A stretch of 56,298 nt of DNA from Candidatus Omnitrophota bacterium (GTDB lineage Bacteria > Omnitrophota > Gorgyraeia > Gygaellales > Profunditerraquicolaceae): contig QNCD01000002.1 of NCBI GenBank assembly GCA_003644385.1, forward strand, positions 1 to 56,298, read 5' to 3'. Position numbers and translations under genes: made by a program. Below are positions 1-56,298 of the stretch, one piece after another. How positions within the stretch are numbered: position 1 is the first letter of the stretch; the number at the start of each line of letters is the position of its first letter. Under the pieces are notes generated by a model. The model was not told the origin of the DNA, searched no databases, and was given only the letters and a program-made list of their open reading frames with translations.

Positions 1-37
1 ATAATATATATTATTATTATTAAGAAAAAAGAAATAA

Positions 38-796
38 TCAAAGAAAATCATCCTTCACAGCCTTCAAATGAACATCTATATACTGTTTGAATGGTTCTCC
101 CCAAATTTTCATGTGAACTTTCACAAAGTTACATTTCAAGTCTGGATTGTTATAATACTTGTTTACATAGTCATTTGAATAGTATTTCCAGCTATCTTCA
201 CAGAAAAACCTTTTGTGGGTGGGGTCATTCACAGCTGACATAGTAGGGAAACGTGGCACTGTAATCTTCATTAAACAATTTGGTTTCAAAACTCTCCAGC
301 ATTCGTTCATCAAATGATAAATATTTTCAATATGCTCTAATAAATGCTCTGCCAGAATTTCATCTATAGAATTGTCTGGAAAAGGCAAGTCTTCATATTC
401 TAAGTTCAAGACCAAGTCTACACCTTCAATAACTTGTTTGTCTATATTAATGTAATCCTTTAAAATCTTTCTACCACAGCCTAAATTCAATTTCTGTTTA
501 AAACTTAAAAGCTGAATTGCCTTGTGTTTAATTGATAATTGCTTTTCATTTCTTCGTTCTGCTAAAATTCTCATCATCTGCGCATAATTTGACAAATCAT
601 CAAGATTATCAAATAGATCTTCACTTATTATATCTGCATTAATTATATTCTTTATTCTAACGAACTTTCTATTCAAATCTTGAAAAGCTTCTTTCAAAGT
701 CATATTAAAAAAGAAATCTCCATATTGTTTATTCTTCTTAGCAAATATATCTAAACAATGTTCAAACCTTTTCCTCATCTCTTCCTTCATATTCAC
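38..796 (-). CDS. DUF1599-like domain fused to class I SAM-dependent methyltransferase
   Basis: N-terminal half has KNKQYGD ... RKFVRIKN ... DDLSNYA, a pattern typical of DUF1599. C-terminal half has motif I LNLGCG, PFPDNSID, EHLLEH and WRVLKP of Methyltransf_11-type enzymes. Confidence 0.7.
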   Translation of the reverse strand: MNMKEEMRKRFEHCLDIFAKKNKQYGDFFFNMTLKEAFQDLNRKFVRIKNIINADIISEDLFDNLDDLSNYAQMMRILAERRNEKQLSIKHKAIQLLSFKQKLNLGCGRKILKDYINIDKQVIEGVDLVLNLEYEDLPFPDNSIDEILAEHLLEHIENIYHLMNECWRVLKPNCLMKITVPRFPTMSAVNDPTHKRFFCEDSWKYYSNDYVNKYYNNPDLKCNFVKVHMKIWGEPFKQYIDVHLKAVKDDFL

Positions 797-1629
797 AATA
801 ACTTCTCCTTTAATTTAATAGCTTCTCTCCAGACATCATGAACCATCATTCTTGGCTGCCAGCAAGCGTATCTGCCAAGACAATAAATATTGCTCTGCTC
901 TAAACTTTTTATGATATTAGCTGAATTCATAGAAGGAAGGATTTTCCCTGGATATAAAATCTTATCAAACTCAAATTTGTCAAAAGAAACACTGGCCTCT
1001 GAAAATTCTTGAACCATATAGTCTTGATAAAAAGTTACTCGATAGTATGGAATATCAGGATCAGGGAAATAAAAAGTCTGGATCAAATTTTCAAATATTG
1101 AATATACTGGTGTAAATTTCAGTCCAATTTTGTAATATTCAAAATCTGGCTGATAGTCTATTTCATGAGGAGAGCTATAAACAAGCTTACATATGTTGAT
1201 TAAATCTATAGTGAATATCACTATTTCATGAATATAAGAGTCCTTTATGCCAATTAAACATTTGCGGTCAGAATAATTAACAAAATCAATAATTCGATCT
1301 TTAACATCAGGATTAGGTAATCTGTTCCAATTTAAAATCCATCCTTCATTTGTATAATTGCCAATAGAACTATCTAAGCCACAGGCAACTCTGCTTCTTG
1401 TTTTAATTAAATAATTGTGTTTCTGATTTTTTTTGTCTATAGCTATTACTCTTGAACTCACTAATATTTCTCTGTCTGTTAGTTTTGAGTCAAGAAATCT
1501 GTGGATATAGAAAAATGGCATTTTATTCGATTTGCTAATCTCTCCATACAATGTAGCTTTATCACCAAATATATATTTAGCAATTCTTCCAGAAAGACCT
1601 GCACCAATTATGGCAACCTTATTCTTCAT
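793..1629 (-). CDS. FAD/NAD(P)-binding Rossmann-fold oxidoreductase-like protein (UDP-galactopyranose mutase / amine oxidase-like, short)
   Basis: N-terminal GxGxxG dinucleotide-binding motif VAIIGAGLSG. C-terminal CLGRYACW resembles the conserved GR-aromatic tail of GLF/amine-oxidase flavoenzymes. 4-nt overlaps with both neighbours. Confidence 0.5.
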   Translation of the reverse strand: MKNKVAIIGAGLSGRIAKYIFGDKATLYGEISKSNKMPFFYIHRFLDSKLTDREILVSSRVIAIDKKNQKHNYLIKTRSRVACGLDSSIGNYTNEGWILNWNRLPNPDVKDRIIDFVNYSDRKCLIGIKDSYIHEIVIFTIDLINICKLVYSSPHEIDYQPDFEYYKIGLKFTPVYSIFENLIQTFYFPDPDIPYYRVTFYQDYMVQEFSEASVSFDKFEFDKILYPGKILPSMNSANIIKSLEQSNIYCLGRYACWQPRMMVHDVWREAIKLKEKLL

Positions 1630-2549
1630 TTTAGCCTCCCAATTATGTCATCAAAATTTTTAACTCTTATAACTTTATTATTAGTTTTGCCTTTATTGTA
1701 AGACTTATCAAGTAAAAACACTTTAATTCCCAGCATAGCAATCTTATTCGCATTATCAAGATTGTCTTCAACAGCAAATGCCAAATTTGGGAAAGAGCGA
1801 TATACTGCTTCCTCTTTTTTTTCAGACCAAACAATACCATCAAACATCATATCATTCTCTCTCAACCATTCCAAAGTATCACCATAAATCCTTTTGTATT
1901 TTTTATATTCACGAGCCGTCATCAATGTTATTCCAAACCCCATCTGTTTCAAGCTTTTCAGAAATTCTCTCGATCCATCAATGGGCAAGCCTTTCTTTAA
2001 ATAGCCAGATTGTCGATATTCGTCTTTCAATCTTGATAAAACTGGGATTGAAAATTCTTTAGATAGCTCCACATATAAATCATAATTCTTTATTTCTCTT
2101 TCTATTTTGATACCTGTTTTGTCTTGTATAAATTTGAAAAATTCCTTAGGATAATCATACAAAACTCCATCAATATCAACAGCAACTATCTTATCAAACC
2201 TATTAAGCATTTGCTCTTGAGTCCATCTCTGTTCAACGACAGCAGACTTCCTCCAATATTCTTCCCATAATTGCTTAGCATCAAATTGCCAAATTAATCC
2301 GATGCTGAGCCAATATTTGAATATATCAATCCATTCTTCCAGGAGATTGCTTGGAATAATTCTAATATCTTCTTTTCTGTGTACTTTCCAAGCAATCTCC
2401 CTCAATAGCTCATTACACTCGCTAATCAAACACAATATCAGCTCTTTAGTCCAATACTGTTTTTCAGATTGTGATAAGTCTTTAAGTCTTTTACCAATTA
2501 CTTTTTCATTGAATTCTTTTTGATTTTTCCACAGCTCATTTATTTGCAT
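1626..2549 (-). CDS. all-alpha NTP pyrophosphohydrolase (dimeric dUTPase/MazG-like) fused to HAD 5'(3')-deoxyribonucleotidase-like domain
   Basis: N-terminal ISECNELLREIAWKVHRK and EEWIDIFKYW resemble dUTPase_2/MazG-type metal-binding helices. C-terminal VAVDIDGVLYDY carries the HAD DxDxV phosphatase motif I, followed by LMTAR and VEDN motifs. Confidence 0.6.
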   Translation of the reverse strand: MQINELWKNQKEFNEKVIGKRLKDLSQSEKQYWTKELILCLISECNELLREIAWKVHRKEDIRIIPSNLLEEWIDIFKYWLSIGLIWQFDAKQLWEEYWRKSAVVEQRWTQEQMLNRFDKIVAVDIDGVLYDYPKEFFKFIQDKTGIKIEREIKNYDLYVELSKEFSIPVLSRLKDEYRQSGYLKKGLPIDGSREFLKSLKQMGFGITLMTAREYKKYKRIYGDTLEWLRENDMMFDGIVWSEKKEEAVYRSFPNLAFAVEDNLDNANKIAMLGIKVFLLDKSYNKGKTNNKVIRVKNFDDIIGRLK

Positions 2550-3285
2550 ATTTACTCACCAATCGAATGATGAGTTCCTTATCTTTTTTATATTTTTCAA
2601 TTCTAAAATTCATCAGCTTTTTGTCTTTACCTGCCATCATTATCAATCTGTCCAATCTTGCTTTTGGGGAAGAGAGGACATTATGCTCTTGAAACTTTTC
2701 CATGACTCTCTCTAACAGATCCTCATAAGTCCCACCCAATAATAATTCTTCAAATACATAATATGCACCAGAGCCTTCCTCATATGGATTTTTGATATTG
2801 GCTGGTCTCTGTTTCAATACTGTTTCTATTTTTGCTTCTTTTTCTTTGATCTTCTCTCTGACTTCTTTCTGTTTCTTTTTACTTTTTTCAATCTCCTTTT
2901 CTACCAATTTATCTTTTACTTTACTTGCCTTTTCTAAAACTTTCTCAGCCTGCTCTTCTTTCTGTTTTTCTCTCATTCTCTGCTCTGTTAGCCTTTTGCA
3001 TTCTTTTGCATCTACACACTGGCGACATTCTTCAGCTTCATCTGAATAATACTTACCAAAACAATCCTCCTCCTCTTCCTCATAATCCTCATTTTTAACT
3101 TCGTTTTCTGCCATATAATCCCTCCTTCTTAATCTCAAAAATTTTTTCAATTCTTCTGATATATTATCCTCACCGATTAATTCAGCAATATCTAAAATTT
3201 TTAATTCCAATGAGTCAAGATTCTTCTCTGCTCTAATACCCAGTTCATCAGCAAATTTCATCAATAAACTTTTTTCAGTGTCCAT
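2536..3285 (-). CDS. hypothetical protein, highly charged coiled-coil with small Cys cluster
   Basis: Co-directional 249-aa ORF with an E/K-rich central region and CFGKYY..ECRQCVDAKEC. No enzyme motif recognised. Confidence 0.5.
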   Translation of the reverse strand: MDTEKSLLMKFADELGIRAEKNLDSLELKILDIAELIGEDNISEELKKFLRLRRRDYMAENEVKNEDYEEEEEDCFGKYYSDEAEECRQCVDAKECKRLTEQRMREKQKEEQAEKVLEKASKVKDKLVEKEIEKSKKKQKEVREKIKEKEAKIETVLKQRPANIKNPYEEGSGAYYVFEELLLGGTYEDLLERVMEKFQEHNVLSSPKARLDRLIMMAGKDKKLMNFRIEKYKKDKELIIRLVSKYANK

Positions 3286-3363
3286 AATTCACCAAGCAAG
3301 ATACAATCAAATACATACAAAACAGCACCAGCCAAGTTAAGGTGATAGTGCTTAATTTCATCT

Positions 3364-3392
3364 CTTATAATAATAAACGCCAACTCTGCCAA
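3364..3392 (-). promoter_or_regulatory. candidate sigma70-type promoter upstream of 2536..3285
   Basis: The minus strand reads TTGGCA - 17 nt - TATAAG in a 108-nt intergenic gap. The spacer contains the 12-mer TTGGCGTTTATT, which recurs at 12139..12150. Confidence 0.3.
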
Positions 3393-3393
3393 A

Positions 3394-3978
3394 TCATGTC
3401 AGCTGAAATTCCTGGCGACAGATAGCCCGAATTTCTTTCATAGCCATCTGTAAAGCTCTGGTATCAATACCCAAATATGCCATAACCGCATTATAAAATA
3501 CACCAGCAGGTCTCTTAACTATTCTACGACTTCTATATTGCTTCAAAACATTCTCAATAATTTGGTCATTCGGATCCAAAATCAAATCAAACACTTTTTC
3601 AGCTAACTCCGATAGCATTTCCTTAATACGCTTAATGTGCTCTTGATAGTATAATTGATTGTATATGCCTGATGTGTAATCAGCAATTTCATCTGGCAGC
3701 TCAATAACTTCTGCCAAATATCTTTTAGCTCTCAGATATCTCCTGACAAAACTAATATATCGTCTCCTCAACCCTACTGCAAATACTTTATCAAAATCCT
3801 TATTGATTTTTCCCATTTTTTTAGCCAGCTGTATCAGATATAAATACCCTTCAGCTTCCAATTCATCTCTCTGCATCAGAATCTCATTTGGTAGTTTCTG
3901 GCTGTAGATTTGGCTGTAATACTTAATTAAATTTTTTTTGTCTTCTATCAATTGATTTAAATTCTGATTTAATTTCAT
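3394..3978 (-). CDS. putative phage sigma factor (sigma-70 family-like)
   Basis: Region-2-like segment DELEAEGYLYLIQLAKK...FAVGLRRRYISFVRRY and a C-terminal HTH-like segment NAVMAYLGIDTRALQMAMKEIR. GAGGAG lies 7 nt upstream of the ATG. Weak similarity only. Confidence 0.4.
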   Translation of the reverse strand: MKLNQNLNQLIEDKKNLIKYYSQIYSQKLPNEILMQRDELEAEGYLYLIQLAKKMGKINKDFDKVFAVGLRRRYISFVRRYLRAKRYLAEVIELPDEIADYTSGIYNQLYYQEHIKRIKEMLSELAEKVFDLILDPNDQIIENVLKQYRSRRIVKRPAGVFYNAVMAYLGIDTRALQMAMKEIRAICRQEFQLT

Positions 3979-4162
3979 TGATTTTCTCCTCAGAGCTAAA
4001 TAACCCTTTTATATAAGATTCCACAATCTTATATTTCCACTTAGGCTTTACCATCTTTAAAGCAGTAACAAAGCCAATAATAAACCCAAAAGCCTCATCA
4101 TCAGCTTTATCTACCAAACAGCCCAGTTTCTCCACTCTTTTCAGAATATCTTCTTTCTTCAT
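3923..4162 (-). CDS. hypothetical protein
   Basis: Co-directional 79-aa ORF. Its 3' end overlaps the next gene by 56 nt. Confidence 0.4.
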   Translation of the reverse strand: MKKEDILKRVEKLGCLVDKADDEAFGFIIGFVTALKMVKPKWKYKIVESYIKGLFSSEEKINEIKSEFKSIDRRQKKFN

Positions 4163-4377
4163 TATGCTAAAATAAAAGCAATTCTCATCAGCACTGGACT
4201 ATTCGCAATCAGCTTTTTAGCTACAGAACGATTAGCATTTACTTCAGCAGCTAACCAATCAATAAATGCGTCTAAAGTTGGTTCGGACAACTTTAAAGAA
4301 CTTGCCACCACCTGTTTAGGTTTGTCACTTACTAAACTTATCGCTACTAATTTATTCAAGTTTTTTTGATTAAACAT
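4162..4377 (-). CDS. hypothetical protein
   Basis: Co-directional 71-aa ORF whose start and stop are coupled to its neighbours. Confidence 0.4.
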   Translation of the reverse strand: MFNQKNLNKLVAISLVSDKPKQVVASSLKLSEPTLDAFIDWLAAEVNANRSVAKKLIANSPVLMRIAFILA

Positions 4378-4574
4378 TTCTTACTCCCTTTTAGTTTGCT
4401 CATATATTCCGTGACTTTTTCATTTATATCATCAGATGAGCATACTTCCATATTGACACCATTAAACCTAAACTTTACAATACAGCTATAAATTCTTGCA
4501 GCTGTTCGTGCTACTTGAATTGCTTCTTCAATAGCTGTGCCTGCAATGAACCTAAACTTTATCTCTTCTAACAT
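4356..4574 (-). CDS. hypothetical protein
   Basis: Co-directional 72-aa ORF overlapping the next gene by 22 nt. Confidence 0.4.
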   Translation of the reverse strand: MLEEIKFRFIAGTAIEEAIQVARTAARIYSCIVKFRFNGVNMEVCSSDDINEKVTEYMSKLKGSKKCLIKKT

Positions 4575-4630
4575 TTTAATATCTCCTTTTCAAAATACCA
4601 AAAAGGGAGAGCAAATAATGCTCTCCCTTT

Positions 4631-5578
4631 TTAAATTATCAATTTCCCTGCGACTTTCTCCAGATATTGCTGTTTATAAAAATCTTCTTCTTCTTGAGCT
4701 GCCCTTGTTAACGCTTGAATAACACCGAACTTATTCCTTTCAGGTTCTTCACCAAAACACTTCAATATTCTTACTTTCTGTTCTTCAGTTAATCGATATT
4801 CCTTACCAATTCTATTGATTTCAGCTTCAACATCTACCTCAATATCTCTAAGTCCTTCAACTTTCTTGACAATTGACTCACAGCTATTTACAGCTCTATC
4901 AAATACTGTTTCAATCTCCTGCCAGAGCGATTCATTATCAGCTTTGCCATAATGAACCCTTCTGTAAAGACCTTGAATCTCTTCTCCTGAATAAATAAGA
5001 CCATTATTACAGACCAATCTCAGCATTCTGGGATGAATTTTAAGTGCACCATGTCCAGTTTCTGAATTCATTATTTGAACTCCTGGCACCCAATCATTAT
5101 CAATCATGTCATCCATAAATAGCAAGTTAATAGTCAAGTATCTGTCATCCAGATGAGCAAAACATTCAGCTTTAGCAAATTTTTCCATTGTTCGCTTGCC
5201 AATCAATTTCACAAGATCCAAATGATTCACGATTCTATACCCTTCAGTTAAAACTGCCCTAACTTCGTCCATTTCATATCTTATCAAGAATCGTTTATTA
5301 GCAAACTTTTTCAGCCATTTATTAACATTCTCAATTGCCAGATCTGGTAATTCAGTTTTCATTTTCTCAAAATATCTAATCGGTATCCCCAGCCTATATG
5401 CAAGACCTTTCTCTGCATCTTCTCTCAATACATGAACCTTTATTCTACCATTAGATACTTCCAGAGTTCCAATATCAGGATAGCGGAGCTGAGCTGCTGA
5501 TTTAACTTCGTCTTTCTGGAGAGCTTTCAAACTTTCTAAGGTGTCCCACAGATCTCCAATTTTATTAAATCTTGCCAT
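4631..5578 (-). CDS. DUF932-like phage/plasmid protein
   Basis: The core MNSETGHGALKIHPRMLRLVCNNGLI matches the DUF932 signature (nS.dGs.a ... rlvC.NG). Size of 315 aa is typical of the family. Confidence 0.65.
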   Translation of the reverse strand: MARFNKIGDLWDTLESLKALQKDEVKSAAQLRYPDIGTLEVSNGRIKVHVLREDAEKGLAYRLGIPIRYFEKMKTELPDLAIENVNKWLKKFANKRFLIRYEMDEVRAVLTEGYRIVNHLDLVKLIGKRTMEKFAKAECFAHLDDRYLTINLLFMDDMIDNDWVPGVQIMNSETGHGALKIHPRMLRLVCNNGLIYSGEEIQGLYRRVHYGKADNESLWQEIETVFDRAVNSCESIVKKVEGLRDIEVDVEAEINRIGKEYRLTEEQKVRILKCFGEEPERNKFGVIQALTRAAQEEEDFYKQQYLEKVAGKLII

Positions 5579-5579
5579 T

Positions 5580-5849
5580 TTAATACCTCCTTGTATTATA
5601 ATTTTTGGTTCTGATTTTTACAAGAACTAATTTTTCATCTTTTCTAATTTCCTTTATTTTCCAGATTTTTCCATCATCTAATAGAACCCATCTTCCTTCT
5701 TTTATTTCTCCTGCTATCACTTCCCTTATCTCAACTTCTTTCTCTACTAATTCGATCTTAGAATTTTCCCCACTGCAGTAAGGACATCTGCTCTTCTCAG
5801 AAGCACTATAAGATATTTTACCGCATTTTTTGCACTTTAATTCTTTCAT
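5580..5849 (-). CDS. zinc-ribbon protein
   Basis: CKKCG-x14-CPYCSG forms two CxxC knuckles at the N terminus. Confidence 0.5.
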   Translation of the reverse strand: MKELKCKKCGKISYSASEKSRCPYCSGENSKIELVEKEVEIREVIAGEIKEGRWVLLDDGKIWKIKEIRKDEKLVLVKIRTKNYNTRRY

Positions 5850-5863
5850 CTTTTCTCCTTTTT

Positions 5864-6091
5864 TCAGCCTATATCTGAGTTCGCCTGCAAGAAGGAGTCT
5901 CCTTCCCGAATGACCTTCCCATTCCTTACATCAATCTTCACTATCCTTTGTCCAACGTCTCTCTCGTTGAGTATCCAAGAAATATAGTCAACCGCATCAA
6001 GAAAGTCTTCGCATACCTCCCAAATTCCTTCACACCCTTCTTCTCTTACTATATATTTTTTACCCTTGTTTTCTATCACAATTCCGGGCAT
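5864..6091 (-). CDS. hypothetical protein
   Basis: 75-aa ORF preceded by AAGGAGG on the minus strand. Confidence 0.45.
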   Translation of the reverse strand: MPGIVIENKGKKYIVREEGCEGIWEVCEDFLDAVDYISWILNERDVGQRIVKIDVRNGKVIREGDSFLQANSDIG

Positions 6092-6116
6092 CGCTTACAC
6101 CTCCTTTCATGTCTTT

Positions 6117-6377
6117 TCAATCAAATTCCTTTGTATCCAACCCACTCTCTATTCTTTGCAAAGCACGCCAGACAACCCTTTCCACCCAAGTATCATCGTA
6201 TCGGTGTCTCTGTGCTACCTCATCGATGACATCCCATCCAGTATCATTGCTACACAGAGCATACATTCCTTTTGTGGCACCTTTTTCCTTCACAAATGTG
6301 ATAAATTCTTCCCAATTCTTCCCAGCACACTCCACCGCTTCCCTGAGGAGTTTTATCTCTTCTCTAATGTGATTCAT
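6117..6377 (-). CDS. hypothetical protein
   Basis: 86-aa ORF preceded by AAGGAGG on the minus strand. Confidence 0.45.
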   Translation of the reverse strand: MNHIREEIKLLREAVECAGKNWEEFITFVKEKGATKGMYALCSNDTGWDVIDEVAQRHRYDDTWVERVVWRALQRIESGLDTKEFD

Positions 6378-6402
6378 TTTTTATCCTCCTTTTCATTTTT
6401 CT

Positions 6403-6594
6403 TCATTTTTTCTCCAACTTCAAACCAAAATAATATTCACCAGTTCTTGCCACAATTAACTCATAGCCAATAGTACCAACCAACCTATCAAAGGTTTCAA
6501 GTAAACCATCAGTGTCATTAACTTCAGCTAACAAATATTCCTCAAATTTGTCCTGAAAACCCTTGCTGGCAGGATTTAAGCTGACTTCTTTCAT
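6403..6594 (-). CDS. hypothetical protein
   Basis: 63-aa ORF that starts immediately after the stop of the upstream gene. Confidence 0.4.
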   Translation of the reverse strand: MKEVSLNPASKGFQDKFEEYLLAEVNDTDGLLETFDRLVGTIGYELIVARTGEYYFGLKLEKK

Positions 6595-7116
6595 TTATTT
6601 CTTCCTTATAACTTTATTATCGAAAGTTATCACTACCTTTGGCTTTCTCTTTCTCGTGCCTCTGACACAGTAATACTTTTCACAAATGTCACAGAATAGA
6701 TTTCTTCTCTTTCTTGTGTGGGCAATATAATAGAATATCCTGCCCTTTTCAAAACAATATGGACAGAAATAGTACCATCTCTCTCGTGATATGTAGCGAT
6801 TGTCTTTCAGCCCCACTCTCTTCGCAATTTCCCGAAAATGCTTGCAATGATGAATCCTGCATTGAGCATGCTGAGGTATTTTTTCTACAGCAAAGTGAAT
6901 TAATTCATGTAGGATAGTGTTTCTGATTTCGCTTCGGGAAGCTTTATTAACATAGTCCCTGCTTAACTCTATTTTCTTGTTATCCCAAAGGAATGCCCGC
7001 CCATTGTAGCTCTTCAATCGGCCATTGAGAACAATTGGAACAAATTCCAGCTGAGGAAAATGTTTATCAATTAATCGCCTTTCGATTTTCTCAAGTTCCT
7101 TCAGACTATATTGCAT
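6595..7116 (-). CDS. SprT-like zinc metallopeptidase domain protein with C-terminal zinc ribbon
   Basis: The HExxH motif sits in NTILHELIHFAV, preceded by NGRLKSYNGRAF as in SprT-like domains. C-terminal CPYC ... CDIC pairs are present. Confidence 0.65.
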   Translation of the reverse strand: MQYSLKELEKIERRLIDKHFPQLEFVPIVLNGRLKSYNGRAFLWDNKKIELSRDYVNKASRSEIRNTILHELIHFAVEKIPQHAQCRIHHCKHFREIAKRVGLKDNRYISRERWYYFCPYCFEKGRIFYYIAHTRKRRNLFCDICEKYYCVRGTRKRKPKVVITFDNKVIRKK

Positions 7117-7642
7117 TCTTTCTCTCCAATTCTTTCAACTTTTTTTCAATGCAATTCACATGTTTATAAGTGCCACAGCTGGAATAATACATATATTTTT
7201 GTCCCTTTACAATTAATTCTCCGCACAAAGTGCAAACCCTGGATAGAGTCTTAGTGGCAATTTTGGGTTTAACTTTGTGCAACCAATCTCCAAATTCATC
7301 ATCGATGTTAGGTAAGCTTTTTTCACCAATCTCTTCAACTATCTCTGCTTTCATTATCCAGCCTAAACATCTGCCTTCCTTAACTTGTTGTATAGTATAC
7401 TTCATGTCTTCCTTTAGCTCTTCGATTGTTTCATAACCTTCACATCTTCCCAGTTGTCTTGGTCCATATGTGGGTCCAGCTTCCCAAAAGTAATACCGCA
7501 GTGTAGGCTTTTCTAAATGTTGTTTCAAAAATTCTTTCCTTTCCTTTGCTGAACCTGTTTCAAGTAATTCTGTCCATTTTTCCCAATTGAATTCTTTTCC
7601 TTTTCCTTTTCCTTTTCTTTCTTCTTTTTTAACTTCTCTCAT
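7106..7642 (-). CDS. hypothetical protein with C-terminal Cys/His cluster
   Basis: 178-aa ORF preceded by AAAGGAGG. C-terminal CTLCG ... SSCGTYKHVNC. Confidence 0.5.
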   Translation of the reverse strand: MREVKKEERKGKGKGKEFNWEKWTELLETGSAKERKEFLKQHLEKPTLRYYFWEAGPTYGPRQLGRCEGYETIEELKEDMKYTIQQVKEGRCLGWIMKAEIVEEIGEKSLPNIDDEFGDWLHKVKPKIATKTLSRVCTLCGELIVKGQKYMYYSSCGTYKHVNCIEKKLKELERKNAI

Positions 7643-7673
7643 TTTTACCTCCTTTCATTTTATTCCACTATAT

Positions 7674-7701
7674 ATTATAATGGATTTTTCAAAAAAGTAA
7701 A
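7674..7701 (-). promoter_or_regulatory. weak candidate promoter in the 258-nt primase-downstream gap
   Basis: The minus strand reads TTTACT - 16 nt - TATAAT about 30 nt upstream of the RBS of 7106..7642. The -35 element is poor. Confidence 0.25.
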
Positions 7702-7900
7702 GCCCCTAAAAATCCAGTAATTAACACAATCTTCACAATCACAGATTTTTGTCAATCCATTTTGCTGTTATAATCAGCATTACAGAAGTCAGAACTTATT
7801 GTAAATGAATTTTAAACTGCTTTCAACGAGAATTTTATTTACGATTTAAAATGGGAGAGTCTTTATTAAACAGTATTTTTAGCAACAAACGTAAACAAAA

Positions 7901-8815
7901 TTAACTAATTACACTGTTCAATAATAGAGCATATTTCCTAAATGGGCGGGCTTTTTTCAATGTATTTTTAATCAACTCTGAGGAAGCTTTACCTGGATCT
8001 CCATATTCCAAAAAAGCGACAAAGAGCTTTGTCTCATCAAGGTAAGAATATAGCTTTTTAGCCAATACAATACTTTCAACTTTAGCATCACTGTCTAACA
8101 TAATAACAATTTTTTTCAGCTTCTTCTGACTGATTTTCTTAGCCTGATAATTGCTGATATCTTTGCCAAATATACAGATACCTTCATCTCCCACTTTCAT
8201 CGCATCAAATACTCCTTCAGTTATTATCGCTCTACCAATTTTAGCAGCCCTATCCAGATTAAAAACAAAATGAGACTTGCCATAAATATAACTTTTAGGT
8301 GGGTTCAAATATTTAGGTTCTTGTCCTCTAAATGTGCGAGCTTGATAATATACTAACTTCTTCCCTTCAAAAACAGGAACAATTATTCTGCCAGCATACC
8401 ATCCACTGGTGCAATAACCTAACTTGTATTTCTCAATGTACTCTTTGGTAATTCCCCTTGATCTCAAATATTCTAAAGCTTCTTTACCCGCTTTAGTAGC
8501 AGAAAAATCAAAATTTGTCCCATTTGGGTATGATATAGCTGTTTTAATTGTCCCAGTAATAGTTTTATATCTATTTGTTAATTTGAACAAATTCTCCGGC
8601 TTGACATGCTGTGACTTTTTTATATTCAGCAGTCTGTATAACTGGGATTTATTGCACTTAAATCCACACCTGTGGCAATAACCTAAACCACTCAATCTAT
8701 TCAGATAAAAATGCTGTTCTTTACCACACTTTGGACATTTTAAAATAAATTCACTATTATCGCCATTTAATCTAACTTCATCAAAATTCTCCCTTATAAC
8801 TTGTTCAAGATTCAT
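7901..8815 (-). CDS. DNA primase (zinc-finger + TOPRIM)
   Basis: Zinc finger CPKCG-x18-CHRCG. TOPRIM motifs ITEGVFDA (ExxxD region) and MLDSDA (DxD). Confidence 0.8.
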   Translation of the reverse strand: MNLEQVIRENFDEVRLNGDNSEFILKCPKCGKEQHFYLNRLSGLGYCHRCGFKCNKSQLYRLLNIKKSQHVKPENLFKLTNRYKTITGTIKTAISYPNGTNFDFSATKAGKEALEYLRSRGITKEYIEKYKLGYCTSGWYAGRIIVPVFEGKKLVYYQARTFRGQEPKYLNPPKSYIYGKSHFVFNLDRAAKIGRAIITEGVFDAMKVGDEGICIFGKDISNYQAKKISQKKLKKIVIMLDSDAKVESIVLAKKLYSYLDETKLFVAFLEYGDPGKASSELIKNTLKKARPFRKYALLLNSVIS

Positions 8816-10106
8816 TGCTTCTCTCCCTTATCATCATTTTAGACCAATCAGCACTCACATTCACAGAACCATAGGAAGGATTGTGACGCTGATGTGCCAC
8901 AAAAATACGCATCTCACCTCTTTCTCTTTCCTCTTCAGTTTGACTCAGACTCAATACAATATCAGCTGAAGCCAACTTCGGGAAACTGTATGCTACATGT
9001 TCCAAATCCACTATGGATTTATTTTTAGCACTTCGTATGATTTGGCTGGCGGTCCAGACTGGTATTTTTCTTTTTACTGCTAAACCTCTTAGTTCAGCAT
9101 ATATTTGTTTTTGCTCTTGCCAATCAGCTTCATAATATCTACTACTCTTCAACTCGTCAGCATAATCCACAATAATTAAATCTGGCACAAAGTCACTGCC
9201 ACTCAGCATCTCTAAATGAGATTCTAAAGTTGCTACTGTGGCTGACTTGGTGGGATATTGTTTGATTATTAAATCACCTTTGAATAATTGGCAAATCCAC
9301 TTTAGCCTTTCAGCAACTTCTTTAGAATATTCAGATAAATTGCCAGTTCCATAACCACTGAGTGCACTGTCAAGCCTAATAGCTATATGACTCTCACTCA
9401 TTTCTAAAGTATAATAAACAACTTTCTTACCCTGGAAAATTGCACCTCTGGTCAACCAGATTAAGAATGCAGTTTTACCTCTACCTTTGAACCCTAATAC
9501 TACTCCTAATTCACCAGGTCCCAAACCTCCTCCAATTTTATCGTCCAGTCCTTTTATCATTGTTCTGATGCGTCCTGTGACTTCTGATTCGTGATTAGTT
9601 AGTCTTTTTTCAGGATTATCAAAATACTTGATACCAATATGTTCAAGGTTCTCTCCTACTCTAATTGCATCTCTTACCAGCTGTTCAATTTGCTCATATT
9701 TATCCTGCTCTAATAGTTTAGCTGATTCTAAAATGGCAGACTTCATAGCTTGATGTTTAGCAAATTTGATTAACAATTCACAAGTATATTTACTCTCTAC
9801 ATTATAATTGATGCTATAAATCTTGTCAATCTCTTTCTCATAAACTTCAAGGTCTAATTGTAAATCCTTATTAGCAACCTCTTCTTTTAACATTTCTGGC
9901 GTTGGTAATTGTCCATAACTATCAGTTAGATTCAAGATTAGCTTGCACAAATCTGAATGAACAATTTTTTCAAAATACTCTGGCTTTAGCACTTCTCTAA
10001 ATTGATAAATAAAATCTTTATTCCTTGCCATCATCGCCAATAAGTTTTCCTGAAAGTGTATGTTAAAATCGTATTTTGCACTCATTATTTCAGCTGTTCT
10101 AACCAA
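8805..10106 (-). CDS. DnaB-like replicative DNA helicase
   Basis: The N-terminal region resembles a DnaB N-domain. Walker A is GFKGRGKTAF and Walker B is LIIVDYADE. A RecA-like C-terminal core is present. Confidence 0.8.
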   Translation of the reverse strand: MVRTAEIMSAKYDFNIHFQENLLAMMARNKDFIYQFREVLKPEYFEKIVHSDLCKLILNLTDSYGQLPTPEMLKEEVANKDLQLDLEVYEKEIDKIYSINYNVESKYTCELLIKFAKHQAMKSAILESAKLLEQDKYEQIEQLVRDAIRVGENLEHIGIKYFDNPEKRLTNHESEVTGRIRTMIKGLDDKIGGGLGPGELGVVLGFKGRGKTAFLIWLTRGAIFQGKKVVYYTLEMSESHIAIRLDSALSGYGTGNLSEYSKEVAERLKWICQLFKGDLIIKQYPTKSATVATLESHLEMLSGSDFVPDLIIVDYADELKSSRYYEADWQEQKQIYAELRGLAVKRKIPVWTASQIIRSAKNKSIVDLEHVAYSFPKLASADIVLSLSQTEEERERGEMRIFVAHQRHNPSYGSVNVSADWSKMMIRERSNES

Positions 10107-10696
10107 GCAATCACAGCTTCTTTATTATTGTTTTTTAACATTTCTTTAACTAAATATGCAAATTCTTTTTCAGCCTTTTTGATTTTTTCAGCTTCTAATA
10201 ATGGTCTTTCTTCCAATAGCTTCTTTCTATTCTTTTTCACTTTCCATCTATCGTACCTGTCAATAGCAGCAACTTGTGTTAAACTCCTGGGAGTTGGAAT
10301 CGGAAATTTCTCCCAATTCTCCATTTCTTCAAACTGTGCAATAATGAATTCACGCATGTCATAGTGATTGTCTTTAATAATCTGGTAGGCTTTTTTAAAC
10401 CATTTCCAATTGACATTTTCTTTAGGTGATAATACCTTTCTCTTTTTATTCTTACCTCTACCAATAGTCACTGTCCTGGGATAAAATGTTTCATAAAACT
10501 TAATGCCTGTTTTCTCCCTACGCACTTGTTGATAAAACAGACCTAAATCAATTATTTTCAAATCCTCTTCTGAAAATCTATTAAATTTTACCCCTGGCAA
10601 TAAGGATTGTCTGTATTGAAGAGCGTAATTCTGAAGTGAGTTCTTCCTTAGCCTTGGCTTTCTACGAGGTCTTCTTTTAATCATTACCCACTCCAA
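10085..10696 (-). CDS. hypothetical protein with basic N terminus
   Basis: 203-aa co-directional ORF starting KRRPRRKPRLRKN. No motif recognised. Confidence 0.5.
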   Translation of the reverse strand: MEWVMIKRRPRRKPRLRKNSLQNYALQYRQSLLPGVKFNRFSEEDLKIIDLGLFYQQVRREKTGIKFYETFYPRTVTIGRGKNKKRKVLSPKENVNWKWFKKAYQIIKDNHYDMREFIIAQFEEMENWEKFPIPTPRSLTQVAAIDRYDRWKVKKNRKKLLEERPLLEAEKIKKAEKEFAYLVKEMLKNNNKEAVIAWLEQLK

Positions 10697-10730
10697 TTAT
10701 TTTAAATTTGTTTATTGGCAATGATATCAA

Positions 10731-12116
10731 TTATTCTAAATGTCCCTTAATCATTACATCAAAACCCTCATTTTTATAATCCTTTATTCTTTTATTACTG
10801 TGTCTCCTTAAGTACACATTTGTATCATCATAAAAATCAGTAACATATAATATATTCTCACTATTTTGTTTTTTTCTTAAACCACGGCCAACTCTCTGAA
10901 CATTTTTAACATAACTTTTACCCCCTGCTGCTATTACTAAGTGCTGAATGTTTGGTACATCTATACCTTCATCTAAGATAACTGTACTAATCAGACATTT
11001 AATTTTACCTTTCTTAAATTCCTCAATTACTTTATTTCTAAAATCACTATTCTCTTGGCCACTAATAAATTCACAGTTAAAGCCAGAATTGAGAAACAGA
11101 TTTTCCAAAATTCTACCATGTTCCAGCAATTTCACAATAATTAAGGAGGGTTTATCAACTTCTTTACATCGTTCTAATATCAAATCATTTCTATATTTAT
11201 TTTCACAGATACCAATCCTATAAGCATCTTCATAGTTGAGATTCTCGATATCTACAGGCTCTCTAACTGGAATAATTATTATTTTTGGTTCAGCTGAATA
11301 ACCTTTTTCAATTAAATCCTGATTAGTTACACTATGGACAATTTCTCCAGTCATAGCTAATAACCGCCAATCTTTTACATCATTTTTTTGGAGAGGTGTA
11401 GCACTTAACCCAAATCTATAACTCGCTTTACATTTCATTGCTACTCTGTAAAATGTCTTGACCGAACTACCTAAATGATGACACTCGTCAATTATCAGTA
11501 CTTTAAAAGGTAACAAAAAATTCTTTAGATCTTTCCTATTATATAGACTCTGAACCATCGCTACAGTTATTCTTTTAATATCCTCAATTCCATCACCTAC
11601 TTTACCAACTTTAATGCCAAGTCTATCCTCAATTCTTTCAGCTGTCTGATACATCAGCTCCTTTCTGTGAGTTAACCAAATGGTAGGTAAACCTAAAACT
11701 TGAATAATGCCACAGCCCACTTCTGTCTTGCCTGCATTTGTGGCTTGAGCTATGATACCATTTCCTTTATTTAAAGCTGTCCAAATTGCTTCTTTTTGAT
11801 AATCTCTTAACTGGATATCCTTAAGATTCAGATAATGCCAATCCTCCTGAGGTAATCTGTAACGGAAGTCTTGAATCTGATAAGCTAACTTCTGAATCTC
11901 AAAAAACTTAGTAGCTCTTTCCAACAACCCTGTCGGAAAGCTATGCCAGCTCCTATTATAAAAATGAATTCTACCATCCCATTGTCCACTACGAAAAGCA
12001 TTTGAAAACCAATAACCATCTATCTTTTTGGCGAAGAAATTGTCAAGCAATTCGTCCACAACAAAGGAGCTACCCACTAAATAACTATATACATTCCTCA
12101 CTTTTATTGTTAGCAA
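10731..12116 (-). CDS. superfamily 2 DEAD/DEAH-box DNA helicase (ResIII/UvsW-like)
   Basis: LRDYQKEAI (Q motif-like), ATNAGKT (motif I), DECHH (motif II), SATP (motif III) and VGRGLR (motif VI). Apparent TTG start preceded by AAGGAGG. Confidence 0.8.
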   Translation of the reverse strand: MLTIKVRNVYSYLVGSSFVVDELLDNFFAKKIDGYWFSNAFRSGQWDGRIHFYNRSWHSFPTGLLERATKFFEIQKLAYQIQDFRYRLPQEDWHYLNLKDIQLRDYQKEAIWTALNKGNGIIAQATNAGKTEVGCGIIQVLGLPTIWLTHRKELMYQTAERIEDRLGIKVGKVGDGIEDIKRITVAMVQSLYNRKDLKNFLLPFKVLIIDECHHLGSSVKTFYRVAMKCKASYRFGLSATPLQKNDVKDWRLLAMTGEIVHSVTNQDLIEKGYSAEPKIIIIPVREPVDIENLNYEDAYRIGICENKYRNDLILERCKEVDKPSLIIVKLLEHGRILENLFLNSGFNCEFISGQENSDFRNKVIEEFKKGKIKCLISTVILDEGIDVPNIQHLVIAAGGKSYVKNVQRVGRGLRKKQNSENILYVTDFYDDTNVYLRRHSNKRIKDYKNEGFDVMIKGHLE

Positions 12117-12224
12117 AAATTATCTACCTCCTTAAGTAAATAAACGCCAAATCTATTAAATCTTGCATAATTATTGAAAATTGTGTATGATTAAAGAGTC
12201 TGGAAAGGCACTATATGAATAAAT

Positions 12225-12614
12225 TCAACCGTTGTACTCAAAATGATAGGGATCTACCAATTCAAAATCTCCTCCCCATCTATTGTAAGGATCTAATTTT
12301 TTCCAGTATTCTCCAAGTTTTTCATAATGTATTTTTTCTTTCAGCCAGTTACCTTCCTTGTCTAATATAAAAATATCTATTGCTAACTTGTCCTGATGTT
12401 TGGAGTGTCTGGCTTTACTATAGCCCATATATCTATAAACATCCTGCAAATCAAAAATAAATTCTCTATTACAATGAGGACACTTGAATCTTAAATGTGC
12501 TGGTCTATAAACTTCTCCTATAGAAAAGTTGATATCATTCTTTATAGACCAGCACAATAACTTGGTGAGTAAATTTCTAAAGTGAATCTGTTTGCGACTA
12601 AGTCTCATCTCCAC
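12225..12614 (-). CDS. peptidase M15 (VanY/L-Ala-D-Glu peptidase-like) endolysin
   Basis: SKHQDKLAIDI (H and D zinc ligands) and WGGDF...DPYHFEY (third His) match the M15 signature. The gene sits last in a holin-like/secreted-protein cassette. Confidence 0.65.
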   Translation of the reverse strand: MEMRLSRKQIHFRNLLTKLLCWSIKNDINFSIGEVYRPAHLRFKCPHCNREFIFDLQDVYRYMGYSKARHSKHQDKLAIDIFILDKEGNWLKEKIHYEKLGEYWKKLDPYNRWGGDFELVDPYHFEYNG

Positions 12615-13090
12615 TCATAAGTGATAGCCAACCCAAATCTACCGCTGGTGTAATAATATAGAAGTTGGAATCTCGTATTTCTAAACTCTTCCAAAGTAAT
12701 CTTCTTCTGAAATTCAAAAGGTTTAGCATTCATAATTCCAATCGCATTGCCAGCTGGATTAGTAGACCAGATCCAGTTGATATTCTCACCTTCGACAATA
12801 TGAATGTAACCACCTAACTTGTATCCTTCAGTAATGGCAACATTGAAATTCCCGCTTTTCATTGCTTTTTCCAGCATAGGAGTAATTAAGTCTACTACCA
12901 CTCCCCACCAATCAGGAACAGAAATAGGATTCTGTTCAATTGATTCTGCAACTTGGTTGCTGGCTACCTCTAAAGAAATTACCTCTTCATCATCAACTTG
13001 CACAGCTACTACAGCAGTAGATAATCCCAAAACTAACACACAAGCCATCAGCAAAGCCAATAACTTCAGCAAGATTAATAACTTTTTCAT
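12605..13090 (-). CDS. signal-anchored/secreted beta-rich protein in lysis cassette
   Basis: N-terminal MKKLLILLKLLALLMACVLVLGLS, a hydrophobic signal with a possible LMAC lipobox. The C terminus ends in an aromatic-rich beta-like segment, GLAITYEWR. Confidence 0.45.
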   Translation of the reverse strand: MKKLLILLKLLALLMACVLVLGLSTAVVAVQVDDEEVISLEVASNQVAESIEQNPISVPDWWGVVVDLITPMLEKAMKSGNFNVAITEGYKLGGYIHIVEGENINWIWSTNPAGNAIGIMNAKPFEFQKKITLEEFRNTRFQLLYYYTSGRFGLAITYEWR

Positions 13091-13104
13091 CTGGCTAACC
13101 TCCT

Positions 13105-13386
13105 TTATTTTTTCTTCTTCTTACTTAAAGCACACTTAGCTACTTCATTGGTCAGCTCTTTAGCAACCTTACTCTCAGGGTTCAAACCTTCAGCCTGTAA
13201 TCCCTTAATAATCAGATCAATCACAGCATCAACATTGTCAGGAGTTACTTCCTTAACATCAGTTAGAATTTTTACAATCACATTCCTGTACTTCTTCTTC
13301 GGGTCAATTTTGTAAGCTGACAGCAATAAAGTGATTAAAACTACAATAGGGTAAGTTAACTTTAAAATTAAATCAAGATAATCCAT
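13105..13386 (-). CDS. putative holin-like small membrane protein
   Basis: 93 aa with one N-terminal TM segment (TYPIVVLITLLLSAY) and a lysine-rich C terminus, located upstream of the endolysin. Call is by position only. Confidence 0.3.
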   Translation of the reverse strand: MDYLDLILKLTYPIVVLITLLLSAYKIDPKKKYRNVIVKILTDVKEVTPDNVDAVIDLIIKGLQAEGLNPESKVAKELTNEVAKCALSKKKKK

Positions 13387-13400
13387 TGTATCTCACCTCC

Positions 13401-14075
13401 TTAAACATATCTTACAAATCTTGTTTTGTATACTTCTGTAATTTCATCCTCAATCCCTTCTGCTTTCATTTCCTCAAATAACTGATAGAAATATTCATCA
13501 ACGGACTTACCTATTGTTTTCAGTGATGCTTTTCTTACCGCACTTTTTACCTTAGCCTGAATCAACGGCAGAGGAAATTTCTTCTCCTTTTTATGGCAGG
13601 TTGGTAGCCTTTTCGTAAATTCTTGAAATTTTTCTGGAGTAAATACTTTGTCATTCTGAGGCTCAATAAGTAAAACATTAAGTCCCTCAGCTAAGATGAT
13701 ACTGTTGTAGCTATGAACCCTTGAATCTGTAATTATAAAATGCCACTTGTTTTTAATGATTGATTTGGCAGTTAAGACCAAAGAGAAATCATCACAATCA
13801 AACCAATCTTTTCTATATTTGAATTTATCAGTTTCATCTTCTTTTAGAAATTGAATTACTTGACTCCTAACAGGTAGCCAATAGTTCTCATCTGCTAAGT
13901 AGAGAAAAGTAGTATTTCCAAAAACTCTTTTCAGTACTTTTTCAATAGTTTGCCAATTTTGAACACTGGCTCCAGGTTTTTTAACCAAAAGTGCACCAAA
14001 GAATAAAAAAACAAACCACCAGATGAAATTTTTAATCTTGCTCATCCTTATCAACCTCCTCTTCAGATGCACCAT
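13401..14075 (-). CDS. membrane-anchored protein with Cys/His pair (possible papain/transglutaminase-like fold)
   Basis: TM segment FIWWFVFLFFGALLV. FDCDDFSLVLTAK and RVHSYN are faintly reminiscent of cysteine peptidase cores. The likelier start is the internal ATG at 14045, preceded by GGAGG. Confidence 0.45.
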   Translation of the reverse strand: MVHLKRRLIRMSKIKNFIWWFVFLFFGALLVKKPGASVQNWQTIEKVLKRVFGNTTFLYLADENYWLPVRSQVIQFLKEDETDKFKYRKDWFDCDDFSLVLTAKSIIKNKWHFIITDSRVHSYNSIILAEGLNVLLIEPQNDKVFTPEKFQEFTKRLPTCHKKEKKFPLPLIQAKVKSAVRKASLKTIGKSVDEYFYQLFEEMKAEGIEDEITEVYKTRFVRYV

Positions 14076-14598
14076 GAGCTGTGCATCCTTCTTTTAAATT
14101 TGTCGCTCCTTTTTCTTGTAAACTCTGCAAATAAGACTTAGAAAGTTCAAATGCAGGAGGATAAAAGTGTTTGAAATTTTTAAATTCTCTCAATAATTTC
14201 TTCATCACTATAATAGCATCCATCATTGTCCAGTGAGTATCAATTAGTCTACGGAGTGTCAATGAAAGGACTTTAACTTCATGTGACTTAATAGTCATCT
14301 GATTCCAATTGAATGCTAACAGACTAAATTCTATCGACAAATCTTTCAGAATTGGAACTATAGGATGTGTAATAACTATATTAATTAATAAATTTAATAT
14401 TCTCCTAACCAAAGTCTCTTTATCCTCAGCATTAATGCTTTTACCATCCAAAACATCATCAATATCATTCTTCATAGTACAAACTGAAGATTTAATTTGT
14501 TGTAAATTATTCTGTCCAAATAGTTTTAACAAATCCTGCTTGTAAGTTAATATTTTCTCGAGTTTACCAACATTTTTCCTATAAAGTTCTACTGACAT
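14032..14598 (-). CDS. hypothetical helical protein downstream of the radical SAM pair
   Basis: 188-aa co-directional ORF abutting the stop of 14599..15924, with an acidic C-terminal tail. Confidence 0.5.
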   Translation of the reverse strand: MSVELYRKNVGKLEKILTYKQDLLKLFGQNNLQQIKSSVCTMKNDIDDVLDGKSINAEDKETLVRRILNLLINIVITHPIVPILKDLSIEFSLLAFNWNQMTIKSHEVKVLSLTLRRLIDTHWTMMDAIIVMKKLLREFKNFKHFYPPAFELSKSYLQSLQEKGATNLKEGCTAHGASEEEVDKDEQD

Positions 14599-15924
14599 CT
14601 ATTCCTCCATTATTTTTTCTATAAATCGAAATGACATAGCTTTTCGCTCATCAATGTAATTAAGTATGGTTTTATACATATTGACTTTTTTGAAACCTTT
14701 AATCATTGCCATTACTTTAGCGTGAAACAATTTACAGACCGTAGGAATCGGAGAAAACATATCTCCAGTCACTTCCAACATTGAGCCCAAACATTGTGCT
14801 TGGCATAAATATTTAATAGCACACACCTCACACTGAGGCTGAGAATAATAATGAAAAGTTTTAGTGCCAATTAATAGTTCAGGATTTACTGCTTCAATTC
14901 CAACGATTCTATTATTGTCCACTATGAATTTAGCTAATGTATTCTGTGGGTAGCTGATACGATGACAAGGAACAATTGCTAAATCTCCCATTCTGATATA
15001 AAGACAGGACTGGAGTGAACAGCCTATTCCTCTTCCAGTATTAGTCAATGGAGCTGATAGAATATTATAGCCTTTAAGGGTGAACAAAAATTTCATAAAT
15101 TTCTTCGGATCACTTTTGCAAGGGTGTTTGAAAGTCCATTCAATTAAGAACTCAATAAATTTCATATATTCTTTAATCTGCCAGTCTGTCCATTCTACAT
15201 TTCTAACTTCTAACAAATAAATATTAAAAAAAGGCAAATCATATTTCCTGAAATATGATTGAAACCATAAAAAGTTATCTATCCAATTTTCAATCAGCTC
15301 AGAATATATCATCGGGTGGAAACCAAATTTATGTTTTACAGCAAATTTGAAGCACTTATCATAGTATTCGTCGTCTCTATTATCAATGCCAATTTTTAAC
15401 GGTCGATTTCTTTCACAATATTTTCCATCAAAGCTTGCACTTAAAGCTAATCTAATTCCAATCTTTTTACTTTTTTCAATCAGCCTTTCTACTTTTTCAG
15501 TTAGTTTATCATTTAGAATAAAAGTAAAATTCGTTGGAACGCAAATCATCATTGGCTTCTTCTCAGCACTTGCGAACTTATCAAGAATTAAATCTAAAGC
15601 ATCAAAACCAAGCTTCTGCACAAAAGGTTCTCCGCTGAAAAAATCTATCTTTGGAGCCATCCCATTCTCGATCCACCAATTGCACAGCAATTCTAAATTC
15701 TGCATAATTCTATCATAGTTGATAATCTTTGAAGGATATAGTTGCTCACCAAAGTGAGTATGATAACAATATTTGCACTTTAAGTTGCACTTTGAAGATA
15801 AATAAATTTCAGCCCTTGAAAAATTCTGTAAGTTTATATTTGTAGGTTCTTTCCATGCCTTGAAATATGTGCTTTCAAGAAATGAACTTACCAATTGATT
15901 ATTTTCTTGCTGAAATGTTAACAT
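14599..15924 (-). CDS. radical SAM / SPASM domain enzyme
   Basis: CNLKCKYC (CxxxCxxC, nt 15766-15789), FFSGEP SAM-binding-like motif, and the exact SPASM motif CX2CX5CX3C = CEVCAIKYLCQAQC (nt 14791-14832). Confidence 0.85.
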   Translation of the reverse strand: MLTFQQENNQLVSSFLESTYFKAWKEPTNINLQNFSRAEIYLSSKCNLKCKYCYHTHFGEQLYPSKIINYDRIMQNLELLCNWWIENGMAPKIDFFSGEPFVQKLGFDALDLILDKFASAEKKPMMICVPTNFTFILNDKLTEKVERLIEKSKKIGIRLALSASFDGKYCERNRPLKIGIDNRDDEYYDKCFKFAVKHKFGFHPMIYSELIENWIDNFLWFQSYFRKYDLPFFNIYLLEVRNVEWTDWQIKEYMKFIEFLIEWTFKHPCKSDPKKFMKFLFTLKGYNILSAPLTNTGRGIGCSLQSCLYIRMGDLAIVPCHRISYPQNTLAKFIVDNNRIVGIEAVNPELLIGTKTFHYYSQPQCEVCAIKYLCQAQCLGSMLEVTGDMFSPIPTVCKLFHAKVMAMIKGFKKVNMYKTILNYIDERKAMSFRFIEKIMEE

Positions 15925-17230
15925 CTTTCAGAATCTCCTGAAATGCACCATTTGCAAATAACCTAATCATGCTGACTGGAGTAAAATGGATGCAGCCCGT
16001 ATTTAACAAATTCTCAGTTGGACAAGAACATGCAGTATTGATGAACAAAGAAAATAGGATGCACAAATCATTATTAGTTAAGTATACCTTATCAGCCTGA
16101 CCACAGAGTGCGAGTTCTTTCAGCATTGCAACCACATAACTATTCTTCAATTTAGTGAAATCATGATAATTTCTCAATATATACTTCCATCGTAAAGTAT
16201 TATGTGGATCATCGACATTCACAATATATCTATTTCGGATAAAATCAATTTTCTTACCTTCAAACAGAGAGACGTCCCAATTGTCAATATCTTTTTGTGT
16301 GAGAATACTGTTCAGATATTCATCACAATTTAGATAAAATGTTCTGTGACAAATATGCAGGTCATCATCTATTCCCACACCAGAATTACTATCACCACCT
16401 GAACAGGTAAACATGGCAGGATTTACATTTAGCCTGTCCCAGTGGTCAAATACCTTTTTAAATCTGAAACAGTAAGTATTTGGATATTTCATTTCACGCA
16501 GATTTTTGAAGAATGTAGCCAATTGCTTCCCGTCTTCACTTGTGTATTTTCCTGGAACAACTAAAGTTGGTGAACAAGTGTTTCTGAAACTGACTTGTCT
16601 TTGCTTGTTAATTGCTTTGAATCGAGCCTGCATATCTTTAAAGTATTCAAAATACTGCTTGATTTTGTTTTTATCCTTATTCAATAATCTAATATTTTCT
16701 TTCGAGAAAGTTGATTTCACTTTAAACTCAACAGTTAGTTCATTCAAACTAACTGCATTCAACTCTTTTAATAGAGAGCAAAAGTTAGAAAGTATTTTCT
16801 CACTTGCGCCTTTCATACGGTTTTTATCAGTAATAAAGCTTGGACCATCTACAGAAATTTGGATCTTAAGTTTCAGTTTTTTATTGGTATTGGATAGCTG
16901 CTTAACAAAGTCGACTAATATGTTTGTATTGGTAAGCAAGTTTGTCGAAAAACTAATTTCTTTCAAGTTGGGAAAACTCTGAAGACATCCAATTATGAAA
17001 TCCGTAGATTGCAGCAATGATAGAGTTGGCTCAGTACCCCAAAGTCCAAGGTATTCCAAATTACTTCTATAAATTGTAGCAAGGTTTCCAAAGTAATAAT
17101 CTTTTCTCAGTTTTGTGACAATCTTGTTGTGGAGCTTAACCATTTCTTTACTTTTTGGTATATAACAATATTTGCAGTTCAAATTGCAGTAACCTGAAGT
17201 CAAAACTTCTACAGCTTTCATTCTGTCCAT
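15899..17230 (-). CDS. radical SAM enzyme with Cys-rich C-terminal (twitch/SPASM-like) region
   Basis: CNLNCKYC (nt 17165-17188), LWGTEPTL glycine-rich SAM motif, and C-terminal cysteines in FTCSGGD...HICH and ACSCPTENLLNTGC. Confidence 0.8.
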   Translation of the reverse strand: MDRMKAVEVLTSGYCNLNCKYCYIPKSKEMVKLHNKIVTKLRKDYYFGNLATIYRSNLEYLGLWGTEPTLSLLQSTDFIIGCLQSFPNLKEISFSTNLLTNTNILVDFVKQLSNTNKKLKLKIQISVDGPSFITDKNRMKGASEKILSNFCSLLKELNAVSLNELTVEFKVKSTFSKENIRLLNKDKNKIKQYFEYFKDMQARFKAINKQRQVSFRNTCSPTLVVPGKYTSEDGKQLATFFKNLREMKYPNTYCFRFKKVFDHWDRLNVNPAMFTCSGGDSNSGVGIDDDLHICHRTFYLNCDEYLNSILTQKDIDNWDVSLFEGKKIDFIRNRYIVNVDDPHNTLRWKYILRNYHDFTKLKNSYVVAMLKELALCGQADKVYLTNNDLCILFSLFINTACSCPTENLLNTGCIHFTPVSMIRLFANGAFQEILKDVNISARK

Positions 17231-17238
17231 CTTAGCCC

Positions 17239-17634
17239 CTATAAAGAACTATCGTGTATTCCATCATATCCACTATCGTAAACGCCATCATACCCAATAT
17301 CATGACCGCTATCAACATCACCATCTTCTCCTAAATTATAACCACTTTCGTGAGTAGCATAGTAAGACCCCTTGTCATCAACATCCACCGTAACATCATC
17401 ACCGATGTCATAAGTACCTTCGTCAGCAGTGTCATATGTACCATGTTCATTGTTATAAATTGTACTATCAAATGCAGAATCTATTCCATTATCGTAATCA
17501 GCGTTGTAGGTACCCTTGTCAGTTACACACGCTTCGTTGTCTTTGATATAGTCAATATTCGTGCGTATCTCATCTATCGCTGATTTTATATGGACCGAAC
17601 CAACCCCAATATCTTCTGTCCAAGAAAAAGCCAT
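17239..17634 (-). CDS. hyper-acidic Tyr/Asp/Gly/Ser-repeat protein (candidate radical SAM substrate / tail-fibre accessory)
   Basis: 131 aa. N-terminal MAFSWTEDIG..IKSAIDEIRTNIDYIKDNEAC, then a Y-D-x rich tract (GTYDTADEGTYDIGDD, GYDGVYDSGYDG). Paralogous to 17645..18139. Confidence 0.6.
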   Translation of the reverse strand: MAFSWTEDIGVGSVHIKSAIDEIRTNIDYIKDNEACVTDKGTYNADYDNGIDSAFDSTIYNNEHGTYDTADEGTYDIGDDVTVDVDDKGSYYATHESGYNLGEDGDVDSGHDIGYDGVYDSGYDGIHDSSL

Positions 17635-17644
17635 TTAATCTCCT

Positions 17645-18139
17645 TTAATAAACATTAGCTTCAAACCCACTATTATAATCACCATTATCTCCTGAATTCG
17701 CTCCAATGTCGTCTGAGGCATCATATCCAGCATCATCAGTTGAGTAATCCGATCCATAGTCAAGAGAATCATAGCCTGATACTGCAGTTGCATCTTCACT
17801 GCTATCAAAAGAACTATCATAACTTAAATCATAACTTGAGTCATAACCTATATTATCTCCATTATCAACCCCAGTATTGATATCATTATCAATTGTCGAA
17901 TCATATGTAGCATCATGCTGTCGGCAGTAATTCATATCGTCTGCATAATCAACTTTATTACGTATCTCTACAAACTGAGCACTCTTTATAAAGTCGCCAG
18001 CATTAACAGGCAGATTAGTCCAAGAAGGTGCACCTAATAACAAATCAGAATATACTATTTCAATATTCGTTTGTATCTCGTCAATAATGTCATCAAGTTC
18101 AATATCACCCACTAAAATTGAAGTCCAAGAAAATCCCAT
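17645..18139 (-). CDS. hyper-acidic Tyr/Asp/Ser-repeat protein, paralogue of 17239..17634
   Basis: 164 aa with two copies of the SWT...I..EI(Q/R).N motif, then MNYC followed by GYDSSYDLSYDSSFDSS...GYDSLDYGSDYSTDDAGYDASDD. Confidence 0.6.
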   Translation of the reverse strand: MGFSWTSILVGDIELDDIIDEIQTNIEIVYSDLLLGAPSWTNLPVNAGDFIKSAQFVEIRNKVDYADDMNYCRQHDATYDSTIDNDINTGVDNGDNIGYDSSYDLSYDSSFDSSEDATAVSGYDSLDYGSDYSTDDAGYDASDDIGANSGDNGDYNSGFEANVY

Positions 18140-19201
18140 TTATCTCACCATCACCAATGCCCAAATTCTTTTTTTCTGTTTAGGCAATAAATCCTCAAGT
18201 GCTTTAGCTACAACCGCTCCAATAGGATTCCCTCTCATGGCATAGCCTTTTATATTACTTGTAGTTAACAAATCACCAACTGTCACAGGACCAATTGTCT
18301 TAACTTTAACCCTACCAGAGATAGCCACTGGCACATAGCCTTTCTCAATAGCTTTCTCAATTGATTTTTCATTTTCTCCTCCAAGACAGTACCCAAAAGT
18401 ATCAGAATAAACACCAACCACCCTTTTGTCCCCAATAATATCAGTTCTTCCTACTCTACCATTTTCCCAGATTAATACATCACCAGGTTTTAAAGACTCA
18501 CTTGCTGGCATTAATTCTGCAAGATCATTATAAACAGCTCTCCATACTTTAGCAGAATCATCAATAATGGTATAAGAAGTGCCGCCAGAATCATTTTTAA
18601 TCAGCAATTTACCAGAAGCAAGTTCTATTTGAGCGGTAATCATTGGTGCTCCTGAATGGCCTTCGGCAAGTGCTGTAAAGTTGTCTTGATTCTGAGTCAT
18701 TTTTGTTGAAGTTAATAGTGAGCCAGAAGGATAAGTCAAATCTGTCCAAGTACCTCTAATAAATCTTGGTCCAAGTTTATAGCTGAGTTCAAGATAGCAA
18801 TCAGGACAGACAATAGGCATCCTATTCGTACCCAACTCTGACAAAGAAGGCAAATATATCCAGCCAGGATAGCCAATACCATAGATCTTCTCCTTGTGCT
18901 TCTTTCCACATCTTGAACACCTGACTATTCGAGGCTCTCTAACTGTTATCTTATTGCTTATTTTCTTTAGACAATCTGGACAAACTTCAGGAGCTTTGCC
19001 TTCAATATCTAAACTGATCGGGAGAATTGCCCATCCAAAGAAGCCTTCATTCGGATATGACTCTTTGACGTGCTTTTTACAGAAATGACAATCTGCTGTG
19101 CGGAGATATTCATTATTCCATCTTAATGGTCTTACTTTATGTTTAACTTTCCACTTTTGCCATTTTTCTTTAATTAAACTTTCAATTGTTTGTTTGTTCA
19201 T
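18140..19201 (-). CDS. tail fibre-like protein: duplicated zinc-ribbon N-terminal region and peptidase G2/IMC-like C-terminal region
   Basis: Two tandem modules: CHFCKKH...GW..LP...CPDC and CSRCGKKH...GW..LP...CPDC. The TWTDL...LTSTKMTQNQDNF motif resembles tail-fibre motifs. C-terminal NDLAELM..GDVLIWENG..RVVGVYSD resembles the DYAEMF..G.fV..ilGvvS pattern. Confidence 0.45.
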   Translation of the reverse strand: MNKQTIESLIKEKWQKWKVKHKVRPLRWNNEYLRTADCHFCKKHVKESYPNEGFFGWAILPISLDIEGKAPEVCPDCLKKISNKITVREPRIVRCSRCGKKHKEKIYGIGYPGWIYLPSLSELGTNRMPIVCPDCYLELSYKLGPRFIRGTWTDLTYPSGSLLTSTKMTQNQDNFTALAEGHSGAPMITAQIELASGKLLIKNDSGGTSYTIIDDSAKVWRAVYNDLAELMPASESLKPGDVLIWENGRVGRTDIIGDKRVVGVYSDTFGYCLGGENEKSIEKAIEKGYVPVAISGRVKVKTIGPVTVGDLLTTSNIKGYAMRGNPIGAVVAKALEDLLPKQKKRIWALVMVR

Positions 19202-19246
19202 TATTAAATACTCCTTCTAATTTAAAATGTTTATTCCTGTTAATAT

Positions 19247-20959
19247 TTATAAACTCAATAGCTTCCGCAATGGAAACTCATATCCTGTTGCTTGTGAATC
19301 CGCTTCATAAAACCAGAGTGCACCCCAAGAAAAATCTTTTGAATAAGCACGAGCTCTATCCATTGATACCAACAAGTATCTTGTTTCACCCTGTCGATAA
19401 TAAGGGATAATCATTGGATGAGGATGTCGATGACCTGTTTTAACATTTATGGTTATATTAGAAACAGAAGTAAGATTAGGATAATCCCAATAACCAAAAT
19501 TATCACTATTATTGGAAACAACATAATATGTGCCATTGACTTTCACAATTTTTGTTCCTTCCGCCTCTGTTGCCAAGGAGCTACTTGCAACAGCAGACCA
19601 GCTTGTAAAATCTCCTGTACTTTCTGCAACAGCTACTGTTCCTATTCCTTTAATATATGCAATACGCCATTTTTCCACACTATCATCATAAATAACAAAT
19701 GGGTCATAGACATGTACAGTACCTGTTCCTGGTAGTGAACAAGAAGAGCTCAGAAGATAATGAATTCCGGTTAATAAATTTTCTCTGGCTTCACTATATT
19801 CAACAGTACAATATGTGTTATCGCCTAACCGTTGCGCTCCCCAAGTAGACCAAAACACATACCACTTTTCTGCATCTTGGTCAAAAAATATATGAGAAGC
19901 ATGGTCTGGACGAGTCTTGCCATTACTATTCTCTCTAAATAACAAAGACTCAAGACAGATATCATAAGAGCGCGGATTAAAGCTGATAATCCCTTGGCAA
20001 GAAGTTCTTATACTCCATCCTGCCAGAGTAACTCCTAAAAAAATTCTTCCATTTTGTATAAGGGGAGCTCCGTCTTTCCATGTAATCACAGTAGGATCAC
20101 GCATGCCCAATGGAGTAAACTGATAGATAGTAAAGTTATTGAATGTACACGAATTAGTATCAGCCAAACGGTAACCGAAACCAATATCCCAATCATCTCT
20201 TACTGCCGGATCTAACAAGTCAATCTCAGTCCAGCTATGTGTGCCAACAAAGTGCCAATCTTTATTGTTCTCTCGTGTAAAGATTGCAATGTCATTCCCA
20301 GCCATCAAAACTCCCAGCTCATAAGGTGGAGTTGGTATTGCTGCTTCAATCGTAGTAGCAGCTCCAGTTCCACCAAACATTTCATATACTTCTACTCTAC
20401 TTTGAACCTTATTCACAACTATAACTATGTAATTATTCACATCTTTGTCAATACAAATCATCACATTACGAGAACCCGATGTACCAGAAATGGATTCCAC
20501 ATCCAATTTTATAAATTGGAATGGATGCTGTCCTGTCCCTCTAACTAAAAAATGTTCTTCACTATCTGCCCCTGTTGAATTCGTGATTGTTAATTGTCCA
20601 TCATTAATAGATTTAGTAGAAGCAGATCCTGTAGTTACAATCGATTTGAAATAATTTGTATTAGTTGAATCAAATAAATTAGCTCTAAAATTCGACCTGT
20701 GCTGAATTCTATCATCAATAAGACGGAGTATTTCACGACTAACATTCATAGTATTGAAAGTAAGAGAGCCAATATCAGTACCTCCACTAAGAGACTGGGT
20801 GACTTCTGAATACAAATAATATTTTCCTTTAAATAATGACACATTGTCAGCAGAGTGAAAGTTAAAGTCCAAGTCAGCACGAAGTTTACCACCATCTCTC
20901 AGATCCTTATGGTGTGCATTTGAATCTTTTATGTGAGCTTGTAAGTCTATTAATGCCAT
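19247..20959 (-). CDS. tail spike/fibre with C-terminal beta-propeller glycoside-hydrolase-like domain
   Basis: C-terminal half has repeated blade-like motifs: YDPFVIYDDSVEKWRIAY, EGTKIVKVNGTYYVVSN and EKWYVFWSTWG, as in GH43/GH32-type five-bladed propellers. Located in the tail-tip region. Confidence 0.45.
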   Translation of the reverse strand: MALIDLQAHIKDSNAHHKDLRDGGKLRADLDFNFHSADNVSLFKGKYYLYSEVTQSLSGGTDIGSLTFNTMNVSREILRLIDDRIQHRSNFRANLFDSTNTNYFKSIVTTGSASTKSINDGQLTITNSTGADSEEHFLVRGTGQHPFQFIKLDVESISGTSGSRNVMICIDKDVNNYIVIVVNKVQSRVEVYEMFGGTGAATTIEAAIPTPPYELGVLMAGNDIAIFTRENNKDWHFVGTHSWTEIDLLDPAVRDDWDIGFGYRLADTNSCTFNNFTIYQFTPLGMRDPTVITWKDGAPLIQNGRIFLGVTLAGWSIRTSCQGIISFNPRSYDICLESLLFRENSNGKTRPDHASHIFFDQDAEKWYVFWSTWGAQRLGDNTYCTVEYSEARENLLTGIHYLLSSSCSLPGTGTVHVYDPFVIYDDSVEKWRIAYIKGIGTVAVAESTGDFTSWSAVASSSLATEAEGTKIVKVNGTYYVVSNNSDNFGYWDYPNLTSVSNITINVKTGHRHPHPMIIPYYRQGETRYLLVSMDRARAYSKDFSWGALWFYEADSQATGYEFPLRKLLSL

Positions 20960-20968
20960 TTCTACCTC

Positions 20969-22603
20969 TCAATATAATGGATTATAGTCTTGGTCCAAAA
21001 GTCCATAATATGCATCATCCAGCCAAAAAGCAACTAAAGCCTCATCACTAATTTCTCTTGCTTTAAATTTAACCAAACCTGTTCTCAAATCTATCGATTC
21101 AATTTCTTCAACTCTTGCTGGATTTGTGTTCAAACCTTTTAAATCTTCAGTTACAGTAATATCATCACCCAACTGGAGTAAATAACCTACCATTGTTGCT
21201 GTGATGCTTAAGACTTCTAAAGGCTGTTTGTTCTTATCAACTACCCTATCAGCGTAACTTTTAGCACTTCCTGAGGTGCTGTGCCAAACTACTTTATTTT
21301 CAATTATCTTTTCTTTTATTCCATAGTTTGATTGGCTTGTAGCATCTTCTGCGGTATAGCTACCAGTAAAATCATCTGAATCTGGATCGTAGCCATAATA
21401 ACACACAGCCTTGTTTATCAAGTTACCTTTGTCCAAAGAAGCATCAATTTGAATACAGTTGCTTCTATTAAAATCAATTAATTCTCCTGGTGCATATGGA
21501 GGTATTGGTCGCTTAAAATGAAACTTACCGTCTCCATCTACCCAGATATAACTATTAGTTAACTCTGCAATCATAGACAAAGCAGTTTTAATTGTGTGTC
21601 CGGTAAATCTGGCTTTCAATCTGAAACTCAAAGTGTCACAATCTTCCTTCCACTGAGACCAGCTACTATAGTCAATATCTTCATTGTAAATACTGGTCGT
21701 TGGATCTAATTTCCCCTGATTTACTAAAATATCCCAAACCAAATCAGCAGGATTCCAATCACTACTATAATAATCCATAGGACTTTGGCCACTTCCAAGT
21801 TCTTTTTCCAACATAGGGAGCATTCTATCTTTTATGTGCAAAGATATTTTAGCTCCACTGTGATAAACACTTTCAACAGTGCCAGTAAATACATCCATAT
21901 ATTCGTCACTACCCACAAACTGAAGTCGCAATTTGCCCAGCTTACCCAAGTTCGTTTTATCTTCTAAGAAAATATTCCAATCTTTATTTATGTTACTCAA
22001 TTCTATCGATGCGAATCCAGAAGTAATTTCAGTGCTTCGTGAAATCTGTGAAATACCAATTAGCAAATCTTCTCCAGCCCTCTTTAAAGAGATATCATCA
22101 AAATAAACTTGTCCAGAGGTTTCATTCGCCAATTCAAAATAAACCCAGTTATCCTCAACGGTTGGCTCACCTGAAGCTTCTGAATATTCCCAATCTGTAT
22201 TTGCTTCAATGATTTTAGCTTCTGCCCAATAATCATCTACCGGATTGTAAACTCTTGCATAAGCTGCTCCTGTAGTCCTTTCAGGAAAATATATCCAAGC
22301 ACTGACTAAATGTGGCTTATTGGTTTCCAGAGTTACTTTCTGATAACCTCCAAACCCTCTTCTGTCGTTAATCTGAGTTGCCAATTTAGCTGCATAATAA
22401 TCACTATGATAAACATAATCTTCTTTATACAAATCCCTAACTGTATCCAAAATATTCCATTCATTCCACTGGTCCAATAAATTACCTGTCCATTCTTCCA
22501 AACCCCCATCCACAACTAACTCATCCCCAAAAAGAAACCTGATAAAAGGTTTATTTACTTTAGCTTCTAAGTTGTTTCTAAAACTGTCAGATACTGATTG
22601 CAC
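20969..22603 (-). CDS. tail tip/baseplate protein with N-terminal carbohydrate-binding-module-like domain
   Basis: The N-terminal ~170 aa (DGGLEEWTG...VSAWIYF...VYFDDISL) resembles a CBM4/9-type jelly roll. The remainder is a large ORF directly after the tape measure and a 122-aa protein. Confidence 0.45.
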   Translation of the reverse strand: MQSVSDSFRNNLEAKVNKPFIRFLFGDELVVDGGLEEWTGNLLDQWNEWNILDTVRDLYKEDYVYHSDYYAAKLATQINDRRGFGGYQKVTLETNKPHLVSAWIYFPERTTGAAYARVYNPVDDYWAEAKIIEANTDWEYSEASGEPTVEDNWVYFELANETSGQVYFDDISLKRAGEDLLIGISQISRSTEITSGFASIELSNINKDWNIFLEDKTNLGKLGKLRLQFVGSDEYMDVFTGTVESVYHSGAKISLHIKDRMLPMLEKELGSGQSPMDYYSSDWNPADLVWDILVNQGKLDPTTSIYNEDIDYSSWSQWKEDCDTLSFRLKARFTGHTIKTALSMIAELTNSYIWVDGDGKFHFKRPIPPYAPGELIDFNRSNCIQIDASLDKGNLINKAVCYYGYDPDSDDFTGSYTAEDATSQSNYGIKEKIIENKVVWHSTSGSAKSYADRVVDKNKQPLEVLSITATMVGYLLQLGDDITVTEDLKGLNTNPARVEEIESIDLRTGLVKFKAREISDEALVAFWLDDAYYGLLDQDYNPLY

Positions 22604-22971
22604 TAAGAAACCTCCCTTAGTATCAGTTCACCTTCGAAGTAAGTTTCCCAACCAGGGTCAAACATTGCTTGCAACGGTCTTTCTTCATTGATAATCCTAA
22701 CACTGATGCTATCTGTAGGATCATATTTTAAATCTGGATAAAAAGTTAACTTCGTTAAATTCTGCCACCAGCCCACAAATATGTCTCTATCGTCTCTACT
22801 TATCTTTGTTACAGGTACAACATACTTCCTTTTATTGCCCCATTCGTAGATATAAAGTTCACCATCTAAAGTTTTGTGAGCAGTTCTCGGTCTATCTTCA
22901 GGTACTTCAAAGCCTTTAGCAGGAGAAAATTCTATTGAAGTAACTCCATCAGTTAATTTCATTACTCTCAT
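22603..22971 (-). CDS. minor tail protein
   Basis: 122-aa ORF overlapping the tape-measure stop by 4 nt and coupled to the tip protein. Call is by position only. Confidence 0.4.
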   Translation of the reverse strand: MRVMKLTDGVTSIEFSPAKGFEVPEDRPRTAHKTLDGELYIYEWGNKRKYVVPVTKISRDDRDIFVGWWQNLTKLTFYPDLKYDPTDSISVRIINEERPLQAMFDPGWETYFEGELILREVS

Positions 22972-25900
22972 CTTGCCACCAGCTCTCCAACTAAGTCTGA
23001 GGATAAAATACCAGATCTTGCAGCATCTTTAATAGCAGGGATAAATTTTAGCCTAAATATGCGATTTATCTTGCTCTGGTCCAAATTCTCTAAATCAACA
23101 TTTGGCAATTCTATAGTTACATTAATATCACCAAATCTTATAATGTTACCAGCTCTCCCTCCAATCAATTTGACTGGCACTGCTCCTCCTTCTAAAGGAA
23201 TAATTGCTTCTGGTCTTCCTCCTTCTCCAACCAATCCTAAAGTTGGTTTAGTTACTATTGCTCCTCCTTGTGCTTCTAAAGGTTCAAATCCTCCTTTTGC
23301 CATTCCTCCTTTTTCAAAGCCAATAATCCCTGCTACGAGCCTGCCAATTCCTGCAACTACTGCTCCAGCTGCTGCCAGACCTAAAATCGGACCTACAAAA
23401 GGAATTCCTGCAAAAGCTGCATATGCTGCAGCTGCTGCTTTAGCTGTAAACAAAGCTATTTCTTTCATAACAGTGAAGACAGTTTTAGCCAACATAACTC
23501 CCATACCCCACAGATACTTAGCAACTATTGCTAAAATAGACTTCTCTTCCACTTTCTGTCTGGTTTTTGCACCTGCAATTGTAGCAAGAGTCATCATTAC
23601 TTGTTTAGCTATCCATTCACTTGCCATTTCAGCAACACTGCGGTAAAAAGATGTTTTAATTTCTTCCCAAATCCTATTTGTAAAATCTTCCCAAGTACTC
23701 AATCCTCTCATCCATTCTTCAACTACAGGCACAAATCTACCTTTCATATCCTCATAGAATCCTGCAAACATCTCTCTCCAGGTAATAGTACTTTCGAGAA
23801 TTTCGTCCGTAACTTCCCCAAGAGCAGTCTTTACTGGTGCAACTATTTTCTCCCACTCATAGAATTTTTTGTAAAACTTACTTACACTGCCTCTGGCTCT
23901 GTCCATTGCTTCAATTAAAGAATCTGTTGCTACAATCGTTGTACTAATTCCATATGCAGGTGCCTCTGGAAATTTACGAGACATTAAATCGTACATCTCA
24001 CCCCAAGATTGTCTCGCTCCTTCCATCCAGTAAATAAATTCAGAGCCTTTTGTGCTAATATCGGACAAGCCATAAGCTGGTGCTTCAGGAAACTTCCTGA
24101 AGAAAAGATTATAAAACTCCTGCCATGCTAACCGTGATTTTTCAATATAAGTAGCAAAATCTTTAGCCAATTCAATGAGCGTTGAAATTCCATACGCAGG
24201 AGCTTCTGGGAATTTGCGGGATAAAACATCGTAAAATTCTTTCCAAGCCATTCTTGCCTTCTCAATATGTACAGCGAAATCCTTAGACTTCTCTGTAATA
24301 TCTGGAATACCGTATGCAGGAGGCTCAGGAAACTTTCTGGACATAAGATTATACATCTCCTGATATTCTTGCCTTGCTCCTTCGATATATACAGCAAAGT
24401 CTTTGGATAATTCTATGATATTTGAAATACCATATGCTGGAGGTTCAGGAAACTTACGAGATAGGATATTATAGAACTCTTGCCAACCTAATCTCGCACT
24501 TTCTACCCAAATAGCAAAATCTTTAAGTTTCTCTGTAACATCTGAGATACCATAAGCTGGAGATTCGGGAAACTTTCTGGACATAAGGTCGTACATTTCT
24601 TGATATTTTCCTCTTGCTTCTTCAATATACATAGCAAAGTCCTTAGCCAAAGCCATAGTTGTGCTAAAACCATAAGCTGGAGCATCAGGGAATTTACGAG
24701 ACATTAGGTCATACATTTCTTGATATGCCAGCCTTGCTTTTTCAATATAACCAGCGAAGTCTTTAGACAGAAGTATAAGTCCAGCAAGCCCATAAGCTGG
24801 AGTTTCTGGAAATTTACGAAGTAATAGTTCATAAAACATCTGCCATTCTACTCTCGATTCTTCCACCCATTCAGCAAGTTCTAATCCTATTATTGATTCT
24901 ATATTCTCGTCTAATTTCACAAGTTCTTTATTCAAATTGCTCAATTCTCTCTTAAATTTTCCAGATTCTTCTGCTCCTTGACCAAATTCATCAGCAAGCT
25001 GACTTGTGCTACTGGCAGCATCTAAAGCTGACCTTGAAGTTTCATTTATATTTTTTTCAACTTCTTCTAAGCGATTTTCAAGAATTGTAAAAGCTCTATC
25101 AACACTTACTCCCACCATTTTAGGTAACTTTTCAGTTACTGGCTTGAAGCCTTCTAATAAAGGAGTCCAATCGGGAGGTTCAATCTTCTTAAACCAGTTT
25201 TTAGGATTTAATTTCTTTATTACCCAGCCGACCCAAGATGTAATATTTTTGCCTAAATTAGTAAAAACAGTTAGCACTGCCTTACCAGCATCAATAAATA
25301 TATTTGGGAAATTACTTATAAACCAATCAATAAAATTCCCAATATTGATACCAACTGATTTAAAACTTTCAATTATTATTCTACCAAACCATTCAATATA
25401 TGCACCCGCTTTCTGAACAGACTTTCTAAAAGTTTCACTTCTTTGATATAACAAATACAAACCAGCAGCTGCTACAGTAAGTCCCAGTATAATCCACCCA
25501 CCAGGCCCCATTCCAGCAAAAGCTGCCATCAATGCTGGACCTAACTTTGATAAAACTGAAATAAAGAAACCTATTGCTCCCACAGTTTTCATTATTGTAG
25601 GAGCCATCATTAATAAAGGTCCTCCAACTGCTAATAACCCTCCCAATACCATAGCAAATTTAACAAGTGCTGAAGTAATTTTAGGATGAGCTTTCGTCCA
25701 TTCTCCAATACTTCTAACTATATCCTTTATGTTTTTAATCATAGGAGTTAAAGTGGGCAATAGCACATCACCAAGGACTAATTGTACTTCTTCAACTGCT
25801 GATTTCAATAACTTTAAAGTGCCTTGCCATGTGTTAATTTGTCTTTCTGACATCTCAGCAGCTTTATTCGTCCCTGTAATTCTATTTTCAAGTTCTTTAA

Positions 25901-26834
25901 GAGCTTCAGAGCCAGTAGCTAACATCCTTACCATTGCAGGACCAGCTCTCAATCCAAACAATTTCATTGTTTGTTCAGTAGTAATACCAGCTTTGTTTAA
26001 TGTTTCAATTATTTCAGTAAATTTGTGTGTAGTTGGTGACACATCTTCGATAGTAAGATTTAATTCAGCTAAAGTATCTCTCATTTCTTTGGTAGGATCC
26101 ATTAATCTACTTAAAGCTCCTCTGAGAGCTGTACCTGCCATACTGGCATCTATACCAGCATTATATAATACACCTAATGCAGCCGCTGTTTCTTCTAAAG
26201 TATAACCTAAACCAGCTGCTACAGGGCCGACATATTGCATAGAAATTCCTAATCTGTCCATTGTGGCTTGTGAAGAACCTATTATTGCTGCAAAAGTATT
26301 AGCTACTTTAGTAGCATCTTCAGCTTGCATTTCAAATTGATTTAAAGTAGAAACTACTATTCTTGTTGTTTCAGCTAAATCATATTGTGTAGCAGCAGCG
26401 AGATCCAAAGTTCCTGGTAAAGCCTTCATCATTTTATTAACATCATATCCAGCACTGGCCAAGTAATACATTGCATCAGCTGCTTGAGAAGCCGAGAATA
26501 CGGTATCAGCTCCCATTTTCCTGGCAAATTCACTCAATTCTTTCATCTGTTCAGAAGTGGCTCCAGCGACAGCTCCAACATTTGCCATAGAATATTCAAA
26601 TTTCCCAGCAGTATGTAAAGCAAATCCTAAACCAGCAACAATTGCCCCACCAGCTACAGTAGCAGCAAGTCCCATACTTCTGAAGTGCTGCTCGTTCTTT
26701 TTAACGAAATCCCTTAGTCCTTTAGATTTTATTTCAGCTTGTTCAACTTTACTGCTATAATCTCTTAAAGGCTTGCTGTAAGCATCAATAATTGCTAACT
26801 TGAGACCAAAACCTTCTCCAATATTAACAGGCAA
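22968..26834 (-). CDS. tail tape measure protein
   Basis: 1288 aa. N-terminal TP901-type core (GADTVFSASQAADAMYYLASAGYD), hydrophobic Gly/Ala-rich segments, internal tandem repeats, and a C-terminal LVGEGGRPEAIIPLEGG motif. Follows the chaperone pair. Confidence 0.9.
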   Translation of the reverse strand: MPVNIGEGFGLKLAIIDAYSKPLRDYSSKVEQAEIKSKGLRDFVKKNEQHFRSMGLAATVAGGAIVAGLGFALHTAGKFEYSMANVGAVAGATSEQMKELSEFARKMGADTVFSASQAADAMYYLASAGYDVNKMMKALPGTLDLAAATQYDLAETTRIVVSTLNQFEMQAEDATKVANTFAAIIGSSQATMDRLGISMQYVGPVAAGLGYTLEETAAALGVLYNAGIDASMAGTALRGALSRLMDPTKEMRDTLAELNLTIEDVSPTTHKFTEIIETLNKAGITTEQTMKLFGLRAGPAMVRMLATGSEALKELENRITGTNKAAEMSERQINTWQGTLKLLKSAVEEVQLVLGDVLLPTLTPMIKNIKDIVRSIGEWTKAHPKITSALVKFAMVLGGLLAVGGPLLMMAPTIMKTVGAIGFFISVLSKLGPALMAAFAGMGPGGWIILGLTVAAAGLYLLYQRSETFRKSVQKAGAYIEWFGRIIIESFKSVGINIGNFIDWFISNFPNIFIDAGKAVLTVFTNLGKNITSWVGWVIKKLNPKNWFKKIEPPDWTPLLEGFKPVTEKLPKMVGVSVDRAFTILENRLEEVEKNINETSRSALDAASSTSQLADEFGQGAEESGKFKRELSNLNKELVKLDENIESIIGLELAEWVEESRVEWQMFYELLLRKFPETPAYGLAGLILLSKDFAGYIEKARLAYQEMYDLMSRKFPDAPAYGFSTTMALAKDFAMYIEEARGKYQEMYDLMSRKFPESPAYGISDVTEKLKDFAIWVESARLGWQEFYNILSRKFPEPPAYGISNIIELSKDFAVYIEGARQEYQEMYNLMSRKFPEPPAYGIPDITEKSKDFAVHIEKARMAWKEFYDVLSRKFPEAPAYGISTLIELAKDFATYIEKSRLAWQEFYNLFFRKFPEAPAYGLSDISTKGSEFIYWMEGARQSWGEMYDLMSRKFPEAPAYGISTTIVATDSLIEAMDRARGSVSKFYKKFYEWEKIVAPVKTALGEVTDEILESTITWREMFAGFYEDMKGRFVPVVEEWMRGLSTWEDFTNRIWEEIKTSFYRSVAEMASEWIAKQVMMTLATIAGAKTRQKVEEKSILAIVAKYLWGMGVMLAKTVFTVMKEIALFTAKAAAAAYAAFAGIPFVGPILGLAAAGAVVAGIGRLVAGIIGFEKGGMAKGGFEPLEAQGGAIVTKPTLGLVGEGGRPEAIIPLEGGAVPVKLIGGRAGNIIRFGDINVTIELPNVDLENLDQSKINRIFRLKFIPAIKDAARSGILSSDLVGELVAR
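23930..24890 (-). repeat. eight in-frame 120-bp (40-aa) tandem repeats inside the tape measure gene
   Basis: The RKFPE(A/P/S/T)PAYG core recurs with an exact 120-nt period. On the plus strand the TCxGGRAAYTT cores lie near 23963, 24083, 24203, 24323, 24443, 24563, 24683 and 24803. Confidence 0.9.
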
Positions 26835-27086
26835 CTAAAACCTCCTCCTTCTATATAACCCTTTACTCCTTTCCTCAGCTTCTCTTAATTTTTGTTCTAA
26901 CCTCATTTCTTTTTCTCTTTTTTTTCTTTCTTCTTCTAATTTTTCATTTCTCCATTTATCATAATATTTCCATTCTACAAACTCCTTAGCACTCATTCGC
27001 ATCCCCAATTCAGCTCGGGTCATGCCTAATCTTTCAGCTAATACAAAAGAGTAAATAAAATCTTCATCTGTCTCAAAACCTGCTCC
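26835..27086 (-). CDS. tail assembly chaperone T-like extension, probably expressed only as a +1 frameshift fusion with 27073..27453
   Basis: This frame is open from 27086 with no start codon before 27023. It overlaps the last four codons of the upstream gene and lies directly before the tape measure, as the G/GT pair does in siphophages. Confidence 0.45.
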   Translation of the reverse strand, partial: GAGFETDEDFIYSFVLAERLGMTRAELGMRMSAKEFVEWKYYDKWRNEKLEEERKKREKEMRLEQKLREAEERSKGLYRRRRF

Positions 27087-27453
27087 TTAAAGCTTCCTCC
27101 ATTTCAGCCCCAAAACCAGAGAGCTCAGTTATTTTTCTTGTGATTCTATCTAATACTGAAGCATTCTTTTCTCTCAATTTTTTAATGTCAGCCTTAGTAA
27201 ATACTTGATTACCGTCCTTGTCTCGAATGCCAACTATCAATACAGCCATTTGAAAATTTTCTCCTCTTTTTAGCTCATCTTCATCTCCAGTTCTGGCTGC
27301 TTCTAATGCTTCGCTTCTCTCTTGCTGAGTGAGTGATTTAATCCAAATAGTCACTCCCCATTCCTCAATTTTCATTGGCTCAAATTTAATATCTTTTGCT
27401 GTGAAAATTTTCTCTCTAAGCTCCTCAGCTGTTAAATCTTTTTTTGCTGTCAT
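27073..27453 (-). CDS. tail assembly chaperone (G-like)
   Basis: 126-aa acidic protein between the tube-like genes and the tape measure. It ends in AAGGAG-CAGG-TTT-TGA. Confidence 0.55.
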   Translation of the reverse strand: MTAKKDLTAEELREKIFTAKDIKFEPMKIEEWGVTIWIKSLTQQERSEALEAARTGDEDELKRGENFQMAVLIVGIRDKDGNQVFTKADIKKLREKNASVLDRITRKITELSGFGAEMEEALRSRF

Positions 27454-27464
27454 TATTCTCTCCT

Positions 27465-27773
27465 TTAATAATTTATAAATCGTGGAGGCTCAGTAGCAAC
27501 AAAAATCAATCTCGATTTTAATGTTTTACCGACTTGTGGCTGTCCTCTGGGTTTACATTTAATTAATATCTTGCTGGATCCAGCCAATAAAGATAATTCA
27601 TATTCACAGTCAGGCTCATACCAATATTCATTAAAATAGTATGAGTCTACCTGAACTTCTATAGGATTTCCAGTCATTGAAAACTCCCACTCACCAACAC
27701 TACCTACTACCAAGCCTCCACGTAATATATGACCAATTTTTCCTTTAATTACAGACTCACCAAACACATTCAC
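27465..27773 (-). CDS. hypothetical tail protein (possibly tube-like paralogue)
   Basis: 102 aa. VGEWEFSMTGNPIEVQ loosely parallels HGWSLSFSRDIVDT of the adjacent tube-like protein. Confidence 0.35.
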   Translation of the reverse strand: MNVFGESVIKGKIGHILRGGLVVGSVGEWEFSMTGNPIEVQVDSYYFNEYWYEPDCEYELSLLAGSSKILIKCKPRGQPQVGKTLKSRLIFVATEPPRFINY

Positions 27774-27780
27774 CTCCTAA

Positions 27781-28179
27781 CTAAAAACCAGATTCATGCA
27801 ACTGTCCAACTCCAGTCAAAGTCCCTGAAATATCAATAGCACCATCCACAGGCACATCAAGATCAAAATCACACCAAGCATCACCATAAAAATATTTGGT
27901 CAAATCACTTTTTTCTGGATACAGATACACATCCTTTTCAGTAGTAGAATTCACCACATCATAAAACTTACCCACATTGGCTCTATCATAATAAGCAGAG
28001 AAACTACCAGACCAGCTACCCTGACCTCTTACTGAATCTTTATATTCTTCTCCCTGCTGTGGTGTATCAACTATATCTCTGGAAAAACTTAGGCTCCAAC
28101 CATGTAGCTGATCTACCACTCCTATCCCTTCAATAATCAAATACCCACCTTTTCCGTGAACCTTAGAAATTTTAACCAC
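27781..28179 (-). CDS. major tail (tube) protein
   Basis: 132 aa. GWSLSFSRDIVDTPQQGEEYKDSVRGQGSWSGSFSAYYD resembles TP901-1-type tail tube motifs. Located upstream of the chaperones. Confidence 0.5.
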   Translation of the reverse strand: MVKISKVHGKGGYLIIEGIGVVDQLHGWSLSFSRDIVDTPQQGEEYKDSVRGQGSWSGSFSAYYDRANVGKFYDVVNSTTEKDVYLYPEKSDLTKYFYGDAWCDFDLDVPVDGAIDISGTLTGVGQLHESGF

Positions 28180-28210
28180 CCCCTTTTAATTTTTGAAACA
28201 CTTTATTCTT

Positions 28211-29314
28211 TTATAATTTAACAAGTTGTAAAAGCTTTTCAGCTCTATTTAAATATGTGTGTTTCTTAATTTTTCTGTTACCACTTTGAGCAATTTTTTT
28301 TCTCTCTTCTTCATGTTCCAAATAATAAAATATCTTTTCAGCTGCATCTTTAGCATCTTTATAAATCACAAGATCCTCACCAGGAACAAACAAGTCATCA
28401 ATTTCTTTTCTATAATCAGTCATTAAGAAACCACCAGCAGCTAATATTTCATACACTCTGGGATTTAAGCTGTAAGGCTCTATTTCTTCAACTCGGCTTT
28501 CTCCAGTTTTAATATTCCTTACTATTTTTTTGGACTCATTAACTCTAAAATGATTCAATACTATTTTTGAATTAGCATAGTACCGAATAACTTCATACTT
28601 GCTCAATGTAATTGGAATATAAAAAGGTTCCAGCTGTGGACACAATCCCTTATCTATAGAAGGAAATACTCCAAAAATTTTAAAAGCCACCTTTCCTTTA
28701 ATATAAGAGACCAAATCTGTCAAGAATTCAATTCTTCCAGGCACCTCAGATCCTACAAAAAACAAATCTGGGGTATATACAATTTGTTCCCATCTTTTCA
28801 GTTCAGTTTTCCATTCATAGTGGGAGTTATAACCTACTGGCAAATAATAACTATTCGGATTAAATCTACGATATATTTTCTCACAAGCTTTATCACAAGT
28901 AAACACATAATCATATAATGGTGCTCTTTGAATTTCATGAGCAATATTATAAGGTGACTCCGTAAACCAGATAACCTGTTTCATATGAGGAAATCTCTCC
29001 TTAATCAAAGCTGGCACCCAAGCTGGTATATATTGACCTGTGATATAAATTATCAATTGTGGCCAAAGATGGACAACTGTAGTAATCAGCCCTTGGCAAG
29101 CTGCTGAATAAACATCTTTCCAAGCAACTCTATCATTAGTACCTTTTAAAAAAAATTGCACTGCCTGACGATAAAACTTCAGTCTATCCTTTAACTCAAA
29201 AGGATATACTTCTTGTCCCATCATTTTAAGAGCATCTCCCAATCCATAATAAACATCTATAGTGCTAATGCCGTGACCAGGTGAAACTAACAAAATTCTT
29301 GGCTTTTCTGCCAT
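28211..29314 (-). CDS. GT-B type glycosyltransferase (CgeB/Glyco_trans_1_2-like)
   Basis: C-terminal DAKDAAEKIFYYLEHEEERKKIAQSGNRKIKKHTYLNRAEKLL is typical of the group 1/CgeB-like glycosyltransferase C terminus. Confidence 0.55.
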   Translation of the reverse strand: MAEKPRILLVSPGHGISTIDVYYGLGDALKMMGQEVYPFELKDRLKFYRQAVQFFLKGTNDRVAWKDVYSAACQGLITTVVHLWPQLIIYITGQYIPAWVPALIKERFPHMKQVIWFTESPYNIAHEIQRAPLYDYVFTCDKACEKIYRRFNPNSYYLPVGYNSHYEWKTELKRWEQIVYTPDLFFVGSEVPGRIEFLTDLVSYIKGKVAFKIFGVFPSIDKGLCPQLEPFYIPITLSKYEVIRYYANSKIVLNHFRVNESKKIVRNIKTGESRVEEIEPYSLNPRVYEILAAGGFLMTDYRKEIDDLFVPGEDLVIYKDAKDAAEKIFYYLEHEEERKKIAQSGNRKIKKHTYLNRAEKLLQLVKL

Positions 29315-29325
29315 TTTATCCTCCT

Positions 29326-29964
29326 TTAATATCCATCAACTCTCCGCCCCAACCAGGCAAAAGCTGGTTGCCCGATCTTGTTCCTCCACTTCCTCCAACC
29401 ATATCTTACAAGTCTGGATACAATACATTCAAAATGATTATCAACTATATTTCTAAACCAGCTGTATGTTAAACTGTGTTTGTGTGCTGGATGTGGGTTA
29501 ATTATACTATTATTTATACAACAATGAACAGCTAAAAAACCTCCTGGTCTCAATATTCTCCACATTTCTTTGATAGCTTTAGTTGGATTTTCAAAATGGT
29601 CCAAAGCATTCATACACAGAACCAAATGAGCAAAGTTATCATCCAGTGGCAAATTCTCTGCTACTCCCTGAATCCAAACTATAGATGTATCTCTGGGAAT
29701 CAATTTAACATATTCGTCAATTAGAGGGTCAACAGCAACTTTCATAATAGCTTCTGGTATATATACTAAAGCTGAAATTGGTCCACTACCTACATCAACA
29801 ATTATTTTATTGTCCAATCTCAGCAGGTTAACCCCCATTTCTTCCAGCATCTTTGGATACCTAACTTTTTCTCTCTCAAGTTTTTCCCATCTTTTTTCTT
29901 CATCTGATAATAGCCAAGTTGATAATTCAGCTTTCAATATTTCATTCATTTGGCACACTCCCAA
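29326..29964 (-). CDS. class I SAM-dependent methyltransferase
   Basis: Motif I VDVGSGP, an acidic loop VAVDP, and post-II WRILRPGGFLAV. Confidence 0.8.
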   Translation of the reverse strand: MGVCQMNEILKAELSTWLLSDEEKRWEKLEREKVRYPKMLEEMGVNLLRLDNKIIVDVGSGPISALVYIPEAIMKVAVDPLIDEYVKLIPRDTSIVWIQGVAENLPLDDNFAHLVLCMNALDHFENPTKAIKEMWRILRPGGFLAVHCCINNSIINPHPAHKHSLTYSWFRNIVDNHFECIVSRLVRYGWRKWRNKIGQPAFAWLGRRVDGY

Positions 29965-30709
29965 AAATTAAAGGTTTTTTGCTAACCCCTACTTCTTTAC
30001 CTTTCCATCTCATGCTTGTAAAAGGTTCACCAAACCCAAAATTGGTCACTAAGTCTATTTTTGGCAAAGCTATCCAATACCCTTCTTTTTTTAAGTGCAT
30101 TTTGTATTCATAGTCTTCTCCAAATGCCCACGAGCCTTCAATAAAATCTCCATATTTTTCATATATCTCTCTCCTAAAAGCCATTGCTGAGCCAACCTGA
30201 TCCTCGTGAATTTCAATAGTCAAACCATCTCTGGTAACTTCTTTAACCAACATTTTTCTCCAATCACAAGGGTCATACCAATATTTGAACAATCCCAAAA
30301 CCCCAATCTCTGGAAATGTTTCAAGAATTGCCACAGCTTTTTCAAGCCACAAAGGCTTAAATTCCAAATCAGAGTCCAACTTGAACAAATATTTTCCGTG
30401 AGCACAATGGAAACCTTTATTAATTGATGCTCCTACTCCTTGATTCTTGCCTGCATTTAGAATTAAACAGCTTAATTCTTTAGCTTTATATAACCTTAAA
30501 AGAAATTCCACATTCTCCTCTTCCATCGAACCATCATCTACTATTATGAGTTCGTACGGATATTTGGTATTCTTCTTCAATGAAGCGATTGTAGTATGAA
30601 GAAACTGTGGCCTGTTAAAAGAAAGAACTACCAAACTTGCTAATGGTTTATTTCCTACTGTAATGTATGGTATTCTATTTTCTTTATCATCTAAAAATTT
30701 CTTTTGCAT
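29942..30709 (-). CDS. family 2 glycosyltransferase
   Basis: VVLSFNRPQFL ... IIVDDGS ... KLDSD, the GT-A DxD-type signature. Confidence 0.8.
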   Translation of the reverse strand: MQKKFLDDKENRIPYITVGNKPLASLVVLSFNRPQFLHTTIASLKKNTKYPYELIIVDDGSMEEENVEFLLRLYKAKELSCLILNAGKNQGVGASINKGFHCAHGKYLFKLDSDLEFKPLWLEKAVAILETFPEIGVLGLFKYWYDPCDWRKMLVKEVTRDGLTIEIHEDQVGSAMAFRREIYEKYGDFIEGSWAFGEDYEYKMHLKKEGYWIALPKIDLVTNFGFGEPFTSMRWKGKEVGVSKKPLIFGSVPNE

Positions 30710-31230
30710 TATTTAACTGCCATCAAAGTTGTAAATAAACCTTCGCCTTGAACAAAATTTTTCAATACTTCAAATCTGGCTTTAACTCCGTAAGCTTCTC
30801 TGTCTCTATTATCAGCTGAAGGCAGCCACCATGACCATAAATCTGGGTGAATTAATCTTTTGTGGTCAGGATGTGCATATGCATATTTAGATGTCCACAG
30901 AGGATTAATCATTTCTAATATGCCTTTTCTTTTCAGTACTCTCCAAATCTCCTCCATAACAAAAATCAAGTTGTTCACATGCTCCATAAAATGTGAAGCA
31001 AAAATAAAATCTATAGTACAATCTCCAAAAGGCAAACCATGTTTATCCACATCCCTAACAATATCAACTCCAGGATATTTATAATTATCAATTCCTATAA
31101 AACCAGGAGGAATTTGCCTTTTTCTATCTCCACAGCCAAGATCAACTTTCACACAATTTGGATTTGTTAATGGTAAAGCTATTGAATCACTACTTGTTAA
31201 TCTCAACTTAACTTGAATACTTTCAATCAT
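30709..31230 (-). CDS. class I SAM-dependent methyltransferase (paralogue of the MTase domains at 41..490 and 53631..54059)
   Basis: VDLGCGD, MEHV, WRVLKRKG and HPDHKR motifs are shared with the other two copies. Confidence 0.75.
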   Translation of the reverse strand: MIESIQVKLRLTSSDSIALPLTNPNCVKVDLGCGDRKRQIPPGFIGIDNYKYPGVDIVRDVDKHGLPFGDCTIDFIFASHFMEHVNNLIFVMEEIWRVLKRKGILEMINPLWTSKYAYAHPDHKRLIHPDLWSWWLPSADNRDREAYGVKARFEVLKNFVQGEGLFTTLMAVK

Positions 31231-32258
31231 AGTATGCTACAAACCCTTTTTCTATTTTTGTGTGCCCAATCCCAAATTATGTCTATTACTTGTTTTGGAT
31301 TGAGTTTTGGCTGCCAATACTTCGAGACTTTCCTGATATCACTTACATATACCAAGTGGTCAGCTGGCCTCCAATTTTGATACACCACTCTATATGGCCG
31401 TTGGTCTAAATTAGATAGATATTCCAATACTTCAATCAGTGATACAGTATTATTAGGTCCACCACCAACATTATACACTTGGCCTTTGTGTATATCTATA
31501 TCTTCAATCTCTTTCAAAAACAAATCAGCCAAATCTCCAACATATAACACATCTCTAACTTGCTTACCATCACCATAAATATTTATCACAGCATCAACCA
31601 TTTTAGCATAAACAAACCAAGATACCCACCCTTGTTCTTCTTTACCAAGCTGCCTTTCCCCAGCTATACAGCTCATCCTATTCACAACAGTAGGAACACC
31701 ATAAGTATGATAATATTCTTGGCAATATCTATCTCCTATATATTTAGAACAACCATATGGGCTATAAGCGGCTCTACCTCCAGAGTCAACTGGAAAACCT
31801 TCAGGGATACCTAAAATAAATTTTTTGTCTATCCATTTTCTCTTATTGTCAAAGATCTTAGATTGAATTTCATTTACTTCACAAGAATAAACTTTATTAG
31901 TGCTACAATAAATTACTGGTATTTTACCATTATTCTTGGCCAACTCAAGCACATTTAAAGTACCTAAAGCATTTACTTCAAAGTCATAAATGGGATCTTC
32001 AATTGAAGCTGGAACTCCTGGCTGTGCTGCTGTGTGAATAATGGCATCAACATTTTTAATTCTGGACAGCTGGTCATAATTCCTTACATCTCCCTTTATA
32101 AAAACAAAATTATGATTTTTGCTCAATTCCTCTAAGTTGCTTTCTGAGCCTTTTCTGCACAAATTGTCAAAAGCAACCACACTGTACCCTCTACTTAAAG
32201 CTTTCAATGCCACATTTGTACCAATAAAACCACAGCCACCAGTAATTAATATTAGCAT
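31227..32258 (-). CDS. NAD-dependent sugar-nucleotide epimerase (CDP-paratose 2-epimerase-like extended SDR)
   Basis: ILITGGCGFIGTNVALKALSRGYSVVAFDNLCRKGSESNLEEL closely follows the RfbE/tyvelose-epimerase N terminus. Catalytic YGCSK (YxxxK) is present. Confidence 0.7.
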   Translation of the reverse strand: MLILITGGCGFIGTNVALKALSRGYSVVAFDNLCRKGSESNLEELSKNHNFVFIKGDVRNYDQLSRIKNVDAIIHTAAQPGVPASIEDPIYDFEVNALGTLNVLELAKNNGKIPVIYCSTNKVYSCEVNEIQSKIFDNKRKWIDKKFILGIPEGFPVDSGGRAAYSPYGCSKYIGDRYCQEYYHTYGVPTVVNRMSCIAGERQLGKEEQGWVSWFVYAKMVDAVINIYGDGKQVRDVLYVGDLADLFLKEIEDIDIHKGQVYNVGGGPNNTVSLIEVLEYLSNLDQRPYRVVYQNWRPADHLVYVSDIRKVSKYWQPKLNPKQVIDIIWDWAHKNRKRVCSIL

Positions 32259-33083
32259 CTATGCTCTCCTTTCATTCTTAACATATTCTCCAATACATTC
32301 TGGAATCACTTCCTCAATATTTCTTACTTTAAAGCCCGATTGTTCAAGTTTTTGAGTGGACAAAATCAGATTAGTCCTATTAAGTCCCAATTCCTCAAAG
32401 TCAATAACTTTATATTCAAACTCTGGGTGTGCTTTTTTGTAATATTCCATTAATTGTGGGTATCTTAGCCCACCTTTATTAACAACATTATATATTCCTC
32501 TTGCATCAATTGAAATCAAATGTTCTACAGCTTTTATAAAGTCAGGGATATATGTAATAGAATTTGGAATATCTATAACTTTTTTATATTTAATTAGCTT
32601 AGTCAGAAGATTATGTGAATGAACCTTTATATCCAGAGGAATTCTAATCCTGACGATTAAAATTGGGTAACTTTTAGCTAAAACTGATAATGCCCTTTCT
32701 GCATAGATTTTGGATCTTGAATAAAAAAGCTTGAAATAATCTGGCGGTAAATTCTCTGTGATCTCAGACCCATGATAATGATAAATACAACCACTGCTAA
32801 TATGAACCATTTTAATTCCTTTCCTAATAGCAATTTCAGCTAAAATAATAGGAATTGCCACATTAGCAAATATTGTTTTATCTTTATCCAGTTCACAGTC
32901 ATCAACATTATTAACTCCTGTATAACCTATACAATTGATTATAATTGATGGTGAATACTTTTGGATCTCATTCTCAGCATCCTCAAAAGTATAAATCTTA
33001 CGATCTGATATTTCACATTGTAACCCCTCCAAAAGCCTACCGCCTATAAATCCCTTACCGATTATTAGAATTTTTTGTTTCAT
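32259..33083 (-). CDS. RmlD-like NAD(P)-dependent sugar-nucleotide 4-reductase/epimerase
   Basis: ILIIGKGFIGGRL Rossmann motif, YSRSK catalytic YxxxK, and a size of 274 aa typical of the RmlD substrate-binding family. Confidence 0.55.
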   Translation of the reverse strand: MKQKILIIGKGFIGGRLLEGLQCEISDRKIYTFEDAENEIQKYSPSIIINCIGYTGVNNVDDCELDKDKTIFANVAIPIILAEIAIRKGIKMVHISSGCIYHYHGSEITENLPPDYFKLFYSRSKIYAERALSVLAKSYPILIVRIRIPLDIKVHSHNLLTKLIKYKKVIDIPNSITYIPDFIKAVEHLISIDARGIYNVVNKGGLRYPQLMEYYKKAHPEFEYKVIDFEELGLNRTNLILSTQKLEQSGFKVRNIEEVIPECIGEYVKNERRA

Positions 33084-33570
33084 TTTCTATAACCTTTGAT
33101 GCCTCCAATAAATTTGCAGCAATTGTTGGACTTAAAGGACTCTTAACCAAAATGCTCCTGCAGCCCAAAGTATCAGCAGCTACTAAATCAGACAGACTAT
33201 CTCCTATTACATATGATTCCTTAATATCTATATTCCAATCTCTAATAGCTTTCACAAACATACCCAATTTCGGCTTTCTGTCACTACTATAATCTGGACA
33301 GACATAAATCGCATCTATAGCTATTCCAAACTTTTCAAACCCTTTTTTCAAATGCTCATGAATAGCTTTTACTTCTTGATCCGTCACTTTTCCAAGACAT
33401 ATACCAGCTTGATTTGTAACAATAATTATCAGATAACCCAATTTCTTAAGTCTTTTCAGAGCACCAATAACTCCAGGGAGGACCTTAAAATCTTCAGCCT
33501 TATTAACATATTTTCCTGGCTCAACACGATTAATCACCCCATCTCTATCTAAAAATACTGCTTTATTCAT
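33055..33570 (-). CDS. gmhB: D-glycero-D-manno-heptose 1,7-bisphosphate phosphatase (HAD, GmhB-like)
   Basis: FLDRDGVIN (HAD motif I), IVTNQAG (motif II), RKPKLGM and GDSLSDL (motifs III/IV). Confidence 0.75.
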   Translation of the reverse strand: MNKAVFLDRDGVINRVEPGKYVNKAEDFKVLPGVIGALKRLKKLGYLIIIVTNQAGICLGKVTDQEVKAIHEHLKKGFEKFGIAIDAIYVCPDYSSDRKPKLGMFVKAIRDWNIDIKESYVIGDSLSDLVAADTLGCRSILVKSPLSPTIAANLLEASKVIENETKNSNNR

Positions 33571-33571
33571 T

Positions 33572-34108
33572 TTATTCTCTGTCCTTCAAATAATTTGAAA
33601 TTGCATGCGCTATGGCAAGATGTATATCTTCTACCATTTCATAGCTCTTTAAACCAATCCCTAAATACTTATCGCAATATTCAGCTACCTGTCCACTACC
33701 CGAAAAACCCAACAAAGCAAATACAGTCATTCCAATCTTTTTAGCAACTTTTGCTGCTTCAACCAAATTCTTCGAATTACCAGAAACTGAAATTATAACC
33801 AATATATCTTGGTCAGTACCAAACAATTTCAGCTGCTCTGAATAACTTTTTGAAAAATCTATATCATTTGACAAAGCTGTTACCAAGCCTGAATTGTCAA
33901 CCAGCGAGATAGCTCTAATACCACAGTTCTTCGCCAAGTCAGTAGCGAAATGGCTCGCAGTTTCAGCAGATCCACCATTCCCAACAATATATATTTTACC
34001 TTCACATATTTTCATATACTCAGCCATATAGCCAATATCATCTATATAATCAGCAATTGACTCCAAGAAATAAGCTGTCAAATGAGCAAAATAATCATCA
34101 ATTTTCAT
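33572..34108 (-). CDS. gmhA: phosphoheptose (sedoheptulose-7-phosphate) isomerase, SIS domain
   Basis: GNGGSAETASHFATDL, SNDIDF, ISVSGNSKN and EDIHLAIAH align with conserved GmhA blocks. Confidence 0.85.
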   Translation of the reverse strand: MKIDDYFAHLTAYFLESIADYIDDIGYMAEYMKICEGKIYIVGNGGSAETASHFATDLAKNCGIRAISLVDNSGLVTALSNDIDFSKSYSEQLKLFGTDQDILVIISVSGNSKNLVEAAKVAKKIGMTVFALLGFSGSGQVAEYCDKYLGIGLKSYEMVEDIHLAIAHAISNYLKDRE

Positions 34109-35034
34109 GTTATTCCCAAAACCTCCCTCTTAATCCATTCAGCTGTCAGTCTAATTGCCTCCTCTGGTGGTACTTTTGGATTATAACCCAGCACTCTTCT
34201 TGCTTTTTCATTGGAAAATAGCTCCCTCTGTCCAAACTCACCAGGTCTATAAGGCTTTTCAATAATTGGCACTCTTTTCCCGCAAGCTTTCATGCACAAC
34301 TCAGCTATATCTCTCACTTTCAGCTCTTGACCATAGCTAACCTGAAATTTTTCTCCGACCACTTTTTCCTTTGGTGCTTGAATAGCTAACTCCCAAGCGT
34401 CCAAAACATCATCAACATAAGTAGTATCTCTTGTTTGGTCGCCTCCTTCCAGAATTATTGGTTTATTTCTCAAAATATTATAAATCCATTTGAATACAAA
34501 AATTTCCCTTCTCATGCCAGGACCACAAATATATCCATTACTCATCACCACAATTGGAACCTTATAACTCCTATACCACGCCCAACAAGCCAACTCCTGT
34601 GCACATTTACTCCAGGAATAAGGATTGTGTGGCATTAAGGGATGATCTTCATCTATAGGTAAATACAATGGTCTACCCCATTCATTTCCACTGCCAGCAT
34701 ATATTAATTTCTCAATTTTGACTTTTCTGGCTGCTTCCAACAATGCCACTGTACCCATAGCATTTTCCCAAGCAGTCCAGACTGGAGAAGGAAAGCCCAT
34801 TGGCACATCCGCTTGTGCACAGAAGTGAACAACAATATCATGGCCTTCAATATCTTCAGGTTGAATATCATGAACAGCTTTCCACAAATAATTTAGTTTT
34901 GGATTATCAATATCTAAACCTGAATGCAAAGGAGCCACAATATCCAGAGCTGTTACTTCATAACCTTTTTTCAGCAGCCTCTTAGTTAACCCAGATCCAC
35001 CAAAACCAGCTGCTCCAGTAATTAGTACTTTCAA
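34105..35034 (-). CDS. NAD-dependent sugar-nucleotide epimerase/dehydratase (extended SDR)
   Basis: VLITGAAGFGGSGL Rossmann motif and YSWSK catalytic YxxxK. Embedded within the heptose pathway genes. Confidence 0.75.
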   Translation of the reverse strand: MKVLITGAAGFGGSGLTKRLLKKGYEVTALDIVAPLHSGLDIDNPKLNYLWKAVHDIQPEDIEGHDIVVHFCAQADVPMGFPSPVWTAWENAMGTVALLEAARKVKIEKLIYAGSGNEWGRPLYLPIDEDHPLMPHNPYSWSKCAQELACWAWYRSYKVPIVVMSNGYICGPGMRREIFVFKWIYNILRNKPIILEGGDQTRDTTYVDDVLDAWELAIQAPKEKVVGEKFQVSYGQELKVRDIAELCMKACGKRVPIIEKPYRPGEFGQRELFSNEKARRVLGYNPKVPPEEAIRLTAEWIKREVLGIT

Positions 35035-35045
35035 GGTATACCTCC

Positions 35046-36020
35046 TTAATTAACATAAATTATCCTTGAACCCTCGAAATCAAATCTGAAAGGCACTTCT
35101 ATTAACGGCCAAAGCGATTCTCTAACTTTTTGGCGATTATATTTTTCAACAAATAAAAGAAGAAAACCTCTGCCCCCAGCTCCGCACAGCTTACCACCTA
35201 ATGCTCCTGCCTTTTTCGCTGTTTCATAAATTGTATCAATATCTTCATTCGTGATTAATTTAGATAATTTCTTCTTCAGCTTCCATTCTTCATCTAACAG
35301 TAAACCAAAATCTGTAAGTTCTTTACCTTCTTCCAAACAATCTTTCATTTCATATGCCAATTCTCTCATCTCTTTCAAGACCAAATAGTTCTCTTTAAAA
35401 TTATAAGTAGAAATTACATCAGAAGCTTTTTTCCGCTTACTTATACCAGTATAAATTAACATCAGACTCTGATTTAATTCATCTTTAATCTCAAGTTCAC
35501 AAAGTATAGGCTTGATGTTTACCGCATCATTAGATTCAAATTCTATAAGGTTCAAGCCTCCATATGCTGCAGCATATTGGTCTTGTTTTCCTATATGCTC
35601 CTTAAGAATATCTATCTCTATTGCACAGGCTAACTCTGCCAATTCTGTTCTTGACAAATATTTACTTTTCAGTGCACACAAAGCATTCAGCAAGCCAACA
35701 GTAAAACTTGAAGAAGATCCTAAACCTGTCGCCTGAGGAATATCTGCAATCGAAGCTATATCAATACCACTCACATTGATTAGTTTTAAACATTCCCGAA
35801 TAATAGGGTGTTTAATTTGATTAACTTTTTCAACTTCTTCCACTTCAGAATAGGATGCTCTTATCCCACCATCAAATCTTCTATTTAGAAAAATATACAT
35901 ATAGCGATTGATAGTCGTAGAAATTACTGCTCCTGTCTCCAAACCATAAAAGTCCTTGATATCAGTACCGCCACCAGCAAAACTAATTCTAAATGGTGTT
36001 CTTGAGATTATCATTGGCAA
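35046..36020 (-). CDS. hddA: D-glycero-alpha-D-manno-heptose 7-phosphate kinase (GHMP kinase)
   Basis: SRTPFRISFAGGGTD, IKHPIIRE, PQATGLGSSSSFTVGLLNAL (GHMP motif II) and GKQDQYAAAYGGLN match HddA-type kinases. Confidence 0.85.
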   Translation of the reverse strand: MPMIISRTPFRISFAGGGTDIKDFYGLETGAVISTTINRYMYIFLNRRFDGGIRASYSEVEEVEKVNQIKHPIIRECLKLINVSGIDIASIADIPQATGLGSSSSFTVGLLNALCALKSKYLSRTELAELACAIEIDILKEHIGKQDQYAAAYGGLNLIEFESNDAVNIKPILCELEIKDELNQSLMLIYTGISKRKKASDVISTYNFKENYLVLKEMRELAYEMKDCLEEGKELTDFGLLLDEEWKLKKKLSKLITNEDIDTIYETAKKAGALGGKLCGAGGRGFLLLFVEKYNRQKVRESLWPLIEVPFRFDFEGSRIIYVN

Positions 36021-36047
36021 ATCTCCTAAATTTTTAATAACACATTT

Positions 36048-36725
36048 TTAAACCCCAACCATTTCTTTTTTAAATTTCTGCAGCCCAGAAAAAGTTCCAA
36101 TATCATAAAACCTATTCTTACTTACATATGTTTTTACTTGTCTTTCAGAGATTAACTTCGGTAATACTTCCTTTTCAAATGAAATAAAATATTTATCAGG
36201 AAATAAATTGAATATACCTTTATTCATTACCGAAACTCCTGCATCAATATAAACTGAGTCGAAACCTAATTTGCTATACTCAATTAAATCACCACGCTGA
36301 CCAATTTTACAATTTGCTTTTTCAGCTTCGCACACAACCATCATCATTAACCTATTGGATCTTTTAAATAACTTATATAACTCCAAATAATCAATATCTA
36401 AATAAGTGTCTCCATTAACTATAAAAAAATCCTCTCCCAATAGATTTTTAGCTAATTTCAGTGAACCACCAGTGCCTGCTGGAATAACTTCATGGCTATA
36501 TTCAATATTAACACCAAAAGCAGCTCCATCTCCAAAATATTTTTTTATCTGCCCACCTAAATAGCCAGTGCAAATAACTAAATTAGCGATCTTATTCTTT
36601 TTCAGCAGCCTAATCACATATTCCAAAAATGGGTATACACCTATCCTAATCATGGGCTTTGGCTCCAAATATGTCAAAGGTCTTAACCTTGTACCTTGCC
36701 CACCTGCCAAAATAACTGCTTGCAT
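36048..36725 (-). CDS. hddC: D-glycero-alpha-D-manno-heptose 1-phosphate guanylyltransferase-like nucleotidyltransferase
   Basis: MQAVILAGGQGTRLRPLT nucleotidyltransferase signature. At 225 aa it is a short single-domain form, adjacent to hddA. Confidence 0.75.
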   Translation of the reverse strand: MQAVILAGGQGTRLRPLTYLEPKPMIRIGVYPFLEYVIRLLKKNKIANLVICTGYLGGQIKKYFGDGAAFGVNIEYSHEVIPAGTGGSLKLAKNLLGEDFFIVNGDTYLDIDYLELYKLFKRSNRLMMMVVCEAEKANCKIGQRGDLIEYSKLGFDSVYIDAGVSVMNKGIFNLFPDKYFISFEKEVLPKLISERQVKTYVSKNRFYDIGTFSGLQKFKKEMVGV

Positions 36726-37571
36726 TCATCGCTCCTTTAACACTCCCCAGCTTCTCCCAACGTTAACTTTCCATTCATTAGGTTTCCTTGATTGCATCTT
36801 TAAATAATTTTTCTTAACTAACTCTGGCTGCCGAGCATATGAAGGTGGAGGTTCATGATATAGATGTATAGCAATTATCTCGTTCGTTCTAACTTCCTCA
36901 ATTCCATAATATCTCAGTCGAGTTAATAAATCAATATCATCATAGCCTCCAGCTCCTCCATCTAAAAATTCTTCATCATAACCACCAATCGCCAATAAGT
37001 GTCTCTTAAATATTATTGCTATGTGATGAGTACCTCCATTTGGGAAATAAGTAATTGTGTCCGGTGGTGAACAATAGCCTACATAATAATCATACACATT
37101 TGGCAATTTAGTTATTAAAATAGGATTTAACAATTGCTCTTCAGTCAACCGCCTTAAAGCTATTTCGTACACAGCATATAAAGGATTAGCAATTAATATC
37201 TTATTTTCATTCCCAGGTTTAGAAAAAAATTCTTTAGCAATCTTAACATCTGGTGTTGGATGAAGGATTTCTGGCTCTGTTAGCATAATTAAATCTCCAG
37301 TAGCTTTCTTAATACCACAATTCATCCCATGAACACAAATAGTCCAACCTGGATTGTTATTATAATAATATTTCAAATTTACTTCAGGATGTTCTTTCAT
37401 AAAATTCTCAATAATTCTACCAGTACCATCTACAGAGCCATCATCGATGAAAATAATCTCATCAGGTGGCACTTGTTGGTTAACCAAACTCAATAAACTC
37501 CACCTAATAAGCCCACCTCTGTTATAAGAAGACATTACAGCCGATAATTTCACGTCCTTATTACTCCCCAT
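36726..37571 (-). CDS. family 2 glycosyltransferase
   Basis: SAVMSSYNRGGL ... IIFIDDGSVDGT ... TEPE. Paralogue of 37550..38347. Confidence 0.8.
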   Translation of the reverse strand: MGSNKDVKLSAVMSSYNRGGLIRWSLLSLVNQQVPPDEIIFIDDGSVDGTGRIIENFMKEHPEVNLKYYYNNNPGWTICVHGMNCGIKKATGDLIMLTEPEILHPTPDVKIAKEFFSKPGNENKILIANPLYAVYEIALRRLTEEQLLNPILITKLPNVYDYYVGYCSPPDTITYFPNGGTHHIAIIFKRHLLAIGGYDEEFLDGGAGGYDDIDLLTRLRYYGIEEVRTNEIIAIHLYHEPPPSYARQPELVKKNYLKMQSRKPNEWKVNVGRSWGVLKER

Positions 37572-38347
37572 TCTTTACCTTTATTTGCTATTATTGGCTT
37601 GTTAGGATCTTCGTGTAAGGTCTTATTGTAATTCCATTTTTCAAGACATCCTGTATAACCATGAGCTAAATGAACCACTTTTATACTTTCATCAGGAATA
37701 CACCTGACGCCAAATCTGCTTAATCTTGATTGCAAATCAATATCATCCCACCCCCAATGAGGCAAAAATCTCTCATCAAAACCACCAATTGCCATCAGCC
37801 ACTCTTTTCTCACTGATGCACAATAGCAAGCTGAAACTCTTCTTGATACAGCAATATCTTCATACTGAGGGATATAACCTTCTCTCCATTCAACCACTTC
37901 TTTTATTTTTGTAATTAATTCGGGATTTCTAAAATGTTCAAGACTTAAAATCCTAATAATCCCAGCAAACACAAAATAAACCGTCCCTGCTGACACAAAT
38001 AATTTAAGCTCTTTTTCGTGCCAATCCACATGCTGTTTAATAGTATTGCCTATATGTAACACTTCTGGCTCTGTAAAAATAATCAGCTCTCCTTTAGCTT
38101 GTTTAATCCCGATGTTTTTTGCCAAACAGCAATTTGTATATCCTGGATTATTGTTATAAATATATCTAATATTATGATTAGGATATTCACTCTGAAATGT
38201 TTTTACTAAGTCAGCCGTATAATCCTGACTACCATCATCAACTATAATTACCTCATCAGGTTTATAATCTTGATTCAACAATGTATATAAACCCCTATTT
38301 AGATGTCCTGCTCTATTATAAGTTGTTATTATTACTGATACTTTCAC
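37550..38347 (-). CDS. family 2 glycosyltransferase
   Basis: VSVIITTYNRAGHL ... VIIVDDGSQD ... TEPE. Paralogue of 36726..37571. Confidence 0.8.
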   Translation of the reverse strand: MKVSVIITTYNRAGHLNRGLYTLLNQDYKPDEVIIVDDGSQDYTADLVKTFQSEYPNHNIRYIYNNNPGYTNCCLAKNIGIKQAKGELIIFTEPEVLHIGNTIKQHVDWHEKELKLFVSAGTVYFVFAGIIRILSLEHFRNPELITKIKEVVEWREGYIPQYEDIAVSRRVSACYCASVRKEWLMAIGGFDERFLPHWGWDDIDLQSRLSRFGVRCIPDESIKVVHLAHGYTGCLEKWNYNKTLHEDPNKPIIANKGKEWGVIRT

Positions 38348-38637
38348 CTTTTCTTTTTCTGATGTTTCTGAAATTTAACAAATTCTTCTGCAAGAGTTGC
38401 CAGTTTATCTAATTTTTCACTAATAGTGGCAAGTTTAGAATTTATATTCAACGATCTATCTTCCTTTGGTTTTGGCCAAACAAATAATACGGATTCCAAA
38501 ACATAATCCTCTTTTTTTTCTACAATCTTCTTTAACTCTTCTACTGCTGTATCAAAGTCCTTGATATAATATTCTTCTGATTTATTCCATCCTTTAATAA
38601 CTACCTTTATCATCTTTGCTGGGTCAATTAATGCCAT
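38344..38637 (-). CDS. hypothetical protein inside the glycosyltransferase block
   Basis: 97-aa co-directional ORF with a 4-nt overlap with the downstream gene. No motif recognised. Confidence 0.45.
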   Translation of the reverse strand: MALIDPAKMIKVVIKGWNKSEEYYIKDFDTAVEELKKIVEKKEDYVLESVLFVWPKPKEDRSLNINSKLATISEKLDKLATLAEEFVKFQKHQKKKR

Positions 38638-39465
38638 TTAATGCCTCCTTTTATGTTTGTTATCTATATATTTTATATTTTTCTTCAAACTTTCTATGTT
38701 TGCTTCTTGATTTCTTTCATGCCAAATATGCCAACCCATCACCTCATCTGTAAAAATGAACTCATATCCAAGTTCGTCAATCGTTTGACCTAAATCATTG
38801 TCCTCTCCCCCATGCCCAACGATATTTTCATCAAAACCTCCTGCTTGCAAGAACGCATCTTTAGGTATTAAAACATTACCACCAAATAAAGCACCACCAG
38901 ATCCTGAAACTGGTCTCCTTGATGGATTGTCTCTATACCTTTTATCTCTTTCAAATAACGACTGTCTTATATCAGCACCAATTAATTCACCCTTAGGAAT
39001 ATATTGAACATTTACCCTATTGCTTACCACCAAATCAAACCTAAATAATATATCCTCCAAAGTAAGTTTCATTGGTAATAAAAAATCATATCTACCACAA
39101 ATAACACAATTCGGAAATTGTGTGTGTAGCTTATGGTAAGTAGCCAACCAATTATCTCTAACGATAATATCAGAATCCATAAATATTATTGCATCAGAAT
39201 TTTCGTCCATCAATTCAACACCTCTATTACGAGCTTGACCTGCTCTAAACCCTTTATCTGGTTGCCAAAAATATTTAATATTAAAATCAAGATTAGCAAA
39301 TTTCTGCACAATAGAAAGAATGTTATCCTGAGAGCCATCATCACATACAATCACCTCAAACTTATCATGCCTAAACTTCTGCTTAAATATACAAGTCAAA
39401 CAGCACTCCAATCCGAACATTCTATTATATACTGGTATCACAATGGAGTATTCAATCAACACCAA
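38638..39465 (-). CDS. family 2 glycosyltransferase with galactosyltransferase-like C-terminal region
   Basis: SIVIPVYNR ... VIVCDDGSQD ... MDSD ... GHGGEDNDLG. Paralogue of 39452..40369. Confidence 0.8.
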   Translation of the reverse strand: MVLIEYSIVIPVYNRMFGLECCLTCIFKQKFRHDKFEVIVCDDGSQDNILSIVQKFANLDFNIKYFWQPDKGFRAGQARNRGVELMDENSDAIIFMDSDIIVRDNWLATYHKLHTQFPNCVICGRYDFLLPMKLTLEDILFRFDLVVSNRVNVQYIPKGELIGADIRQSLFERDKRYRDNPSRRPVSGSGGALFGGNVLIPKDAFLQAGGFDENIVGHGGEDNDLGQTIDELGYEFIFTDEVMGWHIWHERNQEANIESLKKNIKYIDNKHKRRH

Positions 39466-40369
39466 GCTCCTTTCTTTTTTCAGAAGAAATAAATGTCCCT
39501 TTGTCGCAGTAAATCATGTTTTTCTCTGGCTCCGCAATAATTCCATATTTAATGTGCAAATCTCGATACTTATTTTCTATGTACTTAATGTTCTTTTTAA
39601 CATCCTGCTCATTCTGAGCTTGATTCCTCGGATGCCAGATATGCCAGCCGATCACGTCTTCTGAAAACAATGCTTTTGCTCCTCTTCTGAACAACTCCCA
39701 TCCTAAACAGCAATCTTCTCCTCCGTGTCCTTTTATATTCGCATCAAAACCTCCTGCTTCCAAAAAAAGCTTTTTAGGGATTAGCAAATTACCCCCAAAC
39801 ATCCCCAAAGCAAAAGGTTTACCTGTAACTGGCGATAAACTACTCGGCTCTTTCCAAAATTTTGTCTTTTCATCTTGCCACCTTGGGTCAATTCCTGGTA
39901 GTGGACCAGCAGAGATAGGAGCTACTTGTGGAAACTGATTACTTACTACTTTATCAAATTGATTTGCAACTAATTCTTCAGTTATATTCATAGGCATCAA
40001 CCAATCATATCTGCCACAAATTATTGTCTCAGGATATAAACTGTGTAACTTATCATAGGCTTTCAAAGCATTAGGATTAAGAATCACATCTGAATCCACG
40101 AATATCAGAGCTTCTCCAATAGCAATTTTGCTTGCCAGATTTTTTGCTGGACCTGGATTACCTGTTTTGCCTATTCTCCATAGATACTTTATATTCATTA
40201 TAGTTGAATACTTCTGAGCTATCTTCACAGCAGGGTCTGTACCTTCATCGCTAATAATGACTTCCCAAAATTCTGTAGGGAAGGTTTGTTTTGCTAAAGC
40301 CATTAAACAACATGATAAATTCTGATGTCTATTATAGGTAGGAATTATAATAGAAAATTTAATTGACAT
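39452..40369 (-). CDS. family 2 glycosyltransferase with galactosyltransferase-like C-terminal region
   Basis: SIIIPTYNR ... VDSD ... GHGGEDCCLG ... KKNIKYIENKY. Paralogue of 38638..39465. Confidence 0.8.
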   Translation of the reverse strand: MSIKFSIIIPTYNRHQNLSCCLMALAKQTFPTEFWEVIISDEGTDPAVKIAQKYSTIMNIKYLWRIGKTGNPGPAKNLASKIAIGEALIFVDSDVILNPNALKAYDKLHSLYPETIICGRYDWLMPMNITEELVANQFDKVVSNQFPQVAPISAGPLPGIDPRWQDEKTKFWKEPSSLSPVTGKPFALGMFGGNLLIPKKLFLEAGGFDANIKGHGGEDCCLGWELFRRGAKALFSEDVIGWHIWHPRNQAQNEQDVKKNIKYIENKYRDLHIKYGIIAEPEKNMIYCDKGTFISSEKRKELGVD

Positions 40370-40384
40370 ATTTTACTCCTTATA

Positions 40385-42049
40385 TCAATCTGCGATATAA
40401 CTGACGCCATAAGGGCCGTCAAGAAAACAACTTGGTTTAAAACATTTATCACTCAAAGCCTCATAACCTACCAAACACCACTCTTTAGTCCTACCCCAAA
40501 CTCTTGGTATATCTTTTAAGTGAGCCAATGGCTCTCTTTCGTGACAAATTGAAACCATTAAATCAGTATTAACCACAAGCGATTTCCTATAAGCTTCGCA
40601 AGGTTTATGAACACCTTCCCTCAAAAAATGAGGCAGAGCAAAAACAAATTTGTCAAATGATTTCATGTAGTCAGGAGCACTGTTCATTATCTTTTCAAAT
40701 TTATCAATCTTCTCGCTCGTCCACTTACCCAATACTTTACCGCCAAAATAACTTCCACTTACCCCTGCTCTTATACAGAAAGTAATTCCTAATTTCTGGA
40801 CCAAATCAATTAAATATGGCAACTCATCAACTGTATCTGGATATACAGTAATACTAATTCCACATTTCCTTGGCCAAATAGTATTCACAATTCTGACAGT
40901 CTCAACCGCTTGCTGAAAAGTTCCCTTAACTCCTCTCAGCTCATCATGAACCTCTTCACTACCATCTATAGAAACCCTTACAACAAAATTGCCTCTTAAA
41001 TTATTAGCAATTGTTTCCCAAATTTTTCTCTGATTTTCAGGTAGAGTTCCATTCGTAATTATACCAATTTCAGCACCTTTCCATCTATCTGCACAGATAG
41101 CAATTAAATCTACAATTTTATGGAATAAGGTTGGCTCTCCCCCAAAAATTGCAATATTATTTATATTATTAAAAAATTCATGTGAGATCCACTTCTGAAA
41201 TTCATGTATATTAATTTCTTCTTCCGATTGTTTTTTCCATATATCACAATGCTTACACATTAAATTACACCTCCAAGTAGCAGCGACAGCCATCCAAAAT
41301 GGAGTAATAACATCCAATCTTCTATGATGAATCCATTTATCCTTAAACAAAGTCTTATTCTCAGCTTCATGTAGAAATCTACCTTCAGAAGCAAAACGAT
41401 GATGCAGTATTACAGCTTCTGCACAATAATAAATTCTAAAGCCTGCTTCCCTTGCCCTTAAACAAAAATCTACATCTTCCCAACCATTAATAAATTCTTC
41501 ACAGAAACCACCAAGCCTTTCAAATACATCTTTTTTCACCAGCATACAAGCCGCAGTCACAGCCTCAGCTTCTCTGCTTTTATTACAACTATAATCATCT
41601 GCCGGTCTTCCCTGACCATACTCATAAGGATATCCAGAAGCTGCCATGAACTTAATTCCTGCATGCTGTATATATTTACCATCAATTGTCAGCAATTTGG
41701 CACCAACTATTGGAGATCTGAAATAATTATCCTCAGCTATTTTCAGCATATATTCCAAAAATCCCTTTTGTGGCTCTGTATCATTATTAAGAAATAGTAC
41801 ATATTCAGCTTCTAAACTCTTAGCACCTCTATTACAGCTTTTAGCAAAACCAACATTTGCTTCATTCCTAACATAATTAATTCCTGAATGTCTTTCTGCC
41901 CATTTATCAGTGCCATCTATAGAGCCATCATCTACCAAAGTTAATTTCCAATTTATCTTATTCGATATATTCTCTTTTAAACATCTCCATAAAGGATCTA
42001 AAAACTTCTTGCCATTATAAGTTGGCACAACAATATTTACTTTATACAT
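40385..42049 (-). CDS. family 2 glycosyltransferase fused to a radical SAM domain
   Basis: N-terminal VNIVVPTYNG ... LVDDGSIDGT ... NNDT ... GWEDVDFC (GT-A). C-terminal half has CNLMCKHC (CxxxCxxC, nt 41246-41269), IFGGEPTL and ITNGTL radical SAM motifs, plus C-terminal cysteines. Confidence 0.8.
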   Translation of the reverse strand: MYKVNIVVPTYNGKKFLDPLWRCLKENISNKINWKLTLVDDGSIDGTDKWAERHSGINYVRNEANVGFAKSCNRGAKSLEAEYVLFLNNDTEPQKGFLEYMLKIAEDNYFRSPIVGAKLLTIDGKYIQHAGIKFMAASGYPYEYGQGRPADDYSCNKSREAEAVTAACMLVKKDVFERLGGFCEEFINGWEDVDFCLRAREAGFRIYYCAEAVILHHRFASEGRFLHEAENKTLFKDKWIHHRRLDVITPFWMAVAATWRCNLMCKHCDIWKKQSEEEINIHEFQKWISHEFFNNINNIAIFGGEPTLFHKIVDLIAICADRWKGAEIGIITNGTLPENQRKIWETIANNLRGNFVVRVSIDGSEEVHDELRGVKGTFQQAVETVRIVNTIWPRKCGISITVYPDTVDELPYLIDLVQKLGITFCIRAGVSGSYFGGKVLGKWTSEKIDKFEKIMNSAPDYMKSFDKFVFALPHFLREGVHKPCEAYRKSLVVNTDLMVSICHEREPLAHLKDIPRVWGRTKEWCLVGYEALSDKCFKPSCFLDGPYGVSYIAD

Positions 42050-42666
42050 ATAACAGCCTCCAACTGTGCTCTTCTCTTATTTCCAGAAGCAAAAGCATTA
42101 TCCTGCAATTTAAATTCAATAATTTCTTTATCAGCAAATACTTCTCTAAATATCTTCCTCCACCAATTGATATTATAACAACTCACATGTGTAGGATCTT
42201 GTGGTTCATTAGGAAAATGTTTAGCTATACTTCCATAATTCTTATCAAATACTGTAATACCATGATATATATATTTATCACTCACTCTCCTACACTCAAT
42301 CAGACACCTTAATATCTCTTCAGATTTTAAGTGTTCCAAAAAATCCCAAGAAAATACTAAATCAAAATAACAATCCTCAAATATCCCCAGCTCAGTTGCA
42401 TCTCCTTGCATAATATATTTTTTCATTTCAGGATGACAATTAGCTACAGCATATTCAGATATATCAACCCCATATGCCTCAACTCCAATCATTCTCATCG
42501 CTTGAACCAAAAAACCTTTTGCACATCCTAATTCTAAAAATTTGAATATCTTAAATCTTCTTATTAATTGTTTAGCTATCTCAATATAACCATCATGCCA
42601 ATAATACAAACCATAGCCCTTCCTATTATCATATTTAGGATCTTTATAAGCTCTGGGATCTCGCAT
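42037..42666 (-). CDS. class I SAM-dependent methyltransferase
   Basis: Motif I LELGCAKGFLV, acidic loop GVDIS, and FSWDFLEHL. The true N terminus is uncertain (see the finding at 42681..42755). Confidence 0.75.
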   Translation of the reverse strand: MRDPRAYKDPKYDNRKGYGLYYWHDGYIEIAKQLIRRFKIFKFLELGCAKGFLVQAMRMIGVEAYGVDISEYAVANCHPEMKKYIMQGDATELGIFEDCYFDLVFSWDFLEHLKSEEILRCLIECRRVSDKYIYHGITVFDKNYGSIAKHFPNEPQDPTHVSCYNINWWRKIFREVFADKEIIEFKLQDNAFASGNKRRAQLEAVICIK

Positions 42667-42777
42667 TCCATCAAAATAGTTTATATCAATCCAATTAGAT
42701 AAATCCTCAGGTCTCTCTCTGCTCTTTCTGGATTACCTGGAATGAATACTGGCATAAACTACTCCTTTTTATGAATT

Positions 42778-43317
42778 TTATGAATTACTATTTATAAATT
42801 TTTTAGTTTTATCTTTTAAAACTTCCCAATATCCATCAATCATGCTTCTAAATTTCCTTACTATATCCTCTTCTGTTTCTCCACCCAGAGGTGTAATATT
42901 ACCTAATTCAATATCAGCAACAACTAATTCAGAACCCGCATCAGGATTGCCACTATTATCAAAACCTTTATAGATCTGAATTCCATGTTTATTACCAACC
43001 TTAGAAGACAGAATCACTCTCCTCACAAGCTCTGGTAGCTCTCTTTGCTGAGAATAAGTCTGACAATAAACTCCAATAGTAAAATTAAATCTCGCTAATC
43101 TTGATTCTGTGCCTTCATAATCAGGCTGAACATTCACATCATGTTCTTCTAAGTAAGAATGAATAAGAATGAAAGGTAATGCTAAATCTGAAAGATTTAA
43201 ATCAGGATGACTGATATAAATTCTATCATCAAAATCACTTTCCAAATCTGCTGAGCTTCTTAAGAAGTATACCAAACTATTATAAAAAGCTTCTCCAAGG
43301 TTATTGACTAAAGACAT
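42778..43317 (-). CDS. hypothetical structural protein (possible tail terminator/neck protein) stranded between sugar genes
   Basis: 179 aa with no enzyme motif. The ALPFILIHSY... layout is faintly reminiscent of DUF3168-type tail-completion proteins. Expected position between the gp10-like protein and the tube. Confidence 0.3.
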   Translation of the reverse strand: MSLVNNLGEAFYNSLVYFLRSSADLESDFDDRIYISHPDLNLSDLALPFILIHSYLEEHDVNVQPDYEGTESRLARFNFTIGVYCQTYSQQRELPELVRRVILSSKVGNKHGIQIYKGFDNSGNPDAGSELVVADIELGNITPLGGETEEDIVRKFRSMIDGYWEVLKDKTKKFINSNS

Positions 43318-44056
43318 CTTTAATTCCCTGTTTTTTACTATTGTTTAATCTTATTTTTCTTTCATAAAAATGCTGACTACTCTTAAAAAGGGAAATAAAA
43401 GTCCCCGCATCGCTCCAGAATCCATCAAGTATTCTATATGTTAAACGGTGATGAACAAGGTAGTACCGATTAGTATCAGTAATTTCTAACTCTCCTCTAT
43501 CTGAATATTCTTGGCTTCTAATTACATCAAAAACTTCACAATCATATAGATAGAAACCTGTTACCGCTAAGTCACTGATAAACTTCTTAGGTTTTTCAAT
43601 AATCCTCATTACTTTGCTATCTCTAATTTCAGCTACTCCAAATCTCTGGGGATCGCTAACTTTCTTCAGAAAAATCTTAGCCCCTCCAGTAAAATCAAGA
43701 ACATCAGACTTGAAATCCTCTTCAAAAATATTATCTCCCAAAATTACTGCAACATTATCATTCTGAACAAAACCTTCAGCTAACAATAGTGCCTCAGCAA
43801 TTCCTCCCGCTTGGTCTTGGACTTTATAAGTAAACTCTACTCCAAAGTCTTTTCCGCTTCCCAAAGTCTGGATAACTGCTCCCATATGTTCCCTGCCAGT
43901 AACAATCAGAATTTCTCTAATCCCTGAATTAATTAAAGTTTCCAGAGGATAGAATATCATTGGTTTATTGAACACTGGTAGAAGATGTTTATTCGTTACC
44001 TTAGTGCAAGGATAAAGCCTCGTTCCTTTACCACCTGCAAGCAATACTCCTTTCAT
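43301..44056 (-). CDS. rmlA: glucose-1-phosphate thymidylyltransferase-like sugar nucleotidyltransferase
   Basis: MKGVLLAGGKGTRLYPCT, ILGDNIF, EKPK and GFWSDAGT blocks of RmlA-type enzymes (short form). Confidence 0.8.
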   Translation of the reverse strand: MKGVLLAGGKGTRLYPCTKVTNKHLLPVFNKPMIFYPLETLINSGIREILIVTGREHMGAVIQTLGSGKDFGVEFTYKVQDQAGGIAEALLLAEGFVQNDNVAVILGDNIFEEDFKSDVLDFTGGAKIFLKKVSDPQRFGVAEIRDSKVMRIIEKPKKFISDLAVTGFYLYDCEVFDVIRSQEYSDRGELEITDTNRYYLVHHRLTYRILDGFWSDAGTFISLFKSSQHFYERKIRLNNSKKQGIKDVFSQ

Positions 44057-45051
44057 TTATCATCCTCTCTAAGTTTTAATTTCTTCCACCACCACTCATT
44101 ATTAATATACCAATTAATGGTTTTATTCAAATTTGTTTCTAAATTATCTTTTATTTCAAAACCTAATTCAGTAATTTTTTTACAATCAACTGCATATCTC
44201 CTATCATGCCCAGGTCTATCAGGAACAAATTCTATAAAGTACTCATAGTCAAGCGCCATATTCTCAATTATAAACTTGATTAATTCATAGTTAGTCACAT
44301 CATCATATAAAGAGCCTATATTATATATTTCTCCAAATTTCCCTTCGTGAAGAAGAAGGTCTATAGCTTTACAATTATCTTCTACAAATATCCAGTTTCG
44401 TATTTGGTCTCCTTTCCCATAGATAGGCACTTTTTTATTTTCGAGTAAATTTGTTATTGCGAGAGGAATTAGCTTCTCAGGATACTGATAAGGTCCAAAG
44501 TTATTAGTACTCCTGCTGATAATATATTTAAGTCCATAAGTTCTTCCGTAAGCTTGTACTAACAAATCCGCTCCTGCTTTACTTGCTGAATAAGGAGAAG
44601 AAGGCTTTAAAAGGGAATTTTCGTCCGCAAACCCATCAAGCACTTCTCCATATACTTCATCTGTACTAATCTGAAAAAACTTACAATCATGCTGAACTGC
44701 ATAGTCAAGAAGTTTCTGCACTCCTAAATAATTGCTTTTTATAAAAGGGGAAGAATCTCTTATACTTCTGTCAACATGACTTTCAGCAGCAAAGTTGACT
44801 ATCCAATCAGGAGGATCCAAAGGGAAATCCTGGATATCACATATGTCCATTTTAATAAAAATATAATTAGGATTATTTTCAATATCCTTCAAATTATCAG
44901 GATTGCCTGAGTAGGTGAGTTTATCTAAATTGTAAACTTTATAGGTAGGATAGCTTTTAAGAATATGACGGATAAAATTAGACCCAATAAACCCACATCC
45001 CCCAGTAATTAATAATTTTACACTCAAATCTACCTCCTTTTCAATTACCAC
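44053..45051 (-). CDS. rmlB: dTDP-glucose 4,6-dehydratase
   Basis: LLITGGCGFIGSNFIRHIL, NLDKLTYSGN, STDEVYG, YSASKAGADLLV and GHDRRYA match conserved RmlB blocks. Confidence 0.85.
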   Translation of the reverse strand: MVIEKEVDLSVKLLITGGCGFIGSNFIRHILKSYPTYKVYNLDKLTYSGNPDNLKDIENNPNYIFIKMDICDIQDFPLDPPDWIVNFAAESHVDRSIRDSSPFIKSNYLGVQKLLDYAVQHDCKFFQISTDEVYGEVLDGFADENSLLKPSSPYSASKAGADLLVQAYGRTYGLKYIISRSTNNFGPYQYPEKLIPLAITNLLENKKVPIYGKGDQIRNWIFVEDNCKAIDLLLHEGKFGEIYNIGSLYDDVTNYELIKFIIENMALDYEYFIEFVPDRPGHDRRYAVDCKKITELGFEIKDNLETNLNKTINWYINNEWWWKKLKLREDDK

Positions 45052-45308
45052 TTAATCATTACTAAAGCTGAAACTAAAGCGCCAATCACAGTAATTAATA
45101 AAGAGAAAAATATCCTCCTTGAAAACTTTTTGTATTCATCAATACAACTTGCCAGCCTATCAATCTTGTCATTAGCCACTTTCAGCTGTTCATATATATG
45201 TTTAGTCTCATTACTTATCAGTTTTTCAACCATTTCCTTAAAACTCAATAAAATAGCTCTTGTTTCCCTACCATAAGAACAGCCATTTTTTGTATTCTGT
45301 TGAGTCAA
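45045..45308 (-). CDS. tail-anchored small membrane protein
   Basis: 87 aa with a single C-terminal TM segment, IFFSLLITVIGALVSALVMI. Confidence 0.45.
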   Translation of the reverse strand: MTQQNTKNGCSYGRETRAILLSFKEMVEKLISNETKHIYEQLKVANDKIDRLASCIDEYKKFSRRIFFSLLITVIGALVSALVMIKW

Positions 45309-45309
45309 G

Positions 45310-45714
45310 TTACATCACCCCTTTTTTCCAAAAATCTCCCAATATTTTGGTCAATAAATTGGCTGCTTCTTTTTTCATTGGCTCTTTCACACTCTTAACA
45401 CCTTTGTGAATAAAATGGCTCTTAGTTTTGTGTTCAAATTCTTGTTTAGCAGCATATGGCAAAGCCGAACCAACTAAATATGTTAACTTATCTACTTTCT
45501 GACCTGTCACAGCAGGATAAACCCTATTTCTATAATCTACAGAAGCAGCCAAACTTTTTTGCAGAGTACCATACCTGACTGGGCACAAAGGCTTAGCATT
45601 TTCCGCAGCTTCAACTGCATATCTCTTGACAACTCTATCTAAAGCTTCTGTTATAGCATCATCACTTTTACCAACATTTTCAGCCTTGTCCCAATTAAAC
45701 ATTTCTGCTGGCAT
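45310..45714 (-). CDS. HK97 gp10-like head-tail joining / tail completion protein
   Basis: AENAKPLCPVRYGTLQKSL resembles the gp10-family A..aP..tG.Lr.S motif. Located in the connector block. Confidence 0.5.
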   Translation of the reverse strand: MPAEMFNWDKAENVGKSDDAITEALDRVVKRYAVEAAENAKPLCPVRYGTLQKSLAASVDYRNRVYPAVTGQKVDKLTYLVGSALPYAAKQEFEHKTKSHFIHKGVKSVKEPMKKEAANLLTKILGDFWKKGVM

Positions 45715-45716
45715 TT

Positions 45717-46142
45717 CTATCCGCCTGCCTTTTTACTCAAATAAATTATCTGCCTCGTTATTTCAGAGCCTAAACCAGTCTTGTGCACTTGTTTGATAAC
45801 ATAAGTTTCATCTTTGTAAACAGCCTCGTAGTATTGAGTATCTCCTACAACAGTTGGTTCAGATGTATCTATTTCTTCTTTTCTCCAATCAATCGTAGCA
45901 ATTATATCTCCCCGTTCAAGAAAGCCTGGTGCAGCTACGATTTCTCTCTCTTCACCTTTCAATATCTGAATTACTGGCTCACAATATTCGTCTGTATATG
46001 TCCAACTTTTTTCATTCGTAAATGGATCAATGCTATCCAAAGTTCTTTTCTTAAAATAAAATTCTCCCGGGCTACATCTCCTTCCTCTATAAATACCGAG
46101 CTCATTCAGCTTTGTCCATTTTATGTCTTCTTTAGTTAACAT
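45717..46142 (-). CDS. putative head closure / head-tail adaptor protein
   Basis: 141-aa ORF in the connector block between the adaptor-like and gp10-like genes. Call is by position only. Confidence 0.35.
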   Translation of the reverse strand: MLTKEDIKWTKLNELGIYRGRRCSPGEFYFKKRTLDSIDPFTNEKSWTYTDEYCEPVIQILKGEEREIVAAPGFLERGDIIATIDWRKEEIDTSEPTVVGDTQYYEAVYKDETYVIKQVHKTGLGSEITRQIIYLSKKAGG

Positions 46143-46144
46143 TT

Positions 46145-46705
46145 CTAATCCTGATAAATCCCTGTATAATCATCTTCATTCTCTGAATATATCTCAGTTC
46201 TCAATACACCTACAGCTAAGCTTGCTGCTTGTTCTTCTTTAGCTTTCTGTTCAAATGCTTCTGCCATTCTCAAGAAATTCTGGCATTCTTTAGTTTTGTC
46301 TACTTTCTCGTCGCCTGACCAGTAAACGAAGAATTTAGCAGCATTTGTTGCTAAAGCTCTGCAGCAGTGAGCAGCAGCCATATTTATATCGTTGCCATAA
46401 TCCGATAGAATCTGGTCAAGCTCATCATCACTGAAAGCATTGTATTCATACTTCTGAGCTTTCAATATAGCTCCATTACTTGGAGCTGAAGTCATTGTGA
46501 TCAAACCAGTATCATTGTCAATTGTGTAGTCAATATCTCTTGTTTGTGAACTATTATTTAAAACGATAACTTCAGTAGTTGCCCTAACTGGATACATACT
46601 CAATTGAAAGTACTTATTACTCCCATCACCAACACCAAATTGGTCATTAACCATTATTTTATTCTTATCTCCAATTAAAAGCCTTAATTTTTCCCTATTA
46701 GTCAA
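46145..46705 (-). CDS. putative head-tail connector (gp6-like) protein
   Basis: 186 aa. The N-terminal REKLRLLIGD and DDELDQIL pattern resembles connector/adaptor proteins. Call is mostly by position. Confidence 0.35.
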   Translation of the reverse strand: MTNREKLRLLIGDKNKIMVNDQFGVGDGSNKYFQLSMYPVRATTEVIVLNNSSQTRDIDYTIDNDTGLITMTSAPSNGAILKAQKYEYNAFSDDELDQILSDYGNDINMAAAHCCRALATNAAKFFVYWSGDEKVDKTKECQNFLRMAEAFEQKAKEEQAASLAVGVLRTEIYSENEDDYTGIYQD

Positions 46706-47014
46706 TTACATCACTCCTATTTGTAAATGGAAATGGTCTCTAACTTTAAAATGACTAATATCAATATTTTCAATCTTGTTAATTCTTCCTTCTTGAATAA
46801 GTTTATTCACAACATCTATTCCTTTCTGGAGCATATATTCAATAGTTTCAGCTCTGTAACTTTCGTACGGTTTGTGATAAGGCTTCCCATTAAAGACAAC
46901 TAAAATTCTCAATTTGAAGTTCTTACTATCTAAATCTTCACAGACCACCAAATCTTTTTCTTTCAAAAACCACTCGGTCTTTTTCTCTATTGAGCAAAAA
47001 GGACAATCTTTCAT
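46706..47014 (-). CDS. small HIT-superfamily-like protein with HxHxQ motif
   Basis: N-terminal CPFC and C-terminal DHFHLQIG (nt 46721-46735) mimic the HIT layout of the GalT/phosphorylase branch. Unusually short at 102 aa. Confidence 0.35.
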   Translation of the reverse strand: MKDCPFCSIEKKTEWFLKEKDLVVCEDLDSKNFKLRILVVFNGKPYHKPYESYRAETIEYMLQKGIDVVNKLIQEGRINKIENIDISHFKVRDHFHLQIGVM

Positions 47015-47056
47015 TTAAACCCATTGAAATAATAATTTATCAAAAATCATTTCTTC

Positions 47057-47602
47057 TCAAGGAGATGCTACACCGTTTCTGTCAACCTGGAAGTATAGCC
47101 CAAGATGAACAAGGGCAGCATCAGAGCCGTAATCGTCTGCCCCATTATCAGCATCTCTGTAAATCCTCATCGAGATAGTATCCTTAGCCTGAATTCCTGT
47201 CCCTGATATTGTTATGAAATCTGTTAATAAAAGTTCATTTGCAAGACCTTCTGCTGAATCAGTTACAGTTGCGGTAGTAGTTGCAGCTGTTAGAACTTCA
47301 TCGTTATCTGGAGTTACAATCGTATATTCCGTTGCCCAAACGACATCGCCCGTTGATGCATCAGTTGGCGCCCAAGCAAATCTTAACTTTATATCAGAGC
47401 CTGGATCATAATTATCAGGCACTGCCCACTCATAATATATCTCTTCATCAACAGTAGCATCAAAGAGAAGAACTGGAGTAACGCCGATTTCACTTTCAGC
47501 AGGATAATTAGTTCCAGGTTTATAAAACTGTGCAATATGAGCCCTTTGCTCCTGGTATACCGGCGTCCACTGAAGCTCTCCTGATGCATTTTCAAAGCCC
47601 AC
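47057..47602 (-). CDS. hypothetical virion-module protein (beta-rich, Thr-rich segment)
   Basis: 181-aa ORF in the head module. Contains LTAATTTATVTDS. No motif recognised. Confidence 0.45.
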   Translation of the reverse strand: MGFENASGELQWTPVYQEQRAHIAQFYKPGTNYPAESEIGVTPVLLFDATVDEEIYYEWAVPDNYDPGSDIKLRFAWAPTDASTGDVVWATEYTIVTPDNDEVLTAATTTATVTDSAEGLANELLLTDFITISGTGIQAKDTISMRIYRDADNGADDYGSDAALVHLGLYFQVDRNGVASP

Positions 47603-47608
47603 TTTATA

Positions 47609-48100
47609 CTACGTTCCTCCCTTATCCCAAATGAGCCACCAACGATTATCGTCTGTGTCTTCCCAGAGGGCTACTGTATCACTACCTATATCTGGTTCAG
47701 CAGTTTGTGAATATGTATCTATTCTGGTTACAAATACAGTCATTAATTTTTTAGTGTCAGTTAACCGAAGTTTATCTAACCATGTTATTGCGTCACTCCC
47801 ACTTGATACAGCTTGAATTATCAGGTCGCTGTCAACAACTAATCGTACTCTCCATGCCCCTTTTGATTCATCAATCCTGTACCAGTTACCGCTTGCCTCA
47901 TCGTAGTAGGCATTGGCTACAAGGTTAAGCTCATCTTTCCCTCTTATCCGCTCAACATTGAATAATTCGTGGTCATTAGCGTCTACATCTCTCATCCAAT
48001 AATAGATATCCGGAGAATAACCCATATAACGAGCATTACAAATTGATGCTATATTCAATAATAAAACTGTTATTAGCCCAATAAATTCAAGTTTTTTCAT
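47609..48100 (-). CDS. hypothetical protein with N-terminal signal/anchor sequence in the head module
   Basis: MKKLEFIGLITVLLLNIASICNA forms a hydrophobic N terminus. 163 aa. Confidence 0.45.
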   Translation of the reverse strand: MKKLEFIGLITVLLLNIASICNARYMGYSPDIYYWMRDVDANDHELFNVERIRGKDELNLVANAYYDEASGNWYRIDESKGAWRVRLVVDSDLIIQAVSSGSDAITWLDKLRLTDTKKLMTVFVTRIDTYSQTAEPDIGSDTVALWEDTDDNRWWLIWDKGGT

Positions 48101-48102
48101 CT

Positions 48103-48408
48103 TTAACTCCCTTCAAGTATTCTCACATCTTCAGTCCCTGAAGCCACTACCCCATACAAAACTACCCCTACATCCAATTTAAAACTATATGAACCTCCCG
48201 GGGGCATCGGCAAGCCATTTCCCACAGTAACATTCGCATCTCCGAGGTAAACAGTATTTGAGCCGTTGTTATATACGATTATGCTTCTTCGGTGATTTAG
48301 TGCTGTGGTGGGTAACGGAGTAGGAGTAGTTCCTACATTAACCTGGTTTGGTTTAATAGCTCCTGTTAACCAGTCTCCTACTGGTAGTCTATTCTTAGTT
48401 AATGCCAT
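48103..48408 (-). CDS. hypothetical small beta-rich protein with Thr/Pro tract
   Basis: 101 aa with VGTTPTPLPTTAL followed by IIVYNNGSNTVYLGD. Confidence 0.45.
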   Translation of the reverse strand: MALTKNRLPVGDWLTGAIKPNQVNVGTTPTPLPTTALNHRRSIIVYNNGSNTVYLGDANVTVGNGLPMPPGGSYSFKLDVGVVLYGVVASGTEDVRILEGS

Positions 48409-48414
48409 TAGTTA

Positions 48415-48603
48415 TCACCTGCTTTTTGGTCTTCTTCTAATCTTTTCTTTTTTCAGCTTCTCCTGTCTCAATTTTGCTTCTTGTTTTTTCTTCCTCTTAA
48501 TTTCGTCCAACTCTTGCCATTGTTTCAATATCTCCTTATTGGCTGGTCTCTTAATAGGTTTAATCACCACAGGTATACCACTATACCCTGAAGAAATACT
48601 CAT
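48415..48603 (-). CDS. small highly basic protein
   Basis: 62 aa with a K/R-rich C-terminal half. AAAGGAGG RBS lies directly after the capsid-gene terminator. Confidence 0.4.
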   Translation of the reverse strand: MSISSGYSGIPVVIKPIKRPANKEILKQWQELDEIKRKKKQEAKLRQEKLKKEKIRRRPKSR

Positions 48604-48619
48604 TTAATTAACCTCCTTT

Positions 48620-48655
48620 AAAAAATGGGTAGGAGCCAACACAAGCTACCTACCC
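48620..48655 (-). terminator. candidate intrinsic terminator/attenuator after the major capsid gene
   Basis: The minus strand reads GGGTAGG-N15-CCTACCC-A-TTTTTT, 49 nt downstream of the capsid stop. A second hairpin, AGGAGC-N12-GCTCCT at 48666..48689, lacks a T-run. Confidence 0.45.
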
Positions 48656-48703
48656 ATATTTGAAGAGGAGCGACAACATACCAGCTCCTTTATCTCAATA
48701 TTT

Positions 48704-49657
48704 TTAATATTCTGTCCTGACCCATTTATCTGGTTCCAAAATATCAGCATCAAATCTTGCCTTAGCTCTGGCATTTTCTGTGTCTCGTAATAAATCTTGC
48801 CATTGCTTAATCTGTAGCATTAATCTCCTTAAAAATACACAGCCTCCTCCGGTCTTCGCTTTCCCGATGTAATAATAATCAGAATCCACATACGGAGAGC
48901 ATATAATATTCAGCACATTCTGAAATACATTAGTTCCACCAGCTGCTACAGTCCCACCAATATTAGCAGTTACAGTTAGAGAAGTATTAATTAATTCCCT
49001 GGCCTGATACAAATGAGTAGGATCAACAATTATCACATCAGGAGCAATAGGATCTCTCTCAGTTCTTCCTCCTGCTGTTACAGTTCTGTTCATCAAGGTT
49101 GCAATAGCCGATTCGAGAGCCGCTGCATTCAATCCAGTATTAGTATTCTGATTCATCGAAGCTCCCCGAGTAGTAAAAGCCCCAAAAGCTATTTCATCTT
49201 CTTTCTGTTTAAACCTGTGACCAACTACCCTTAAACACCACCCCATAACATCAACTTCTGCATCTTCCAGCATCTCCTCAGTGAAACCCAGCAAACACTC
49301 AAATTTCCTTGGCTTCATAGTTGCTTCACCAGACACAGGTCCAGTAAAGTGTTTCTCCTGTCCGCTAATCGCCTCATAAACATGAATGCCTTTCAGTCCT
49401 GGAAAATCAATCTCCTTACCTTTAGTCATTGTGACCAAATCAAAAACCTGAGGCCACAATGCCACATGCTCCATATAACCATCCAGCAATTTCGTATTAA
49501 AAGCTGTCCTTAATAACTCTGGCATCTCTGAAGTTGTACGAGCTTCCTTCAGCAGTTTTCTAATCACTCTTTGCTGAGCTTCTGTCCAACCTGAAGTTTG
49601 AACCGCTGTTTCTCTTAAGTCTTGCACACTAATCAACTCTGTATCGTTATTTTTCAT
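48704..49657 (-). CDS. major capsid protein (HK97-fold expected)
   Basis: 317-aa ORF directly after the protease/scaffold and DUF2190-like genes and followed by a hairpin terminator. Called on composition and position; no signature verified. Confidence 0.65.
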   Translation of the reverse strand: MKNNDTELISVQDLRETAVQTSGWTEAQQRVIRKLLKEARTTSEMPELLRTAFNTKLLDGYMEHVALWPQVFDLVTMTKGKEIDFPGLKGIHVYEAISGQEKHFTGPVSGEATMKPRKFECLLGFTEEMLEDAEVDVMGWCLRVVGHRFKQKEDEIAFGAFTTRGASMNQNTNTGLNAAALESAIATLMNRTVTAGGRTERDPIAPDVIIVDPTHLYQARELINTSLTVTANIGGTVAAGGTNVFQNVLNIICSPYVDSDYYYIGKAKTGGGCVFLRRLMLQIKQWQDLLRDTENARAKARFDADILEPDKWVRTEY

Positions 49658-49692
49658 TTTATTAAATCACCTCCATCGCTTTCAAGCTTAAA

Positions 49693-50160
49693 TTATAAGT
49701 ACGGATTAGCCTGGTTATAACAATATGGTGAACGCTTCTGAACTGGAGTAATAAATACCTCCACAATTTCACCACTCGCAGATCCTGGTGTTGAAGATTC
49801 TGCTACTCCTACTGAAATTTCTTGGTCTCTACCACCACCCAAATCAACTGTATTGCTCCCAGTAGCATACACATAATTTCCAGGTTTTATTGCCTGAGCA
49901 ACAGAAGTTGTAAATTCAAATACACCAGTCTGCCAAAGCAAAACTTCTTCTCCTTCAGCAGCTTTAGTCTCAGCCACACCTGCTATCCCTCCTCTACCAA
50001 ACAGTAACATAGGGTCAGCTGCAGGTCTTGCTTTACCTGCTCCGTCTAAATAGCACATATCTCCAGCTTCAATATCTGCCCCAGCTGTAAACTTACTCAA
50101 TATTCCTGCTCTCACATAGTTCTCTAATGAAGAATTATATGTCATTATTTTCCTGCTCAT
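49693..50160 (-). CDS. DUF2190-like head decoration/cement protein
   Basis: FTAGADIEAGDMCYLDGAGKARPA ... GIAGVAETKAAEGEEVLLWQTGVFEF matches the DUF2190 pattern. Located between scaffold and capsid. Confidence 0.55.
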   Translation of the reverse strand: MSRKIMTYNSSLENYVRAGILSKFTAGADIEAGDMCYLDGAGKARPAADPMLLFGRGGIAGVAETKAAEGEEVLLWQTGVFEFTTSVAQAIKPGNYVYATGSNTVDLGGGRDQEISVGVAESSTPGSASGEIVEVFITPVQKRSPYCYNQANPYL

Positions 50161-50194
50161 TTAATTAAATCACCTCCTAATAACTCTCTGTAAC

Positions 50195-51814
50195 TTAATC
50201 CTCGTCTTCTTCATCATAAATTTTCTGTATATTCTCAGCCAAATTCCACAGTTTCTCATTACCTTCTTTTAAAATATCTGCTTCAGTTTTAGCTGTTGTC
50301 CTTGTCTTTCCTGCTGGAGGTTTACCATACACTAAAGTCTTCTTCTCTCTGGTAAGTGGAACCAACTCCTTAATATAGTCAAGCTCCGCTTTAAGTGACT
50401 CTTCTACTTCCTTTTCATTACTACCAACCACTCTCTTCCTCAATAACTCCTTAACCTTATCATCAACATCCAATTCCTCAATTTTCTTATTAATAAACTC
50501 TTCTAACTTTTTCTGCTCTATTTCTGCTTTTAATTTATCTCGTTCTTGCTCAGCAGCCACTAATTTAGTCTCCAGCTCTTTAATCTTCTCTTGTAATTTA
50601 TCAAATTCCTCTTGTAGCTTTTCTTTTTCAGTACTCAATTCCTCAACCTGTGCAGCTAAAGTCTCCTTAGCATCCTCAATCAGATCCTGAACTTCGCTCA
50701 TCTGGAGTAATTCCTCCTTTGTCATATTTTCAACACCTCCCTTGTTTTCATACACTTCTTTAACTTTTGCTCCTGGTATTGCTCCCTCTAACACGAGATC
50801 AATACCTTTTAAATGCATTTCTAATACTTTTTCTCTTTTATGACCATTGACTTTTTCAGTCATCAAACTACCTTCTGCCCTTATGGACAGCTCCTGTGAA
50901 CCAGGAGGTCTAAATTTCAGTAATTCTTGCGCATCCTTACCCAAAGATGTATTATTTAACTCAGCAACAAAAGTAACTTCCCCATTGTCATTTAAATCTA
51001 TCTCGACAGGTCTGCCAACAATCCTACTGGGATCATCACCTGTCGGATGACCCATCATAATTGTTAACTTTTCAATATTCTCTTTAGCCTCTTTAACCGC
51101 CGATTCTACTACTTCTCTCGGATAAAATCTGCCATTGGCACTTTCTGCATTTGCTTTTAAAGCTACCCCACTGAATCTGAATGGTTTTTCTTTATCTTCT
51201 TCTATCCAGTCTAAACTAATAACATTCTCTGTAATTTCTTGATTCTTGCGAATTGCGCCTTCTGATAACTTTGGAGTTCTTTTTGGAGGTTTACTTTCTT
51301 TAATCAATTCAGCTATTTTATTCAGCTCACTAATATTCATACTTTTCAGTTTAGCTATTGCTTCAGTAGTATTCTGGATGGCCAATTCCTTAGAAGCATA
51401 ATAACCATATTTGGGTGCTAATAGATTCCTAATCTGGGTTAACTTGGTTTGTGTCGCTTTGTCTTTTATTGTCTTAATTAACTTATCTAACAGACTGAGA
51501 GCTTTCTTAAACTGTTTGTTATATTTGCCATAATAACCATAGCCATAATAACCATAGCCATACTTGCCATAATCACCATATTTCCCATAATTACCATACT
51601 TCTTAGTTACTTTTTTAGCTTCATCAGAGCCTCTCATCATATTGCCACATTTTGGGCATTTTATTTGGACACAAGGAATCGACTTGCCCAACCCAATCTT
51701 TTTGTGAACAACCTTATAACCACATACTGGACAAACACAATATTTAGCTCCTCCATCTGCTTGAGGGTAACCTCCTACACCTTTACCATAGCCTCTTGCT
51801 TCTACAATGCCCAA
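50195..51814 (-). CDS. prohead protease / scaffold fusion with N-terminal zinc ribbon and Gly-Tyr-Lys low-complexity tract
   Basis: CVCPVCG...CPKCG (nt 51647-51739); KKYGNYGKYGDYGKYGYGYYGYGYYGKY (nt 51518-51601); a protease-like block FRFSGVALKANAESANGRFYPREVV...TIMMGHP; and an E/K-rich coiled-coil C-terminal third. Confidence 0.5.
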   Translation of the reverse strand: MGIVEARGYGKGVGGYPQADGGAKYCVCPVCGYKVVHKKIGLGKSIPCVQIKCPKCGNMMRGSDEAKKVTKKYGNYGKYGDYGKYGYGYYGYGYYGKYNKQFKKALSLLDKLIKTIKDKATQTKLTQIRNLLAPKYGYYASKELAIQNTTEAIAKLKSMNISELNKIAELIKESKPPKRTPKLSEGAIRKNQEITENVISLDWIEEDKEKPFRFSGVALKANAESANGRFYPREVVESAVKEAKENIEKLTIMMGHPTGDDPSRIVGRPVEIDLNDNGEVTFVAELNNTSLGKDAQELLKFRPPGSQELSIRAEGSLMTEKVNGHKREKVLEMHLKGIDLVLEGAIPGAKVKEVYENKGGVENMTKEELLQMSEVQDLIEDAKETLAAQVEELSTEKEKLQEEFDKLQEKIKELETKLVAAEQERDKLKAEIEQKKLEEFINKKIEELDVDDKVKELLRKRVVGSNEKEVEESLKAELDYIKELVPLTREKKTLVYGKPPAGKTRTTAKTEADILKEGNEKLWNLAENIQKIYDEEDED

Positions 51815-51854
51815 AATTTTTCACCTCCTCTTATAATAATCAAAATATGATTTT

Positions 51855-54665
51855 TCATTCATCCTTGAAAAAAGTTTGATCCTTAGGTCTTTTGGCTATC
51901 CAAATTCGCTTGCCGTCAGCAATTGGAGCATACATGAATAACCATCTACCTGACAAATTTTTGTTCCTTGTGAAATTGAACTCAAATTCTTTAATATGCT
52001 CTTCTTGTTTGTGAGCTTTCCAATCTATGAAATCTATTATTATCATTACTGCATATGACTTACTGAATGCGCCCACTTCTCCTGGTTCAAATATAGCTGG
52101 ACTTTTCTTACCAAAATCCAGCCATGACAAAGGTCCTCTAATTACTTCAGCCTCACCTTCACCTTTCCTGGGCTGTTTCCACATAAACCGTAAGCTGTCT
52201 CCAGGTTTATAATCTGCCAACTTATCAAGTCCTTTAATATTGCCGATTAGTATTTCTCCACCTTCCCAATAATTCATACCTGAAGGATGTAATCTTAAGT
52301 CTATGTGACAACCCGCTGAAATTAACGATTGCATTATATCTCTAAAAGGTTTAAGACCTTTTCTAACGGCTGCCATGATTCTTAACGAATTCCTCATAAT
52401 TTTTTTCACCCCATCCTCAGTTAAACCCATTATGTGTAGTTGAAGAACTCCATCACCTTTCATTCCTTTAGTAATAGTAATATTCCCTCTCTCTCCTGCT
52501 TCACCTTCCTTTTTTGCTTCAATGATAGCAAAACTTTCACTTGATGATATCAATTTACTTTTCTTCAGCTCATCCCTCACATCAGGACTAATCTGCAATA
52601 TACCTGCAGCATAAGCTCTCTTAATTATTTCTTCAGCTGTTTCTGGATTCTTTCTGGCTAATTCTATATCTCGAACTGCTGGCACAACTGCACCAATGAG
52701 CCAACGACCATCTTTGAATTTTGGTATAATTTCTTGTGCGGTTATGGTCAGTATATCGCCAGGATTTGCTTTCACAGTTGTGTTAAAAGTTTTACCCAAA
52801 GTCTCCAGCTTACCTTTAGACAAATACCCAACAGTATAATTGAACACATTAGTAGTACCTTTAACAGGATTCCTTTTTATTACTTGAACCTTGAATTCAA
52901 CTATTGTTTTAATTTTAGCCCAAGCAGGAGTCTGTCCAGTTAAGGGATATGTAGAATCAGTTACTTTACACACAGCCCCTTCTGAACCCTCAACTTTACT
53001 AACTTTTTGGATATCTTTTATCAAGTCTGCTTTATTATCAGAAATATTTTTAGGAGACAGCTTGAAAATCTTAAAGTCATATTTAGCAAAAATATTCTCC
53101 AATTGTTCTCTGCGAGTAGTCCAAGGTTCATTGTGCAAATCTTTATCATCATAATACAGACAGTCAAACACATGACACACTAAAGTTCCTTTCACTCCTG
53201 CTGGTGTTTCAAACTTGCGATAAACTTTATCCTTAGTAGTGCCCCAGTAAGCTAAGTCTTTCCTGGCTATAACTTTACCACCTGGACCAATAGCTCCTAA
53301 TTCAGCGTCCAATATAACTGGCTTGTCTATAACTTTCAAGTCTGCCACCAAGTCTGGAAATTGATTGCTTCTGTCTCTTTTAGAATCCTCAAAGTAAATT
53401 AAAGTGTTACCATTGTCCTTCTGCAAAACAGTTCTCCAACCGTTGTATTTAATCTCTGTGTCTATTTTCTTACCTCTCTTCAAGTAAGCATCAGCCCACT
53501 TATCAACAAAAGTTTTAATATCATAATATTCCTGCATAGTATATCCACTCGAGGTCTTAAGTGGAGTAAAAATCTGGAGAGGCTTGAGATTTTTACTTTC
53601 AAGCACTTCATCTATCCCAGAGTTCTTAACACATCTTAACTTACCAACCAAATACACAACATCCCACTCAGGATCGTCATATTCTTCCAACTTTTCTATT
53701 TCAAACTTGGGATATATGAAATGGCTCTTGCGCAAATTGTCTTCACAAAAAAATTGTATAGTAACCGCATTCCACAGGCTTTTGTGGGTAGGATTGCCGA
53801 ATGCTCCTTGTCCTTTAGTACTGGGAAATTCAAATTCAAAGATGCCTCCAGGTTTCAATACTCTCCAAATTTCCGACATAATGAAAAAATGGTTGCTCAA
53901 ATGTTCAAGTGAGTGTTTAGCCAGCACATAATCCACAGAATCATTGGGAAATGGTATGCCATGTTCCAAATCCCAATATAAGTCAGGATGTCCAGTAATA
54001 TCAATATTAACAAAACCAGGTAGCTTATTATCACCACAGCCTAAATTCAGCTTGATAACTTTTTTCTCCTCATTTCCATTCCTGTTTTCATTAACCTTAA
54101 CAATACCTTTGTCCTTAGCCCTTAACACCAAATCAAACAAAGGCACATAGTCATCATGAGGACCTTCTGGATTATATACCCAATGATAATCTTTATTCTG
54201 CCTGCCGAGAGTCTTAGCTATCAATACTTCTAAGCTTGGATCTCTGGGTGGTCTTCTGAACAATATGTCTATGTCTTCATAATTGTCTTTCTTGACACTG
54301 CTACCTATCTGGCACACAAAGTCAGGAATATATACTACATCTTTTTCGTTCTTTAACTTCAAGCTTTCTGTCACATCTGACAACTTCTTGCCAATTCTAT
54401 TCAATATTTTTTTTAATAGCTCTAAACTACTTTTCTTCATCTTGTCTGGGTGGAAAACTATTATCTTTCTCTTCAGCATTTCTCTCATTACTTTTTCAGC
54501 AAATTCAATCAAATCCTCAATTTTAGCAAATTCAGTCTTCCCACCTTTCTTCATCACGCTATACTTAGCACACAACAACCTCCAATCATCCCTCAATTGG
54601 TCATCTCTTACTTTACTCGCATCATAGCCTTTAACCTTGAATTCATTTATTTTTATTTTTATCAC
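51855..54665 (-). CDS. 936-aa multidomain protein: Pol-beta-type nucleotidyltransferase-like + class I SAM methyltransferase + ATP-dependent DNA/RNA ligase + LigD 3'-phosphoesterase-like domain
   Basis: GSSVKKDNYEDIDILF (nt 54258-54305); LNLGCGD...WRVLKPGG (MTase, ~53631-54059). Ligase motifs EIKYNGWR (I, Lys codon 53448-53450), ILDAELG (III), HVFDCLYYDDKDL...RREQL (IV), EGAVCK (V), WAKIK (VI region), plus an OB-like segment. HIDLRLH (nt 52287-52307) and FEPGEVGAF in the C-terminal ~200 aa. Apparent GTG start. Confidence 0.7.
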   Translation of the reverse strand: MIKIKINEFKVKGYDASKVRDDQLRDDWRLLCAKYSVMKKGGKTEFAKIEDLIEFAEKVMREMLKRKIIVFHPDKMKKSSLELLKKILNRIGKKLSDVTESLKLKNEKDVVYIPDFVCQIGSSVKKDNYEDIDILFRRPPRDPSLEVLIAKTLGRQNKDYHWVYNPEGPHDDYVPLFDLVLRAKDKGIVKVNENRNGNEEKKVIKLNLGCGDNKLPGFVNIDITGHPDLYWDLEHGIPFPNDSVDYVLAKHSLEHLSNHFFIMSEIWRVLKPGGIFEFEFPSTKGQGAFGNPTHKSLWNAVTIQFFCEDNLRKSHFIYPKFEIEKLEEYDDPEWDVVYLVGKLRCVKNSGIDEVLESKNLKPLQIFTPLKTSSGYTMQEYYDIKTFVDKWADAYLKRGKKIDTEIKYNGWRTVLQKDNGNTLIYFEDSKRDRSNQFPDLVADLKVIDKPVILDAELGAIGPGGKVIARKDLAYWGTTKDKVYRKFETPAGVKGTLVCHVFDCLYYDDKDLHNEPWTTRREQLENIFAKYDFKIFKLSPKNISDNKADLIKDIQKVSKVEGSEGAVCKVTDSTYPLTGQTPAWAKIKTIVEFKVQVIKRNPVKGTTNVFNYTVGYLSKGKLETLGKTFNTTVKANPGDILTITAQEIIPKFKDGRWLIGAVVPAVRDIELARKNPETAEEIIKRAYAAGILQISPDVRDELKKSKLISSSESFAIIEAKKEGEAGERGNITITKGMKGDGVLQLHIMGLTEDGVKKIMRNSLRIMAAVRKGLKPFRDIMQSLISAGCHIDLRLHPSGMNYWEGGEILIGNIKGLDKLADYKPGDSLRFMWKQPRKGEGEAEVIRGPLSWLDFGKKSPAIFEPGEVGAFSKSYAVMIIIDFIDWKAHKQEEHIKEFEFNFTRNKNLSGRWLFMYAPIADGKRIWIAKRPKDQTFFKDE

Positions 54666-54804
54666 CCCTCACAATAAACAATTTTAATTCCTCCAATTCT
54701 AAACAGAGCTTCTCCACTAAGTCACTAAAAGCCACACTCTCCTTTTTTAACCATTCTTTTAATTCATCAATTTTGTATTCAATTTCTTCTCTCAATCTGA
54801 CCAT
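54643..54804 (-). CDS. small coiled-coil ORF (53 aa), not in the supplied track
   Basis: Hand translation: MVRLREEIEYKIDELKEWLKKESVAFSDLVEKLCLELEELKLFIVRGDKNKNK. Its ATG overlaps the stop of 54792..55001 (ATGGTCAGATTGA) and its stop overlaps the first codons of the 936-aa gene. Confidence 0.3.
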   Translation of the reverse strand: MVRLREEIEYKIDELKEWLKKESVAFSDLVEKLCLELEELKLFIVRGDKNKNK

Positions 54805-55001
54805 CTCACTGGTGTACTTTTCTTTGGTTTCAAATCATATTCTCTCTCCAATTTATCAATTACTATATCAGCCACAGCTTCACCAACTTCATCAATGTTC
54901 AAATAGTTGACAGCTCTCACTCTATCTTTCATCAAGCCCCTATAGTCCATCATTGTCTTGACTATTAACTGTTTTACCTCATTTTTTTCTTCCTGTGTCA
55001 T
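54792..55001 (-). CDS. hypothetical protein
   Basis: 69-aa ORF preceded by AAAGGAGG on the minus strand. Confidence 0.45.
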   Translation of the reverse strand: MTQEEKNEVKQLIVKTMMDYRGLMKDRVRAVNYLNIDEVGEAVADIVIDKLEREYDLKPKKSTPVRWSD

Positions 55002-55055
55002 TTTAATTCCTCCTTTTGAAAATATTTTTTACCACTAAAAAATTGTAGCGGGAAA

Positions 55056-55107
55056 TCAATTTTTGGTCAATTTTCAATCGTATTTCAAATGGTCAAATTT
55101 GTCAAAT
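55056..55107. repeat. iteron-like array of six TCAAT/TCAAAT cores
   Basis: Cores at 55056, 55067, 55074, 55085, 55093 and 55102, spaced 7-11 nt, including a 9-mer TCAAATGGT repeated at 55085 and 55102. Lies in an intergenic region. Confidence 0.4.
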
Positions 55108-55115
55108 GGTGTCAG

Positions 55116-55195
55116 GGATGGCAGGTTGGGGCTTTAGTGAAATACTGAAAAATAAAAATTTGAGTGTAACTCCCTAACCTCCCAACCAGCCATCC
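55116..55195. repeat. GC-rich 15-bp inverted repeat (one mismatch) with 50-nt spacer
   Basis: GGATGGCAGGTTGGG (55116-55130) pairs with CCCAACCAGCCATCC (55181-55195). It stands out against the AT-rich background and sits between two minus-strand genes. Confidence 0.5.
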
Positions 55196-55279
55196 AGCGA
55201 ATCAATTAGGGTTTCAAAAATCCAACCATCATGAAAAATTATTCACCAGCTACTGGACAGCCAGCAAATAAATATGATA

Positions 55280-55387
55280 CTAATCGTCCTTTGCAATTTT
55301 CTTTCCTATTTTCCAACAAGCTCCCAATATTCCAATCACAAAAACAATTATAGCAAATACAGCTGCGAAGACTATTACACTCTCCAT
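55280..55387 (-). CDS. 35-aa single-pass membrane peptide (not in track)
   Basis: Hand translation: MESVIVFAAVFAIIVFVIGILGACWKIGKKIAKDD. AGGAGA lies 8 nt upstream of the ATG. It starts 1 nt after the stop of the upstream peptide gene. Confidence 0.4.
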   Translation of the reverse strand: MESVIVFAAVFAIIVFVIGILGACWKIGKKIAKDD

Positions 55388-55388
55388 T

Positions 55389-55529
55389 TTATTTTCTCCT
55401 TTTTTTGTATTTATTAACTATCTTATTTATCTCTCTTTTTCTTATTCCTTCTATAACACTCCATTTAACAACTACAATAACCAGATTTACAATAACGCAA
55501 ATCCCAATAATTGCAAACAACTCTTTCAT
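55389..55529 (-). CDS. 46-aa single-pass membrane peptide (not in track)
   Basis: Hand translation: MKELFAIIGICVIVNLVIVVVKWSVIEGIRKREINKIVNKYKKRRK. AGGAGA lies 7 nt upstream of the ATG. Confidence 0.4.
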   Translation of the reverse strand: MKELFAIIGICVIVNLVIVVVKWSVIEGIRKREINKIVNKYKKRRK

Positions 55530-55714
55530 CTTTTAATCTCCTTTTTATTGTCACAAATAAATACTGCATTTGAACATTTTCACAGAATTTACTCTCGGAG
55601 ATCCTCAAAAATTGGGATACCACATCCAGATTGTGTCAAATAGCGAATTTGAAAAAATTGATGTTTTTTCTGCCCATGAAAACAATGAATTTTTGTTCAA
55701 AGTCAATAGCCAAG

Positions 55715-56095
55715 CTATTCATCCACATTTCTCAAGTCCTTTAAGTCTATAATGATATCATTCTTCTTAATTATAACTGGCGCTCTCATTCTCTTCAATC
55801 CATCATTCCAATATTCCCTAAGCTCTCTCCAAGGAATAGCAAACCTACAATTTTGTGTCACCCTGCGAGAATGCAGAGAAGTGGGAGATTTAGCAAATTG
55901 AAATAATAACTTAGATCCTTCTCTATATACATTTACATATTTATATTGTGTAAAGTTATATATCTTTTCTCTAACATAAACTGGCAAGTAAACCTCAAGT
56001 CTACGACTATGACCAACCCTACAAAAAGTGATTAATTCTTCTTCTATATTCACTTTCTTTTTTACTAACTGCCAAGTCATTTTTATTTCTCTCAC
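55715..56095 (-). CDS. hypothetical protein (first gene of the leftward transcription unit in this window)
   Basis: 126-aa basic ORF preceded by AAAAGGAG. No motif recognised. Confidence 0.5.
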   Translation of the reverse strand: MREIKMTWQLVKKKVNIEEELITFCRVGHSRRLEVYLPVYVREKIYNFTQYKYVNVYREGSKLLFQFAKSPTSLHSRRVTQNCRFAIPWRELREYWNDGLKRMRAPVIIKKNDIIIDLKDLRNVDE

Positions 56096-56126
56096 AATCT
56101 CCTTTTTTATTTATCAGCATTCCCAA

Positions 56127-56210
56127 GACATCCAGCGATTGCCAAGATGCTCACAGGGACACAAATTGAGCGAGCGATGGGCGATATTCCACCCCTGACA
56201 CCCAGCGAAT
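56127..56210. promoter_or_regulatory. two copies of a 14-mer (G[AC]CA[TC]CCAGCGA[AT]T), also present at 55189..55202
   Basis: GACATCCAGCGATT at 56127-56140 and GACACCCAGCGAAT at 56197-56210. The third copy, GCCATCCAGCGAAT, is at 55189-55202. All three are intergenic, GC-rich and upstream of minus-strand genes. Confidence 0.35.
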
Positions 56211-56298
56211 CATACCCAAATTTCATATTGCCTAAAAAGTGATACAGTAAAACTGAAGTAAAATTGAAATTGATAAAAATTGGATATTTTATTGTATA

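Follow-up and report, generated by a model that had tools for sequence, protein, structure and literature searches.

A putative LigD-like DNA end-processing and sealing enzyme encoded in the head-assembly module of a tailed virus

The stretch analysed here, referred to as the window, comprises the 56,298 nt of contig QNCD01000002.1. Near one of its ends lies a gene for a 936-aa protein, and downstream of it stand genes for a head maturation protease, a cement/decoration protein and a Mu-gpT-like major capsid protein. The features are listed below in the direction of transcription, with the modules of the enzyme lettered A to E.

54643..54804, minus strand: 53-aa open reading frame upstream, overlapping the GTG start of the enzyme gene by 23 nt
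51855..54665, minus strand: five-module enzyme gene, 936 aa, GTG start, stop codon included
54354..54665, minus strand: Module A, helical domain, aa 1-104, homologues of which were compared with Pfam Pyr_excise (T4 endoV-like core)
54081..54353, minus strand: Module B, probable Pol-beta-superfamily minimal nucleotidyltransferase-like domain, aa 105-195 (G121, S122, D131, D133, D178)
53550..54080, minus strand: Module C, class I SAM methyltransferase (Methyltransf_11), aa 196-372, with LGCG, D228, D232 and HxxEH 251-255 conserved
52908..53474, minus strand: Module D, ATP-dependent DNA ligase nucleotidyltransferase domain, aa 398-586, with motif I K406-Y-N-G-W-R and intact motifs III, IIIa, IV and V
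52530..52907, minus strand: C-terminal part of Module D, a conserved segment where ligases have their OB domain, aa 587-712
51858..52529, minus strand: Module E, divergent LigD 3′-phosphoesterase (PE) fold, aa 713-936, with H744, H787, D789, R791 and W848 conserved
50195..51814, minus strand: head maturation protease/scaffold, 539 aa, with an N-terminal Zn-ribbon, a G/Y/K-rich run and a C-terminal coiled coil
49693..50160, minus strand: head cement/decoration protein
48704..49657, minus strand: major capsid protein (Mu gpT / HK97-like)

The reality of this long open reading frame was confirmed. An identical 936-aa product is encoded in independent assemblies, on contigs from ERZ1742239 and SRR6823441, and the module order is repeated in dozens of diverged relatives, so the gene is not an assembly artefact and the earlier worry that several genes had been merged by sequencing errors can be set aside. 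The GTG start and its overlap with the 53-aa frame were as originally predicted. Because an in-frame stop (TGA) stands just two codons before the GTG, and homologue alignments begin at residue ~5, the start is right to within a few codons; the only element preceding it is a closely abutting GAGGG. All motifs quoted in the original prediction were located in the protein: GSSVKKDNYEDIDILF (aa 121-136) in Module B; LNLGCGD (206-212), PFPNDSVD (238-245) and WRVLKPGG (267-274) in Module C; EIKYNGWR (404-411, containing K406), ILDAELG (451-457), HVFDCLYY (498-505), EGAVCK (562-567) and AWAKIK (581-586) in Module D; and LQLH (741-744), HIDLRLH (787-793) and FEPGEVGAF (859-867) in Module E. The four modules named there all hold up, with unequal strength, the ligase and the methyltransferase being firm, and a fifth, N-terminal and helical, was found beyond them.

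The ligase assignment is carried by a match to DNA_ligase_A_M (PF01068) over aa 398-586 (77.9 bits versus a cut-off of 26.2, E=1.1e-21) and by archaeal DNA ligases in the PDB search (up to E=8.6e-11). K406, DAE 453-455, FDCLYY, EGAVCK and AKIK all align to motifs of the P. furiosus ligase. All significant matches of this module were DNA ligases, with none to mRNA_cap_enzyme. Motif I reads K-Y-N-G-W-R and lacks the aspartate of the canonical KxDGxR; across the family this third position is occupied by N, D, S, G or P. Throughout the family the lysine, EGxxxK and KxK are retained, as is the motif III glutamate in the window protein. Given these conserved residues and the natural variability of motif I position 3, the ligase is likely active. 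LigIV can do without this motif I aspartate on pre-adenylated DNA, and T4 Rnl2 has His instead (PMC6035275). The OB domain proposed earlier was not confirmed: a conserved segment does occupy the OB place, but profile alignments to ligases end at motif V or ~40 residues past it. Motif VI is degenerate, the region reading RDIELARK.

The proposed likeness of the C-terminus to the LigD phosphoesterase was borne out by both profile and fold. The AlphaFold model of Module E (pLDDT 92) matched LigD PE structures in Foldseek (3n9b, E=9.4e-6; 3p43, E=4.8e-5, TM 0.70; 3n9d, E=5.1e-5) with a probability of 1.0, the next match having an E value above 0.1. The top five PDB matches of the family profile were likewise all LigD PE structures (3p43, E=0.0027). 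PF13298 (LigD_N) was matched by 8 of 21 relatives (best 1.4e-6), and no match to it was obtained with the window protein's own sequence. H787, D789 and R791 are invariant, H744 is almost so, and the HxDxR block aligns to HYDFR of 3p43; we take the four metal- and phosphate-site residues H744, H787, D789 and R791 to be the equivalents of His42, His48, Asp50 and Arg52 of Pseudomonas LigD. Module E carries a ~45-aa three-helix insert and reads R-G844-P-L-S-W848 where LigD has HPLxY, with G844 in place of His84 and W in place of Tyr88. An equivalent of His84 is present only in a few relatives (e.g. THPLDW). Because of these two replacements, the chemistry of Module E may differ from that of LigD PE.

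Module A may resemble the core of pyrimidine-dimer DNA glycosylases, as suggested by its relatives, which score 17-22.8 bits to Pyr_excise (PF03013; cut-off 23) over almost the whole profile (positions 6-79 of 81); the window protein itself gave no PF03013 match. In a hand alignment to a T4 endoV sequence, the module has no conserved equivalent of the catalytic Glu23, indicating that it is probably a DNA-binding module, and hhalign against the same sequence returned a probability of 3%. Module B is a probable Pol-beta nucleotidyltransferase, a call based on invariant catalytic carboxylates together with weak profile matches. It displays the hG[GS]x(9-13)Dh[DE]h signature and a third carboxylate (G121-S122, D131-I-D133, D178), the spacer being 8 residues in the window protein and 9-11 in relatives. 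Across the family G121, D131 and D133 are invariant, and S122 and D178 nearly so. Relatives match NTP_transf_2 (1.5e-5; 1.6e-6), Polbeta, DNA_pol_B_palm and DUF6932; Pol beta and MNT were among the few matches of the PDB profile search, only at E 0.1-0.5, and the predicted order of strands and helices is compatible with the fold. The Pol-beta reading made originally is thus sustained by the G-S...D-x-D...D pattern and these weak matches, but not by fold, since Foldseek against PDB and BFVD gave no significant match. With ~90 residues, Module B is too small for a complete templated polymerase.

Module C was correctly recognized as a class I methyltransferase, exceeding the Pfam cut-off for Methyltransf_11 (37.7 versus 21.2 bits, E=3.3e-9), with L208-G-C-G211, D228 and D232 invariant. 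Its family profile retrieved 62 methyltransferases from the PDB, Hen1 not among them, and the matches of the module are confined to generic class I enzymes of the small-molecule or glycan type; its nearest relatives sit in glycosyltransferase fusions. The methyltransferase is missing from about 69% of family members and is an optional, lineage-specific add-on.

The enzyme belongs to a previously undescribed family of ~1,000 to ~1,560 clusters at 50% identity, whose members occur on contigs binned with bacteria and with archaea; no full-length relative was found among GenBank phages. The commonest architecture is A-B-ligase-PE (40); adding a methyltransferase gives the second commonest (25). 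Nucleotidyltransferase, ligase and PE form an invariant core, whose order stays the same in hundreds of diverged clusters. Accessory modules in 38 long relatives include UDG (9/38), an MBL/Apyc1-like domain (8/38), Dam (3/38) and Acb1 (2/38); no kinase, RNA ligase or RtcB was found among these relatives, and no 5′-kinase in the window protein. To judge from their domain content, the accessory modules point to DNA and counter-defence rather than to RNA repair.

The placement of the gene in a head module, claimed from the start, agrees with the genes downstream, of which the protease matches phrog_207 (E=4e-11), and with synteny in relatives. The contig ends 1.6 kb upstream of the enzyme gene, so portal and terminase fall outside the window; in relatives these genes lie immediately upstream of it. 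All seven related contigs examined (L001-L005, L007 and L008) show the order terminase, portal(/MuF), enzyme, protease/scaffold, capsid. Moreover, a prohead protease is covalently fused in 26 of the 38 long relatives (Peptidase_S78_2 in 25, S78 in one), and one relative carries a Mu-like_Pro fusion; the fused proteases thus span three Pfam families. In L007 the head module has no annotated protease other than the fused S78_2 domain. Synteny and fusions give strong comparative support to the earlier suggestion of encapsidation, indicating that the enzyme is probably packed into the virus head. A point against it is that the protease encoded in the window shows no homology to the fused ones.

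Taken together, the reading we prefer, and hold to be moderately probable, is that of a single-chain, LigD-like DNA end-processing and sealing machine, delivered by the capsid and encoded in the head-assembly module of a tailed virus. The enzyme, which in most long relatives is covalently fused to a prohead protease, would enter the procapsid together with the neighbouring maturation protease/scaffold, remain with the packaged DNA and be released into the cell on infection. There the phosphoesterase would clean blocked 3′ ends, the nucleotidyltransferase would add or fill nucleotides at the 3′-OH, and the ligase would then seal the break, with helical Module A probably holding the DNA. The outcome would be an incoming genome with its nicks, gaps or ends closed; such damage might accumulate outside the cell or arise from packaging or from host nucleases. 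Alternatively, the enzyme might circularise the genome. A broader and distinctly more tentative proposal is that, among tailed viruses infecting bacteria and archaea of anoxic sediments and the subsurface, many may carry in their capsids a first-aid kit for the genome: a ligase (possibly pre-adenylylated), a 3′-end-cleaning phosphoesterase, a minimal Pol-beta-type nucleotidyltransferase and often UDG, tethered to the prohead protease. Such a kit would repair, on entry or conceivably inside the particle, damage from long extracellular persistence or host nucleases. If true, virions would bring along a DNA repair pathway analogous to LigD and of separate evolutionary origin from the cellular NHEJ enzyme.

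An unlikely alternative is a polyvalent counter-defence protein with independent modules, in which, for example, the nucleotidyltransferase or the methyltransferase would modify host proteins or signalling nucleotides and the ligase and PE would be one tool among several delivered at infection. Acb1 (anti-CBASS), Apyc1-like MBL (anti-Pycsar) and Dam in relatives suit this idea, as do the glycosyltransferase-linked relatives of the methyltransferase and the prediction by Iyer et al. (2017; PMC5512222) that proteins are the targets of Pol-beta nucleotidyltransferases in polyvalent proteins. However, the invariant core triad in fixed order argues for a functional unit, and nucleotide addition, 3′ trimming and sealing are already an established logic for LigD.

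It is somewhat harder to see the protein as an ordinary intracellular replication or repair ligase that is never packaged, its place in the head module reflecting late co-expression only, and we regard this as improbable. Many phages encode ATP-dependent ligases for replication, and the family member of ANMV-1 adjoins a MutT-like hydrolase and is not obviously in a head module. No packaging signal was found either, the enzyme protein showing no recognisable capsid-targeting or cleavage signal. On the other hand, the position between portal and protease/capsid in seven of seven contigs, the recurrent covalent fusion to a prohead protease and the involvement of three different protease families all speak against such a role.

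Slightly less favoured again, and improbable in our judgement, is the mechanism offered by the original prediction, namely RNA (tRNA) healing, sealing and immunisation, in which the PE would remove 2′,3′-cyclic or 3′-phosphate ends left by anticodon nucleases, the ligase would reseal and the methyltransferase would 2′-O-methylate the junction as in Pnkp/Hen1. Healing, sealing and methyl-transfer modules do occur together in one chain, LigD-type PE enzymes act on 3′-ribonucleotide and 3′-phosphate ends, and among the relatives are some with phosphodiesterase modules of the 2H (Acb1) or MBL kind. Some RNA ligases, too, typically have a motif I without Asp (PMC6035275). A HAD/NT5C protein in the window is labelled 'polynucleotide kinase' by PHROGs, but Pfam assigns it to dUTPase and 5′-nucleotidase. 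The mechanism is not supported by the family evidence: the ligase is of the DNA ligase family, a 5′-kinase is absent from the window protein and the 38 long relatives, the methyltransferase, missing from most of the family, has no specific likeness to Hen1, and the recurring accessory modules are DNA-directed (UDG, Dam) or anti-signalling. These observations make DNA the better-supported substrate. An mRNA capping-type apparatus (guanylyltransferase, cap methyltransferase, beta-barrel triphosphatase and poly(A)-polymerase-like nucleotidyltransferase) is highly improbable: capping enzymes and ligases have the covalent nucleotidyltransferase fold and motifs in common, vaccinia D1 appears among the weak Foldseek matches of the C-terminal model (E~0.1) and there is a weak Pox_polyA_pol match (E=0.39), but the significant matches are to DNA ligases, the C-terminus is a LigD PE with probability 1.0 versus 0.06 for D1, and RNA polymerase is not evident in the window.

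Several known systems resemble the enzyme in part. Phages package transcription enzymes, ADP-ribosyltransferases and anti-restriction proteins, and T4 Alt and the internal proteins are packaged effectors. Some viruses, too, need end joining or repair for the genome they bring in: mycobacteriophages Omega and Corndog reportedly circularise theirs with phage Ku and host LigD, and ASFV and poxviruses package base-excision repair enzymes in virions. The present enzyme would differ in being a single chain, carried by the virus itself, that unites ligase, PE and nucleotidyltransferase and apparently resides within the capsid. In the literature searched, no bacterial or archaeal virus was described as packaging a DNA end-repair enzyme based on a ligase. 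In combining the healing of ends with sealing, and in having a methyltransferase alongside, the enzyme recalls Pnkp/Hen1 and T4 Pnkp/Rnl1, but its ligase is of another family, it lacks a kinase and any specific likeness to Hen1, and the accessory domains of its relatives are DNA-directed. The ANMV-1 protein AJP62006.1 (KP703175), annotated only as 'ATP-dependent DNA ligase', is a member of the family, with a nucleotidyltransferase-like module (E=3e-21 to the Module B profile), the ligase and a PE-like module (E=7.5e-27). It has no methyltransferase, Module A was not detected in it, and it carries a second partial PE-like repeat, with the MutT-like hydrolase upstream. Since the family is large, spread across bacterial and archaeal contigs and absent from cultured-phage records, a viral function that is common may have been overlooked. 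The enzyme would suggest a testable way in which viruses might withstand long dormancy as well as nicking or cutting defences, and its ligase, phosphoesterase and nucleotidyltransferase modules, which are compact and in some cases probably thermostable, could serve as reagents.

Like the polyvalent proteins (Iyer et al., 2017; PMC5512222), the enzyme unites several unrelated catalytic domains in a large protein encoded beside portal/MuF/head genes; that survey does not describe an ATP-dependent DNA ligase with a LigD-PE core, and the word 'ligase' appears in it just three times, at least once for ATP-grasp RNA ligases. Polyvalent proteins, like the enzyme, are predicted to travel with the DNA, and relatives of the enzyme add anti-defence Dam, Acb1 and MBL modules. 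In contrast to polyvalent proteins, the enzyme itself lacks MuF, portal and zincin modules, its anchor apparently being the prohead protease.

A close parallel is bacterial LigD, which also joins an ATP-dependent ligase, a PE-fold 3′-phosphoesterase with conserved His-His-Asp-Arg and a nucleotide-adding module in one polypeptide. The two differ in several respects. The viral nucleotide-adding module is a ~90-aa Pol-beta-type domain, whereas LigD POL is of the archaeo-eukaryotic primase type, and no such primase-polymerase domain was found in the viral enzyme. The viral PE has the helical insert and lacks the His84 equivalent, and the protein scores 66 bits against the TIGR02776 equivalog cut-off of 373. 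No Ku homologue was found among about 40 ORFs scanned in the window. Moreover, the gene is viral, lies in a head module, has relatives often fused to prohead protease, and adds a methyltransferase and an N-terminal helical module. The family may therefore be viewed as a natural experiment in convergent design, in which a LigD-like trio would have been rebuilt with a different nucleotidyltransferase.

The window, a 35% GC tailed-virus contig of 56.3 kb, carries every long ORF on the minus strand and shows a uniformly negative GC skew; no tRNAs were found in it. A circular or terminally redundant contig was ruled out, as no terminal repeat was found. The genome is incomplete: the window stops 1.6 kb upstream of the 936-aa enzyme gene, and this is the sole reason why neither terminase nor portal was found in it. 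ORF prediction returned exactly the gene that had been read from the sequence:

51855-54665, minus strand: 936-aa enzyme gene, GTG start

The 53-aa ORF reported over its start was also recovered (54643-54804). Its 3′ end overlaps the GTG start by 23 nt across an A-rich stretch, GATAAAAATAAAAATAAATGA. Because an in-frame TGA lies 2 codons upstream and several homologues start at the residue equivalent to the first of the enzyme, the GTG start is right to within a few codons. It is preceded only by an abutting GAGGG (window 54640-54670, minus strand). Translation of the enzyme is likely coupled to that of the 53-aa ORF, and no frameshift signal was recognised at the overlap (54640-54670). All motifs quoted in the original prediction were located at their positions, K406 being the motif I lysine. 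A merging of several genes by sequencing error was excluded, since contigs from at least two independent samples (ERZ1742239, SRR6823441) encode the identical 936-aa product. Read-through into the protease ORF was excluded as well, because the frames differ and the ORF coordinates leave a gap of 40 nt.

Five modules were resolved by BLAST and iterated HMMs against homologues:

aa 1-104: module A, four-helix domain (model pLDDT mostly >85)
aa 105-195: module B, probable nucleotidyltransferase (G121, D131 and D133 invariant; S122 and D178 nearly invariant)
aa 196-372: module C, class I methyltransferase (Methyltransf_11, 37.7 bits versus a cut-off of 21.2)
aa 373-712: module D, ATP-dependent DNA ligase (Pfam DNA_ligase_A_M, E=1.1e-21)
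aa 713-936: module E, predicted divergent LigD 3′-phosphoesterase (PE)

The best PDB matches of module D were archaeal ligases, both with the single sequence (E=8.6e-11) and with the family profile (E=7.5e-18). Motif I reads KYNGWR; its lysine nucleophile is intact, as are motifs III, IIIa, IV and V. These matches bear out the predicted ligase and identify module D as an ATP-dependent DNA ligase with a putative OB domain. In the family alignment the motif I Asp position varies (N, D, S, G or P) but K, EGxxxK and KxK do not, which indicates that KxNG is a tolerated clade feature and not decay. LigIV can do without the motif I Asp when its DNA substrate is pre-adenylated, and T4 Rnl2 has His at this position (PMC6035275).

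The LigD-like C-terminus was likewise supported. With the family profile of module E, the top five PDB matches were all LigD PE structures (3p43, 3p4h, 5dmp, 3n9b, 2lj6), and PF13298 was matched by 8 of 21 relatives. The AlphaFold model (pLDDT 92, pTM 0.88) matched 3n9b, 3p43 and 3n9d in Foldseek (E=9e-6 to 5e-5, probability 1.0), with no other match at E<0.1. Conservation covers H744 and the H787-x-D789-x-R791 block, the latter aligning to HYDFR of 3p43. Compared with LigD PE, module E has a three-helix insert of ~45 residues that separates the first His from the HxDxR block, and Gly and Trp at the equivalents of His84 and Tyr88. By profile and model, module E is a divergent LigD 3′-phosphoesterase whose catalysis is predicted.

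Module C is a complete class I methyltransferase, as had been claimed, with invariant SAM-binding residues. Its family profile matched only generic small-molecule methyltransferases in the PDB; no Hen1 was among these matches, and a Hen1 identity was rejected. Module C is closest in sequence to methyltransferase modules that occur in fusions with GT2 glycosyltransferases, and to a cyanophage "glycosyl transferase/methyltransferase". A second methyltransferase in the window (38-796, minus strand) belongs to the same PHROG, 6636, and is possibly the source or a paralogue of module C.

For module B, the pattern of conserved residues is the Pol-beta nucleotidyltransferase signature, and individual relatives matched NTP_transf_2 (1.5e-5, 1.6e-6), Polbeta, DNA_pol_B_palm and DUF6932. 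The profile gave very few PDB matches, Pol beta and MNT antitoxins among them, at E=0.1-0.5. The predicted signature held with weak profile support. A Foldseek search with the A+B model retrieved nothing significant from PDB or BFVD; the two-domain query probably weakened that search. Module B is probably a Pol-beta-type nucleotidyltransferase. Module A of several relatives approached Pfam Pyr_excise, the T4 endonuclease V core (17-22.8 bits, cut-off 23; profile positions 6-79 of 81); no direct match was obtained with the window protein itself, and the equivalent of the catalytic Glu is not conserved. The hhalign comparison with T4 endonuclease V, using an approximate query sequence, was insignificant (probability 3%). 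The endonuclease V link comes solely from the sub-threshold matches in relatives, and at low confidence module A is probably a non-catalytic DNA-binding module.

A profile of modules A and B retrieved 1,560 clusters at E<=1e-3 and 1,005 at E<=1e-10, counted as 50% identity representatives. Among 172 retrieved proteins with module B, the ligase was present in 125, the PE-like module in 112 and the methyltransferase in 53; the commonest architectures were A-B-ligase-PE (40) and A-B-methyltransferase-ligase-PE (25). These counts indicate a core of nucleotidyltransferase, ligase and PE, with the methyltransferase optional. A Pfam scan of 38 long representatives gave:

DNA_ligase_A_M: 36/38
Peptidase_S78_2 (XkdF prohead protease): 25/38
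Methyltransf_11: 12/38
UDG: 9/38
Lactamase_B_2: 8/38
Dam-type N6-adenine DNA methyltransferase: 3/38
Acb1: 2/38
Peptidase_S78: 1/38

No kinase, RNA ligase or RtcB was detected by Pfam in these 38 proteins, and one Thermococcus-binned relative carries Mu-like_Pro. A search of genome contigs with the single 936-aa protein gave no match; the alignment-based search matched 7 MAG contigs. Contigs of relatives were binned with Bathyarchaeia, Pacearchaeota, Methanosarcinales, Synergistaceae, Thermogutta, Desulfobacterales and Aminicenantes, which suggests viruses of anoxic sediment or subsurface with hosts in both domains, binning being weak evidence of host. No full-length relative was found in GenBank phages. 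The deposited "ATP-dependent DNA ligase" of the archaeal virus ANMV-1 (KP703175, 3200-5800) is a family member without the methyltransferase; it has unannotated nucleotidyltransferase-like and PE-like modules and a second, partial PE-like repeat at the C-terminus.

The proposed placement in the head region was confirmed. In all related contigs examined (L001-L005, L007, L008) the gene comes after terminase and portal (in some also MuF) and before a protease/scaffold and the major capsid protein. In the window the genes that come next encode a head maturation protease (phrog_207, 4e-11; phrog_3270, 1.6e-10), a cement protein and the capsid protein:

50195-51814, minus strand: head maturation protease/scaffold, 539 aa, with an N-terminal four-cysteine Zn-ribbon, a K/G/Y low-complexity run and a long C-terminal coiled coil

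In the head module of L007, the fused S78_2 is the sole annotated protease. No homology was found by phmmer between the 539-aa protease and the C-termini of fused relatives, so the adjacency is analogous to the fusions and not a simple gene fission. The unusual K/G/Y run, KYGNYGKYGDYGKYGYGYYGYGYYGKY, directly follows the Zn-ribbon, and a Cys-rich ribbon also immediately precedes the protease domain of fused relatives. In the closest relative, L001, an Apyc1-like metallo-beta-lactamase (anti-Pycsar family match) has its own gene (8150-9655) immediately upstream of the enzyme gene; in other relatives, P0003 and P0026 among them, it is fused at the N-terminus of the enzyme. The Acb1 (anti-CBASS) modules occur in two more distant relatives. 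In L005, an ArdC-N and MPTase-PolyVal gene (567-1424), a classical polyvalent-protein domain pair, adjoins the portal on the opposite strand.

Given the domain identities, conserved catalytic residues, conserved head-module position and recurrent protease fusion, all observed, we lean slightly towards a capsid-delivered, LigD-like DNA end-processing and sealing enzyme. It would enter the procapsid alongside the maturation protease or joined to it, stay with the DNA and be freed at infection. The PE module would clear 3′ blocks (phosphate, ribonucleotide or similar), the Pol-beta-type module may add nucleotides to the 3′-OH, and the ligase would close the break. Candidate targets are nicks and gaps of the incoming genome, genome ends (circularisation, exonuclease protection) and breaks made by host nucleases. 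UDG inserts, which a quarter of the long relatives have, would widen the pathway to include uracil excision. Counter-defence functions share the same vehicle, as the Dam, Acb1 and Apyc1-like modules show.

These accessory modules would also be compatible with independent effectors in one polyvalent protein; this is unlikely, since the fixed nucleotidyltransferase-ligase-PE trio would be left unexplained. Rather improbable is a replication ligase that is not packaged, with which the protease fusions are hard to reconcile. The RNA heal-seal-immunise enzyme of the original prediction is improbable: the ligase belongs to the DNA-ligase family, no kinase was found in the enzyme or in the 38 long relatives, no Hen1 likeness was found, the methyltransferase is optional and the accessory modules are DNA-directed. 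A capping-type apparatus was rejected as very improbable, being without significant support from module matches or fold search.

Other genes of the window were also annotated. A sugar-modification cluster within the structural region (40385-45051 and 14599-17230, both minus strand) includes a GDP-mannose-dehydratase/epimerase-like gene and a fusion of a GT2 glycosyltransferase with a radical-SAM domain, and hints at virion or DNA glycosylation. Two more radical-SAM ORFs lie elsewhere in the window, and similar genes occur in L001, L002 and L004. At 1626-2549 (minus strand), a dUTPase_2/MazG-like domain is fused to an NT5C/HAD 5′-deoxynucleotidase; the PHROGs label "polynucleotide kinase" on the HAD part has no Pfam support. 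The replication region holds SprT-like metalloprotease and DUF932 genes (6595-7116 and 4631-5578, both minus strand), the former just downstream of a DnaG-type primase, which itself follows DnaB-like and UvsW-like helicases.

The enzyme families are familiar; what appears undescribed is the trio, which is viral, capsid-linked and part of a widespread family. The combination was not found in the partly covered literature on LigD/phosphoesterase in phage capsids, DUF6932 and the ANMV-1 ligase, nor by term search in a jumbo-phage survey from the group of Iyer et al. (2017). The trio is likely, not certainly, absent from the literature. Conceptually the enzyme comes nearest to the polyvalent proteins (Iyer et al., 2017, PMC5512222); in that survey "ligase" occurs 3 times, with one passage on RNA ligases, and a DNA ligase/PE core and protease anchoring appear not to be reported there. 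In function the nearest analogue is bacterial LigD, from which the 936-aa enzyme is set apart by having no AEP polymerase, a score far under the equivalog cut-off and no Ku among about 40 window ORFs scanned. The proposed steps would follow the established LigD logic, with another kind of module adding the nucleotides.
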